The notes beneath the pieces were generated by a model. The model saw only the letters and a program-made list of their open reading frames with translations. It made no database searches and was not told the DNA's origin. Source: Macrostomum lignano (lineage: Eukaryota). From it: a stretch of 64,000 bases of DNA. How positions within the stretch are numbered: position 1 is the stretch's first letter; the number at the start of each line of letters is the position of its first letter. The stretch is taken from positions 62,001 through 126,000 of the forward strand of contig NIVC01000759.1 of NCBI GenBank assembly GCA_002269645.1, in the 5' to 3' direction. The position numbers and the translations under genes were made by a program. Shown piece after piece: positions 1 through 64,000 of the stretch.

Positions 1-900
1 GCCGAAGTGAGACATTCCCGCAAGCTCGCAGAACGCTGTTTCGATGTTGGGTAGCGGATAGGAATCAGCACAGATTTTGGGGTTCACCCCGATCTTGTAG
101 TCGGCACATATCCTGATGTCGCCGTTGGGCTTCCTCACGACCACGATCGGAGACGCCCACTGACTGCCTCCAGGCGCCACTGACTCCAGAACACCGCTGT
201 CGGTGAGCTTCCGGAGCTTTGTGATGACCAGCGGCTTCAGGTGAATGGGCACTGGTCGCGCCTCAAAATAACTCGGCCGGACATTGTCCCTCAGAAGGAT
301 GCGCGCCTTGATTCCATTCAGCTTCCCGAGAGGCGTCTCTGTGAAGCTGCCGAGAGTCTTGACGATCGAGCCATCGAACTTGCGAAGCTGGCGCCTGCAC
401 TGCTGGAGCCGAGGCTCGCCGAGCTGCTTCCAGAAGTTCTGTGGGATGATGCTACTGTCCGATCCCGAGTCCCGAGCATCGTCTGCATGAGCTCGTCCTC
501 GGCAGTCTGGTGCCTGTCTTTTTTCATTCAACTGGTCGAACTCGCAGAAGCGGGCGGCATCCCGGAGTCTCTGTGCGAAGGCCTGCACTGACTCAGTCGG
601 CTCCTGGCGCATCGGCATGAATTTCGATGGTTCAGCGATGACGAGCTTCTTTTTCGGGAGAGTCTTCTCGATGATCAATTTTCTGATATCTGCAAAGTCC
701 ATCTCCTCCAGCTCCTTAGACTTTGCCATGACACTGACGATCCGCACTGCATTCACGCCGGCTTTCGCTAGAAATAGGTCAGTGACCTGCCGATTTTCTG
801 CGGTGTCCGTGAGATTTTTGCTGCGGCTGACAGCAGCGAAACTTCGTAGCCAAGCTTCTGCCATTGTCGTGTCGTAGCAATGAAGTGGACTCTCCTGTTT
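1..900 (-). mobile_element. Ty3/Gypsy gag + start of RT, internally deleted (zinc knuckle/protease missing), runs off window edge
   Basis: Minus-strand translation from ATG at 864 gives MAEAWLRSFAAVSRSK...RQEPTESVQAFAQRLRDAARFCEF (gag). After a frameshift it reads ARPVPIHLKPLV...QWASPIVVVRKPNGDIRICADYKIGVN (Gypsy RT N-terminus). Confidence 0.85.
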
Positions 901-1179
901 ACGAGAGCTCTTAGCTGAGCAAAGAAAACGAGCCTTTCGCCGATAGCCCAAGCAGTCTTTTTATTTACTAGAAAAAATGACCGAGGGCCATATGCCGCCA
1001 ATAATACCAGCGCAGCCGTTTCAAGCTTTAGCACATAGATAGTTAATGAGCACCGCCAACCGGCGCCACACCACAGATTCGCCACTTTCGACATGGTGGC
1101 GACCAACGGCTTGTGCTCGGTGTAGGCCGTAAAAATGCGTTCCTACAGAAATAAGCGAAATGCCGGACCGCCAGCGGCC

Positions 1180-1760
1180 GATTTCATTAAAAATCTACAA
1201 GTGACAAGTCGACAAATATGCTGACATCAGCTCCAGTGTATACCAGGAAACGCAGGCCTGTCAGCAAATCCGCGATGAGGAACAGGCTGCTGCTGCCAGA
1301 CGCCGAGCTGTTCACCGATGGCCGGACTGCCCGTTTCCCCGAAATTTACAAAGCGCTTAAAAAATATGGCCTTTGCGCTGAACTCTTATGAAAGAAGCAC
1401 AGATCGGTGGTTTCCTCGCAGTGACGTGATGGCCGGGCGCAGGCAAACCGGCTTGTTCTGCCCTGGCGGGCGGCCGCGACCACTGGCTCGTCAGGCTGCT
1501 GAATTTCGCTCACAACCGGCTGGGCTAGATTGGATCCAAAGCATGTTGGCAAAGCATGATAGCGGATCCGCAAATTCTGAAGATCGGATACCAGTCGGAT
1601 GTCTGGTGAGAGCTGCTGTCGGAAAAGTTCCTCCAATGATATGCATAGCCGATGGTCGCTTAACAACGCCAACATATCGTTCATGGCGCCGATCTCCGAG
1701 GCCTGTCATACTATGAGCTGCATAAAACTGGGCCGAACTGATCTCGCGGACTGGTATATG
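1180..1760 (-). mobile_element. Degraded gag-protease of a second Gypsy lineage
   Basis: Frameshifted GLGDRR..MNDMLALLSDH..LEELFRQQL (gag), a LCFFHK Cys-His remnant, and LFLIADLLTGLRFLVYTGADVS (protease DTG motif mutated to YTG) at ~1200-1300. Confidence 0.7.
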
Positions 1761-1808
1761 TGGTATATGATCCTACGTGTGTCTCTCTTTTCGGCCATAG
1801 ACTTATTT

Positions 1809-1956
1809 TGTTATGATTCTGCTCTGACACTTTCTTTTAAGTACTAAGCTGCGAGCTGCCTTGAAGAAAAAGGGAAAAAGGAAAAAGGAAGAAATATACT
1901 CTCGCGCAAACTCTAAAGAGCATTCCTAGAATAAATTACTGAAACCGGATGCTACA
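1809..1956 (+). repeat. 5' LTR of element A (148 bp)
   Basis: Starts TGTT, ends TACA, contains AATAAA, and is followed after 1 nt by the PBS. Confidence 0.8.
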
Positions 1957-1957
1957 T

Positions 1958-1970
1958 TGGCGACGAGGAT
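1958..1970 (+). promoter_or_regulatory. Primer-binding site, tRNA-Ser(GCU)-type
   Basis: TGGCGACGAGGAT is complementary to the 3' end (…AUCCUCGUCGCCA) of animal tRNA-Ser(GCU), recalled from known tRNA sequences. Confidence 0.8.
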
Positions 1971-3362
1971 ATGACTGCCGTACCCAACACCGCTTCAAGA
2001 ATCAGTGCATTCGATCCGGCAAGACCAGAGAGATGGTCGGTGTACGAAAAACGGTTGGAGCAATATTTTATCGCCAAAGCCATCACCGATGAGAACATAA
2101 AGAAGGCTGAGCTCATCACAGTGGTGGGTGAAGATTGCTACTGCCTGCTGCGAGATCTGCTGTCTCCAGACCTCCCGAAAAGTAAGTCTTATGACGAGCT
2201 GATAACGGCGCTAAGAAACTATTTCGCACCGACGCCAAAGAAAGTTGTGGAGCGCTACAATTTCTACAATCGAAATCAACAAGAGGGCGAAGTAATCTCA
2301 GAGTATATAGCAAATTTAAGAAAGCTGGCTGCAACCTGTATGTTTGGGGCCTTTCTGAATGAAGCTATCAGAGATAAGTTTGTTTGCGGATTGCGCAGCA
2401 AGCTCATTCAGCAGCGTCTTCTGCAAGAAGATGACATCGCGCTGGACGAGGCCATCAAAATATCAACCGCCATAGAAACTGCAGAAAAATGTGCAACGCT
2501 CATCAACACTAACAGATTCAGTGTAGCTCAAGCCAACTCAGTCAAGGAAGTCAGGCCAAAAAGCTCAAAAGACTCTGCTCATGACAGGTGCTACCGATGC
2601 TTGGCGACGGGTCACTGGGCTAAAAGCTGCCCACATCGATCTTACGTCTGCAAGAAGTGCAGCAAACCGGGACACCTGGAGAAGGCATGCAGAACACAGC
2701 AGTCGACAGAAGCTCACAGAGCCAGACAGAATGGTCAGAGGAGAAAAGACAAAGCAAGATTGGGCCAAGGCACAAGAAGGGTGAAATACGTGAGCGCAAA
2801 GCGAGGCCAAGGCAGCATTGGGGAGTCGCCAGACTTCTCAAACATTAGTAACGTTGCCATCAGCAGGAACTGCCAGCTCAGCGAAAATAGCGCTAAAAAG
2901 AAACGATTCAATCCTTTCTTGGAAACTCTGCAAATCAACAACAAGAAGGTGACGTTTGAGGTAGACACGGGCGCCGAACGTACAATTATTAACAAACAAA
3001 CAGCTGAGCAGCTCGGAGTGAAACCGACCGGCACGACCCTGATTATCACTTCGTACTCCGGCGAAAAGATTCCACTGCTTGGAGAAGCCACCGTGCAAGC
3101 ACTGGACAACGGCACTGCCATTGAGCTTGATGTCGTGATTGTCGAGGGCAGAAGACAGAACTTGTTGGGCCGCGATTGGATCACGCAACTCGGGAATCTC
3201 GCTGGGAAATACGCAGGAAGCGCTGGCTGCAGTACACAGTCGGAAACTCTCCTTGTGGATGTGTCTCAAGACTTGAGTAAAGTTCTGCAAGAGCACAGTG
3301 AATTATTCGCGGATGGCCTAGGCAAAATAAAGCAATTAACGGCCAAGCTTCATCTAAAGTAA
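1971..3362 (+). CDS. Element A gag-protease ORF (463 aa, premature stop at start of RT)
   Basis: FDPARPERWSVYEKRL gag start, two CCHC knuckles (CYRCLATGHWAKSC, CKKCSKPGHLEKAC), protease FEVDTGA and LLGRDW. RT homology continues past the TAA. Confidence 0.9.
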   Translation: MTAVPNTASRISAFDPARPERWSVYEKRLEQYFIAKAITDENIKKAELITVVGEDCYCLLRDLLSPDLPKSKSYDELITALRNYFAPTPKKVVERYNFYNRNQQEGEVISEYIANLRKLAATCMFGAFLNEAIRDKFVCGLRSKLIQQRLLQEDDIALDEAIKISTAIETAEKCATLINTNRFSVAQANSVKEVRPKSSKDSAHDRCYRCLATGHWAKSCPHRSYVCKKCSKPGHLEKACRTQQSTEAHRARQNGQRRKDKARLGQGTRRVKYVSAKRGQGSIGESPDFSNISNVAISRNCQLSENSAKKKRFNPFLETLQINNKKVTFEVDTGAERTIINKQTAEQLGVKPTGTTLIITSYSGEKIPLLGEATVQALDNGTAIELDVVIVEGRRQNLLGRDWITQLGNLAGKYAGSAGCSTQSETLLVDVSQDLSKVLQEHSELFADGLGKIKQLTAKLHLK

Positions 3363-4232
3363 GGTTCACTGCCAAATTTCTGCAAGTCACGACCCGTGCC
3401 CTTCGCTCTGAAGCCTGCAATTGAGCAGGAGCGAAAAAGCTTGGAGAGCCAAGGAATAATTAGACGAGTAAAAGCTTCCGAATATGCGAGTCCAATAGTG
3501 CCATTTCTGAAGAAGGATGGGAAATCGATTCGCATCTGCGCTGATTCAAAAGAACAATCAATCCCGCCTTAAAAGTGGACAATCACCCAGTGAGCAGGCC
3601 TGAGGAGCTGTTTGCAAAACTAAGCGGAGGAAAAGCTATTCAGCAAGCTCGATATATCTCAAGCGTTCCTACAACTCGAACTGCAAGAAGAGTGCCGGAA
3701 ATATACAACTATCAATACACACCTGGGCTTATTCGAGTACAACAGGCTGGTCATGGGACTAGCGAGTTCATCTGCTCAATTTCAAGAGGCAATGGACAAG
3801 ATACTTCAGAGTCTGGACGCCGTTTGCTTTATCGACGACATCGTTTTAAAGGCATCGACAGTCGAAGATCACAATAAGCTGCTCAGGGACGTGCTAAAGA
3901 GACTGCAAGATTATGGCATTCGACTCAATCGGTGGAAGTGCCAGTCTATGATGCCGAGTATCGAATTTCTAGGTCACATCATTGATGCCACAGGAGTTCG
4001 CCAGTCTCTCAAAATAACTAAAGCCATCATTGATGCTCCTGTACCAAGCAACACTGCCGAAGTGCGTTCGCTGGTCGGTCTAATAAACTACTATCGGAAA
4101 TTAATTCGAAATCTATCAGATCTACTGGAACCGTTAAATAGGCTGCTTCAGAAAGGCGTCGACTTTCTATGGACTGATGAATGCCAAGAGGCGTTCCAAG
4201 CATGCAAAGCTATGCTGAGCTCTGATGAGGTC
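3363..4232 (+). pseudogene. Element A reverse transcriptase (frameshifted)
   Basis: ASPIVP..KKDGKSIRICAD, KLDISQAFLQ, FIDD catalytic motif, EFLGHII. Confidence 0.9.
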
Positions 4233-4596
4233 TGTTATATGCTTTGGTATAATGTAACTTGGGCTGCTCTAGTGGCGAGCCAAGGAGCTTAAACCAATAT
4301 ATTTAATCGCCCTGCCTCTTAGCACGTAGGCGGTGGAGGTCAGGGCCATAGACATGGATATACTGATAAGAGTCCATCCACATCATCTCCCCTTTCAAGT
4401 CAGTGTCCTTATTACTCGACAAAATTAACTTTTGGATGTCCTAGCCTACTGTACTGGAGTCGGGCGGGCGGGATGCCCTTCTTAGCTCTCGAGCTACTTC
4501 GAGGTTTCTCCTTGCTTGGTTGATTGGCCGTCGTAGTACGAGTCGTCTCCGTACGTCTTGTACTTTCGCCGTTTGTCGTCTTTGTCATTTGCCAGT

Positions 4597-5750
4597 TGTT
4601 ACGGTTGAAGAACACGAAGGCACTAGGTTTTATGAATTGAAGGAGGGCGTTATTTGAGCAGCTCCAAATTGGCATGAGCACGAAGCTCGCTCTTATACAC
4701 TCAGCAACATTTAAAACGCAACACTCTAACTAGAAGAAAAATCAACTCACTCAGAAGAGTCAAAGCGCATAGTCTATGGTTCAAATCGAGCTTCAATCGA
4801 CTTGATTCCGCAAGCCAAATATGTACTGCGACAGAATTAGTTCGTCTCGGAGATCACCGAATCTGCATTTGTTGGCTTGGCGCTTTAGACATTCGATGTA
4901 AGTAGCAATCGATTCACCCTCCTTTTGCACCATGGAGTGAAGCACGTGTCTCTCATAGTGAAGCAATGTTATGGGCTTAGAATGTGCGGTTAGCGAACTC
5001 TGGATATCATCGAACGTTACTTCGTCCTTCGTGATGTCTTTTGGCTTTGCAAGCTCTTCTATCAGCGTGAAGGCTGCGTCTCCGCATGTCGCTAGAAGTA
5101 CTGCTTTGGAGTGAGCTTGCTTCCCTGAAGCCACCAAGTAAAACTGCAGTCTTTCGAAATACTTCTCAATCTCAGGATAAGAAAGAGGCAATCTCTCCAA
5201 GTCGAAAATCCAGCGGCTGAGTCATCAGTCCTGCGAACGTAAGGTAGTCAGTACACAGCTTCTTCAGTGAATCCAGTGACTTTTTCTCATCGCCATGTTA
5301 CGGTTGAAGAACACGAAGGCTTTTGGGTTTATGAATTGAAGGAGGGCGTTATTTGAGCAGCTCCAAATTGGCATGAGCACGAAGCTCGCTCTTATATTTC
5401 TTTACCCTTAAGGGCATTGAAGTTTCTAGCAAACAAGGTGTACGGTAACATTTTGCCCCGATGGCACATAGACTACTTTTACAAGAAAATAATGTTACAT
5501 CCGACTTCCGTTACCAACTCGAAGTCCAGGTGAATTATGGTTAGTAATCTCAAGCTTGGTAGCGGGCTCTTGCCATGCCGATGTTAACATTCATTTCCTT
5601 TATATTTGCTCTCCTTATATTAGCTTTAGAACGCAGGGTTAACAGGGGCAGTGTCTATGGCCAATGTGTGTGAAATGAAATATACTTAAATGCGCATATA
5701 CCACAAATAAATCTATGAATAATGCAGCATAGCATGCAGAATATGCAACA
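4597..5750 (-). mobile_element. Short gag-only LTR element C nested in the integrase tail of B
   Basis: TSD CCAGT at 4592-4596 and 5751-5755, TGT...ACA ends, LTR 4597-4709 and partial copy 5296-5396, PBS TGGCGATGAG, gag fragment 4793-5200. B integrase reads ...TAD|NWQMTK... when C is removed. Confidence 0.88.
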
Positions 5751-5755
5751 CCAGT

Positions 5756-7179
5756 TGTCGGCGGTCAGTGGCAATGTTGGCCGTACGTAAATGCGGTTTC
5801 TCCGTAGTATTCTGCCGCTCGCCAACTTTACCAGGTAGTCGCGGTCTTTTCCGACCTCTTACCACTACTCCTCTCCGTTGCCACAGTTTCGTTGTTGGCT
5901 ATTGAAGAACTAAAGTCGACCCTATTCGGATTCCATCGAGGCTTCTCTTGGACTTGTTGTACTGTTGCTCCACAGCCTCGTGAACTTCTGATGCTGTGTC
6001 CTCCGTTTGTTTAATCGTGTTGTACCATTCGGGATTAAAGCTTCTTCGATGAGCAGGAAGTGAATCTCTTGCTGGCTGTCCATACAGCATAATAGAAGGA
6101 ATGCGTCCATCATACATAGGTGTGTTTCTATAGATAAGTATTTCTTCCGCCATTTTGTCCTTGTTTATGTCATCGTTGCGATAATCCCACGATCCTCTGA
6201 TGATCTTTTTGGCTGACTTGACTGCCGCTTCGGCTCTCCCGTTGCTTTGGTGGTGGTATGGGGATGAGAATCTGGACTCGACTTCCCATCTCTTCAAAAA
6301 GTTACCAAATGCGCTGGCCTTGAACTGAGGACCTGAGTCTGACCAGAACAATTCCGGTACAGCTGTCTGACAAAATAGCTCACGGCACGCGTTAATCAGC
6401 TTGTAAACCGGAGCATTTTGTCCGAAGTTCCATACGTTGATCCATCCAGAGTATCCGTCCACTACCACTACCAGCCTGCCGCGGTGTTCACAAAAGTCGG
6501 CATGAACTTCCTGGAAGCACCTTGCTGGTGAATTTCTCGGCAACATCAGTTCTCTAACCTGATTTGGACGGGTTTCTTGGCATGCTTTGCATTGCTTTAT
6601 TGTGTCATCGATCTGACGTTCCATGCTGGGCCAATAGACGACCATTCTTGCTCTTGCTTTGGTCTTAGTAGCACCTTGGTGACTTAAATGTAGTGTTCTC
6701 AAAACTTCTTTTCGCATTTCTTTAGGGATGATACACCGGCATCCATTGAGAACGACTCCGTTTTCGACGACAAGCTTATGTCGAATGTGCCAGTACGGTC
6801 TTAGATTAACTGGAAGATTAGCTTTATCGTTCGGGAATCCATTCTCTATTACTTGGATGAGCTCTTGCATTTCTGTGTCTTTCTTTACGTGTTCTTGTAT
6901 TCTCTTCATGTTAAAGTCCATTTCCGTATCTTCCATTACCATGGTCAACAAATTCACACTACTTAGAGCTTGATTCTCATCAATCTGATCTTCTTCAGTT
7001 GCATTTGCAATCGGAGCTCTTGATAGTGCATCGGCATCTACATTGTCTTTACCTCGTACCCATTTTGCTTCATAGTTGTAGCGATTAAGCTTGGCACGAA
7101 GGCGCTGCAACCTCGGGTTTTCGATTTGGTCTAGTTGGTAGCCGTTTAATATCGGAATAAGTGGCTTATGGTCAGTCAC
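5756..7179 (-). pseudogene. Element B RNase H end + integrase
   Basis: TDHKPL, NVDADALSR, HHCC (LHLSH...CKAC), DSGPQF, SNGRAEAAVK. The tail continues at 4412-4591 beyond element C. Confidence 0.9.
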
Positions 7180-7182
7180 GAT

Positions 7183-8716
7183 TTAAAATGAATCGAGTTC
7201 TTCTAAAAACGAGCGACATTTTTGCGAAGCCCACACAATTGCTAGCAACTCGAGCTCGATCGTAGCATTTCGCGTCTCCGCGTCAGCCAGAAACCGTGAG
7301 CCCGCCTGAATCATTCGCCAGGCGCCGTCAGGTTGTTGCTGCTTGAGAACAAATCCGAGTCCCTTCAACCTTGATGCGTCGGTGTGCAGTGCGATTGGCT
7401 TCGTGTGATCGTAGTATGCCAATGATGGGACTTTAGACAGATGGATTCGTGCCTTATCGAAGGCTTTTTGGTGCTCCTCGTTCCAGATGAATGAATTCTT
7501 CGCGCTCAGTAGAGGTCTTAATATCGAGGTACATTCTGCGATCGAATCTGTGAATGGTCCTATTTGATTCACTTGGCCCATAAATGCGCGTAATTCTGTA
7601 ATATTTGATGGCTCAGGGAATTGAGCAATGGCTGCTGTCATGTCAGGGTCTACCTGATAGCACTTTAGTGTAAGGATAAATCCAGCAAACTTTACATTTT
7701 TCTTGGCGAAGACAATTTTTTTTATTCAATGATATTCCACTCTCGTCACACCGATAAAGAAATTCGCGAACAGCTTGGATGTGGCTTTCGTAGTCGGCGC
7801 TTGCGATTACGCAGTCATCCACAATGTGGCGAGTATCTTTCAAGCCCTGTAGAACACTATCCAGTCTCTTTTTGTAATATTCTGAGATAGAGCTGATCCC
7901 GAAAGGTGCCATTCTGAACATGTATCTTCCATAAGGAGTAATAAATGTTGTCAGTGGCATACTGTCCTCGTGGAGTGATACTTGATGGTATCCTTTCAAT
8001 GCATCAACAACTGTAAACCATTCTGCGTTGGATACATTGGTGCTGGCCACAACTTCCAGTGGTGTTGGTGATTGGTATCGAGGTCTCAGAACGTATTTGT
8101 TTATCTCTCTAAAATCCACGCAAAGACGAATTAGGTCAGTGCCCTTCTTCGGGGCTACGACTATTGGAGCGCACCAGGGTGTCGGCTCTGTTATTTTGCA
8201 GATAATTTGCTGTCTTTCCAAGGCATCGAGTTCGTTTTTAAGTTTTTCATGCAGTGGCAGTGGTAGCCGGCGTGGCGTCTCCATGGAAAATGGGATCGCG
8301 TCCTCTTTGAGCACAATTGAAAATTTTTGGCCCTTCATCGGCCGAATTACTCCGTCGAAGACCCTCGGGAATTCTTGGATCAAATCCAGTTCTGTATGCT
8401 TTCTTCCGTCATTCGTCAGAACCTGAGTTATCTGGTTTATCTGACTTGGAAACTCTTCAGGGATGATTCCCAGTTTTCTACAGCTCTGCCAGGACAGCAC
8501 TGGCGCGACCAAGTTCTTCAGCACATGAATCCTTGTCGCTGCGTGCTTCCCGTTCAGCATTATTGTGGCGGAGAAATTGCCGTTACTCTTAATGAACTGT
8601 CCACTGGCTGATTTAGGAAATATGGCGTCATGCCTTAGTTGTGCAATACGGATGCGGAGCTTTTTGAAATCGCATTCTCGGATTGCATCGATATTGGATC
8701 CCGTATCGGGCATCAT
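7183..8716 (-). pseudogene. Element B protease-RT-RNase H (frameshift near 7642, stop at 7180)
   Basis: PDTGSN protease, WCAPIVV, VDALKGYHQ, HIVDDC catalytic motif, TDASRLKGLGF RNase H. Confidence 0.9.
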
Positions 8717-8745
8717 TTCCAGCTGCTCCCCATTTATCGAGACTA

Positions 8746-9425
8746 CTACTGTTGGGGTTGCGGGTTCAAAGTTGACATTCTCGGTGGTTGCCTTTTATCC
8801 GGATGACCAGTGCTGCGACTGGACCGGCACATGGAACCAAAATGTCCAATGCGACCGCAGTTAAAGCACTTCTTGTCCTTGGCGAGACATTCTGAGCGCT
8901 GATATCGCCCTTTACCACAGGCAGTGCATTTCTTTGCTTCTGGAGTCTTTGATCGAGCCCCACCTGGAGTTTTTCCTCGATGTTTGCGCACTATGGACAC
9001 CTGTGAAGCTGTGCAGATTTCATTTTTTGGATCTCTCAGGCTTCCTCTGATCTGCATATTGTCAGCGCGTCAGCGAGAGAGAGATCTGGCTGTGCTAATA
9101 GACGCTTGATTGTCTCCGGATTTCGTACTCCTAGCACAAGTTTATCCCTCAGTAGGTCGTCGGAATGCTTACAGAACTTACATGTTCGCATCAGGTCCCT
9201 CAATTGCATGACATAGTCATTAAAATTTTCTCCGTCATTTTGTTGCCGTTTCCAGAACCTGTTCCTCTCTACGATGATATTAACCTGTCGGAGTACGTGA
9301 TCTCTGATGGAATTCATGACGATCTCAGGGTCCTTGAATTGTTGATCCGTCAGAGGTAGATTCTTATCCTTCGAGAAGGTAGCAGATGTAAATGCGTTCA
9401 ACATGCAAGCTCGTCGAGCTGCCAT
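8746..9425 (-). pseudogene. Element B gag with zinc knuckles (frameshifted)
   Basis: RQQNDGENFNDY..LRDKLVLG, CTACGKGRYQRSEC and CFNCGRIGHFGSMC. Confidence 0.88.
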
Positions 9426-9714
9426 TTTCTTCTTAGTTACGTGGATGCTGTCTGATTCCTCGATGCCGACGTAGAGCGCTGCTGCTTTGGGTGCATTTTG
9501 TGGTTTTTTTTGCCAGAAGCTTTAGCACACGGTTTCAGTGCCTGCTTGCGATGCCATGTTATATGCTTTGGTATAATGTAACTTGGGCTGCTCTGGTGGC
9601 GAGCCAAGGAGCTTAAAACAATATATTTAATCGCCCTGCCTCTTAGCACGTAGGCGGTGGAGGTCAGGGCCATAGACATGGATGTACTAATAAGAGTCCA
9701 TCCACATCAAGGTC

Positions 9715-11513
9715 CTAACGCATTATGACCCCAGCAAGCCACTCGTAGTACAGACCGACGCATCATGCTATGGAGTAGGTGCTGTTCTGTCACACACGCT
9801 TAAAGACTCGGAAGAGAAGCCTATATGCTATGCATCTCGAAGTTTGTCCAAAGCGGACCGGAACTACTCTCAGATTGAAAAGGAAGGTTTAGCCATCGTT
9901 TTCGCGGTAAAGAAATTTCATCAATATCTCTATGGGCGCCAGTTTATCCTGGTAACTGATCATGAGCCTCTGGTCACGATTTTTGGGCCTAAGAACAACA
10001 TACCCAGCATTGCCGCCAGCCGTTTACAAAGATGGGCAGTAATTCTTTCAGCCTACAGCTTTGAAATTCGGTACCGACGAACGGAAGACCACGGGAATGC
10101 GGATGCCTTATCCAGACTGCCCACTTCCGAATTTCAAGGAGCAGATGATTCCGTGTTCCAGAATAGGATAGACGCGCAACCGATCGACTCCAATGACTCG
10201 AAAAGAGCCACTTTGAATGACCCCTTGCTGTCGCGAGTTCTTCGCTACTGCAGAGCTGGTTGGCCAGAATCAGTGGAGGCAGAGTTAAAGCCATTTCATA
10301 GCCGGCGGTATGAGCTGAGCGTGGAAGATGGAGTTCTATTCTGGGGAATTCGGATAATAATTCCATCAGTATTAAGAAGTCAGCTTCTGCAGCTGCTGCA
10401 TGAAGAACACCCCGGAATTGTGGGCACGAAAAGTCGCTGGCAAGAATGCACATATGGTACCCAGGCATTGATAATGATATAGAAAATTGCTTGGCTAGAT
10501 GCACAGGATGTCAATCGCAACGAAACCTGCCTGCACAAGCACCGCTACAGCCTCTCAATTGGCCACAGAAGCAATGGACTTGACTGCACTTGGAATTTTT
10601 CGGCCCATGCTACGGATATACTTGGCTGTTGCTCGTGGACGCCACAACAAAATGGGTGGAAATCTTCCCAATGAGATCGGCGACCACTCATAACACCATC
10701 AACAGACTCCAAGAGACGTTCGCTCGCTACGGATATCCGAAGCAGATCCTTACAGACAACGGATCCCAATTTCCTGCAAAGGAGTTCAAGGACTACTTAA
10801 GGAGTCGCGGAATTGTACAAGTTCTAACATCAATTGGGCATCCACGCTCAAATGGGCAAGCCGAACGGATGATGCAAACAGCAAAGCGAGCCTTGAGGGC
10901 TGAGATGAAGAGCAGCCATGATGCTATAGAAAGCATTAATGCCTTCTTGGCACGATACCGCATGACGCCCCATTCTACTACCGGGAAGTCAACTGCTGAA
11001 ATGATGCTCAAATACTCAATACGAACCAAACTCAGCATACTTAATCCAGACGCGGATCAGCGAGTCGCCGAGAAGCAGCATCAACAGAAAATGCAGCATG
11101 ACGCAAGAGCCAGTCCGAAGATCAGAGAGTTCAAGCAAGGCGACAACGTGCTAACGTTGGACTTTAGAAGACAAGCGGAGGACAAATGGGCTGTGGGAAC
11201 AATCCTTCGACGCCGAGCCCCGCTATCATATCTAGTGAAGGTGGGCCCCATGGTCTGGAAGCGACATGTGGACCACATACTGCCTGCTAGTGCTGCAGAG
11301 CAACCCCAGATGATTACGGACGAGGTACTGGAACATTTAATCGGCCAGCCTCAACCCGGAGAAAAGGCAACACAGTTGGAAAAATGTCAACCTGTTCCAC
11401 AACCGGATCAAGCTACCAAGATCGTCAAGCCGTTAGTGCGTCGACGTCGCTATCAGCATGAGGACGTGCCACTAACTGAAACGCGATTGAGGCCTCGAGG
11501 AACCGTGATCTGA
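9715..11513 (+). pseudogene. Element A RNase H + integrase (frameshifts near 10430-10590)
   Basis: TDASCYGVGAVL, YSQIEKEGLA, TDHEPL, NADALSR, LHEEH, TDNGSQF, SNGQAER, KRHVDH. Confidence 0.92.
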
Positions 11514-11642
11514 GTACTATTTTATTAAGATGCGATCTTGAAAGAAAAAACGTACAGGGATTTAACAATTTTTTTCACGAACTTCAGAAGAGGTACAATT
11601 GAACAAGAGATGCTCGTACAGGTGCGTTTAGCACTGGTTAAA

Positions 11643-12023
11643 CCGGAAGGAGCCAAACGAGACAAATCAGTTGCGAAAAGCTGGCAGCGGCCGAGAAAGC
11701 GGATCCCAGCGGATCAAGCGAAGCGTTTGTTTATTAGTTTAAACGAGTTAATATTTATTGGTTCGTAAAAAGCAGAATAAAAAAATTGAGAAATTGCGGC
11801 GGAGCCAAGCCCGGCCGGGTGTAGAGGCTTTAAGCTGGCCGGCGCGGCCAACACCCCCACACCTCGACCCCCCGCCAAAGTACAGCGATATGTACAGCGG
11901 CACCCTCCGGCGCGTTTAACACACCTTACGCAGAGAGTAACGATTGCATTAAACACGCCGGAAGGAGCCAAACGAGACAAATCAGTTGCGAAAAGCAGGC
12001 AGCGGCCGAGAAAGCGGATCCCA
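11643..12023 (-). repeat. Split direct repeats (B1-A2-B2-like) at the 3' end of the YR element
   Basis: 66-bp copies at 11643-11708 and 11958-12023 (1 mismatch) flank a ~250-bp spacer with two AATAAA on the minus strand. Confidence 0.75.
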
Positions 12024-12066
12024 ACCCCAATGATGGGAAAGGGAAGGAGTAAAAGCGGGAAGGCAG

Positions 12067-13335
12067 TCAGGTGGACGCAGCCTGCAGCTGCGAAGCCATG
12101 AAAGAAGCAGAGCGCTGGCGGCGCGACAGGGTAGAGCTGGCAGAAAAGTAGCGGAGAACAGCGTCCAATCTCCAGCCCCCAAGAGCCCGAACGTCCGAAT
12201 CTGACAAGCCGATTTGATGGCAGAAGCTGGCACCCCCACGCCGGATGCTGTGGCCGGAGAAACCAGCAGCTGGAAGGCCGCACGCAGCCAGACACGCACG
12301 AAGACAGCTGATGAACTGGCTGGCTGAGAGCTCGCCTCCGAGGCCGTAGCCAAAGAGTGGCGCCCTTGGGTCGCTGGCTGGTGACAGGTGCAGCTGAGAC
12401 CGCAGAGCGCGCACAGGGCAGAGTGGTGACTCTTGAACAGGTGGCAGAAGAACGACATGCGGCGTCGACCCGAACTGGTTGGTCTTGGACTTAGGGAGGG
12501 CCAACTTCCAGCAGCCAGATGAAGCCGACAGACAGGCCCGCGAGACAGATCGGCTGCCGCGGGTCGATAGGAAGTCGCCAAGGCGCAACATGCCCCACCA
12601 GCCCACCAAAAGAGCCGCCCAGAAGGCGGCCCTGAGATCTGCGCTTGAGATGGAGCGCGGGAGCTGTTGATGGATGCTCTTGAGGTGCTCGATGGTCAGC
12701 GGCTTCGCCTGTTTGCATCGCAGGCCCAGATGACGTTTGGCGCCGCGGAGGGCCAGCTGCACGGCGAAGTCTTTCGCTGGGTCGGGGGCGCCGATGGCTT
12801 GGTGCAGAAAAGAGACAGCATGGACGTAGGATCTGAGGCTGGAGAAGGACCGGAGCCGAGTGCTCACCGGGTGCGCGATGTAGCGGCAGAGCAGGTCACC
12901 GTCAGCTGGAGATGAAGGGCGGTTTGCGCTAACACAGAAGGCTTCCCAGGAGCGCAGCTGGCTGAGGTAGGATCGCCAGGAGTTCTCCGCCAGGCCGAGG
13001 CGGCACAGGTGTCCGGCGGACACAGCGCGGGGGGACGGGCGGCTTCTCCGAAGGGCGAGGGCGACCTGCAAAAGGAGGCGAGATTGGGAAGCGGCAGAGA
13101 GCGTGTGCGACGTGAACTCAAGCGGGCAGATCACGAGCGTACGGTAGTTGCGGCAACAAAAGTTAATGAGCTCAGACTGCGAGGCAAACATGCGGGAGGC
13201 GGCATCAGAAAAAATCTGCATGCGACCAGGAAGGCGAAAGGCCTCCAAACTGATGCTGTTCCTGATGCACAGCAGAGCCACAGTCTGGTACACCTGCAGG
13301 AAGCGCGGGTCACGACAGCTCAGCCGATTGATCAT
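12067..13335 (-). CDS. Tyrosine recombinase (in frame with the RNase H C-terminus)
   Basis: Catalytic set intact: MLRLGDF (R), SKTNQ (K), GHSIRRG (HxxR), GGWR (W), LRY (Y). N-terminal SAM-like region GLAENSWRSY. Confidence 0.92.
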   Translation of the reverse strand: MINRLSCRDPRFLQVYQTVALLCIRNSISLEAFRLPGRMQIFSDAASRMFASQSELINFCCRNYRTLVICPLEFTSHTLSAASQSRLLLQVALALRRSRPSPRAVSAGHLCRLGLAENSWRSYLSQLRSWEAFCVSANRPSSPADGDLLCRYIAHPVSTRLRSFSSLRSYVHAVSFLHQAIGAPDPAKDFAVQLALRGAKRHLGLRCKQAKPLTIEHLKSIHQQLPRSISSADLRAAFWAALLVGWWGMLRLGDFLSTRGSRSVSRACLSASSGCWKLALPKSKTNQFGSTPHVVLLPPVQESPLCPVRALRSQLHLSPASDPRAPLFGYGLGGELSASQFISCLRACLAACGLPAAGFSGHSIRRGGASFCHQIGLSDSDVRALGGWRLDAVLRYFSASSTLSRRQRSASFMASQLQAAST

Positions 13336-13857
13336 GCCAGCCGATGCGGTGCTGTCAGCGTAGATGACTTTTTGCAGTTCTTTAGCTGAGAGCGACGGTG
13401 CAGGATGATCTGAAAAGGTGCCAGAGCCTCCTTGAAGTTGATATGAACATCCGTGAATACACCACCGCAGTCCAGCTCCCAGTCGATGACACTCCAGAAA
13501 CTCTCGGCACCCCAGATGATTGCGGCTGCGCCTGACCGGCTGCTGTCAGTCTCCATGGCAAACTCCTCATCAAAGCGCGGCCACAAAGTGTTAAGTTTTG
13601 GCCGAAGAATGATAACAAATTCAAAGACAACTTTTATGAGCAGCCCTTGGCTTGCTACTTTCTATAACGTTCGCTCGCTCTATAAGCGAGGTGTTTTGGA
13701 ACCTTTTATTTTATACCGCTTACGAGCATAGCTTATGCTTCCCGATGTCGTGGTCTATCAAACGGAACGAGTTTGTAACCATAGGCATACAGCCACAAAG
13801 TAAATTCAGTTATAGCTAAGAGCTCGATAGCTCAAACTCCTCCACGGTAGATAGAGT

Positions 13858-16306
13858 TTACTTAGGTACACCTAGAAATCGGTATTGCAGTCTGTCAGGT
13901 GTTCGTCTAGCTCGCTGACTCCGTCGAACCCTTGGTGCTTCAATGTCTTGGGGCTCTGGGTCTTCGTCAATCGGAGCTGAAACATCTGCTGCCGGTGTTT
14001 GGTCCTCCGTCACCCTTGGCTTCACCTGCTCCAGGTGGCGTCGGAATTGTCGTCCATCGCTAAACTCCACGTTGACAACCACGTTGCCTTTGCGGGAAAT
14101 GATCTCTCCCTCTCTCCATTTTGCTGTCTCGTTGTTCTACGTCTTCACCCACACGGGCTCCCGAGACCGTAATAAATGACCGCGCATTAACTCCGCAGGA
14201 GATTTTCCCGTAGTTGCGTGCTTCGCGTTTCTGTACTGCAAGAGATATCGGTCAATGCACGTTTGAAGATCAGTCTCACTAGAAGCTCTTACATGGTTTT
14301 TCAAATCGCGCACAAATATCTCAGCCAGTCCATTTGATCTCGGGTGGTATGGAGGGGCGAGCACGTGGTGGCACTGAATTCCTTTCAGCCAGCCCTCCAT
14401 CTCCGCAGAAATGAACTGAGGTCCATTGTCCGACACGATAGTCGCTGGTACTCCCTCCTGGGCGAATGTCCGCCGTAGTCGCTTGATTTTTTCTGTGCTC
14501 GAAGTACTCCTGGTGACATGAACCTCGGCCCACTTGCTGTAGGCGTCTATTATCACTAGAAGGTAGTTGCCTCCGGGTAGAGGTCCGGCGTAGTCAACAT
14601 GGACTCGTGCCCACCTTTCAGTCTCGTCTGGCCAAGAAGTCCAGTGTCAAGTAATGCCGTGGTATTTGTTTTGTTGGCACGAAGAGCATCGCTTATAGAA
14701 CTCGACGATGTCGCGATCAATTTTCAGCCACCAGACACACTGCCTGGCTATCGACTTCATCTTGTCAGGCCCGATGTGACCGTCATGAAGCAGCCGTAGA
14801 ACCGCTTGTCGCTCTTGACTCGGTACCAACAGGCGAATTCCTCGGTAGAGTAGTCGATCTTCAATCACCAGCTCGTTCCGATACGAGTGGTACTGCTGAA
14901 GTTCTTCCGATACAGGTGTTTTCCAACCGTGCTTTACTAAACCGAAAAGCTTTCTTGTTTCCCTATCACCCTTGGATTGCCACCTTAGTCGGTTCTTGTT
15001 GATCGGTATTGCTACGATGCATTCTTGTACGGAGCTGACGTCGAATTGCTCTTGCTCTGCGGTGCTAGTCTTGAGGCGAGATAGAGCATCCGCCACTAGT
15101 ATCTCCTCAGATCGTTTGCACTCTATAGAGTAGTCGTATCCCATCAGTGCTACCGCCCACCGTTGCACTCGAACTGCTGCGACGGTAGAAAGTGCTCACT
15201 TTGGATCAAATATGAACTTTAACGGCTGGTGATCGGTGCGCAGTATGAACTTGCGGCCAAAGAGATACTTGTGTAACCGCTTAACTGACTATACTATAGC
15301 GAGTGCTTCCCTCTCAATCTGTGCGTAGTTTCGCTCTGCTGATGTCAGTGTTTTAGAAATGAACATCACTGGTCCTGCTTCTTGTTCCAATACGGCTCCA
15401 AATCCTGAAGGTGACGCATCAGTCGTGAGCCAGATGTTTCCCGTCGGGTCAAACGGCTTCAGGTGCACTGCGTTAAGGAGTCGCTCTTTGATATTGTTGA
15501 ATGCTTCTTTCTCCCCTTTCCCCCAGGACCATTTGACGCCGGTTCTCGTCAGGTTGGTCAAGGGTTCCTTCAAGCTCGCTAGGTTAGGGATGCATCGAGC
15601 GTAGAACTCCACCATTCCGATGAAGGACATCAGTTGTTTTGCATCCGTCGGTTCGCCCAAGCCAGCAATCGCCTCGACTTTCTTCTTTGGAGGTCTGATT
15701 CCGTTGTCGCTGATCTCAAAACCAAGGAAGACTATTGACTGCTGATTGAAAACGCGCTTGTCCGTATTGATGTTTAAACCGTTCTGTTTAAAAACTTGAA
15801 GAACTTTTGACAGTCTTTCATCATGGTCAGCCTGATTGGCGCCCCACACTAGGATGTCATCCTGGTACGAGATAACTCCGTCAAGGTTAAGCAGAAGCTT
15901 GTCCATGAAAGTTTGGAAGATGGCAGGAGCCTGTTTCACACCGTATGCCAGAGCAGTCGGCCTGTACAAGCCAAATGGGGTGCTCCAGGTCTGCATCACG
16001 CTGCTCCACTGGAACCTGCAGATAGGCATTGGTGAGATCTAGGGTGGAAAACCGTTTAGCCTTGCCCAGCCGGGACAGTACCTCGTCAATCGAAGGCGTT
16101 GAAGAAATCATGTCCTTGAGTCTGGGGTTCAAGGTCACTTTGTAGTCTCCGCAGATCCTGCTTTTCCCGGATTGCTTGCGCACGCAGACTATGGGAGTCG
16201 CCCAGTCGCTTGATTCAACTTTCTTCAACTGGCCCTCTCGCTCCATGCGGTGCAGCTCCACCTTGACGTCGTCTGCTAAGCCAAAAGGGATCTGTCTGGG
16301 CTTCAC
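13858..16306 (-). pseudogene. Element D RT-RH-integrase (several frameshifts/stops)
   Basis: WATPIVCV, YQDD, TDASPSGFG, YAQIEREALA, LHDGH...CSSC, SDNGPQF, SNGLAE, RRHLEQV. Confidence 0.9.
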
Positions 16307-16431
16307 GAAAATCGGTTGCGTTCCGCTTTCGATCTCTAGAGACGCACACGGTTTCTTGCCATTGGCACTGTTATCATTTATGCTGCTTACTGGACCGTTA
16401 ACTCGGCAGAGACAATTGTAGAGTTCGGGTT

Positions 16432-17514
16432 CTACGCTCGTAGTACGGACAACCAGTCGAGAACGTAGATTGATTCGGAATTTGGCCGGTCCGCCACGAA
16501 AAGCGGTAGCCTTGCATGTTGCCCGTTGTGTTCGACGCTTACCTCTGCCTCCCCCCGTAGGCTTACTTGGTCTCCTTGGTAGGCGGCGAATCGTCGTAGC
16601 GTTGGCTTCAGCTCCGCTTCGGCTGGGAGTCGCTCAAAGGCACTGTTGGACATGTATGATGCAGAAGATCCAGTGTCCAGAATCATCTTGACCTCTAATC
16701 CGTTGAATATTAGGCTCCTCACGATCCTGGAACCCTCAGGCCCAGAGTGCGGGAGTCTGCAGCACTGAAGTGTAAAGATGCGATCATCTTGGTCACCAGC
16801 GTCGTCTATCAGCCGAACGCCTGCTCGTTTGTCCGTTCCGCATCCAGGCCCCTTGGACCTGCAGACTGTTTTGAGGTGTCCTGGCTTGCCACAGTTCAAG
16901 CATGACTTTGTTCGATGCTGACAGGTTTGCTTTGAGTGTCCACAGCAAAAGCATTTAACCTCGCATCGTCCGCCCTTTTTGCCGCTTTTAGAACCGTTTT
17001 CATGTTGAGTTGTCTTCGTAGGTTTCCCATGACCCGCGTGCCCTCGACTCACGAATAGCACTTCGCTTCCAGCTATTTGTTTTTCTCCTCGGCTGACGGC
17101 TTCACAAGCGCTGGCGAGCGAGATTACCCTCTCAAAGGTGAGATCTGACGCCTTTTCAATCAGTAGCTTCCTGACGATGTTCTTGTTCGCCAGGCCAAAC
17201 ACGAACTGATCTCTCAGCCGCTCGTTCTGGTCTGAGAAGTTGCAGTTCTCCGCCATGTGACGCAGTAGTCTGGCGTACGCAGGTGCGTCCTCACCGCTGT
17301 CTTGCTTCAGGTGATGGAAGGCGTATTGGTGTGCGATCTCGGACTTTGTTGCTCGAGTTTCCAAGACGAGAAGATCCTTTAACTCGTCGTAGCTCTTGTC
17401 CTCGGGCTTTCCCGGGAGAGTCGCATCAGACAGCAGGCCGAAGGCTTTCTTGCCCATCTGTGCGATGAAGGCGAACTTCATGGTGTCGTCCTCCCATTTG
17501 TTGATTTTCGCCAC
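16432..17514 (-). CDS. Element D gag-protease
   Basis: LRDQFVFG, CLNCGKPGHLKTVC knuckle, MILDTGS protease. Upstream gag residues are cut off by a TAA at ~17527. Confidence 0.9.
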   Translation of the reverse strand: MAKINKWEDDTMKFAFIAQMGKKAFGLLSDATLPGKPEDKSYDELKDLLVLETRATKSEIAHQYAFHHLKQDSGEDAPAYARLLRHMAENCNFSDQNERLRDQFVFGLANKNIVRKLLIEKASDLTFERVISLASACEAVSRGEKQIAGSEVLFVSRGHAGHGKPTKTTQHENGSKSGKKGGRCEVKCFCCGHSKQTCQHRTKSCLNCGKPGHLKTVCRSKGPGCGTDKRAGVRLIDDAGDQDDRIFTLQCCRLPHSGPEGSRIVRSLIFNGLEVKMILDTGSSASYMSNSAFERLPAEAELKPTLRRFAAYQGDQVSLRGEAEVSVEHNGQHARLPLFVADRPNSESIYVLDWLSVLRA

Positions 17515-17853
17515 CGCCTCGAACCTTTAAAACCATCGCCCGATGTCCACTGGAGAGTCGGTCTCCAAGGGCTCGATTTGACCAGCCGTCGTCGCCAGTG
17601 TTAAGTTTTGGCCGAAGAATGATAACAAATTCAAAGACAACTTTTATGAGCAGCCCTTGGCTTGCTACTTTCTATAACGTTCGCTCGCTCTATAAGCGAG
17701 GTGTTTTGGAACCTTTTATTTTATACCGCTTACGAGCATAGCTTATGCTTCTCGATGTCGTGGTCTGTATCAAACGGAACGAGTTTGTAACCATAGGCAT
17801 ACAGCCACAAAGTAAATTCAGTTATAGCTAAGAGCTCGATAGCTCACACAAAG

Positions 17854-18787
17854 CCACCGGGTGGAGCCAAGCCAGGTCTCTGAGCCACCAGGACAGGTTG
17901 GCGCGGGTCTCATCGGTCACCCAAAGCTTGCAGTCAACAGCAGTTGTCAGCCAGTCGAAGAGCGGACGCAGGAAAACTCTGACATTAGGGACAATCTGAC
18001 AGAACCAGCCAAGCTTGCCAATCAGCTTCTGAGCAGAGCGCATGTGCACCCGAGTCTCCGAGCAGGTTTGAGTCAGCAGCTTTGTCGTCTCGAGAGCTTT
18101 CTCCTCGGGCAGCGACTTGGTGCCGGTAACGGTGCTGATGCGCACGCCAAGGAAGTCGATGCATTGCGTAGGTCTGACAACCTTGTCTCAGTTGATGGTA
18201 AAGCCGAGGCGCTGCAAGATGTCCAGCAGGCAATTGAAAGCATCGAAAGCCTCGGACTCGGATTTCCCAGCGACTGCCCAGTCATCCAAGTGGTTCATTG
18301 TTGCAGAAAAGCCAAGCCGGTGCATGTGCCGGGTAACGGTGGCTGAAAGACGGTGAAAAACTTTGCAAGCAGCGTTTGCGCCGAATGGAAGCCTGGTGTC
18401 GCAGAGCAGACTGTCCTGGCTGTCCGAGTCAAACCGCCAGGCGAGGCCGACGAGCCGGTAGTCAGCAGGCCTGATTGGCACGGACCTGTAAGCGCTTTTG
18501 AGATCAATTTTGGCCATGTAGTGTCCCGGACGGAGATGACGAACCAGCTGCTGGACAGTGCAGTACTTGATGTGCTTCTGTTGGTCGTAGAAGTCGTTGA
18601 CTGACTGGCCGGTCGGATAGGACAGATCATGGATCAGGCGGACCCGCCCATCGGACTTGGGAAGGGCGCCGATGGGGTTGACTTTGATCGGGCCGCTCCA
18701 CCGGATGTACCTCCCAAGGCGGCTCCCAAAAGTCCTGATTGCAAGCTCTTCTGATAATGCGGATATTTGGCTGCCAGTGCGATACAC
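17854..18787 (-). pseudogene. YR-retroelement reverse transcriptase, N-truncated
   Basis: VNPIGALPKSDGRVRLIHDLS, IDLKSAYR, DTRLPFG, NHLDD, LIGKLGW. Confidence 0.9.
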
Positions 18788-18799
18788 ATTCTTGAGCGG

Positions 18800-19050
18800 A
18801 GACTCCCAATCTTAAACTTCTTGTACCATGAATGACTGCTGTAAACTGCGATTCCTATAGAAAGAGTCTGGGTAGTTTGTCAGTCTCACTGTTGGAATTT
18901 TCCAGTTCGTTACAGTGCATTTTCGTAACTCCAGATCGGCATACCGTCGCAATTTGACCTTGCTTGCCGCACTTGTTGCATGTTGACTTACCAAAATCAG
19001 GTAGATCTTAAGTGTCTTGACTACTTGCCGCAGGAAAAGCAAACGCCTTT
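18800..19050 (-). mobile_element. Gypsy gag zinc-knuckle remnant
   Basis: An alternative frame reads STCNKCGKQGQIATVCRS (CCHC with H>Q). Confidence 0.55.
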
Positions 19051-19139
19051 TGAAATTTCTGCATTATGACTCAACCTGGCTTATGTTATGTGCAAATTTT
19101 TATAATTCTTCGTTGGACCGCCGTCGTTGAAATCGAAGA

Positions 19140-20075
19140 GGCCGGTTCTAAATTGAATAAATTTATACACAACAAAACGATGAACAGCGAAAAAACGACA
19201 CACACTTATTCGTTTTGTTTTTTTTCACTCAAACTAGCACCTTCAGCCTCCATGCACTTCTGCCAACGCCACCTCCTCGATGCCAGCACTCATGGGATTG
19301 TTCGCAACAGTCGCGATTCCCGCCTTGTAGGCCCGGTTCAATTCCTCCGTGCCAAAACGCTGGCCCTGCCTGGACTCCTTAATGCCGGGGAAGAAATAGA
19401 AGTCGCATGGGCTGAGGTTCAGGAAGCATGGCGAATGCGGAAGAATTTTCCACCCCCATGACTCGATACAGTCAGCACGCTCTACTTTTGATGAATAGCT
19501 GCGTTGTCTTAGAGCAGAATAGGGCTTGTGAATGGCCCGGCGATTTTTTTCAAGCACCGTCAGGTAAAATTCACTGTTAACTCTATGTCCTGCTGGCACC
19601 GGCTTGTCAAACAGCAGGTCATGGTGGTCAAGGAACGTCTTGTGCATGACTTTTAGCTGCCTATTGCATCTGACGACCTTTTGGGGTCGGGGAGAACCAG
19701 GGCGACTCCACTTGCCACTCTACCGCTTCAGCTTAGCCTCCCACGAATAACCCATGCCTCCTCGCATGCAACCATGCCCTCTCGCAAATACCGCTGCAGG
19801 TGGGAGGTGCACATGGCGACTCCGCTTGTCATCGGTGAGAAGATGTTGGACCCTGATCTTATCACAGACCTTGAGTATGCCAAGGTCCTCAATCAGGATC
19901 TTGTGGACTGAACCATCGGACATTCCAATCTCACCAGCGAGCTTCCGCGCGGTCAACTGACGGTCCTGCAGCACAGCGTCCTTCACCAGACTCACCAGGT
20001 CGGCGGTCCGAGCACTCATTGGTCTTCCAGTGCGGAGCTCGTCGTCCAGGTCCTCCTTACCGTTGTGCATGGCAG
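19140..20075 (-). mobile_element. Degraded mariner (Tc1/mariner) transposase
   Basis: LDDELRTGRP HTH region, LPHSPCFLNLSPCDFYFF (YSPDLAPSDF-like) and RWQKCMEAEG C-terminus. Confidence 0.85.
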
Positions 20076-20089
20076 CAGTCTAACAATGG

Positions 20090-20430
20090 GTCTGGTATTA
20101 GCACCTGCAAAATTTTAAGATCCGATGGAGAAGATTTTACATGGCTTGGAAGTTTTTGTCTTATAGACGACATTCTTGTATCCGGCAGTTGCTTGAATGA
20201 CAACGAAAACAGTAAAGCTGTATTGGAACGTCTCCTAGCCCAATAGTGAGAATTCAAGTATGAAAAGTGGTAATTCCGTCTTAACAGAATCGAATTTCTG
20301 GTTTTTATTGGTATTTTACCGAATTTACCGGTATATCCGGAATACATCTCTCGAAAGAGAAAGTTCTGGCTATTCATGAAGCACCAATACCAAGTAACGT
20401 GTCCGACGTTCGTTTTTTGATAGGTATGAC
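20090..20430 (+). mobile_element. Gypsy RT remnant
   Basis: MEKILHGL..CLIDDILVSG, RIEFL, APIPSNVSDVR with stops. Confidence 0.7.
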
Positions 20431-20744
20431 ATTGAATTACTTTGACTTAGCTGCAGGGGGTTCCGGGAATCCGAATGCAGCGGGGAGGCGTCGCCGCCCA
20501 TTTGGCTAACCCTTGGCGACCTGGTTCGCTGCTTCCGCTTGGTGGCGGTATCCTTGATGCTCTTGATGGTGACATCTGTGGCGGGGGTGTGCCATTAATG
20601 GCGATCTCTGGGGTGTTTTAGACATTCTGCTGACTAACAAGATATAGCGCGCAATGAAATCACATTTGCATCTAAATCACATTTGCATTAGTGTAGTTGT
20701 CTATGGTCTAGTGTCCAGATGGTTATGAAATTAATTTCGTAAAA

Positions 20745-20865
20745 ACGAGAATCGGCGAAATGAGAATGTCGGCGAAACGAGAATCGGCGAAATGATCATG
20801 TCGGCGAAACGAGAATCGGCAAAATGAGATTCGGCGAAACGAGAATCGGCGAAATAAGAATACCC
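20745..20865. repeat. Short tandem array of TCGGCGAAA(C/T)GAGAA (15-17 bp)
   Basis: About 8 copies visible directly. Confidence 0.85.
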
Positions 20866-20869
20866 TCGG

Positions 20870-21400
20870 AGTCAATCTCGAAGAGCAAATAGAACTAGGT
20901 GCGCCTTGATGTGTTTCGGCACTGCGTCATTTCGAAGCCCCACAGTAGCTTTGAATCCCGTCTGGATATGCGCCTGTGCGTGTCCGATAGCGACACTGTC
21001 CATCTCGATGTTATCTAAAATCTCGTCCCAGCAAAGCAAAAAAGCAGTCGGATTTCACCACTTGGAAACGGACTAAAATGGGCTTTCACTTGTGTAACGT
21101 CCGAGAGTTCCAGTCCCAGAGGACGAACGCGGTCTAATTTAATGAGCTGCTGCTGTGAGTATATTTACACACTGCTCCCGGCCAAGGCTTACCTTCTCTG
21201 CTTGGCTCCGCTGAGCCCTACTCAACTTGGTTTGCGGGACCGCTCTCTGTGTTGTGATTGTAAGAAGACGGAAGCCCCGGCGTTTGAATAGCTGTACTTG
21301 TTTATCGATGCCCGTGAGGCTAGAGCGTAGCACTGATAAAAGTATTGTCACTCTTGCGATTCTCAGCTATTCAACTGGGCAAGACTGCGAGGTCTTTGAC
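20870..21400 (-). mobile_element. Gypsy protease/RT-start remnant
   Basis: AGASV protease-like motif, LLGRDF, and KATVGLRNDAVPKHIKAH.VLFALRD. Confidence 0.6.
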
Positions 21401-21455
21401 ATAAACTAGCAAGTAATTGTATACACAAAAGTTCTTTCACACTCTGAGCCATAGA

Positions 21456-22640
21456 TGTAACAGCGGGGAAAGGGACAAATAAAACAATATGAGTTAAAAC
21501 AATATAAGTTCGCTCTTAAGTTCGTCAACGCAAATGGTAATACTTATCATCTCCTTCCCCTGGTGGCTTGAACCCTCTTCGGTGGTTTGACCGATCCCGC
21601 AGCTGCATGGGGTGCGTTTGTTCTTGCGGAGTCGGCTTCTTAGTTCGGGGTGGTGCCGGTCCAACTGCCACCTGGTTGTCTTGTTGACCTGACGCTTCTT
21701 GGCCGCTCTCGAACCCGTCTCTGTTGGGGTCGCAATTGCTTCCGGTCTGGATCTGTTTTTACGGGTGTCAGTGTCAGTGCTTCATCCAACTCCAGCTGCA
21801 AAAGTGCTTGCGACACATCCAGCTAGGATAAGTACTTCGTACTGTTGTTTAAGGAGCACAGCATCTCTTCCTGATTGCCAAGCGGTGTTACGTCTTCTGC
21901 TCCGACCTAGAGCTACTACATTTAAGTAAGGAAGGCAATGATATTGCTCCGCTTGATTAACTCCTCTTGGGATGCGTGTCGTAACTAATTTATTATAGAA
22001 TAATAGATTGTGCCCTAGACAACAAAACAATCGGTTCGGGGCATACTGTGCCTTTGCGCCAAGTATGTTCTCTGTCAATATACAACAAGCGGGTACTAAT
22101 CAACTTCAAGCATTGGATTGAGTCTTCTTGTAGTCAGCACAAATTCGGATTGACTTGGCGTCTTGCTTGACAACCGGGGCAATTGGGGAAGCGAATTCGG
22201 AAGTGGCAACCCTTGTTATATCAATAACTCCCCGCTTCTCTAAGTTCTTCAGCCCCTTCTCCACTAACGGCTTGATGGCGAAAGGTATCGGTTTGCATCT
22301 ACAGAACTTAAGTTGAACAGCTTCAGTTCCAGCTTCCTGTCTGTGGTTTCGTTGATGATGGTTTGGCTAGTACCGCTATCAATGTCACAGGTCACTGGCA
22401 CTGTGCTATTGACCTTCATTGTGATAATGTAAGGCTTCAAGCATTGGGTTGAGAGTCTTCACAATGTGCTCCTCCGTGATGCATGGGTATGAACAACCAA
22501 CTCTTTGATTGGGTCATAGTGAACCAACACTCCATTAAAAGTAAGCGCTGACTTGCAAGCTACTGGTCAGTCCATATAAACTCAGCGTCTTTCTAAAGTA
22601 GCGCATTTAGAAGCGCATTCAATCGGACGAAATTTGGTCG
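21456..22640 (-). mobile_element. Deleted Gypsy 3' part: RT/RH pieces, integrase tail, PPT and ~94-bp 3' LTR
   Basis: FCRCKPIPFAIKPLVEKGLKNLEKRG..FASPIAPVVK..IRICADYK at ~22100-22330. PPT GGGGAAGGAGA abuts TGATAAG; putative LTR 21456-21549. Confidence 0.7.
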
Positions 22641-22899
22641 GTTGCAATAGCAGTGTCTATGGGAGATGAAATTACGTTAGAAACGCGTATTCTACCGGTA
22701 TACAAGTAAAACTAGCCAAAACTTTGTTACTTTTTAAACGCTCCCCCTAAATGAAAACTGTGCATGTATGCGATTAAGAAAATCAATCAAGCTTTCACAC
22801 AGTTCTGAATAAGATTTCAGTTAGCTAACACTCCTCTGTCACATTCTTAAAACTTAAAATATTATTCGCAGTGCATGAAATTGCCATTGGGTAACGAGT

Positions 22900-23920
22900 T
22901 ACTAAGCGCATCTGCAACCAGATCGCCAGTTGCCTTGTCCGTCGGCTTCCAGCAGAATTTTCAGCGAAAGCAATCGTTTCAATTTTTAACTTGCATAAAA
23001 TCTCTTCATAATTAACGCCGAACTTCTGTGATTAGTCCTTGGCTATAAGTCCTCCCCTAAAACGATATTTGGCCTTAAAGATCTATTTTCATCCGCTTTC
23101 CTTGTGTCCTTCAGGTAGTCGTACCAGATTCCAGGTTTCATTCTCCATCAGGGAATTGTATTCTGAGTCGGCGGCAGCTTTCCATTGCTTTGCATAGTCA
23201 CCTTTCAGGGCTTTGCCTTTGCCTTTGCTTTGGCTTCAGGGTTATTGGTAATCTTTCAATCATAATTTCTGTCGTTCTGAACGCAAAGTGTTCCGTCTCG
23301 GGTTAAACTTTTGCACCTTCATATTTGAGACGGTCAGGGGCTCTCCTTTCACGTAAAGAATATTGCATCTGATCCTTCTGTTGACACCAACTATTCCTGT
23401 TCTTTTTGACTTGACTTGCTGTCTCCTATGTCATCCTGGGCTCATCAACTTCCAAGCTGAACCAGCTTGGTACCTTGTTGTCTCTTGTGCTATTTTTTGA
23501 GATTCCAAAATAAGTCTCGTTGAACATCACATCGTAGCGGATGACTGTCTTTCTCAACCTTTGATCGAACAGTCTGTAGCTTCTTTCATCCGTATTGTAG
23601 CCAACAAATCGTAGCTTTTCGGCCTTCTTGTCCAGCCTCTCGCTTTACATCCGGTATGTGGGCATAGGCTACGCAGTCGAAAACTCGAAAGTGCGCAACG
23701 TTGGTTCGCGCTTATACCAACGCTGGTACGGCGTCTTGTGCGGAGTGAGAGCAGTCGTCACGACTTGAGTTCGCACATAAGCTACGAAGTTAACTTCTAC
23801 CTAGTACGAGTTGCTTACTCCGGCATGGGTTATCATTGTGCAAGCTGATTCAGCAAGGGTGCGATTCATCCGTTCGGCAACACCATTTTGCTGTGGTACA
23901 TAAGCCACGGTAGTTGTCAT
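22900..23920 (-). mobile_element. Ty1/Copia integrase-RT remnant
   Basis: NGVAERMNRTLAE, AYAHIPD..LDKKAEKLRFVGY..YRLFD..VIRYDVMFNE, then WKAAADSEYNSLMENETWNLV (Copia order INT then RT). Confidence 0.85.
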
Positions 23921-24379
23921 AAATATGAATTGTAGTCAATTGACTTAAACTTTGTCAGAATAAGGAAGCGCTCTAGCCTTGATTAGTCAAGGCCGGCTAG
24001 CAGCTTGTATTGCTTAAGGCAACCAGAATTCCTATGGAGCGCGAGTTCTAGGCTTAAAGGGATCCACCAGGTTGGAGCGAAGACGATAAAATAAAGCAGC
24101 AATGCTAGTGCTAGTAAAAACGAAACTAGAGATTGCGCGATGAACGGACAACGACTGCAAGACAACACTGATTTCGACGATACCAACTTCAGGCTCTTAC
24201 TGAATAACAGTAGTCTCGAATGCCAAATGCCTTTCTGCTTTAGGAATTTTGAGATTTGAAGTCTCAAAAGGAGCAGCTAGATATGAAAGATTTCGGATTG
24301 GAAAATTGAAACTCCAAAGACAGAATACTAAAAACTAAACCGCAAATTCATTGGCCTCCCAGTTTGCGTAGCTTTCTGT

Positions 24380-25500
24380 CGTGCGATGTAGTCGGCGCAG
24401 GTGCAACCTTCGATGAGCGCTTTACCAGGCCTTTAAAATAAACATTCGTAAGCCGACGACTTATACTGCCGTGTCTATGGAGCCGTCGCACTTCAGTGCT
24501 GCAACAACCTTTTCATTGAAGACTTGGAGAGCGAGTTTTACCTTCGTTTTTCTGTATGCTTGAACTGAAGGATAGCAAGCTTCGTAGGTTAATTCCGTTC
24601 GTTTGACAACGTGATATTCTTCTGTTTTGTACAGTCGGATCACGTCCATCCATTCGGCCGATATATTAACTGTCTGCACCTGGCGGTTGAATAGTTAAGG
24701 TTCCATTGGATTCAGTTTGCCAATTGTTGCAAGTCTCGAATCAAAACTGGCGTATGCATAATGAATGCGCGAACGGAGAAGTTTAGAGCAATAAAAACTG
24801 TCTGTCTGTCCGTCTGTATCAAGCACGAAGGGGGAAAGCCAGAGAAGACAGAAGGCGGATCTTTCGATCTTTCATGTCGACCATTCTTTAACATGGGGTG
24901 TCACTTGGCCAGTGCCTTTGGGCATATGTCCATGTGTTCAGTCACTTTCTATTGTAGAATGGTAAATTTTATCGCAGTGGTTATTTTTTACAATTAGTTT
25001 GTATTAAATTCATCCACGCATACCAGCGTATGATCGCTTAGAATTAACATCCTTCTTACCTCGAAATATTTGGTAGGGTTTGTCTCCAACGCTCCCGTTG
25101 CTCCGCAACAGCTAACCCTCCCCCAAGCAATGTATTTAATGCTTGTTTCAGTATCGTGAGTGGAAACTAATGAGCAAGCAAGAAGTTCGGTCACTCGTTG
25201 TGGAATCCTGATCACGTGATCACCAGCCGGTTATTGAACTCTTAGAGCAGCTGCTGCCAAGCATTCTGAACTGTCTTTCTCATCTTTTCAGCATTCTGCA
25301 GGGCTCGATGAGGTTCATGTCTACGTAGATAGACTTTGGCGTCCTATTTGATGTGGGAGGTGCTTTGCACAACCCTCGCAGCAACTGCCTTCGAACTTAT
25401 TCGAATTACCGATGGCATGCAAAACTTTTCGGCCATGTGGCAGCGTAGTGTAGGTGGTTTAGCTGTTGCTTAGTGTAGTTCTCGTTGCTAGACGCGGCTT
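24380..25500 (-). mobile_element. P-element/THAP9-like transposase remnant
   Basis: DTP(H)MLKNGR and LTYEACYPS...KVKLALQVFNEKVVAAL resemble conserved P-superfamily motifs; heavily broken. Confidence 0.55.
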
Positions 25501-25996
25501 GCCACTGTTTGGTAATTGAGTAGGCACTGTAAGAGCTGTCAAAATAGCTTTTACCGTGTAGCCAAATTCAGTGTGTGCCCAATTCACCTTTCCAATTTGT
25601 CATACCTTAGCAACTCTGTGTACATTACTCGTACCCGCCCCAAAGTCAAGAACTTAATGTACAAAGTGGTTGGATGAATGTACAGCCACCTGACCTTATC
25701 TCTGCCTAACTCTGCCGGCCAGAGTGACTCAAACTCCAGCACTGCAAACAAGTGCAAACAAGCCACACTGGTTTGTAGCCGGTTTCTCAAAAAAACTATT
25801 CGACCAAAATCCGACAGAACGTGCGCAGCCTACCGGCTTATCAATTGGCTATTCTCGTCATGGCTCATGCGTTCCATTTTTGTGAAGTCTCGGCCGATTC
25901 ACAGGCCTCCAAATAGCATTGCGTCCCTCGCTAAATTGACTTTACCTGCATTGCTAACTCGTCACTCGCTCAGTGCTTCAATTCAACCAAGAGAAA

Positions 25997-28900
25997 ATGC
26001 AGAAGCCGCAGCAGTACAGCTGGAAGGACACCAATTTGGCCCTGTTCGGCTCCGATGAAGAGCGAAAGGTCAAGAGTAAGTAGGAAGCTGAGGAAAATTG
26101 TGTTAAATGAATCTTGTCCCAAAATAAAAGTTTTCCAGGTAAAATTTCTTGGGACACTCTTGGGTAAGAGTGTCCCAAGGTAATAGTGTTTCAAGGTAAA
26201 TGTTTCGCAGGTAAAAGTGTTCCAGGTAAAAGTGTTTCAGGTAAAAGTGTTCCGGGTAAAATTGTTCCAGGTAAAAATGTTCCAGGTAAAAATGTTCCAG
26301 GTAAAAATGTTCCAGGTAAAAGTGTCCCAGGTAAAGGTATCCCAGGTAAAAGTGTCCCAGATAAAAGTGTCCCAGATAAAAGTGTTCCAGGTAAAAGTGT
26401 TCCAGGTAAAAGTGTCCCAGGTAAAGGTATCCCAGGTAAAAGTGTCCCAGGTAAAAGTGTCCCAGGTAAAAGTGTTTCAGGTAAAAGTGTTCCAGGTAAA
26501 AGTGTCCCAGGTAAAGGTATCCCAGGTAAAAGTGTCCCAGGTAAAAGTGTTCCAGGTAAAGGTATCCCAGGTAAAAGTGTCCCAGGTAAAGGTATCCCAG
26601 GTAAAAGTGTCCCAGATAAAAGTGTCCCAGATAAAAGTGTCCCAGGTAAAAGTGTCCCAGGTAAAAGTTTTCCAGGTAAAAGTGTCCTAGCAGGTAAAAT
26701 TTCTCCAGTAAAATTCCCATCGCCTTTGAATCTCCTGCAGAGGAGGCCGCCGAGCTGGAACCGGCCTGGGCGGAGGTGCTGGAGTGCTCGGAGCCAAAGC
26801 TGTTCGTGTGGCGAATTGAGGCAAGTATCGATGATTGGCAGCTCTGTTGAGTAGCGTTCGATCCGCCATTGTCACCTGCGCCTACTCACTCTCCAGCAAT
26901 TCAAGGTGGCCAAGTGGGAAAGCGACCTCTACGGCAAGTTCTTCGATGGCGACTCCTACATCGTTCTGAACGTGTACCAGGAGGAGGACGAGGACAAGCT
27001 GTGCTACGACATTCACTTCTGGATTGGCGTGCACAGCACCGCCGACGAGTACGGTACGGCGGCCTACAAGACTGTGGAGCTGGACACCCTGCTGGACGAC
27101 CGGCCAGTCCAGCACCGGGAGGTGCAGGGCCACGAGAGCGACCTGTTCAAGAGCTACTTCCCGGAGATCACCTACATGTCTGGCGGATGCCCCAGCGGCT
27201 TCAACAAAGTGCACACGAGGGAGTACACGCCGCGGCTGTTCCACTTTAAAGGCGAGCGGCGTAACATCATCGTCAAGGAGGTGAGTTCTCTGAGGCCAGC
27301 CTTCGATTCTTGTCATTTTCTTGTCAGCCTCGGCTCTCGGCATTCTCTTCTCAATCTCTTAACAGCCTCAATCTTTTTTCTTTCTCAGTTCTTTTGCTCC
27401 GCCTTCTGTCCGCCCCGCCCCCTCTTACCCATCCCTTGTTCCCCATATCCTTTTCTTTCCATACCCTATTCCCCATTCCTTCTTCCCGTCTTTCAGTCCC
27501 ATCAGTCTGTGCCTCCTGCACCCCAATCAATGCAACCAATTTTATTCCTTCCTACGGAAAGATTAATCCGTCACTTTGCTGTGTATTCACCTGTTCACAG
27601 GTGCACCGTCACCTACTCGTGTATTCACCTGTTCACAGGTGCACCGTCACCTACTCGTGCATTCACCTGTTCACAGGTGCACCGTCACCTACTCGTGCAT
27701 TCCCTTGTTCACAGGTGCATCTTCAATTTGTAATTATTTCTATCTTAAACATTACATCTTAAACTGTTCTAAAACATCCACACCCTCTCATAGGTCACAA
27801 TGTCCCGCAAAGCCCTTGACGAGACCGACGTGTACATCTTGGATCTCGGAGACCGCGCCTACCAATGGAACAGCCGCGGCTGCAACAAGGACGAGCGATT
27901 CAAAGCCGCCCAGTACCTGCGCAAGCTCTGCGAGGAGAGGAACGGTCGACTGGACACCGAGGTGCTGGACCAGGACGACGCTGAAGAGGAGGTCGGTGGC
28001 TGAATCTGCTGCTAATCCTGCGCCTCTGATTCCTGCTGCACTGCCAATGCGTTTAGTTTGAACCTCTTTGACCCATCCCTTCACCCCATCCCTTAAACCC
28101 ACCCTTCAACCCCATCCCTTCAACCTAACCCTTCAACCCCACCCATTCAACCCCACCCATTCAACCCCACCCCTTCAACCCCACCCATTCAACCCCACCC
28201 CTTCAACCTCACCCCTTCAACCCCACCCCTTCAACCTCACCCCTTCAACCCCAGCCTTGCAACCCCATCCCTTCAATCCCACCCCTTCAACCCCATCCCT
28301 TCAACCCTATCCCTTCAACCCTATCCCTTCAATCCCACCCCTTCAACCCCACCCCTTCAACCCCACCCCTTCAACCCCATCCCTTAAACCCACCCTTCAA
28401 CCCCATCCCTTCAACCTCACCCCTTCAACCCCACCCCTTCAACCTCACCCCTTCAACCCCAGCCTTGCAACCCCATCCCTTCAATCCCACCCCTTCAACC
28501 CCACCCCTTCAACCCCACCCCTTCAACCCTATCCCTTCAACCTCACCCCTTCAACCCCACCCCTTCAACCCCACCCTTCAACCCCACCCCTTCAACCCCA
28601 CCCCTTCAACCCCACCCCTTCAACCCCACCCCTTCAACCCCATCCCTTCAACCCCATCCATTCAATCCCACCTCTTCAACCCCACCTCTTCAACCCCATC
28701 CCTTCAACCCGAAGTCGACCTGAATTCTAAAAATATTAAACGCATGCATGCATACATGTACGTGAAGACCCCAGACTGAGCTCACAGCAGACATCCCCAT
28801 AAAAACTGCAGCACGAGTTCTACAACAGCCTGACGGACGAAGAGCTGGAGCCGATCAGCGACCTCGAGCAGGCCTCCTTCTCCATGGCCTTCTCCCAGCC

Positions 28901-29619
28901 AGACAAGAGCGTCTACAGGTGAGATTGCTGTTTAGGACTTCAAATACTCGAGTCAGTCGGTCATTTGCACTTTTAATTTCTGACATCGCCATGCAGGCTC
29001 TCGGGCGAGAGCGGCTCGCTGGAGTTCTCCGAAGTGTCTCGCGGACCCGCGGCCTCGCGCGGCGCCGTCACTGAGGAGGTAATTAGTGAGGCTATTCTGG
29101 TCATTGGTGCAGCTATAGTCTGGTCATTGGTGCAGCTAGTCTGGTCATTGGTGCAGCTAGTCTGGTCATTGGTGCAGCTAGTCTGGTCATTGGTGCAGCT
29201 AGTCTGGTCATTGGTGCAGCTAGTCTGGTCATTGGTGCAGCTAGTCTGGTCATTGGTGCAGCATCCCCTTGTTTTACTTCCCTCTCAGGACGTGTTCATA
29301 ATCGACAACGGTCATGAGATCTACGTCTACGTCGGCGAGAACGCGTCCCCCGACGAGATTCACAACGCGCTCACCTACGCTCACGTGAGTGAATCAGTCA
29401 ATTCTATTGCTGTTTCTAAAAATAGAAACATTTTATTTGCGATGACTAACAACAGTACTGTCAGTAGCGAGCAAAACATTTAACAACAAAATTTGCCGTC
29501 CGAAACCGAATTCGCAGAAATACGCCAACGAGCTGTCCAACCCACTGCTGCCGCTGACTGTCGTGAACAGCAAGGCGCCCGCTCGCACCCGCAGAGCCTT
29601 CGAGTCCGTCTTTGACTAG
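25997..29619 (+). CDS. Three-domain gelsolin/severin-like actin-severing protein, 8 exons, 375 aa
   Basis: Exons 25997-26075, 26741-26820, 26897-27280, 27794-27991, 28812-28918, 28997-29078, 29289-29384, 29518-29619 are all phase-compatible. Motifs YSWKDTNLALFGSD, WRIEQFKV, FFDGDSYIVL, DIHFWIG, QHREVQGHES, DVYILD, DVFIID. AATAAA at 29873. Confidence 0.92.
26166..26700. repeat. 15-bp minisatellite CCAGGTAAAAGTGT(T/C) in gelsolin intron 1
   Basis: About 33 copies; explains the pseudo-ORFs GKSVP/HFYLG. Confidence 0.95.
27581..27720. repeat. 38-bp tandem repeat with internal palindrome CACCTGT-TC-ACAGGTG
   Basis: About 3.7 copies in gelsolin intron 3. Confidence 0.9.
28070..28710. repeat. 14-bp C-rich minisatellite (TCAACCCCACCCCT)
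   Basis: Degenerate array in gelsolin intron 4. Confidence 0.93.
29097..29261. repeat. 21-bp minisatellite CTGGTCATTGGTGCAGCTAGT
   Basis: About 8 copies filling gelsolin intron 6. Confidence 0.93.
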
Positions 29620-30020
29620 CGCGGCCTCGCCAGTCTCTGTCTCTGAACAAAATGATTTTTCTCCCCAGCTAATTGATCCGCTGACAAGATTTTATCCGCC
29701 TAAAAAGTTCCCCAGTAACAGTTTCTCTGTAGCCCCTTAAAGTGCAATACTTGGTGCGCTCTGTCGCACTGAATTTATTTTATTCAAGATTACCCGTTCT
29801 TACTGATTAAGACCCACGTTCTGAGTTTTGAGCTGTTATACCTTTCTGAGCTAAGTGGCTTCTACGAGCTTAAATAAAAAAAATCATAAATAATGCCGCC
29901 AGTTTTCCCTATAGTCTGTTGCTAAATCATTCCTTGGTGCGTTGAAGCACAAAGAAAAATTAGTTTTTGAAATCTTTTTTCTTAGAAAAAAACTTTTTTA
30001 TTCAGCTGTACAGTAAAGCG

Positions 30021-30290
30021 GGTCGTAGCCGAGTGGTTAGAGCGTCGGAGTCACGACTTGAAGGTCGAGGGTTCGATTCTTGATTCCATTGGAACAATTT
30101 GTGTCTTTGAGTAAGACGCAAAATTCTGCATTGTCAGTTCACCCAGCTGTAAAATGGGTGCCAGCATTAGCTGGGGTAATTGAGGGTGTGTAGCGACCCT
30201 CCAGTCCATGGACTGAACAGCCGTACTCAGCTTTCAGATGCGCCGCGCGGCTGAGCTGTCGGTTGTGCATCTGGTCCCATTGGGGCAGGT
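30021..30290 (+). mobile_element. tRNA-derived SINE, family 1
   Basis: A box TAGCCGAGTGG (30026), B box GGTTCGATTCT (30070), CORE-like body TGTGTCTTTGAGTAAGAC...CAGCTGTAAAATGGG. Second copy at 36185-36426. Confidence 0.85.
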
Positions 30291-30317
30291 GAAATAAATT
30301 TTTACTATTATATCAGC

Positions 30318-30840
30318 TGTACAGACAGACAGTAATACAGTCAGCACTGACAGCAATGACAGCATTGACAGACAGTACTGATAGCAATTACAGACAGTAC
30401 TGATAGCAATGACAGACAGTACTGACAGCAATGACAGACAGTACTGACAGTAATGACAGACAGTACTGACAGCAACGACAGACAGTACTGATAGCTATGA
30501 CAGACAGTACTGATAGCTATGACAGACAGTACTGATAGCTATGACAGACAGTACTGATAGCTATGACAGACAGTACTGATAGCTATGACAGACAGTACTG
30601 ATAGCTATGACAGACAGTACTGACAGCTATGACAGACAGTACTGACAGCAACGACAGACAGTACTGATAGCTATGACAGACAGTACTGACAGTAATGACA
30701 GACAGTACCGACAGTAATGACAGACAGTACTGACAGCAACGACAGACAGTACTGACAGCAACGACAGACAGTACTGACAGCAACGACAGACAGTACTGAC
30801 AGTAATAACAGACAGTACTGACAGTATTGACAGACAGTAT
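30318..30840. repeat. 22-bp minisatellite GACAGACAGTACTGA(C/T)AGC(A/T)AT
   Basis: About 23 copies. Confidence 0.95.
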
Positions 30841-31329
30841 AGTGGACTTTTAACCTTCTCGCGTGATCCGTCTTCCACTGCACCGAGTATTCCGGGTAGG
30901 CACATCGCGCTCCCCCCCGTGAGGGAGCCAAGTTCTCAAGTTATCAGAGCGGATGCTGAGTAGGAGAGCTCTGGCGAATAATTTATGAGATCGGGTATTT
31001 GCGCCGCCAGGTGAGGCTGAGATATACAGGCTCATCGGTAATGTTTGCTCAAGCAAAACCACTTTAGCAGCGAGCTGCCCCATCGTAAAAAATGAGTTCA
31101 GACGCTACATTCGAACTCAAGCAGCCCTCGATGGGGCGCCTCAGCTGCCGTCCCAGATGCGCATCCGAGTCTAAATTTGTGTTCAGTTGATTTACGACTA
31201 ACATCCTTGAGGCTGATCGCTTTTGAGTGAATTCATCCTGGATCTGAGCGAGAGATGGCCTGATCGCACAAACTCGCCTTGTTTGATGCACCTGGGATGC
31301 TTTGTTGATATTCGCACAGTGATCAGTGA

Positions 31330-31925
31330 AGAGTGCAGATCATGTGGCTCAAGGCTCAGACTGTGTATGCAGATCATGTGGCTCAAGACTCAGACTGTGT
31401 GTGCAGATCATGTGACTCAAGGCTCAGACTGTGTGTGCAGATCATGTGACTCAGACTGTGTGTGCAGAGCATGTGACTCAGACTGTGTGTGCAGAGCATG
31501 TGACTCAGACTGTGTGTGCAGAGCATGTGACTCAAGGCTCAGCTGTGTGTGCAGAGCATGTGACTCAAGGCTCAGCTGTGTGTGCAGAGCATGCGACTCA
31601 GACTGTGTGTGCAGAGCATGTGACTCAGACTGTGTGTGCAGAGCATGTGACTCAGACTGTGTGTGCAGAGCATGTGACTCAAGGCTCAACTGTGTGCGCA
31701 GATCATGTGACTCAAGGCTCAGCTGTGTGTGCAGATCATGTGACTCAAGGCTCAGACTGTGTGTGCAGAGCATGTGACTCAAGGCTCAGACTGTGTGTGC
31801 AGATCATGAGACTCAAGGCTCAGACTGTGTGTGCAGATCATGAGACTCAAGGCTCAGCTGCGTGTGCAGATCATGTGACTCAAGGCTCATGCTGTGCATT
31901 CAGCGCAGGTGACTCAAGGCTCAGG
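31330..31925. repeat. 25-34 bp variable minisatellite (CAGAG/TCATGTGACTCA[AGGCTCA]GACTGTGTGTG)
   Basis: Two unit lengths interspersed. Confidence 0.93.
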
Positions 31926-32454
31926 CTACACCTGTATACTAGGTGACACAATCGGCCACGTTCAGCTCGCTCAAAAAGGCTTTTGTAAGTACGGGCGTAC
32001 TTGGATTCAAGAGCACTCTATTCTGGCTAAACTCGACTCAGCTGATGAAAACAACCTCAACTGTCTGAAATTACTAAGCCAAGAAAACAAAAGGCGTGGA
32101 GGCTCTTTTCTATCGCAAGCAACGGCAGCTCTTACCTGTAAATTTCAAGTCTAAAAATAAAAGGAAAAGCAAGTAAGGCAGTGCGCTACACACGCCTGCA
32201 GTGCAGTGTGCCCGCATTCAACCGCTGCCACCCCCTCATTGTGCGCGGGGCCAGCCCATTGGGAAACTGCAATAATAAGCAGGGCTGGGCTGTACAACTC
32301 AGAGAACACACTCTGATGACCTCATTACTAAAATAACACTCCTTCGCCTGAGGGGAACAGCAGAGAGATTGAGACAAGATAGACTGAGCCACTAAGCCTC
32401 CACTCACAGCAAAACAGCCCTTCAAACCGCCTGCCCAGCCAACTTTGCCCCAAG

Positions 32455-35400
32455 ATGCTCAATGGCCACTCTTCCAGACAGCCGGGCGACGATTATTTTC
32501 ACGGCGACTCGGCCGTCAGCGAGTTCTCGCTGCACTTGGACTCAACTGAGCCGGCAGCCGCTGCCGCAGCTGTACTCGTCTTCCGGCCCGGCCAGCAGCT
32601 CACCGGCCGAGTCCTCCTGCGGCTGCTGCGTCCGCTGAAGGTGCGCAATCTCGACCTGCTGGTGCGCGGCTGCGGCCATGTCGGCTGGGGCCTCGGCGGC
32701 GGCCATTTCGTTCAAGACGACGAGGTGTACATCAACGACATAGCCGAGCTGGTGGCCACGGGGCCTGGCGAGGTCGCGACGCTGCAGGCCGGAGAGCACG
32801 AGTTCCCCTTCTCCAGCCGCCTGCCGCACCACCTGCCATCGACTTTCACCGGCAGCTGCGGCAGCGTGGCCTACTCAGCCAAGGCCGTCATGCAGGCCGA
32901 TGGCGACGCAGACGGTCCTTGGAGCGCCGTTGAGGCGTTCAGCGTCGAGAGCCTTCTTGAGCTAGAAGATCACTCCGAGTTGATGCAGCCCTGCATTGTT
33001 GACGCCCGAATGGCGGTTGGTGGCAGCAGGTGCGTGAAGGCCTCCCTGTCGCTGCCGCGGCGGGTGTACGCTCCAAGCGAGTACATCAAGATTGACGCCA
33101 CCGTGAACAACCGGTCGCGGAAGGCCATCAGCCGGCTGTGCGTCGGGCTGATGATGGAGTGTCTGTACCAAGCTGGGGGGCAGCAGCAGCACCGGGAGAC
33201 CCTGCTGGTCACCGACAGGACCGACGAATACCGCATCGGCCACTTGGAGGGTAATCGAGTGACTGGCTGAGCTGGTAGGGGAGTGACTGGCTGAGCTGGT
33301 AGGGGAGTGACTGGCTGAGCTGGTAGGGGAGTGACTGGCTGAGCTGGTAGGGGAGTGACTGGCAGAGCTAGTTTGGGATCGGACGAGTCTGTTTGATTCT
33401 ATCAAAAATTCTGTAACTACTTTACAATCAACCGCCAGAGATCTGGTAGCCTGTCAGAGAGTGATTGGTTCAGAAGCTGGCAGCTGAGGGAAAAAGTCAC
33501 GTTAGGAGGTTAGTGATTTGCATGCCGATTCAGCGCAGCTTTCTTTTTTCGCTCTGATGCCTCAGTTGAGTAATTGCTTGTCGCGTGTATTTGGACCAGC
33601 TAGCAGATCTCGCCCACGTTTTCCACGCAGCAACAAGATGCAGTCGAGCGAGTCAGCCTCCCTCATACACTTAATAAGCATCGCCAGTAATTGTTATCCC
33701 GCTTAGTCTGGCGATGAGGCTGTTGGCGCTGTGAAGCTGCCCCCCCCCCTGTGATGTTTGGGCGCCGCCCCCCGCTGTGAAAAGCCCGAATTCTGCTGGC
33801 TGCTGTTCGGTTTTCCCGCTTTCTGGGGACTTCGCCAGCACCGTGAGCTGCTGCTGCTTGCTAATTGCAGCGCGCCTCTTCCCAGAGGTGACGACTTTTC
33901 GTCCCTAAGCGCACACAGGGAGTCCAGGGAAAGCGGCTCCCCTCCCTTCCTGTAGCGAAAGCAGCAGCAGCTGGGATCCTGGCTTAGGCCTGAGCGCGGT
34001 GTTGCCAGGGCCTGCTAAAAATTGTCAGCGCTTGTGTCGAGGCAGAAATTCTCCCCACCCCCCTTTTAGTCCAGGAAAGATGTTTGCTTCCGTCGGACAT
34101 GATGGGAATTGTCAGTCTATGCATCCCGGCAGGCCTTGTCTCATCGAGAGCCACTCATGGAGCAGAAGTTCTCGAGAGATTGGCAGGGAATGAATGAATC
34201 GATATGAATGGAGACTCCCGTCCCGGATGAGATTCGGGTAGCTAAATCTGAGACTTAATCGCGCGTTCTCTCAAGTGAAAAGCAGCCCGAGTTTCTTGGA
34301 GTCAGTTCTCAGGCAGCAAGGCCTCCACCTGAACTTTGTGGGAGTGCAGGCGACTCGCGATCCCTTGAAAACAGACTCCTTCATCATATAGCAACAGCTG
34401 TAGGAACTGCTCCAAGAGAAGACTTCAAGTCAGGGGTCGGCAAACTGCGGCCCGCGAAGCCTCTCTATCCGGCCCTCGGGTCCTTTGAGACTTTAAAATA
34501 GCAATCCGGCCCTCGGGTCCTTTGAGACGTTAAAATGGCAATCCGGCCCTCGGGTCCTTTGAGACGTTAAAATGGCAATCCGGCCCTCGGGTCCTTTGAG
34601 ACTTTAAAATGGCAATCCGGCCCTCGGGTCCTTTGAGACGTTAAAATGACAATCCGGCCCTCGGGTCCTTTGAGACGTTAAAATGGCAATCCGGCCCTCG
34701 GGTCCTTTGAGACGTTAAAATGGCAATCCGGCCCTCGGGTCCTTTGAGACTTTAAAATGGCAATCCGGCCCGCTCAAGGTTCATGTCTCTTCTCTCCTCT
34801 CTCTTCTTTTCCCTCTCCTCTTTTCTCTCCCCTCTCTTCTCTCCTCTATTCTCTCCCCTCTCTCTTCTATCTTCTCTCTCTTCTCCCCTCTCTCCTCTCC
34901 TCTCTTGCTCTCTCTCCTCTTTTCTCTCTCTTCTCTCCCCTCTCCTCTACTCGTATCTGCTGCATTTTCTCTCATCCCATCTCTCTTCTCTCCTCTCTCA
35001 TTTTCTACGAGCTCGCATTCCCTCTTCTTTCTGCTCTCATCTGGCCCGCTGCCATGAGCTGGTTTCTTTATCTGGCCTTGAGGTAAATAAGTTTGCCGAG
35101 CCCTGCTCTAAGCCCATTTTCGACCGCATTTTTGAGATTCAAAGCACCTCCCGGACACTAATTAGTGACCTTGGGACTTCTGGCCTGTAGGAGGACGGAA
35201 CCATATGGTTGCCCGCACACTCTTGGCCTGTAATCCAGTCCGCCTGCCTCTCTCCAGTGTTCTTCATCCAGTGCGAGGTCTTAACCTCTATCCCTCTCTG
35301 CTACCCCACTGCTAACTCTGCCCGTCACGTACTTTAAGCAGTATTGAGGCCGTAGACTTGCATGTCCGTAGGGCTGGAAAATGTTCGTTTCTTAGAAAAT

Positions 35401-36902
35401 CTTTCAAGGCAGGCTTTTTATTGGAGGCAGGTTTGAGAGGCTCATCTTCTATGATGACCTACCCGTTTTATTGATTGATTGACTTTTGCAGAGCCTTTTT
35501 AGTCTTAGTTTACTGAGTCCTACTCAGCTAGGTCGTCCTTGATTGAGACCCGCTTGCACCGCAGCTGATAGACCGGAGCTCACCTCTCAACTGCTGGATT
35601 AATGCCAGCGTCTCAGATAACTGGTGGCTTACCGAATTCCATATTCAGTTCTCCTTGCCAACCCCACAGGAACACGCGGGACAGTGTCTGGCATTCCCAC
35701 AGGAACACACGGGACAGTGTCTGGCATTCCCACAGGAACACACGGGACAGTGTCTGGCATTCCCACAGCCACAGGAACACACGGGACAGTGTCTGGCATT
35801 CCCACAGAAACACACGGGACAGTGTCTGGCATTCCCACAGGAACACACGGGACAGTGTCTGGCATTCCCACAGGAACACACGGGACAGTGTCTGGCATTC
35901 CCACAGAAACACACGGGACAGTGTCTGGCATTCCCACAGGAACACACGGGACAGTGTCTGGCATTCCCACAGGAACACACGGGACAGTGTCTGGCATTCC
36001 CACAGAAACACACGGGACAGTGTCTGGCATTCCCACAGGAACACACGGGACAGTGTCTGGCATTCCCACAGAAACACACGGGACAGTGTCTGGCATTCCC
36101 ACAGGAACACACGGGACAGTGTCTGGCATTCCCACAGGAACACACGGGACAGTGTCTGGCATTCCCACAGGAACACACGGGATTCCTAATGGGCAGATGT
36201 GCAACCGGCAGCTCAGCCGCAGCGATTGCGGGACTGGAGGGAGGGGGTCGCCACACGCAACCTCAATTTCCCCAGCGAATGCTGGCACCAATTTTACAGC
36301 TGGGTGCATTGAACTGAGCATCGCAGAGTTGAGTGTCTTACTCAAGGACACAAATTGTTCGGAGTGGATCGAGAATCGAACCCCCGACCTTTCAGTCATG
36401 AGTCCAACGCTCTAACCACTAGGCTAAAATTGTGCTGATTTTGGGGAAGCGACTATCGAATAGAGAAGATTCGAATGACGAAGAAACATTGTGAGAATTT
36501 TAGCAAGCCATACCCGGATCTCCCCCCGTCCTCGCTTCCCCAGCCCGGCGCTGGCAGAACGTCCGCCTGCGGATCCCTCGGCCGGTCCCGCCGTCAGGGC
36601 TGCCGCACTGCCGCCTGGCCAGCGTCAGCTACTCGCTGCTGTTCCGCGCCGAGGTCGAGGGCTGCGCCAAGGACCTCAACCTGCGGGTGCCACTCGTGGT
36701 GGGCGCCAGCCGTGGGGACGCGGAGCCCGAGGAGCCGCAGCCGGCTGCGGAGGCTGTCCACCGGCTCGTCCGGCGCTCCAGCAGCAACTTCCAGCCCATT
36801 GGCAGCACGGAGAAGCTGCGACCGAGCTCCGGGTATCAGCTGTTCGACCCCGCTGCTGACGGCGGCGCTGATATCCTCCATGCAGCCGACAGCCTCTACT
36901 GA
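32455..36902 (+). CDS. Alpha-arrestin (arrestin-domain-containing protein), 2 exons, 384 aa
   Basis: Exon 1 32455-33250 (G|gtaatc), exon 2 36544-36902 (cccag|CC). Motifs LTGRVLL, AGEHEFPFS.RLP..LPSTF.G..GSVAY, W..VRLRIP..VPPSGLPHC..VSYSL..PLVVG. Confidence 0.88.
33257..33371. repeat. 24-bp minisatellite GAGTGACTGGCTGAGCTGGTAGGG
   Basis: About 4.7 copies starting 6 bp into the arrestin intron; same unit as 40197-40980. Confidence 0.95.
34431..35105. mobile_element. hAT-Charlie-like non-autonomous element carrying a 36-bp tandem array and a CT-rich tract
   Basis: TIRs CAGGGGTCGGCAAACT (34431) and AGTTTGCCGAGCCCTG (ends 35105), 1 mismatch. Degenerate 8-bp flanks CTTCAAGT/CTCTAAGC; array at 34466-34770. 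Confidence 0.75.
35660..36182. repeat. 33-bp minisatellite CCCACAGGAACACACGGGACAGTGTCTGGCATT
   Basis: About 16 copies; abuts the tail of the SINE at 36185. Confidence 0.96.
36185..36426 (-). mobile_element. tRNA-derived SINE, family 1 (second copy)
   Basis: Reverse complement TAGCCTAGTGGTTAGAGCG...GGTTCGATTCTC...TGTGTCCTTGAGTAAGACAC...CAGCTGTAAAATTGG aligns with 30021-30290. Confidence 0.85.
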
Positions 36903-37671
36903 CCGGAGCTGACGGGCCCAAGCAGGACGCCGCACCGGAAATCCATGCAGTTTTTTGTCGCAGCCGATTTCTGATCCAAACTGTCTTAACCATTTTTTTC
37001 ATTTTTCAGCTTTTTAGGGTCAGCTGGTGCAAGTTGGTCTTTCTTTCCAACGTTGATTGACAGTTACTTAAGGCAGAATATTTATTCTCTATGCAAGCCG
37101 CAAGCTGAACAAGCTCAATCTGACTGCCAATCTTTCCAAAATCTGGTTAAGAATAACAGAAATTTAATTCTCACGAGTCAACCTCAACCATAAGCTGTGA
37201 TATGTAGGCTCAGAGTATCAAAAAATTACCTGCCGAAAAGTGGCATCGTTCATTCTGCAGTGCATCGGTTGTTTTTTTGATCTGCTTTCGCTAGTTTTTG
37301 CTATTAATTGTAGGCGATTCATATCTGTATTCCCCCCCCAGCTCCCATCATCGTGTGGCTGCGGGTGCCTCATCACCCTGCTCACTCAAGTGTGCTTGGT
37401 TATTATTATTAATGGAAAATATATACAGAGCATGAGCAGAATTTTCCCTTTGAGTGACAATAAAAGTCCCTATTAATATTCCTGATGAATGAAAAACTGA
37501 AGGCAGACACGGCGGCCTGAGTGCCGCTTTGCATCAGCTTGAGTCTGCCGGAAAAACAAAAGCTTTCAGCCGCTAGGAGGGGAGGTGAGAGACAGAGCGG
37601 GGGGGTTTTCTGGGACTCAGACTGGGATATGAATTGTTAGCTGTGTCTGAGAGATCTCAGATATTTGAATG

Positions 37672-37855
37672 GCACCACCGCTCAGCATGGGGAGAGTGCC
37701 ATTGCTCAGCATTGGGAGAGTGCCATTGCTCAGCATGGGGAAAGTGCCATTGCTCAGCATTGGGAGAGTGCCATTGCTTAGCATGGGGAAAGCACCACCG
37801 CTCAGCATTGGGAGAGTGCCATTGCTCAGCATGGGGAGAGTGCCATTGCTCAGCT
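37672..37855. repeat. 24-bp minisatellite GTGCCATTGCTCAGCAT(G/T)GGGAGA
   Basis: About 7.5 copies. Confidence 0.92.
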
Positions 37856-38323
37856 ACAATGTTCCCCTATGGGGCCCCCATAGCTGGGGTAAAGACTGCA
37901 GTTCTCAAAGTACTTTTATTTTCCGTGAGCGGTTGACCGGGCAACGCCGCCTCCGCAAGCAGCTCCGCCTTCGCATTGAGAGCCGGGGTGGAGACCCAAA
38001 ACTCCAGGATGTGTGGGGGCGTGCAGAATGCGGCTTATTTAATTCCTGATCAGTGCGGGTCTTCCTCAGCTGGGCTCTCAGTTCTTTTTCTGAAGCTACT
38101 TCAATAGTAAGATTATTTATAGCCGAGTTTCACAAGGCGGATTAAATCAGACAGAGTTTACCAACACCATAGCCTGAGTTCCGAGCGTCCGCGGGTTTCT
38201 TTGAAGCCTTTTAAAGAAATGCAATTTAAAGAGAATCTTCAGCAAGGAAATTGTAGTAGATTTTGTTCCATGTGCGTTGCTTTTAAGACAAAATTTGAGC
38301 TTTCGATGCTTTTGAGCTACGAT

Positions 38324-39328
38324 AACAGACAGCTCCGGTCTCAGACAGCTCCGGTCACAGACAGCTCCGGTCTCAGACAGCTCCGGTCTCAGACAGCTCC
38401 GGTCTCAGACAGCTCCGGTCACAGACAGCTCCGGTCACAGACAGCTCCGGTCACAGACAGCTCCGGTCTCAGACAGCTCCGGTCTCAGACAGCTCCGGTC
38501 ACAGACAGCTCCGGTCACAGACAGCTCTGGTCACAGACAGCTCCGGTCACAGACAGCTCCGGTCACAGACAGCTCCGGTCTCAGACAGCTCCGGTCTCAG
38601 ACAGCTCCGGTCTCAGACAGTTCCGGTCTCAGACAGCTCTGGTCACAGACAGCTCCGGTCACAGACAGCTCCGGTCTCAGACAGCTCCGGTCACAGACAG
38701 CTCCGGTCTCAGACAGCTCCGGTCTCAGACAGCTCCGGTCACAGACAGCTCCGGTCTCAGACAGCTCCGGTCACAGACAGCTCCGGTCACAGACAGCTCC
38801 GGTCACAGACAGCTCCGGTCTCAGACAGCTCCGGTCACAGACAGCTCCGGTCACAGACAGCTTTGGTCACAGACAGCTCCGGTCTCAGACAGCTCCGGTC
38901 ACAGACAGCTCCGGTCTCAGACAGCTCCGGTCACAGACAGCTCCGGTCACAGACAGCTCCGGTCTCAGACAGCTCCGGTCACAGACAGCTCCGGTCACAG
39001 ACAGCTCCGATCACAGACAGCTCCGGTCTCAGACAGCTCCGGTCACAGACAGCTCCGGTCACAGACAGCTCCGGTCACAGACAGCTCCGGTCACAGACAG
39101 CTCCGGTCTCAGACAGCTCCGGTCACAGACAGCTCCGGTCTCAGACAGCTCCGGTCTCAGACAGCTCCGGTCACAGACAGCTCCGGTCTCAGACAGCTCC
39201 GATCACAGACAGCTCCGATCACAGACAGCTCCGGTCACAGACAGCTCCGGTCACAGACAGCTCCGGTCACAGACAGCTCCGGTCACAGACAGCTCCGGTC
39301 ACAGACAGCTCCGGTCACAGACAGCTCC
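38324..39328. repeat. 16-bp minisatellite CAGACAGCTCCGGTC(A/T)
   Basis: About 62 copies. Confidence 0.97.
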
Positions 39329-40037
39329 CGCTCAAGCTGCAGGTCGCTGTCAAGCAGTTCCTAAAGTACAAAAGGACCTCCCTTGAGTTTGGTGAGAGAA
39401 TATTCCGGCCACGCGGGAGCTCTTTTGATGAAGGCATTCAGGATGATTTTGCGTTCGCCAGTGAGTCGATCGATGGGCCCTGAACAAAGAGAAAGCTCAG
39501 GAGCCGAAAGCCAGTGATGATCGGGGCAGGCAGTTGCCGAGTTCGCAAAACCCGGAACGCTCAGCTGATCGATTCGGCAGCGAGGGCGGGAAGAAATGCG
39601 AGCTCCTGCCGTTTCCTGGCGTTTGCTTTCGAGTTGGCAGCTGGGAGCAGGCTGAGTAAAGGGGCAGTGGGTGAAGGATGGGGGGCAGCCAAGCAAGCCA
39701 GCAAGCCAAGCTGCAACGGGTTTCCTCCGCAGCTAATGTCAGACAGTTAATGCGTTGGCCAAGGACTGCCTCTCAAATTGCCCGTATAATTTAATCAACA
39801 AAAGTTAATCAGAGTTGCGGAGGAGGCAGGCAGCCAGGGGCGGGGCGGGGCGGAGCGGATGAGTGCAGAGTATGAAAACAACACGGAGGACAGGGCAGAG
39901 AGTGCTGACAACAGCTAATATTGTATGTACAGAGCCGGCTGCGCCTCAGCTCTCTCTGCTGCACCCTTGGCCCGGCTCAGGCCCAAGTGCTGCAGGGTTG
40001 GCACCCAGCTAAACTCGGTGGGTGAGCGGCGACACCG

Positions 40038-43000
40038 TCAGTTCTCCAGAAAGCCGGCCTCCATCTCTCCCAGGATGTAATGGATGGTCTTGGCGTAGAT
40101 CTCGGCGATGCTGTCGTTGTACCGGTCCTCCAGGGTCAGCTTCACGGCCTCCAGGAACGGCTGCTCCATCGCCTGCGGTTGGAAAGGAGCGTGGGGGAGT
40201 GACTGGCTGAGCTGGTAGGGGAGTGACTGGCTGAGCTGGTAGGGGAGTGACTGGCTGAGCTGGTAGGGGAGTGACTGGCTGAGCTGGTAGGGGAGTGACT
40301 GGCTGAGCTGGTAGGGGAGTGACTGGCTGAGCTGGTAGGGGAGTGACTGGCTGAGCTGGTAGGGGAGTGACTGGCTGAGCTGGTAGGGGATTTACTGGCT
40401 GAGCTGGTATGGGAGTGACTGGCTGAGCTGGTAGGGGAGTGACTGGCTGAGCTGGTAGGGGATTTACTGGCTGAGCTGGTAGAGGAGTGACTGGCTGAGC
40501 TGGTAGGGGATTTACTGGCTGAGCTGGTAGGGGAGTGACTGGCTGAGCTGGTATGGGAGTGACTGGCTGAGCTGGTAGGGGAGTGACTGGCTGAGCTGGT
40601 AGGGGAGTGACTGGCTGAGCTGGTAGAGGAGTGACTGGCTGAGCTGGTAGGGGAGTGACTGGCTGAGCTGGTAGGGGAGTGACTGGCTGAGCTGGTAGAG
40701 GAGTGACTGGCTGAGCTGGTAGGGGAGTGACTGGCTGAGCTGGTAGGGGAGTGACTGGCTGAGCTGGTAGGGGAATGACTGGCTGAGCTGGTAGGGGAGT
40801 GACTGGCTGAGCTGGTATGGGAGTGACTGGCTGAGCTGGTAGGGGAGTGACTGGCTGAGCTGGTAGGGGAGTGACTGGCTGAGCTGGTAGGGGAGTGACT
40901 GGCTGAGCTGGTAGGGGAGTGACTGGCTGAGCTGGTATGGGAGTGACTGGCTGAGCTGGTAGGTGAGTGACTGGCTGACTGAGGATCCGAGCTTCTCCGT
41001 GCTTGCCCAAACCGCTCGCTCTCCTCATCCCAGAATCCCAGCCGCCACATCGGGAAATTCTCAGGGAATCAGCTGCGGTTTTCAGCGGTGCATTAAGTGG
41101 TCTCCCGGCCGCCATCGACCCAAGCCAGCCTGTCCACTGGCAGTTGCAGTCCCCAGACAGACAGGCATATTTTCCGCTCGAGTGGCAGCGCAGACCAAGA
41201 GGAAACGGACGGGCCGGGCGGCACACGAGAGAGTGACCGCCTGAGGGCACTCGGTGCTCAACAGAGAAACCGGACACGCGATAGCGGCTGGCCTTTCCTG
41301 CCTGACAATTTCTTTCTCATTTTCTGTCTCTCTGCCCTGCCTCCCGGGAGTCTGCTGGGTTGAGCAGATCGGGCGAACCTTCCAATCCCTTGGTTTGGGG
41401 AGGGGGAAATTTTTGTTTGATGAGGCCGCGACAGGAGGCTGGCCAATCAGGGTGCCAACATGACAGGAAGGCAGGAAGAAGCTTGACTGCTGCGATTCCG
41501 CATCGTGTGGGTGGATACCGCTGGTCTGTCTAGGAATTGGGAGTCGGAATTCGTTGTACATGCATGAGTTGCTTCTGCACTTTTACTCACTGACTGTATC
41601 AGGATTTCTCTTAGTCTAAGTGGATTAATCACGGTCTTAATAGGTTGCTCATACACGATAGGGTTGCTCATACACTAGCTAGATTGGTCATGCACTAGCT
41701 AGATTGGTCATACACTAGCTAGATTGGTCATACACTAGCTAGATTGGTCATACACTAACTATACGTAGATTGGTCATACACTAGCTAGATTGGTCATACA
41801 CTAGCTAGATTGGTCATACACTAGCTAGATTTCTCATACACTAGCTAGATTGGTCATACATTAGCTAGATTGGTCATACACTAGCTAGATTGGTCATACA
41901 CTAGCTAGATTGGTCATACACTAACTACATGTAGATTGGTCATACACTAGCTAGATTGGTCATACACTAGCTAGATTGGTCATACACTAGCTAGATTGGT
42001 CATACACTAGCTAGATTTCTCATACACTAGCTAGATTGGTCATACATTAGCTAGATTGGTCATACACTAGCTAGATTGGTCATACACTAGCTAGTTAGGT
42101 CATACACTAGCTAGGTTGGACATACACTAGCTTTGATCAAATGTAGCAGCTATGAGTGTGAGCTGTTCACAAGCAGGCTCAGAGTGCAGTTTACTATTTC
42201 TACATCTACATCGCTCAGAATCTTGAATTAGGTCAAGTTGCGCTCACACTGGCCAAATAGCTTGCCTACTGTAAGCCCCAGGAGTTTTGCAACTTCAGTC
42301 CGCATCCTCCCAAAGCGCTATAAAAGTACATTTCAGGTTGAGAGAGCAGATTTCGCAAGCAGCCGCGCGGCGATGTCGGAGCCAGGATCAGCCGCGGCCA
42401 GCAGCCGTCAGTCAGCTGCAGCGTTTCCCACTCGCCCAGCCTCCTCCGGCGGGAACAGCGCCAGGAATGAGCCGTCTCTGCCCTCCCGCCCTGCTCCCTC
42501 TCCCCACCCCCTGCTTCCCGTCCGCAGCCAGCCGGAACTGCCCTCAGTGGGAATCTGCGGAATTCACCGGCTCCCCGCTGCCGGCGGGACACGCAGAGTG
42601 CTCACCAGCTACGCTCAACAACGGAGTCCTAACGGATTCTGGTTCTGAATCGGGACAATAGCCTCTTCATAGCTATTAATATTTTTAGGAAATTTTCTGA
42701 CATTTTCTGTCAAATCGCATGTAAAAGTATAGTGTCATAACTTGTCTAAATACATGAAAATATCACTTCTAAATTTGTCTATGGCCGAATTCCACAGACC
42801 CCCTTTTGAGCCATAGACAATATAACATTAACATCTCCAGGGCAGACAAGCTTTGCACACCGAATCAACGAATGGTCTTTTGGCCATAGACATTCTCAGC
42901 CTCAACACGCCTTCCCATTCACAGAATGCATGAAGCATCTTAAGGTCACTGCTACAGAGTCACGCACTTCTTTTATTCTACTCTACTTTCTCCCTCTCTA

Positions 43001-46000
43001 GGCTGCTACGAGATAGCAACCGGTTGGCCAATATTGACACTAGCGAGGCCGTGTTGCGTATAAAAAATCTAGTGAACTCAGGCACGGCTTTGGGGGGGGG
43101 AGCTGGGGGATGGCAGAGAAAGGATTTTCCAACCGTTATCTTTCGCTTCATCTCCTCGCCCCATCTCCGGGCTGTCGTGTCTATAGAGGCAACTGGGGAT
43201 TATCAAGTCCATCCTTATCAGTTCCCCCTTTCACTTTTATCTCCGGAGCTGCTCCCGCTGCTCGCCCCCCCCCCGAATCCGCTCAAATCATCAGTCCTTT
43301 GATGTTCCATGCAGCCTCCCTTCGGCCTGTCTGCTCTGGTGTTCGAACAGTTTCTTTGTTCGCTTTATCCTGTGTTCACCCCGGTGGCGATAGGGGTTTC
43401 ACGATTTTGTCTTCCTCTTGCAGTCTGCCTTTCCTACAGTTTACCCTAGTCTGCAGTCTGCCTCTGTCTGCATTCTGCCTCTGTCTGCAGTCTGCCTCTG
43501 TCTGCAGTCTGCCTCTGTCTGCAGTCTGCCTCTGTCTGCAATCTGCCTCTGTCTGCAATCTGCCTCTGTCTGCAGTCTGCCTCTGTCTGCAGTCTGCCTC
43601 TGTCTGCAGTCTGCCTCTGTCTGCATTCTGCCTCTGTCTGCAGTCTGCCTCTGTCTGCAGTCTGCCTCTGTCTGCAGTCTGCCTCTGTCTGCAGTCTGCC
43701 TCTGTCTGCAGTCTGCCTCTGTCTGCAGTCTGCCTCTGTCTGCAGTCTGCCTCTGTCTGCAGTCTGCCTCTGTCTGCAGTCTGCCTCTGTCTGCAGTCTG
43801 CCTCTGTCTGCAGTCTGCCTCTGTCTGCAGTCTGCCTCTGTCTGCAGTCTGCCTCTGTCTGCAGTCTGCCTCTGTCTGCAGTCTGCCTCTGTCTGCAGTC
43901 TGCCTCTGTCTGCAGTCTGCCTCTGTCTGCAGTCTGCCTCTGTCTGCAGTCTGCCTCTGTCTGCAGTCTGCCTCTGTCTGCAGTCTGCCTCTGTCTGCAG
44001 TCTGCCCCTTGGCCGCAGTCTGCCCCTTGGCCGCAGTCTGCCCCTTGGCCGCAGTCTGCCCCTTGGCCGCAGTCTGCCCCTTGGCCGCAGTCTGCCCCTT
44101 GGCCGCAGTCTGCCCCTTGGCCGCAGTCTGCCCCTTGGCCGCAGTCTGCCCCTTGGCCGCAGTCTGCCCCTTGGCCGCAGTCTGCCCCTTGGCCGCAGTC
44201 TGCCCCTTGGCCGCAGTCTGCCCCTTGGCCGCAGTCTGCCCCTTGGCCGCAGTCTGGCTGCCCGAACTCACCCAGAACAGCTTGGCGTAAAATCCAGCAA
44301 ATTTCTGATGCGTGGCGGCGGCCCGCCGGACCCGCTGCCGCGTCACCTCCATGTTGTCGATGTTGAGGATGGCCTCGTCCAGGATGCCCATCACCAGCTC
44401 GCCGTGCAGCGCCAGCTCGCCGTTCTCGCGAATATTGTCGCTGAGCTCGAGGTGGCTGAACTTCACAAACATTGCCTGCAGGTCTTTGTTTGTGCGGAAT
44501 AAGCTGAAATCGGGGAGGGTGGGGGTTTCTTAGAAATCTTCGATTGAACAAAGGATTTCGTCTGTCTGACGGACCGCGCATTTCCTCCGCAGTGGGAAAG
44601 TTGCTTGGATGCGACAGGCAGCCCCCTCCCCCCCCCCCAAGAGCCGCAAGTCAGAGTGGCAAAGGAAGTCGAATCCGCCGCCCCCAGAGAAACAGGAATT
44701 CGAAATTCGTACTTTTCCGGTCCATTTCTCCACTTTGGCTGCGCCTCGCACACGGCTGGTGCTGCCGCATACGGGCGGAGGTCATGGGACCCCCTTCCCC
44801 CCGGTGCAGCTGGCATTCAACCTCCCCCCTCCAGTCTCCAGCGCCAGTCCTGCCACACAGCCTGCACCGCAGCTAATTTGCAGGGAATTTCGTCCTTCGC
44901 TGGCGGCTGGAAGGCCGGAGCTGACTGATAAGCGGCTGTCAACGGAATTCCATTAATATTTTACAATTGTTGCCAGCGCGTGAGCAGCATGCAGAGTTCA
45001 CAGGGACAGGTGAAGGCCAAGCATCTTCACCTACGCGACACTGCTGAGAACCTCTCTCTCGCTGAAGTCACAACTTTTTTCTGCAAAACATTTTTTCTGT
45101 TCTGATTACTTCAGAGGCCCAATTACGCGAATTTTATTTGTGCCTTCTGAGCTGCGCCGTCGGTGAGTTGAAATTGCAGAAATGAGGGAAAATCCTGAGC
45201 GAACCCGGCCTGACTCAGGGCAGCTCGACAGGCACTCAGACTCGGGCCCCGCCGAAACTAATGAGTCACGCCTGACCGAGCTGACTGAGCTCCCTCTCTG
45301 ACTGCCGAGACTCCCCTAGGAGATTTTCAGATCCTGCTTGAGAAGTTTTGCTCCATCTGAGTTCGGCAGGCAGGCACCAAGACGGCCAAGAGTGCAGAGC
45401 ATTGCGTCAACTCCTTGCCAGCTCATTAATTATTAATGCGGTACTCAAAGTGATGCTTTTATAATGATGAGGCTACACTATGCAGTAGAACTCTATCATT
45501 GTCGCCAAAAAATTGACGCTGTGTGCACCTGCAAGACATCAGTGGGGTAGCAATTTGGCCTGCAGGCGGGCGGGCGGGCGGGCAGCGAGGGGAAGAGCAG
45601 GGAGCCAGGGAGAAGGAGGCTGCAGTCGCAATGCATGCAGGCCCTCCCGCAACGCGTTTTATTGCACCCTCCAGCTTGCCTGAGCTGCAGCCGCCCTGTG
45701 GGAGCAGCCATCCAGCTTGAGTAGTCAGTAGAGTGGGAAGTTTGCTGTAGAAACAAGCGGCTTGCCTGACTCCCCTAGGAATGCAACTGATATTGACATT
45801 CGGGATGTAGAAAGGGGGGAAAGCTCCCTTGCTTCGCGCAGCAGTCTCTAAGGAGCGGATGCTCTTCACTTCTCTTCTCTATCCGTCGCTTAGCCATTGC
45901 GGCTGCATGGTAATTCCAAAGCTCGGCTATGCTGTGCTCAGCCGCGAGTCAGATCCCAGATGCCTGCTGACACCGGCATAGCCAGACAGGATTTATAATG

Positions 46001-47377
46001 GATTAAAATCTACGAATGGGACTCAAGAGGTGCTTTGCCGTTCTTGTCAGTTGGAGCACATTTTGCTATGACAGGCCAAATGGTTTTTTTGAGGGAGAGG
46101 AGACGCTTATCAATCTGCGACTGGGAAAATCTGCACTTTGGAACTGCAAAATCTGAGACAGGAGCTGTGGGTTCCTGAGAAAACTGGGACGATGAAACTA
46201 TGAGCAAATGAATGAGGCACTGACTGAATGAGGCACTGACTGAATGAGGCTCTGACTGAATGAGGAACTGACTGAATGAGGCTCTGACTGAATGAAGAAC
46301 TGACTGAAAGAGGCACTGACTGAATGAGGCTCTGACTGAATGAGGCACTGACTGAATGAGGCTCTGACTGAATGAGGCTCTGACTTAATGAGGCACTGAC
46401 TGAATGAGACACTGACTGAATGAGGCTCTGACTGAATGAGGCACTGACTGAATGAGGCACTGACTGAATGAGGCACTGACTGAATGAGGCACTGACTGAA
46501 TGAGGCACTGACTGAATGAGGCTCTGACTGAATGAGGAACTGACTGAATGAGGCTCTGACTGAATGAAGAACTGACTGAAAGAGGCACTGACTGAATGAG
46601 GCTCTGACTGAATGAGGCACTGACTGAATGAGGCTCTGACTGAATGAGGCTCTGACTTAATGAGGCACTGACTGAATGAGACACTGACTGAATGAGGCTC
46701 TGACTGAATGAGGCACTGACTGAATGAAGAACTGACTGAATGAGGCACTGACTGAATGGGGCACTGACTGAATGAAGAACTGACTGAATGAGGCACTGAC
46801 TGAATGAGGCTCTGACTGAAAGAGGCACTGACTGAATGAGGCTCTGACTGAAAGAGGCACTGACTGAATGAAGAACTGACTGAATGAGGCACTGACTGAA
46901 TGAGGCTCTGACTGAATGAGGCACTGACTGAATGAAGAACTGACTGAATGAGGCACTGACTGAAAGAGGCACTGACTGAATGAGGCACTGACTGAATGAA
47001 GAACTGACTGAATGAGGCACTGACTGAATGAGGCTCTGACTGAAAGAGGCACTGACTGAATGAGGCTCTGACTGAAAGAGGCACTGACTGAATGAGGCAC
47101 TGACTGACAGAGTACCAACACACCTGATGAACATTTCCACTCCTGTGTCGGACACTTTCCGGTGAACAGCTTTCCAAGAAGTCTTCAGCTTGTAGACCTC
47201 GCGCTCAGTGAGCCCCAGCTTTGGGTCAGCCTCCTTCTTGGCCTCTGCCTGCTGCTGTCCGCTCGCTGAGCCGTCAGCCTCGGCGCCAGCATCGGCAGCG
47301 TAGGGGCACTGCCTCGGCTGGCGCTTGTCGCTGAATCGCACGGAGCCCAGACGGCCCTTGAACTGAGTGCAGCCCAT
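40038..47377 (-). CDS. Globin X-like globin with N-terminal extension starting MGC, 3 exons, 206 aa
   Basis: Exons 47124-47377, 44272-44503, 40038-40172 splice in frame. A12 Trp (KTSWK), B10 Phe, CD1 Phe (AMFVKF), E7 His (LALHG), F8 His (AATHQKF). Introns at B12.2 and G7.0. Confidence 0.92.
40197..40980. repeat. 24-bp minisatellite GAGTGACTGGCTGAGCTGGTAGGG
   Basis: About 33 copies ending ~25 bp from the acceptor of globin exon 3. Confidence 0.97.
41668..42132. repeat. 20-bp minisatellite TACACTAGCTAGATTGGTCA
   Basis: About 23 copies; variant units recur as a duplicated block. Confidence 0.96.
43450..44255. repeat. Compound minisatellite: 17-bp GCAGTCTGCCTCTGTCT then 18-bp GCAGTCTGCCCCTTGGCC
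   Basis: Abrupt unit switch at ~44000; starts ~16 bp from the globin exon 2 donor. Confidence 0.97.
46210..47108. repeat. 16/17-bp minisatellite ACTGACTGAATGAGGC / TCTGACTGAATGAGGC
   Basis: Starts ~15 bp from the globin exon 1 donor. Confidence 0.96.
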
Positions 47378-48367
47378 GAGAGTCCGCTGGGCTGCCTGGC
47401 CCTGCTTAGTGCCAAACTGATGTCCTGATGCAGAGCGTGAGCGCTCAGACGCTGGTCTGGCGAACCCGGTGTGGCGATGCTGCTGTGCTGTCAGCGGTCC
47501 GGCGATGCAGAGTTGCTGTGCAAACCTGATATGACAGAGCCGGCCTCCTGCCCTGCAGCCAATGTCAGGCAGGGCGGGGTGGCTGCAGGTCGGAGAGTAC
47601 TCTGCCGCTTCCTCATTGGCCAGCTGCGGATCTTTGCAACTTTTTTAAACCGAGAGGTGAAACTTCTGCCCCCCCACCCCACCGGTGAGGGGGGGGGGTC
47701 CGCTGACTCCGCTGGTTGCAGTGAGCGTGGCAATCTGAAAGATGCATGCCCCCTCCTCCCTCTTAGTCAAACCCGGGGGTGTCAGCTTAGCGACTGTTGA
47801 GAGCGAGGGTAGAGCAGATCGAGTTCGGCAAGCCCCCGGGTATCGAATGGCAGAGCAAGGCCTGAGGGAGACCTGCGTCCCCTGTAGCTGCGGCTGCAAC
47901 AGCTGTGGCTCCGGGCTCCGCCTTCTATTAGACAGTCAGAAAGCGGTTATTTTGCTCGGATGATTAATTCCGATCGGCCGCCGGGGGGCTGCACAGTTTC
48001 TGATTAATCTCCCCGCTTGTACTATTCGGGAAATTGAGCGTAATTAGTTTTGGCTGCCGGCGCAGCGGGCCCGACTCAATCCAGCTGGGAGGCTGAGTGC
48101 GCCATCCATTCCAAATTTGCAGATCGATCGGCCCTGCCCCGCATCGTTTGCGGCAATTAACTGATTTGGCAGGGCAGCAGCTCCGCTTGTGTCTGAGGAT
48201 TACGGGGTTCTGAAATGAAAGGAAAAATATTGTTTAGCTCAGTGGCTGCATCAGTCAGGTTCGCTCAGATGAGACGGGAATGGATTTGATATTCAAAGCA
48301 TCGGATATAAATTCAATTCTGAAAAAGCTTTTCGGGCTTTGAGGTTTCTGCTGCGGCTCGCTAAAAC

Positions 48368-49080
48368 GCGCCAGTTTAGACAAAAAGGCGCCAGTTTAGA
48401 CAAAAAGGCGCCAGTTTAGACAAAAAGGCGCCAGAGTAGACAAAAAGGCGCCAGAGTAGACAAAAAGGCGCCAGAGTAGACAAAAAGGCGCCAGAGTAGA
48501 CAAAAAGGCGCCAGAGTAGACAAAAAGGCGCCAGAGTAGACAAAAAGGCGCCAGAGTAGACAAAAAGGCGCCAGAGTAGACAAAAAGGCGCCAGATTAGA
48601 CAAAAAGGCACCAGAGTAGACAAAAAGGCGCCAGAGTAGACGCAGAGGCGCCAGAGTAGACACAGAGGCGCCAGAGTAGACACAGAGGCGCCAGAGTAGA
48701 CACAGAGGCGCCAGAGTAGACGCAGAGGCGCCAGAGTAGACACAGAGGCGCCAGAGTAGACACAGAGGCGCCAGAGTAGACACAGAGGCGCCAGAGTAGA
48801 CGCAGAGGCGCCAGAGTAGACACAGAGGCGCCAGAGTAGACACAGAGGCGCCAGAGTAGGCAAAGAGGCGCCAGAGTAGGCACAGAGGCGCCAGAGTAGA
48901 CACAGAGGCGCCAGAGTAGACAAAGAGGCGCCAGAGTAGGCACAGAGGCGCCAGAGTAGGCACAGAGGCGCCAGAGTAGACACAGAGGCGCCAGATTAGA
49001 CACAGAGGCGCCAGAGTAGGCACAGAGGCGCCAGAGTAGACACAGAGGCGCCAGAGTAGACACACAGGCACCAGAGTAGC
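48368..49080. repeat. 20-bp minisatellite GCGCCAGAGTAGACA(C/A)A(G/A)AG
   Basis: About 35 copies upstream of the globin gene. Confidence 0.96.
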
Positions 49081-49616
49081 GGAGGTCACCAAGGCTAGTA
49101 GTACTCAGACTTCCTTGCCCAGAAAACGGGCAGCATGTCCTTGCTGAACTGCACATTGGGAAAATAATCATTTAGCGCGCCGGATTAGAAAAATGATGAA
49201 GCCGCCAGCCTCTCAGGTTGACCGCCCCCTCCCGCCCCGCAATCTGGCGTTCCTTTGTTCGTCCGTGACCTTCCGTTAAATCTCTGCTAGGAAATAAATA
49301 TTTCCTGCTACTGCTGCATGAGGCGGATGCTCCAAATAATGAGTGCGCAAAATCGAAATGAAGGCCTCTCCTCACGCTCTGCTGATGTGGCGTTTTTAAT
49401 GGGCTCGGGGAGCACGAATTTCGGCTCACAGAAATCTTCCTTTGCATATTTTGAATGAATTCGAGATTCAATTCATTATTAAGAATACATTGCAGACTAT
49501 AATGCTCAAGAACTGACTCAGACTTGAGTTGAAGTCAGTCTCAGTTATTTGTTAAGTCTCTTTGCTCACCAGTCAAACTTTTGCGCCTTAGACTAGGGGT
49601 AGCAGTTGTCTTTAGC

Positions 49617-49774
49617 CATTGTCGGATGATTCATCGTGCAGGAATGCACAAAACCGTGCAGGAATGCATTTCTGCGCCTAATGCTTTTTCAGTGAGATTT
49701 TACCATAGACATCCATTCCTGCACGCAAAAGAGTGCAAGAATGCCATTCTTGCATGGAAAATCAGCCGACAATG
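49617..49774. mobile_element. Small palindromic MITE-like element
   Basis: Perfect terminal IR CATTGTCGG/CCGACAATG, inverted internal GTGCAGGAATG modules, and a central CCATAGAC. Confidence 0.55.
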
Positions 49775-50112
49775 TAGCGTTCTTCGACTGTATATTGAGT
49801 CAAGTGCTTTTTGAGCTCAAACTGACTTCATAAAGCTGTATTATTTTTACAGTGCATTTCTGGCTTCTAGTCAAAAGCCATTGTTCAAAATGTCTATGGT
49901 AATTTAGCTCGTAGTTCAAGGCAATGACATTCATACAATGACCGGTCATTGTTTGGAATTTTTAGTGGTATAATTTTTTAAGTCAACGCGTATATTTTAA
50001 ACTTAACATATAACAATCAAAAACTTTTAGCTATAGTTAATTCGTCGCACAAATGTCTCGATCGTAGTTATTTATGCGACATTTATGCGACATTTATGCG
50101 ACATTTGTGCGA

Positions 50113-50436
50113 CTATCGTAGTTTCTCACTCGCTAGGAAATTAAGGAAGCGTTCACCGTGAATGTACATCTGCTTCCTCGTTTCGGCAGGTAGGCTTTCA
50201 ATTTCTACTCGATCCATCTCGTTAACATCAAGTTGCTGTCCATCTAGGCACGGCAGTTCATCGTTAGAACGATCACTTTGAATGTAGTCAAGGAACGCGG
50301 CAAAGTCGTCGTCGCGTCGGTCGATGTTTGAAGTCTCGGAAATAAAGTTCAGTTCGAACGAGTCGACATTGCCTAATTCGTCGATAGGCAGATTGCGCCA
50401 TACTCGCCCGATGAACAGCGACTCTTTAAAACTCCG
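50113..50436 (-). pseudogene. 108-codon stop-free stretch resembling the N-terminus of Crypton/DUF3504-type tyrosine-recombinase proteins
   Basis: Not in the ORF track (no early start codon): ...LDVNEMDRVEIESLPAETRKQMYIHGERFLNFLASEKLR*. The pattern resembles the 'E..P..T.K.T....F..FL' helix of Crypton-derived proteins, by eye only. Confidence 0.35.
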
Positions 50437-51873
50437 TCATCTTGACCATAGACATATCATTCTCTATGATTGCGTGTGTTCTGCCGTTGTCTGGAACTGA
50501 ACTAACTGATTTTTTCAACCCTTGGCTTTTACCATAGACGTGGCAGATATTAAGATGTGGGGGCTTCGCACGCTCGTGTCTATGGCCATTAATTAACTGA
50601 AATCTCAATTCCGGACAACCACCCATTGTCTAATTCGGTTAGTTCAAAGCTCCGCCATAGACAACTGTTATAGCTCGCCAAGCCACAAGCTTTGTACTCA
50701 GACTGAGGTCATCAGTTTTCGCTCTCCCCGGTTTAGTTTATGACCTGTGAGCTCTGTGGTAGTTATTGACAAGTCTTCGCCAACAACTGCTCATGCAGCC
50801 TCCCCTCAGTCGAGCTCCCGAGAATTTGGACAAGTCGGGTTGAGATTGAAGGGCGATTTTTCTCAGTTTTTATCGCTAAAATCGCCGTGAAATCTCGCTT
50901 ACAAATATGCTTACAGCTTGGTTATAATTTGCCAAACATGCGCTGGCTTCAATTGGCCGCGAGAGAAGTCGCGCGCAAATATGATAGATGGCCATAGTTC
51001 ATTGTTATTGCATTAGCCTGGTGAGCACTAGCTGAGCAGTTGATCTGCATCTAGCTATCTCTCTCTTAACTGGGGGCTCATCTCATTGTGCCGGTCATGC
51101 ATGTACATCCCAACTCGCCCTCCCCGCTACCCAGATCCCATTCAATAAAGGCATACAGCATACCCACGGGCTCATGTTTCGCAGCATTGGGAATTGGGAA
51201 TAATAGATTACAATTAATTGCAATATACAATGCATGGGCAACTAATTTAGCAAGGAATTGGCGAGACCCAGGATCATTGTTACATTGTGAGGCAGTGGTT
51301 TGTTGAATTCTGATGCATTATTGACTGGATTCATTCTTTATTGTCTAGCTACAAGCAATGGAAGGACAAGGAAGTGTTCCCTAAATGATCTGCACATATG
51401 AAAAAGCAAATGCATGCAGATAGGTTGCAACAGCTATACTTGCTGGCTTTAGCAATCGAAGTAATATTTAGACTTAAGCACATATGCTAGTCGATAAATG
51501 TTCAATCGATAGCTTCATTTGCTCAACACACTGCCGAGTGGGTGACTTCTGCGATTGTCGATTTAAGCATGTAAACAGCCTCAGTAGCCGTAAGGGCCTC
51601 ACAATTGTGCGCCCACTCTTTGCGGGAATGCAAATAGGCAACGTAGTATATATGAACTCGAGCATGTTATATATAACGTATAATTGAAATTCTCATTAAT
51701 AAATATTTAAATATATGGCCTGCTACTTTGCATAGTATGTATTATTCTCGGAAGCTAAAAACTCATGCAGTGCAAAAGTTCATTGTTTTCCATTTGGAAT
51801 AAACTGCATATCGATTCAACGTATTATAGTAGCATTCTTAACTTTAGCTTAACGTAAACAAAAATGCATTCTA

Positions 51874-52257
51874 CCCTAGAGGACATTCTGTTTCTCAAAA
51901 CTTAGCAGATCTTGTCTCTGTGCCATTCTTAGCAGATCTTCTCAATCTGCTCGGTTCTTGCAGGATCTTCTAAGATGGAAGGTATACATTTGTTTTGTTA
52001 TTCATTTGGCTAAAGTGTTCTAGCTGAACTATATTTATTTTATGACAAAAAGGGAAATTTAAGAAAATATGCGATTCGAAGCTATAAAACGATATAAAAG
52101 CTAAGATCTTGTACGATGTAGCAAGTCGCCCAGATCTGGTAAGTTTACCTAATTATTATTATAGCGAAGATCTTGCACGTTCTTGCAAGTACTTGCGCAG
52201 CAACCCAAAAAGATAGACAAGATCTGCTAAGAATCAACAAGTCAATGTCTTCTAGGG
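51874..52257. mobile_element. TA-flanked MITE (384 bp)
   Basis: TIR CCCTAGAGGACATT / AATGTCTTCTAGGG (1 mismatch), TA on both sides, and inverted subterminal CTTAGCAGATCTTGTCT. Confidence 0.75.
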
Positions 52258-54642
52258 TATTATGCCTTTAGTATGCCAGAAATTGAAATATATAATCAGT
52301 TTTAAATTAGTAGACCCATCCATGAAGAAATATTCAACTCTGTGGTTTCATTGTAAATGTATATTTCATACTGAATCATAAGCATCTCATACTTTCACTT
52401 TACTTTACGCACATGGATCCAAATTCTAACATTACAATATGCGCTTAAGTGTTTAAATTTTAAGCGTTTTAAAGAAAGTAAAGCTCTAAAATTTTTCTAA
52501 CTACTTCAATCAAAAAGGTGAAATAAGCGACTTTAAATTACGTGAGCATGTATTTGTGCATTTACATTAACATGCGACAACACATTATACGAGCTTTTTC
52601 TGGTGAAAATTAAAACTAATGTCGTAGTTTAGTAAGTAAAATCTTTCGACAATAAATACTTGAAACAAAAAATCACCATGAAAAAAGCATAAGAGTGAAA
52701 ATTTTCATGATATGGCCAGAAACTTCTAGTCCGCAAATTTATAATCGAAAGTCGGGGCCTTATCAACAAAGCAAAACCTAAAAAAGATTCCATTTATTGA
52801 AAAAAAACCAAGATACTGAAAATTCTTCTGAGATTCTTAAACCAATATCGCGTGATTCTAAATAGTCTTTTATTTTTTAGGATTTTACTTACGTAATTTA
52901 GACGACTGGTTACATTTATCGAATACGTTGCGAACGAGTTTTCAGATTTTTCGCGCCAGTTCGGTATTTGTATTTTTTACTTTTTTTATTCGCCGAACAT
53001 CGTCGTCGGCTTGCTTTGTTATTTTGCCTAAAATTACCATAGCCTAGTCCGATATAATGGAAAATGAGATAAGTTATTGTGTTTTTTTGACAAATTAGTT
53101 TAAAAACACAGCGCAAACTTTATTTGATAGAAATAGTTCTGGCGCATGGCGCCAGCAAGCTTTATTGATAGGATTTTTCCGACAATCCGACACACGGTGC
53201 AAGCAAACTTTATTTATAAAATATAACATTTGTTCTAGCGCAGGCGTACCATAATCCTGACTAATAGACTTATGCTAGGCCTCTATTGTAATTATGCTTA
53301 GTATAAAAGACTTGATCTTGAAAAGGGCTGGCGGCCAATGGCCATCCATAAATGCAGAAAAAAACTTGGCAATAATAAAAGTTTTGGTTTGGTTGTCAAA
53401 AATGTTCTCTTGGTTTCTAGAAAATTCGATCCCAGAACTTTTTGGAACATTGTAGAAGCTTACTGTTACTGTGTGGGTATATATTAGAGATGGGTGTATG
53501 CAATCTTGACAGATGGGTGTATGCAATCTTGACAGACTACTTTTTATGACTAGGGCCTATTCCTATCAAAGTGTAGCAGGTCTTTTTGTTCCCTCTGACT
53601 AATCCCACTAAATTGCCACCAAGATGTAGCAGGCCCAGGCCTAAATTGTTCTATCCTAAAAGATCTCACTATTTATACCTCTGTACTAGGCCAAATAATT
53701 TGTTATTACACATATATAGGCTATTGTCCTTATAAATTACCTTGGTAGCTTCAGTGCCTAAGCAGCAAGACATTGCTGACTACTAATTGCTAAACTACAC
53801 AGTCCAACATGGCATTAGTAATGACACATAGTCTGGATCATGATAGGTACACACCCAAACAAAAATTGAATAATGACAAATAGGCCTAGATACAAAAAAA
53901 TTGACTGCATACCCATTCTCAATACTACGACAATATTGTAACAATAAATGACCTTTTTACATTGCAACAATAAATAACCTTTTTTGAATTGCATAATAAA
54001 CCTTTTTAAGCAAATAATTTAGTTCATTTTCAGCTTCTTCAATAGTACTATTCATTGTAGAAAATTGATACACACAAATTTTTGCTTAAATACTTTATTA
54101 CAACTTCACAAGCTTAAAAAACCTAGTAAGCTTGAATATTTGCTTAAAATGAACCTTTTTCATGTTTTTTTTCTACTTCACAACACAATAACTATTCCGT
54201 GTGATTCTATGAAGTACATTCTAAGTATACATGCATACTATTTTCTTAGGAGTGATGCATACCAATTGTGCATACCTATTTCTAGCATGCAAAGCTAATG
54301 CACACTTGAATTTTTGGGCATATACTACATGATCTGGAGTGTGGCCAATGACCAAAAGGTTTCTAGCTTTTGTACTATAGCTTTTGTTCTAGCTTTTGTC
54401 AATAGTAGACAATGAAATTTCTGGCCTGCCTGGTTAAGATCATGCAGCGCATATTGCACTGTTTGCTGCTATGCTACAATCTGCCATTTGAGGTTGTATT
54501 GCTAGACCAGCAGTCATAGCACTAGCTTAGCCTATGTGCATAGGCATGGTATGGGCTAGTCTATATGCAAGTAAGCCATGTGGATTAAGTAGCCTTTCAA
54601 CATTTTATAAACCTCTTGATCTGTTCATCTTGACCCCTTGGG

Positions 54643-55004
54643 GGGCCGTAGCCCAGCAGTAGCGCAGCTGCTCTGGTGTGCCAGCGACCCAGGCTCGATT
54701 CCAAGTGCAGTCACATTAATTTGGGGCTGAATTGGAATCTCGGCTTGGCTCTGCTCGTGTAATTAACGGCCTTGAGAGCCAACCCCCCCCCCCAAGGCGC
54801 AGTGAAGTGTACATGCCTAACGATAATATAAAGTTAGGGCCGCTGTACACTCCTGTGTGAGTATGTGCCTGCGTACGTATCCGCGCGCTTGTATGCCTGC
54901 TCAGGGAGTCGGCGGAATGGGCAGTAATGCCTCTCGCCGGTTGTGTGCCTATGTCGCTTAAAGTGTGCCAAGGTGCACACAACCCCCCTGCCTCTAATAA
55001 AAAA
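54643..55004 (+). mobile_element. tRNA-derived SINE, family 2, with long TSD and A tail
   Basis: A-box-like TAGCCCAGCAG, B-box-like GGCTCGATTCC, ends AATAAAAAA. Flanked by TCATCTTGACCCCTTGGG at 54625-54642 and 55005-55022. Confidence 0.85.
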
Positions 55005-56593
55005 TCATCTTGACCCCTTGGGAGCCTATCTGCTTGTTTGCTGGCCTGTTCTCTTAGCAGTTGAGCTTGTGCCTTTGGATTGTGCAGCACCAGTGGTTGT
55101 TTTTCTAAAGCGGGCCACTTGGCTACCTGGACTTTTTCTTCTCCTATTGCAATACACTTAATGACAACTGATTTGAGCTATTTGACCATCTGATCTATCT
55201 CTTGGCTTTCAGCCATGGTCAGCACCATCACAGCATTGTTCTCTGCAGCCGAGTCCATTGGTGCAACCATTGTTGTTAGTGCCATCATGGCATCTTCTAC
55301 AATCACAGCAACTGGCGCTGACATTGTGGTGACCATCATTGTCAGCGTACTCACGCTTGAGCTCATTTCCACCTCACTTCCAAGTTCAATTTCTGAAAAT
55401 ATTTTATGAACAATATCATTATCTGCCATTATGTTAATTTCATCTTCTATCACAGATAATTCTAGCCTAGCATGGGTTAGCAATTTCAAAATGGATAATA
55501 TCTATTAGCACGACTATAATTGATTTCCTCTTGCCTTAAAGTTCTTGTTTATATAGGCATGGCACCCTTCCCAAGCATTGTTTGTTTTAATTTGCCTATC
55601 AATTCTTTTAAACAAAAGCTGAATTTTAATTGGCTGACTGTCTAGATTTCCCTGCTGACCACTCCTGGCTTTCCCAATAGCTGACTTCTAATTGGCTGTT
55701 CTATGTCTTCCCCTTGCCCAATGAAGTCCTACTTGTTGGCTTTGAATATGTGCCTTACCCTTGTTACAAATTTCCCATACTCAGAATTTTATTTAATCCC
55801 TCAAATTGGTTCCACACAGAAACTAGCCTTTTCAGATAGCATTGACATCTGTTTGAGCTTGGTCTGATTGCACGTGTTATACCTTTTGGCTAGTGTTATG
55901 TCATTCTCTCTCTCACTTTGCCTAGCATGCAATATCTCTTCCTTGGACTCACTATACTCGCATGCAACCTCTTCTTCACTCTCTCTCTCTCCTTCATGCT
56001 CAAGCTCTGATTCCTCTCCTTTCTTACTTTTCTTAATCTCTTCCTCCGAGCTCTCATACTGTATTCTCTCCTTCACTTCCTTCCTCCCTAATTTCTACTT
56101 CTGCTCCTCTAAATCACTTCCTCTTATTGATTCATTTCTATCATGGAGCTTGCATTGCCAATTGATTTGGTCTTCATCTAATAATGATATTTTTTCTTGT
56201 TCATATAGCTTCTTAATTGGTCTAGCTTTGGTCTTCTTCTTAGGCTGGCTTCCTTTGCAAATTGCCTCTGCTGCTTGGCTTCCCTTGTCTTAAAGCTCTG
56301 CAGTTGGCATACTGGGCTGGCCTCCCTTGTCTATTGGCTTTCTGGCTGAGTTTGGTACTAATGTCATGTTATCTCTATGCACTATTAGCATACATGCGCA
56401 ACATTGGAAATCACCCGGCCATTTCTATTGGCAACACACACATGTAAGTCGCTATTGGCTAAGAGCAGTCATATGACTACTATTCCATCCAATAGCAACA
56501 TGTGTGTGTGTTGCCATAAGAAATGGCCAAGTGAATCCCAAGGTTGCACCCAAGCATGACTATTAGTTTATTGCCTGTTAGCTCTCCATTCTC

Positions 56594-57600
56594 CTAAATT
56601 TTGAAGACAACTTCCAAAATCTGCTTTAGCAATCTGTAGGCTGCTCTTTTCTTTTTTTGAAACTTATGTGATTCCTCATTCTCTAATTGCAGATTCTTAA
56701 TTAGTACTAGACTTCCTAATGCAGTATTTTTGGGCTTTTTCTGATTTTCTAAACTTTCTTGTCTATGGCTATGTACCTTCTCATATTTCTCTCTTACAAG
56801 TTTCCTTGCACTCTCCAATTTCTTTGCATGTTTGGCAATATACGTTGGATAATTAGTGCAATTATTTGATTCTAATCTCACTATCTATAGGCAAAACTGC
56901 TTCTCTTCCAAACAATAGAAAATGAGATGAATATCTGGTGGTCTGGTTCACACTAGTGTCTAGTTCTGACTGCTATTAATGCTACTGGGATTAGCAAGTA
57001 TCACCAGTATCAACATTTTACAAATTGCAAAACAAATTAAACTGCTTGCTAGTAAATGCTTTACCATTGTCTATGTGAATCCAATGGCACTGGCCATACT
57101 CACTGAACACTCTCTCTTGTAATAATTCGATGATTGTATCTGCTTTCTGATTACGTATTAGGAAAGCAAATGGGTATTGCGTGTTATTATCCACTATAGT
57201 TAAAATGTACTAGTGCCCTCTTTTGCTTACTTTTGAGATTGGCCCGATCACATCTATATGCAATCAATGAAATGGTTCACTGATTGGAAATGACTGCACT
57301 GGCGCCTGAATCTTATGACCTCTCTTGCTCTCTAGGCATGGAATACACTCCACCACATATTTCTCTACTGTGGTCACTAAGCCTAGCCTCCAAAATCTCT
57401 CTTTGACATGTTGGATTGTCTTGTCCCTGCCTAAGTGTCCAGCTAGTAGGCTATCATGTAGATTGCTAAGAACTAGCTTGTCCAAGGATCTAGGCAAGAC
57501 AACTTTCCATATTTTATCTTCTTCAATAATGAACATAGGTGATTCACCAAAAGTTACTAAACCTTGGCTGGGAACTAGTGTCTCATTTTCCATATTCTCC
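56594..57600 (-). mobile_element. Degraded Gypsy integrase (element probably spans ~53.3-57.7 kb)
   Basis: LHDSLLAGHLGRDKT...CIPC HHCC, DVIGP, IVDN, IHIDNGKAFTS core; many stops. Confidence 0.85.
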
Positions 57601-58612
57601 CCAACCTAATACCTAGCAACTACTATCTATTCTTGTCCTGATTGATGTCTTAACAAGCAAAACTTTTGCTGATGAAGCTCTAGATAACTGACTCAACAAC
57701 TTTTGTCTTGAAACCTTAGAAATTCTGCACTGATGGCATTGTGTCTCTGCCTGAAAAAATGGCAAATGATTGATTTGGATGGCAATTACTTTGTTTCTTT
57801 AAGTCTTTCCGTATTTAAAAAAAACTTGGTTTGGAGGAAGGTTTTAGAAACCACAAGAACATTCTCAACAACTGGATAGTCAAGTACTTTACTTAAGTAG
57901 GTCTAGCCTAAGCCTAGGTCCAGGTCTAAGCCCTTGCAGTGATAATGACAAGTAACTTTGGATAGGTGTTTTTATTTAAAAAAAGGTTTAAAATGTATTC
58001 ATTTTTATACTAAAATTAAAAGTAAACTATAAAATAAAAAGCAATTTAAAGTTTAAAGTTGTCAGGTCATAGCAAGATTTCTAGAATTGATATTTTGTTT
58101 TACTTTTTACAAAGGCTAAATGATTTTGTTGTTCAAACTTTCCATTTTTCTAATACAACATGGTTTTGCCAAAATTCATATAAAATGTTTTTTTGTTCAG
58201 AATTATAGCTATTGTTTTTTCTATAGTTGCTTAAACCTAGATACATATTTTACTTTGATTGCTATACAACCCTATTGAAATACTTTTCAATAGCATGAAT
58301 ATGTATGCTTGTCAGATGCCTATAATTCTAGGTATGCTATACCATATTAATACCATTTTAAGGAGTACTAGACAGAAGACACCAATAACAAGTTTTAGAC
58401 ATGCTAGGCTGCACACTGCACTGTTACCAGATTGTGGCATTCCTATGTTGTGTCGCAACTATCTGTGCTTAAATTCTCTATGCTGCACCGGACAGCATTT
58501 ATAAAAAAGAGCTGGAGGCCATATATTAGAACTTCACTATTGATGGACGTATTTAATGATATTGATATTCATTAATGCTTTTCCTTCATGCTCTACGCCC
58601 TCAGCAGCAGCC

Positions 58613-61600
58613 ATGGGCGACTTGTTCCGCAGCCAGGAGATGACCCTCTGCCAGCTGTTCCTGCAGGCCGAGGCCGCCTTCGCCTGCGTGTCCGAGCTGG
58701 GCGAGCTCGGCCTCGTGCAGTTCCGCGACCTCAAGCCCGACACCAACGCCTTCCAGCGAAAGTTTGTCAACGAAATCCGCCGCTGTGACGAGATGGAGCG
58801 GAAGCTGCGCTACTTGGAGAAGGAGATCAAGAAGGACAGCGTGCCAGTGCTGGACACCGGCGACAATCCCGAAGCTCCGAATCCCCGCGAGATGGTCGAC
58901 CTTGAGGCCAACCTGGAGAAGCTGGAGAACGAGCTGCGCGACGTCAACGCCAACGAGGAGTCGCTGAAGAGGAATTACCTGGAGCTGACCGAGCTCAAGC
59001 ACATCCTGCGCAAGACCCAGACTTTCTTTGAGGAGGTGAGGCGGCTGACTCATTTGGTGACTCATTTGGATGGGGTGACTTATTTGGATGGGGTGACTCA
59101 TTTGGATGGGGTGACTCATTTGGATGGGGTGACTCATTTGGATGGGGGGTGACTCATTTGGATGGGGTGACTCATTTGGATGGGATGACTCATTTAGAGA
59201 GGTTGAATCATTTGGATGGGGGTTGCGGAGCAGCTCGGGCCAGTTGCAGGTCTCTCAGGAGATTCAGGTCTACAATGCCCGAGTGTGCGGCACTGTGCAC
59301 ACGTCCATTTCCCGACATGCAAGGGAAGAGTCACTCGCAGTCTAAGCTGTGCGCAGCCCTCCGATTCAATCAGGGCCGAACCGAACTTGGTTTTGGCCAG
59401 CCAAGGCTGGAGGCCGCAGCGGCCTGTTCGGCTTTCTTATCTTGCCTGCGATATCTTGCGACTGTTTCAGTTTGCCCGCTTTGAATCTGTGACTCTGCTG
59501 CGCACGAAGCTGTTAACAGTTTGGCTGTCAAAGTTGCCATTACAGCAGCAGTATTGAATTTCTAGTTTTAAACTGTGCAGGGTTGCAGTTGCAGTTTAAA
59601 GTGGGCCCAAGTGTGACTAAACCAAGCAAGCGGTGGCAATATTGTGAATCATCGATTTAATTGGGTTAAAAAAAGTTGGCCGACCCCTGATGCAATCCAA
59701 TATGAAGCCTACGACATGAAAAATGCTCTTATTTAAAGATTTATATATTTTCCTATCCATAAAGTGTATATTTTTTAGGCAGTGAAACTCAGATTGTGTT
59801 CAGATGAAACAGGAAATTTCCTCACTCGCTCTTGATATCAGTCGGTATCTTTTACGATAGTATCCGGTATGCAGCCTACTCGTGAGTAGTAATTGTTGCT
59901 CCCTGGCCCATCGCGCCGTGTTGCGCATTTGCCGCCTTAGACAGTCGATCAGCACCGAGGCGGCGCGCTTGGCCGCGCCCTCGGCGCCGGAGGTTCTCAG
60001 CGCCAGCGGCACCAGTCGGACGAGCGGGCCAGCCTGATCGGGGCTGGTGGCAGCGCTGAGGAGGCCTGGCCTCAGGCTGGCGGCCTGCAGCTTCAGTGAG
60101 TAACTCAGTGCGAGCCGTGGCAGGTGAAAGTCTCCGGTCTGCAGGGCACCTGCGTTTTAGTTCGTCCGGCCTTTTCTTATCTGTCGTTTGTTGTCCGTGG
60201 ATAATTCCATTTGAATCCGTATTATGGAAAATTCCATTGAAATGCTACTATGGAAAATTCCATTGCAATGCTACTATGGAAAATTATATTGCAGTGCTAC
60301 TATGGAAAATTCCATTGCAATGCTACTATGGAAAATTCCATTGCAATGCTACTATGGAAAATTCCATTGCAATGCTACTATGGAAAATTCCATTGCAATG
60401 CTACTATGGAAAATTCCATTGCAGTGCTACTATGGAAAATTCCATTGAAATGCTACTATGGAAAATTCCATTGCAGTGCTACTATGGAAAATTCCATTGA
60501 AATGCTACTATGGAAAATTCCATTGCAGTGCTACTATGGAAAATTCCATTGCAGTGCTTCTATGGAAAATTCCATTGCAATGCTACTATGGAAAATTCCA
60601 TTGCAGAGCTACTATGGAAAATTCCATTGCAGTGCTTCTATGGAAAATTCCATTGCAATGCTACTATGGAAAATTCCATTGCAGAGCTACTATGGAAAAT
60701 TCCATTGCAGTGCTACTATGGAAAATTCCATTGCAATGCTACTATGGAAAATTCCATTGCAGTGCTACTATGGAAAATTCCATTGCAGTGCTACTATGGA
60801 AAATTCCATTGCAATGCTACTATGGAAAATTCCATTGCAGTGCTACTATGGAAAATTCCATTGCAGAGCTACTATGGAAAATTCCATTGCAGTGCTACTA
60901 TGGAAAATTCCATTGCAATGCTACTATGGAAAATTCCATTGCAGTGCTACTATGGAAAATTCCATTGCAGTGCTTCTATGGAAAATTCCATTGCAATGCT
61001 ACTATGGAAAATTCCATTGCAGAGCTACTATGGAAAATTCCATTGCAGTGCTACTATGGAAAATTCCATTGCAATGCTACTATGGAAAATTCCATTGCAA
61101 TGCTACTATGGAAAATTGAGTTGAACTTTTACTATAGTAAAAAATTCTGTATTAATTTTTCGACGACTTTTGAACATTATTCGTAATTATCTGTATGGGA
61201 AATTTTTAACTTGCGTCCTGTTTGTTTGGTAAGTCTTTTCTGGTTCCGATATAGTTACTGTTGTGTTGCTGTGCAGTGTCTACCCGTTATAAAAAGCTTT
61301 AATAAGCAAGTCTCAAGCTGATCTCGAGCTGCCTGTGCACCCTTATTGATCTGACCGCCATCGATCAAAACCCGCCAAAGGCGCAGGGCCGTGTCACCGA
61401 CGAGGAGTCCTGGAGCAACGCGCTCTACCGGGCCGACGTCGCCCTCACCGCCAGCGGCGGCGGCGTCGGCGGTGGCGACTCCGCAGCGGCGGAGGAGGCC
61501 GCGTCAGGAGGGGGTCGGGGCTTCCGGTTTGAGTGAGTCCTGAGGGTCAGGTGGACAGGTGCGCTGTTGACCATCCAGTGCTGTCTAGTAGATTTTTTAG

Positions 61601-63784
61601 ATAATATAAGATTTTTATCACCAATATTCGATTGCAGTACAATCATTTTCTCTGAGATTTTCACTGGGAATTCGGATTGATTCAGTGCTTTTTCGATTAT
61701 TTATTCATTTCCCAGAACATTTTCTATGACACCTCATGGTATCAGATTTTATCTACTCTCTGCTTGCTGCGTCCCAAATGTATAGAATGACACTGCTGGT
61801 CCACCCCAGGTCTCTGTTGACCCATTATTGACCTCTCTGCTGAATCACCCCAGACATCTGTTGACCCATTATTCACCTCTCTGCTGAATCACCCCAGACC
61901 TCCCTGCTGACCCACCCCAGACCTCTGTTGACCCATTATTGACCTCTCTGCTGAATCACCCCAGACCTCTGTTGACCCATTATTCACCTCCCTGATGACC
62001 CACCCAGACCTCTGTTGACCCATTATTGACCTCCCTGATGACCCACCAAGATCTCTGTTGACCCATTATTGACCTCCCTGATAACCCACCGAAGACCTCT
62101 GTTGATTCATTATTGACCTCCCTGATGACCCACCCAGATCTCTGTTGACCCATTATTGACCTCCCTGATGATCCACCCAAGACCTCTGTTGACCCATTAT
62201 TCATCTCCCTGATAACCCACCCAAGATCTCTGTTGATTCATTATTGACCTCCCTGGTGACCCACCCAAGACCTCTGTTGATTCATTATTGACCTCCCTGA
62301 TGACCCACCCAGATCTCTGTTGACCCATTATTGACCTCCCTGATGACCCACCCAGATCTCTGTTGATTCATTATTGACCTCCCTGATGATCCACCCAGAT
62401 CTCTGTTGATTCATTATTGACCTCCCTGATAACCCACCGAAGACCTCTGTTGATTCATTATTGACCTCCCTGATGACCCACCCAGATCTCTGTTGACCCA
62501 TTATTGACCTCCCTGATGATCCACCCAAGACCTCTGTTGATTCATTATTGACCTCCCTGATGATCCACCCAGATCTCTGTTGATTCATTATTGACCTCCC
62601 TGATGACCCACCCAGATCTCTGTTGATTCATTATTGACCTCCCTGATGATCCACCAAGATCTCTGTTGACCCATTATTGACCTCCCTGATGATCCACCCA
62701 AGACCTCTGTTGACCCATTATTCATCTCCCTGATAACCCACCCAAGACCTCTGTTGATTCATTATTGACCTCCCTGATGACCCACCCAGATTTCTGTTGA
62801 CCCATTTTTGACCTCTCTGATGACTCACCCAGACTTCTGTTGACCCATTTTTGACCTCTGTTGACCCATTTTTGACCTCTGATGACCGACCCAGACCTCT
62901 GTTGACCCATTTTTGACCTCTGCTGACCCACCCCAGACCTCCATGCTGACTCACCCCTGACCTCCCTTCTGACCCACCCCTGACCTCTCTGCTTTCAGTA
63001 ATTAATAAGTCATATCGCAGCTATGTAAATTGCATTTATCAGTGATTTTTTGACAGTTTGATCTGACAAACCGTGAATTCGCATCCTATGTTGACTATGA
63101 TTATAAGCCCACCATTGCTTTATATCGAAGCCGCGTTTTAATGCTATTTAATGCCCTGTGCAGACCGGAGACTTTTCAACCTGTGATTTTCCTGTTACAC
63201 TGAATAAGAAAAGCTGGGGTTTCCGGCGCACCGGAAGTTAACTGGAAGCTGCGGCCTCGCCGGTGATCCCGCAGATTCTTGGCCGGAGTGCTGCTTCGGG
63301 AGCGCCTGCCGGCCTTCGAGCGGATGCTCTGGCGCGTCTGCAGGGGCAACGTCTTCCTCAAGCAGGCCGACATTGACGTGCCGCTGGAGGACCCGGCCTC
63401 CGGTGACGAGGTGCTCAAGGCCGTTTTCATCGTGTTCTTCCAAGGCGACCAGCTCAAGAGCCGCGTGAAGAAGATCTGCGAGGGCTTCAGGGCCAGCCTG
63501 TACCCCTGCCCAGACAGCCAGGCTGAGCGCAGGGAGATGGCCATCTCCGTGATGACCCGCATCGAGGACCTCAACACCGTGCTCAACACCACCGTTGACC
63601 ACCGTCGCCGGCTGCTCATGTCGGCCGCCAAGAACCTGCGGCTCTGGTTCATCAAGGTCGGCAAGATCAAGGCCATCTACCACACGCTAAACATGTTCAA
63701 CGTTGAGGCCACCAGCAAGTGCCTCATTGGCGAGGCCTGGTGCGCGGTTGACGATCTGGACAAAATTCACCTGGCTCTGCGCAG
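58613..63784 (+). CDS. ATP6V0A: V-type H+-ATPase V0 subunit a, 5' part (gene continues beyond window)
   Basis: MGDLFRSQEMTLCQLFLQ..AF.CVSELGELG.VQFRDL..FQRKFVNEIRRCDEMERKLRY (58613-59035). FLAGVL.RER..AFERMLWR.CRGNVF..WFIKV.KIKAIYHTLN.FN (63275-63784). An acceptor just upstream of the ATG implies a 5' UTR intron. Confidence 0.96.
59046..59222. repeat. 18-bp minisatellite GACTCATTTGGATGGGGT
   Basis: About 9 copies starting ~10 bp after the donor. Confidence 0.93.
59941..60095 (+). CDS. ATP6V0A: V-ATPase a alternative exon A (phase 0 to 2)
   Basis: ccgccttag|ACA...CTT CA|gtgagt; open frame TVDQHRGG...WPQAGGLQL(Q). An in-frame alternative acceptor lies at 59953. Confidence 0.72.
60220..61117. 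repeat. 26-bp minisatellite CTACTATGGAAAATTCCATTGCA(A/G)TG
   Basis: About 34 copies between alternative exons A and B; each unit holds the hairpin ATGGAA-AA-TTCCAT. Confidence 0.97.
61381..61532 (+). CDS. ATP6V0A: V-ATPase a alternative exon B (phase 0 to 2)
   Basis: ccgccaaag|GCG...TTT GA|gtgagt; open frame AQGRVTDEESWSNALY...GGGRGFRF(E). Confidence 0.72.
61808..62990. repeat. ~43-bp two-module minisatellite (GACCCATTATTGACCTCCCTGAT / GACCCACCCAGATCTCTGTT)
   Basis: Degenerate array with variant ends. Confidence 0.93.
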
Positions 63785-63815
63785 GTGAGACTGCTCATTA
63801 ATCTGTGTCATGATT

Positions 63816-64000
63816 GCGCACCAGCTACTGTTAGTAGTGCAGTACAGTGTACAAATATGCGCACCAGCTACTGTCAGTAGTGCAGTACAGTGTACAAATA
63901 TGCGCACCAGCTACTGTCAGTAGTGCAGTACAGTGTACAAATATGCGCACCAGCTACTGTCAGTAGTGCAGTACAGTGTACAAATATGCGCACCAGCTAC
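63816..64000. repeat. 43-bp minisatellite GCGCACCAGCTACTGTCAGTAGTGCAGTACAGTGTACAAATAT
   Basis: At least 4 copies, running off the window. Confidence 0.93.

Follow-up and report, generated by a model that had tools for sequence, protein, structure and literature searches.

We find that the 5' part of a V-ATPase subunit a gene in Macrostomum lignano carries, between two constitutive exons, two dissimilar GC-rich exons (A and B) whose lengths keep the reading frame open only when one of the two is spliced in. The gene lies in a 64,000-nt stretch of DNA, which we call the window, and matches the Pfam family PF01496 (V_ATPase_I) on both sides of the variable region. Our best explanation, drawn from the sequence and held with somewhat better than even confidence, is an old, frame-locked, mutually exclusive pair in which a 29-bp intronic duplex favours A and a 26-bp tandem array is a bystander. 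Under this explanation the disordered linker between FFEE and FLAGVL would be encoded by either A (type-1-like) or B (type-2-like). Subunit a directs the V-ATPase to different membranes. The four exons are the following.

58613-59035, plus strand: first coding exon of V-ATPase subunit a, with its ATG at 58613 (translation MGDLFRSQEM...KTQTFFEE).
59941-60095, plus strand: alternative linker exon A, type-1-like, 155 nt (3n+2), encoding TVDQHRGG...AGGLQL(Q).
61381-61532, plus strand: alternative linker exon B, type-2-like, 152 nt (3n+2), encoding AQGRVTDEESWSNALYRAD...GRGFRF(E).
63275-63784, plus strand: constitutive downstream exon, whose first base completes a split codon before FLAGVLLRERLPAFERMLW..., with donor GTGAGA.

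The first coding exon covers positions 1-117 of the V_ATPase_I profile (E 5.6e-35) and the downstream exon covers positions 160-328 (E 7.3e-59), so that profile positions 118-159 are absent between the two constitutive exons. The encoded protein has 399 homologues at E <= 1e-30, with the best full-length identity (69%) in insects, an ostracod and a sea slug. At its 3' end the first exon reads TTC TTT GAG GAG/GTGAGG (the slash marking the boundary at 59035), which is a phase-0 end with donor GTGAGG, while the downstream exon opens with cgcAG/A TTC TTG GCC at 63275. Exon A runs from ccttAG/ to /GTGAGT with frame 0 as its sole open frame and has an additional in-frame acceptor at 59953. Exon B runs from caaAG/ to /GTGAGT with frame 0 open and frame 1 open as well; its AAG acceptor is weak, with 50% pyrimidines, and an in-frame CAG acceptor lies at 61387. 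Both exons are sharply bounded GC islands (0.74 for A and 0.76 for B, against 0.38-0.48 in the surrounding introns), each is single-copy within the window, and their CpG levels resemble those of real exons. GC content at third codon positions in frame 0 is 0.75 in A, 0.86 in B and 0.9 in the flanking exons. The phase-0 end after FFEE, the split-codon start downstream and the two open exons of 155 and 152 nt with GTGAGT donors had all been put forward in the preliminary description of this DNA, and each holds on re-examination.

Both exons are 3n+2 in length; the donor upstream of them is in phase 0 and the acceptor downstream adds one base, so the reading frame survives only in single-exon mRNAs. 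The computed products bear out the earlier proposal that using both exons or neither shifts the frame: skipping both leads to a stop after 33 codons, and including both causes a frameshift that meets its first stop some 190 nt past the start of the downstream exon. Both products would be expected to be removed by nonsense-mediated decay, which would make this layout an old frame-locked mutually exclusive pair. A and B thus have what a mutually exclusive cluster displays, namely adjacent exons between the same constitutive exons, usable splice sites and a shared non-3n length class. They lack the recognisable similarity of homologous (tandem-duplicated) mutually exclusive exons: their local alignment score of 27 falls below the shuffle mean (z -0.6), so that only their lengths are alike; the two linkers, first described as unrelated, have no detectable similarity. 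A scan of the 4.2-kb interval returns A and B as the only GC-rich islands in which a strong donor closes an open 3n+2 frame; everything else it picks up lies in AT-rich parts of the 26-bp array, apart from an 83-nt stretch at 59406-59488. The same scan finds no third exon and no frame-correcting variant, an unnoticed example of which would have undone the argument. Exclusion by U12-type splice sites or by steric hindrance is ruled out, because the donors are all of the GTGAG type and the A-B intron is 1285 nt long.

The layout recurs in other animals. Seven compared loci agree with the window in intron positions and phases and have, between those introns, two linker exons of 3n+2 length in series: a termite (L001, 86 + 98 nt), a tick (L007, 87 nt where 86 is expected, + 62 nt), the nematode Aphelenchoides (L005, 125 + 122 nt) and four metagenomic animal contigs (L067, L068, L083 and L084), each of which has a type 1 exon followed by a type 2 exon; C. 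elegans was compared by exon sizes only. All seven share the exon boundaries as well: FF[DE]E/ in phase 0 closes the exon upstream, and one base followed by F[VL]AGV opens the one downstream. An ancient arrangement is therefore favoured over a convergent one, given that these shared positions and serial 3n+2 exons extend across termite, tick, nematode and contigs. The preliminary description had left the choice between ancient and convergent open, and its ancient branch is the better supported one.

The comparison also brings annotation errors to light: public gene models at such loci fuse both exon types or extend into the intron (moth P0022, termite P0001 and tick P0028), the moth model running through both linker types.

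How would one exon be chosen over the other? The strongest candidate element in the interval is a pair of complementary intronic segments.

60120-60148, plus strand: selector-like arm, 25-53 nt downstream of the exon A donor, GCAGGTGAAAGTCTCCGGTCTGCAGGGCA.
63152-63184, plus strand: docking-like arm, lying 91-123 nt before the constitutive acceptor, pairing with 60120-60148 and bracketing exon B.
59857-59873, plus strand: degenerate direct copy of the selector core (14/17), 68 nt upstream of exon A.

The two arms form a 29-bp duplex with a 17-nt perfect core and an energy of about -51 kcal/mol. A perfect inverted repeat of 17 nt is expected about 0.016 times in 64 kb, and the window holds only two of at least this length, the other at 51901/52215. 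The complement score of the arms is 54, which beats all 200 shuffles (29.4 +/- 3.4, maximum 40), and the pairing is stronger than all 813 GC-matched natural pairs. The direct copy of the core at 59857-59873, of a kind expected 0.24 times across the window, forms a duplex with the docking arm that is no better than shuffles. By pairing, the arms would loop out exon B and leave no more than about 120 nt between the A donor and the constitutive acceptor, to the benefit of isoform A; if the duplex did not form, splicing would take exon B, the proximal one. Cell-type factors (CELF-like proteins, following the worm precedent) or RNA helicases would then set the balance between A and B. We conclude that the 29-bp pairing around exon B probably helps exon choice.

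An alternative is that the exon pair is real and the repeat is a neutral accident, for example a small inverted duplication, with protein factors and nonsense-mediated decay making the choice. In its favour, UNC-75 regulates exon 4 of C. elegans unc-32, where an RNA structure has not been reported; a search of the 400 nt around the termite and tick exons turned up nothing comparable; the window contains the second 17-nt inverted repeat; and near relatives, in which covariation could show, are absent from the collections searched. Against this, one arm starts 25 nt past a variable donor and the other ends 91 nt short of the constitutive acceptor; with about one further repeat of this kind in 64 kb, chance is very unlikely to have placed them there. 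The flanks of the arms are unrelated, and two of the contigs (L083 and L084, both more distant relatives of the window) have a pairing of the same geometry and different sequence, whose core ACTGACAAC is conserved in diverged flanks, 9 nt of core being identical across the four arms. In two others (L067 and L068) a pairing brackets the type-1 exon. Taken together, these observations make a neutral repeat unlikely, while leaving it a serious competitor. Transposon ends were considered separately as an origin of the 29-bp repeat and rejected because the flanks are non-homologous and conservation is best mid-repeat.

A second pairing, which would bracket exon A, has the order expected of an interleaved partner stem.

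59571-59638, plus strand: candidate stem-I-like docking arm, weak, in imperfect pairing with 61214-61278 and bracketing exon A.
61214-61278, plus strand: partner of the candidate stem-I-like arm, 103-167 nt upstream of exon B.

Its energy of -53.9 kcal/mol is reached by none of 681 GC-matched natural segment pairs, but the pair was picked post hoc from several hundred comparisons, and a partner pairing (stem I) that would favour exon B is no more than suggestive. Two further candidates were set aside: the pairing of 59400-59437 with 63232-63265, which 2.3% of GC-matched controls equal, and an inverted repeat (I3, 59895-59913 with 61401-61419) that is 74% complementary and taken as chance. RNAduplex on 250-nt segments is uninformative, as giant interior loops inflate all energies.

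A second alternative questions the pair itself: one exon would be functional and the other a decaying or never-used pseudo-exon, with no isoform switch. Exon B has the poor acceptor (AAG, 50% pyrimidines), exon A has the lower GC3 of 0.75, and tblastn on the Elysia, Pinctada and ostracod loci detected a single linker exon in each. Transcript matches are absent from the collections searched: among 5.8 billion sequences there is no near-identical protein to either spliced isoform or to either exon with short flanks, metagenome and metatranscriptome contigs hold no A- or B-like peptide (relatives reach at most 83% identity), and no same-species pair of metagenome contigs differs solely in the linker. 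On the other side, A and B both have an open frame, a GTGAGT donor, sharp GC-island edges and exon-like CpG; two exons in the same order occur at the seven other loci; and a strong pairing around exon B is sensible only if B competes against A.

Both exons also show an order-dependent similarity to the linker family. The resemblance is weak, with p of about 0.0005-0.035, some of the tests having been picked after inspection of the data. Of the 123 candidate exons in the interval, A matches the type-1 HMM best; its similarity to the linker family has p of 0.02-0.035 for type 1 and <0.0025 for G-rich type 2. Exon B matches the termite type-2 exon when anchored at its start (p 0.0005) and is the top match of the non-copepod type-2 HMM in the interval, where 9 of 2000 shuffles score equally well; with the HMM of all type-2 exons B is not significant, and its signal comes from the subset HMM and the anchored tests only. 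HMM scores of A and B are 3-5 bits, and the global-alignment test leaves their assignment to types ambiguous. Neither Smith-Waterman alignment of A and B with 50 linkers nor BLASTP against relatives' exons gave a significant match. Weighing these points, we regard a single functional exon as quite improbable and continue with the mutually exclusive pair.

The intron between A and B contains a tandem repeat that had been proposed to influence the choice.

60223-61117, no strand assigned: 26-bp minisatellite in the A-B intron, 34.4 copies, 95% matches.

The array exists as described, with a partly palindromic unit, and a third alternative is that it folds on itself and thereby controls exon choice. 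It is indeed self-complementary, with z -4.2 for the fold of five units and z 9.9 for its complement score against itself, and it lies between the two exons. Nothing singles it out, however, and the proposed influence finds no backing: minisatellites make up about 17% of the window, in 22 separate arrays, and every intron of the V-ATPase gene has one. Others fold as well or better, two better ones being the 18-bp array, at z -6.8, and one with a 20-bp unit that lies 10 kb off, at z -8.2. An Rfam search returned nothing above threshold and no family matching the array, and relatives with the same exon pair are without such an array. Control by the array is thus very improbable; the array is probably neutral, and of the two the 29-bp pairing is the more likely influence on exon choice. 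Finally, inclusion of A and B together, with the frame restored by an unnoticed micro-exon or alternative splice site, is extremely improbable in spite of the open frame 1 of exon B, through which an A+B product meets no stop before the downstream exon: the alternative acceptors found are all offset by a multiple of 3 nt, so that A+B is always 3n+1, and the resulting linker of about 100 residues is found in no homologue, barring gene models that read through the intron.

Beyond the best explanation for this locus, we tentatively entertain, at slightly less than even confidence, a broader proposal based on comparing the loci: a very old pair of linker exon types (in nematodes, arthropods and possibly older), locked by 3n+2 lengths and not by likeness of sequence, whose choice in several lineages, this one among them, would be made by lineage-specific RNA bridges. 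The bridge would enclose the second exon in the window and in L083 and L084, and the first exon in L067 and L068. Should this animal also choose between two linker types, tissue-specific tuning of the proton pump through the disordered linker would be an old animal feature and not a nematode oddity. The RNA bridge, if true, would show how dissimilar exons stay mutually exclusive, and would carry RNA looping beyond the classic insect examples, extending docking-selector control from homologous duplicated arrays to dissimilar exons in a core proton-pump gene.

Among the closest known systems is unc-32, which belongs to the same gene family and whose variants are likewise all 3n+2 and without detectable mutual similarity. 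The worm gene has three variant exons and the window two, and the positional match rests on Aphelenchoides, which has the window's exact intron positions, together with exon sizes. In the worm the regulator is UNC-75, whereas in the window a long-range duplex is the leading candidate. The e189 allele of unc-32 shows that the neuronal linker exon is required for normal worm movement. The parallel drawn initially, of a mutually exclusive exon 4 with one neuronal variant, is confirmed by the literature: exons 4a, 4b and 4c measure 155, 107 and 122 nt, all 3n+2, and are used in intestine, neurons and pharynx, respectively, with inclusion of one variant enforced by the frame and partly dependent on nonsense-mediated decay (PMC4165533, PMC3585155). 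The RBFOX site UGCAUG is absent from the plus strand of 59036-63274, as it is from the worm cluster.

The arthropod Vha100-like exons of termite and tick share identical intron positions and phases with the window, and the type-1-like exon comes first in both. Common type-1 motifs are an acidic stretch and L[LI]G ... AGG ... L[QKR]L; common type-2 motifs are ES..xAL[IY]..D and an RG-containing end. The exons of the window exceed them by about 60-70 nt and contain Gly/Ala-rich insertions; the sequence similarity is marginal. In the literature searched we found no description of the insect type-1/type-2 pair as mutually exclusive exons. Vertebrate ATP6V0A1 has N-terminal splice variation in the same linker: its canonical linker, MADPDLLEESSSLLEP...GRGAPLRLG, is type-1-like, an optional short insert immediately precedes it, and the vertebrate matches included no type-2 linker. 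The two forms among those matches suggest that vertebrates vary this linker by a short optional insert and not by a mutually exclusive pair.

Another close system is Drosophila srp, where compensatory mutations have confirmed stem II of the exon 4.1/4.2 cluster (PMC4691838). In srp the two exons are homologous duplicates, whereas those of the window have no detectable similarity and the pairing around B is predicted from sequence. Both clusters have two exons, with the selector just 3' of the first variable exon and the docking site upstream of the constitutive exon, and stem II loops out the second variable exon as the window pairing would. Like stem II, the window pairing joins complementary intronic elements in this placement and beyond chance. 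The order of elements, including a possible weaker interleaved stem I, is the same in srp (PMC4691838) and in the window, and srp is grouped with 14-3-3xi and with Dscam exons 4 and 9 as a case of bidirectional docking-selector pairing.

The gene for V-ATPase subunit a begins at 58613 and its 3' part lies beyond the end of the window, a stretch of eukaryotic character with exon GC3 of ~0.9, AT-richer introns and an abundance of minisatellites and retroelement remains. Its first coding exon and its next constitutive exon match positions 1-117 and 160-328 of the Pfam V_ATPase_I profile, so ~42 profile positions, those of the linker, are missing between them. The 4.2-kb interval between these exons houses two further exons, A and B, which the preliminary description had proposed as mutually exclusive, and whose coordinates, phases, gtgagt donors and stop-free frames we find exactly as described there:

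58613-59035, + strand: first coding exon (MGDLFRSQEM...KTQTFFEE), ending in phase 0, donor GTGAGG
59941-60095, + strand: exon A, 155 nt (3n+2), open in frame 0, acceptor ccttAG, donor GTGAGT
61381-61532, + strand: exon B, 152 nt (3n+2), open in frame 0, acceptor caaAG, donor GTGAGT
63275-63784, + strand: next constitutive exon, whose first base completes a split codon followed by FLAGVLLRERLPAFERMLW

On translation, an mRNA with neither A nor B meets a stop after 33 codons, and one with both is frameshifted and stops ~190 nt into the next exon, just as had been claimed of the frame; under this rule only single inclusion keeps the frame. Going by the worm precedent, the frame-shifted products would be removed by nonsense-mediated decay. 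There are second in-frame acceptors at 59953 for A (+12 nt) and 61387 for B (+6 nt), the downstream CAG of B looking stronger than its upstream AAG, and their use could produce small isoform variants in which A loses TVDQ or B loses AQ. Because the alternative acceptors all differ by multiples of 3, no combination of them rescues double inclusion. At the start of the gene, a pyrimidine tract and CAG acceptor (58590-58615) lie ~20 nt before a start codon in strong context (GCCGCCATGG), which implies a 5' untranslated region intron and an untranslated first exon farther upstream.

Both exons are sharp islands of GC (0.74 for A and 0.76 for B, versus 0.38-0.48 in the introns), with CpG levels resembling those of real exons, and each is single-copy within the window; GC3 is 0.86 in B and 0.75 in A, the latter lower than in the flanking exons. 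When all AG...GT stretches 40-300 nt long that are open in frame and of 3n+2 length are listed for the interval, the only strong donors closing a GC-rich stretch are those at 60095 and 61532, the other strong-donor candidates being AT-rich pieces of a 26-bp array and one 83-nt stretch (59406-59488). Homologues of the spliced N-terminus are at best 69% identical (in termite, beetle, ostracod, sea slug and mayfly), and neither exon, used with short flanks as a protein query, found a close match. Metagenome and metatranscriptome contigs, when scanned, yielded relatives 78-83% identical in the conserved exon, and no A- or B-like peptide occurs in any of them; neither the species nor a near relative of it is present in the collections searched. 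We consider it likely that the two exons form a genuine mutually exclusive pair.

Among homologues, linkers of two types recur. Type 1 follows the pattern [MH]xDP..EE...LLGEEGLRAGGQAL[KR]LG and includes the vertebrate linker MADPDLLEESSSLLEP..GRGAPLRLG; type 2 follows [QH]EGG..TESMTRALIxDD....VQLG, with a copepod-like form QDQMD..GQHQQLIQDE..GGLQLG. In genomic loci the two types are separate, serial exons of one gene. We scored profiles of both types on every 3n+2 candidate in seven loci, which also revealed a type-1 exon ahead of a type-2 exon in four metagenomic animal contigs, whose sequences we read; all loci with such a pair are listed here:

Termite Coptotermes (L001): type-1 exon 14416-14501, 86 nt; type-2 exon 25060-25157, 98 nt
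Tick Rhipicephalus (L007): type-1 exon 27046-27132, 87 nt (86 expected); type-2 exon 31239-31300, 62 nt
Nematode Aphelenchoides (L005): type-1 exon 2065-2189, 125 nt; type-2 exon 2316-2437, 122 nt
Metagenomic contig L067: type-1 exon 3257-3342; type-2 exon 4462-4553
Metagenomic contig L068: type-1 exon 1522-1607; type-2 exon 2749-2840
Metagenomic contig L083: type-1 exon 1419-1504; type-2 exon 1671-1759
Metagenomic contig L084: type-1 exon 1720-1820; type-2 exon 1946-2031

In termite, tick and nematode the exon before the linker closes with FF[DE]E in phase 0 and the exon after it opens with one base and then F-V-A-G-V, both as in the window. Public gene models mishandle these exons: in a moth (Operophtera) model (P0022) the two linker types follow each other with the intervening intron translated, and in the Coptotermes model (P0001) 15 odd residues enter through use of an upstream acceptor. 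The type-1 exon of Rhipicephalus appendiculatus has one extra G in CTTGGGAGACG that breaks the frame, probably an assembly error, and the public tick model (P0028) evades it by an odd splice. In C. elegans unc-32, exons 4a, 4b and 4c measure 155, 107 and 122 nt, all 3n+2 (PMC4165533, PMC3585155), and are used in intestine, neurons (UNC-75-dependent) and pharynx, respectively (PMC3585155); the likeness to unc-32 rests on the Aphelenchoides positions and on exon sizes. The layout shared by termite, tick, nematode and the four contigs, together with the unc-32 sizes, favours an ancient over a convergent origin, two readings that had been left side by side. Serial 3n+2 exons at matching intron positions in other animals speak against convergence, and the question is best answered by a pair that would date back at least to the ancestor that nematodes and arthropods share.

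A and B have no detectable similarity to each other, and pairwise comparisons of either with known linkers are not significant. Against the type-1 profile, 41/2000 shuffles match or beat A and 128/2000 match or beat B; against the non-copepod type-2 profile, 9/2000 match or beat B, and A scores at chance. Residues 1-19 of B line up gap-free, in exon-start register, with the termite type-2 exon (AQGRVTDEESWSNALYRAD versus HEGGLNATESMTRALISDD; score 21, p ~0.0005, offset 0 best of all, in a test chosen post hoc). End-anchored global alignments to both families have A and B beating shuffles (p <0.0025 to 0.035) and do not tell the two types apart. Across the interval's 123 candidate exons, the type-1 profile finds its best match in the 3' part of A and the non-copepod type-2 profile in B, the same order of types as in every other locus. 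This weak but consistent evidence suggests that both exons belong to the linker family as diverged members in which Gly/Ala-rich insertions have added length, with A probably the type-1 and B the type-2 exon.

An inverted-repeat search finds AAAGTCTCCGGTCTGCA at 60127-60143 with a perfect reverse complement at 63159-63175, which the preliminary description had missed. With its flanks the pairing extends to 29 bp, 2 of them G-U, has two bulges of 2 nt each on the 3' arm and an energy of ~-51 kcal/mol, and its arms bracket exon B:

60120-60148, + strand: 5' (selector-like) arm, starting 25 nt after the exon A donor
63152-63184, + strand: 3' (docking-like) arm, ending 91 nt before the constitutive acceptor

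Perfect inverted repeats of at least 17 nt within 4.3 kb are expected ~0.016 times per 64 kb, and the window has 2. The complement score is 54, versus 29.4 +/- 3.4 (maximum 40) in shuffles, pairing this good is absent from 813 GC-matched natural segment pairs drawn from the window, and the joined arms fold with z -6.45. Outside the ~30-nt core the arm regions are unrelated, which rules out a transposon end or a long duplication. A degenerate direct copy (14/17) of the core, with 0.24 such copies expected in the whole window, lies at 59857-59873, 68 nt upstream of exon A; it pairs with the docking arm no better than shuffles. The only other perfect 17-nt inverted repeat of the window (51901-51917 / 52215-52231) sits in AT-rich surroundings upstream of the gene, with a 16-nt relative at 51925-51940 / 52219-52234.

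The 26-bp array between the exons had been put forward as a possible influence on their choice. Its existence is borne out (60223-61117, 34 copies, unit partly palindromic, z -4.2), but the suggested influence is not: the window holds 22 minisatellite arrays (periods 14-43 bp) over ~11 kb (17% of bases), one lies in each intron of the V-ATPase gene, two others fold better, one of 18 bp in the first intron (z -6.8) and one of 20 bp at 48.4 kb (z -8.2), and relatives that carry this exon pair lack the 26-bp array. An Rfam search found nothing for it, and we treat it as a bystander. The palindromic units of several arrays fold far better than shuffles. U12-type exclusion is out because the donors are GTGAG-type, and steric exclusion because the A-B intron is 1285 nt long. 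The rest of the window contains the following:

26163-26687, 38325-39328, 40194-40978, 43419-44256, 46209-47107, 48368-49079, 61802-62987: example minisatellite arrays
1971-11513, 12067-13335, 14137-18787, 57264-57593: retroelement remains (integrase H2C2, rve, reverse transcriptase); the 422-aa ORF at 12067-13335 has no Pfam match, and one integrase fragment precedes the V-ATPase start codon by ~1 kb
26906-27250, + strand: gelsolin-repeat exon, adjoined by a 15-nt inverted repeat (27229 / 27866)
32455-33270, + strand: arrestin N/C-domain exon
47150-47377, - strand: ORF MGCTQFKG... without Pfam match, at a guess a globin with an N-terminal acylation site

Of the genomic relatives at hand, the nearest are L083 and L084, and both have an inverted repeat of window-like geometry: one arm follows the type-1 donor at a distance of 26 or 50 nt, and its partner lies between the type-2 and constitutive exons. 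Its core ACTGACAAC is invariant in 4/4 arms, the flanks have diverged, and the joined arms reach -47.7 kcal/mol (z -4.5) and -44.8 kcal/mol (z -8.8). Another conserved repeat, unrelated to this one and of 15 bp with one G-U, is common to L067 and L068:

L083, 1530-1540 / 1865-1875: repeat bracketing the type-2 exon, core ACTGACAAC
L084, 1870-1880 / 2455-2465: repeat bracketing the type-2 exon, core ACTGACAAC
L067, 2607-2617 / 3984-3994: repeat bracketing the type-1 exon, core AAAGTCAAGCT
L068, 868-878 / 2294-2304: repeat bracketing the type-1 exon, core AAAGTCAAGCT

No comparable pairing occurs within 400 nt of the exons in termite and tick. The repeats of the four contigs may lend independent support to a putative RNA bridge.

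Mutually exclusive linker exons in V-ATPase a are already known from C. elegans, and public gene models already display the insect pair, with no paper describing it found in the literature searched. The window adds a further member, and the comparison indicates that the pair is old and frame-locked. The candidate RNA-bridge mechanism is testable and recurs in relatives by geometry, not by sequence. In exons 4.1/4.2 of Drosophila srp, pairing between a selector that follows the first variable exon and a docking site that precedes the constitutive exon (stem II) draws splice sites together; disruptive mutations abolish exon 4.1 inclusion and compensatory ones restore it (PMC4691838). By analogy, the pairing around exon B would act like stem II, and we lean towards its having an influence on exon choice. 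A stem-I-like pairing of 59571-59638 with 61214-61278 (-53.9 kcal/mol, in the interleaved order required), found post hoc among several hundred comparisons, is only suggestive as the stem-I equivalent. The 29-bp pairing, as read from the sequence, has the geometry of srp stem II, and the repeat of L067 and L068 has that of srp stem I.
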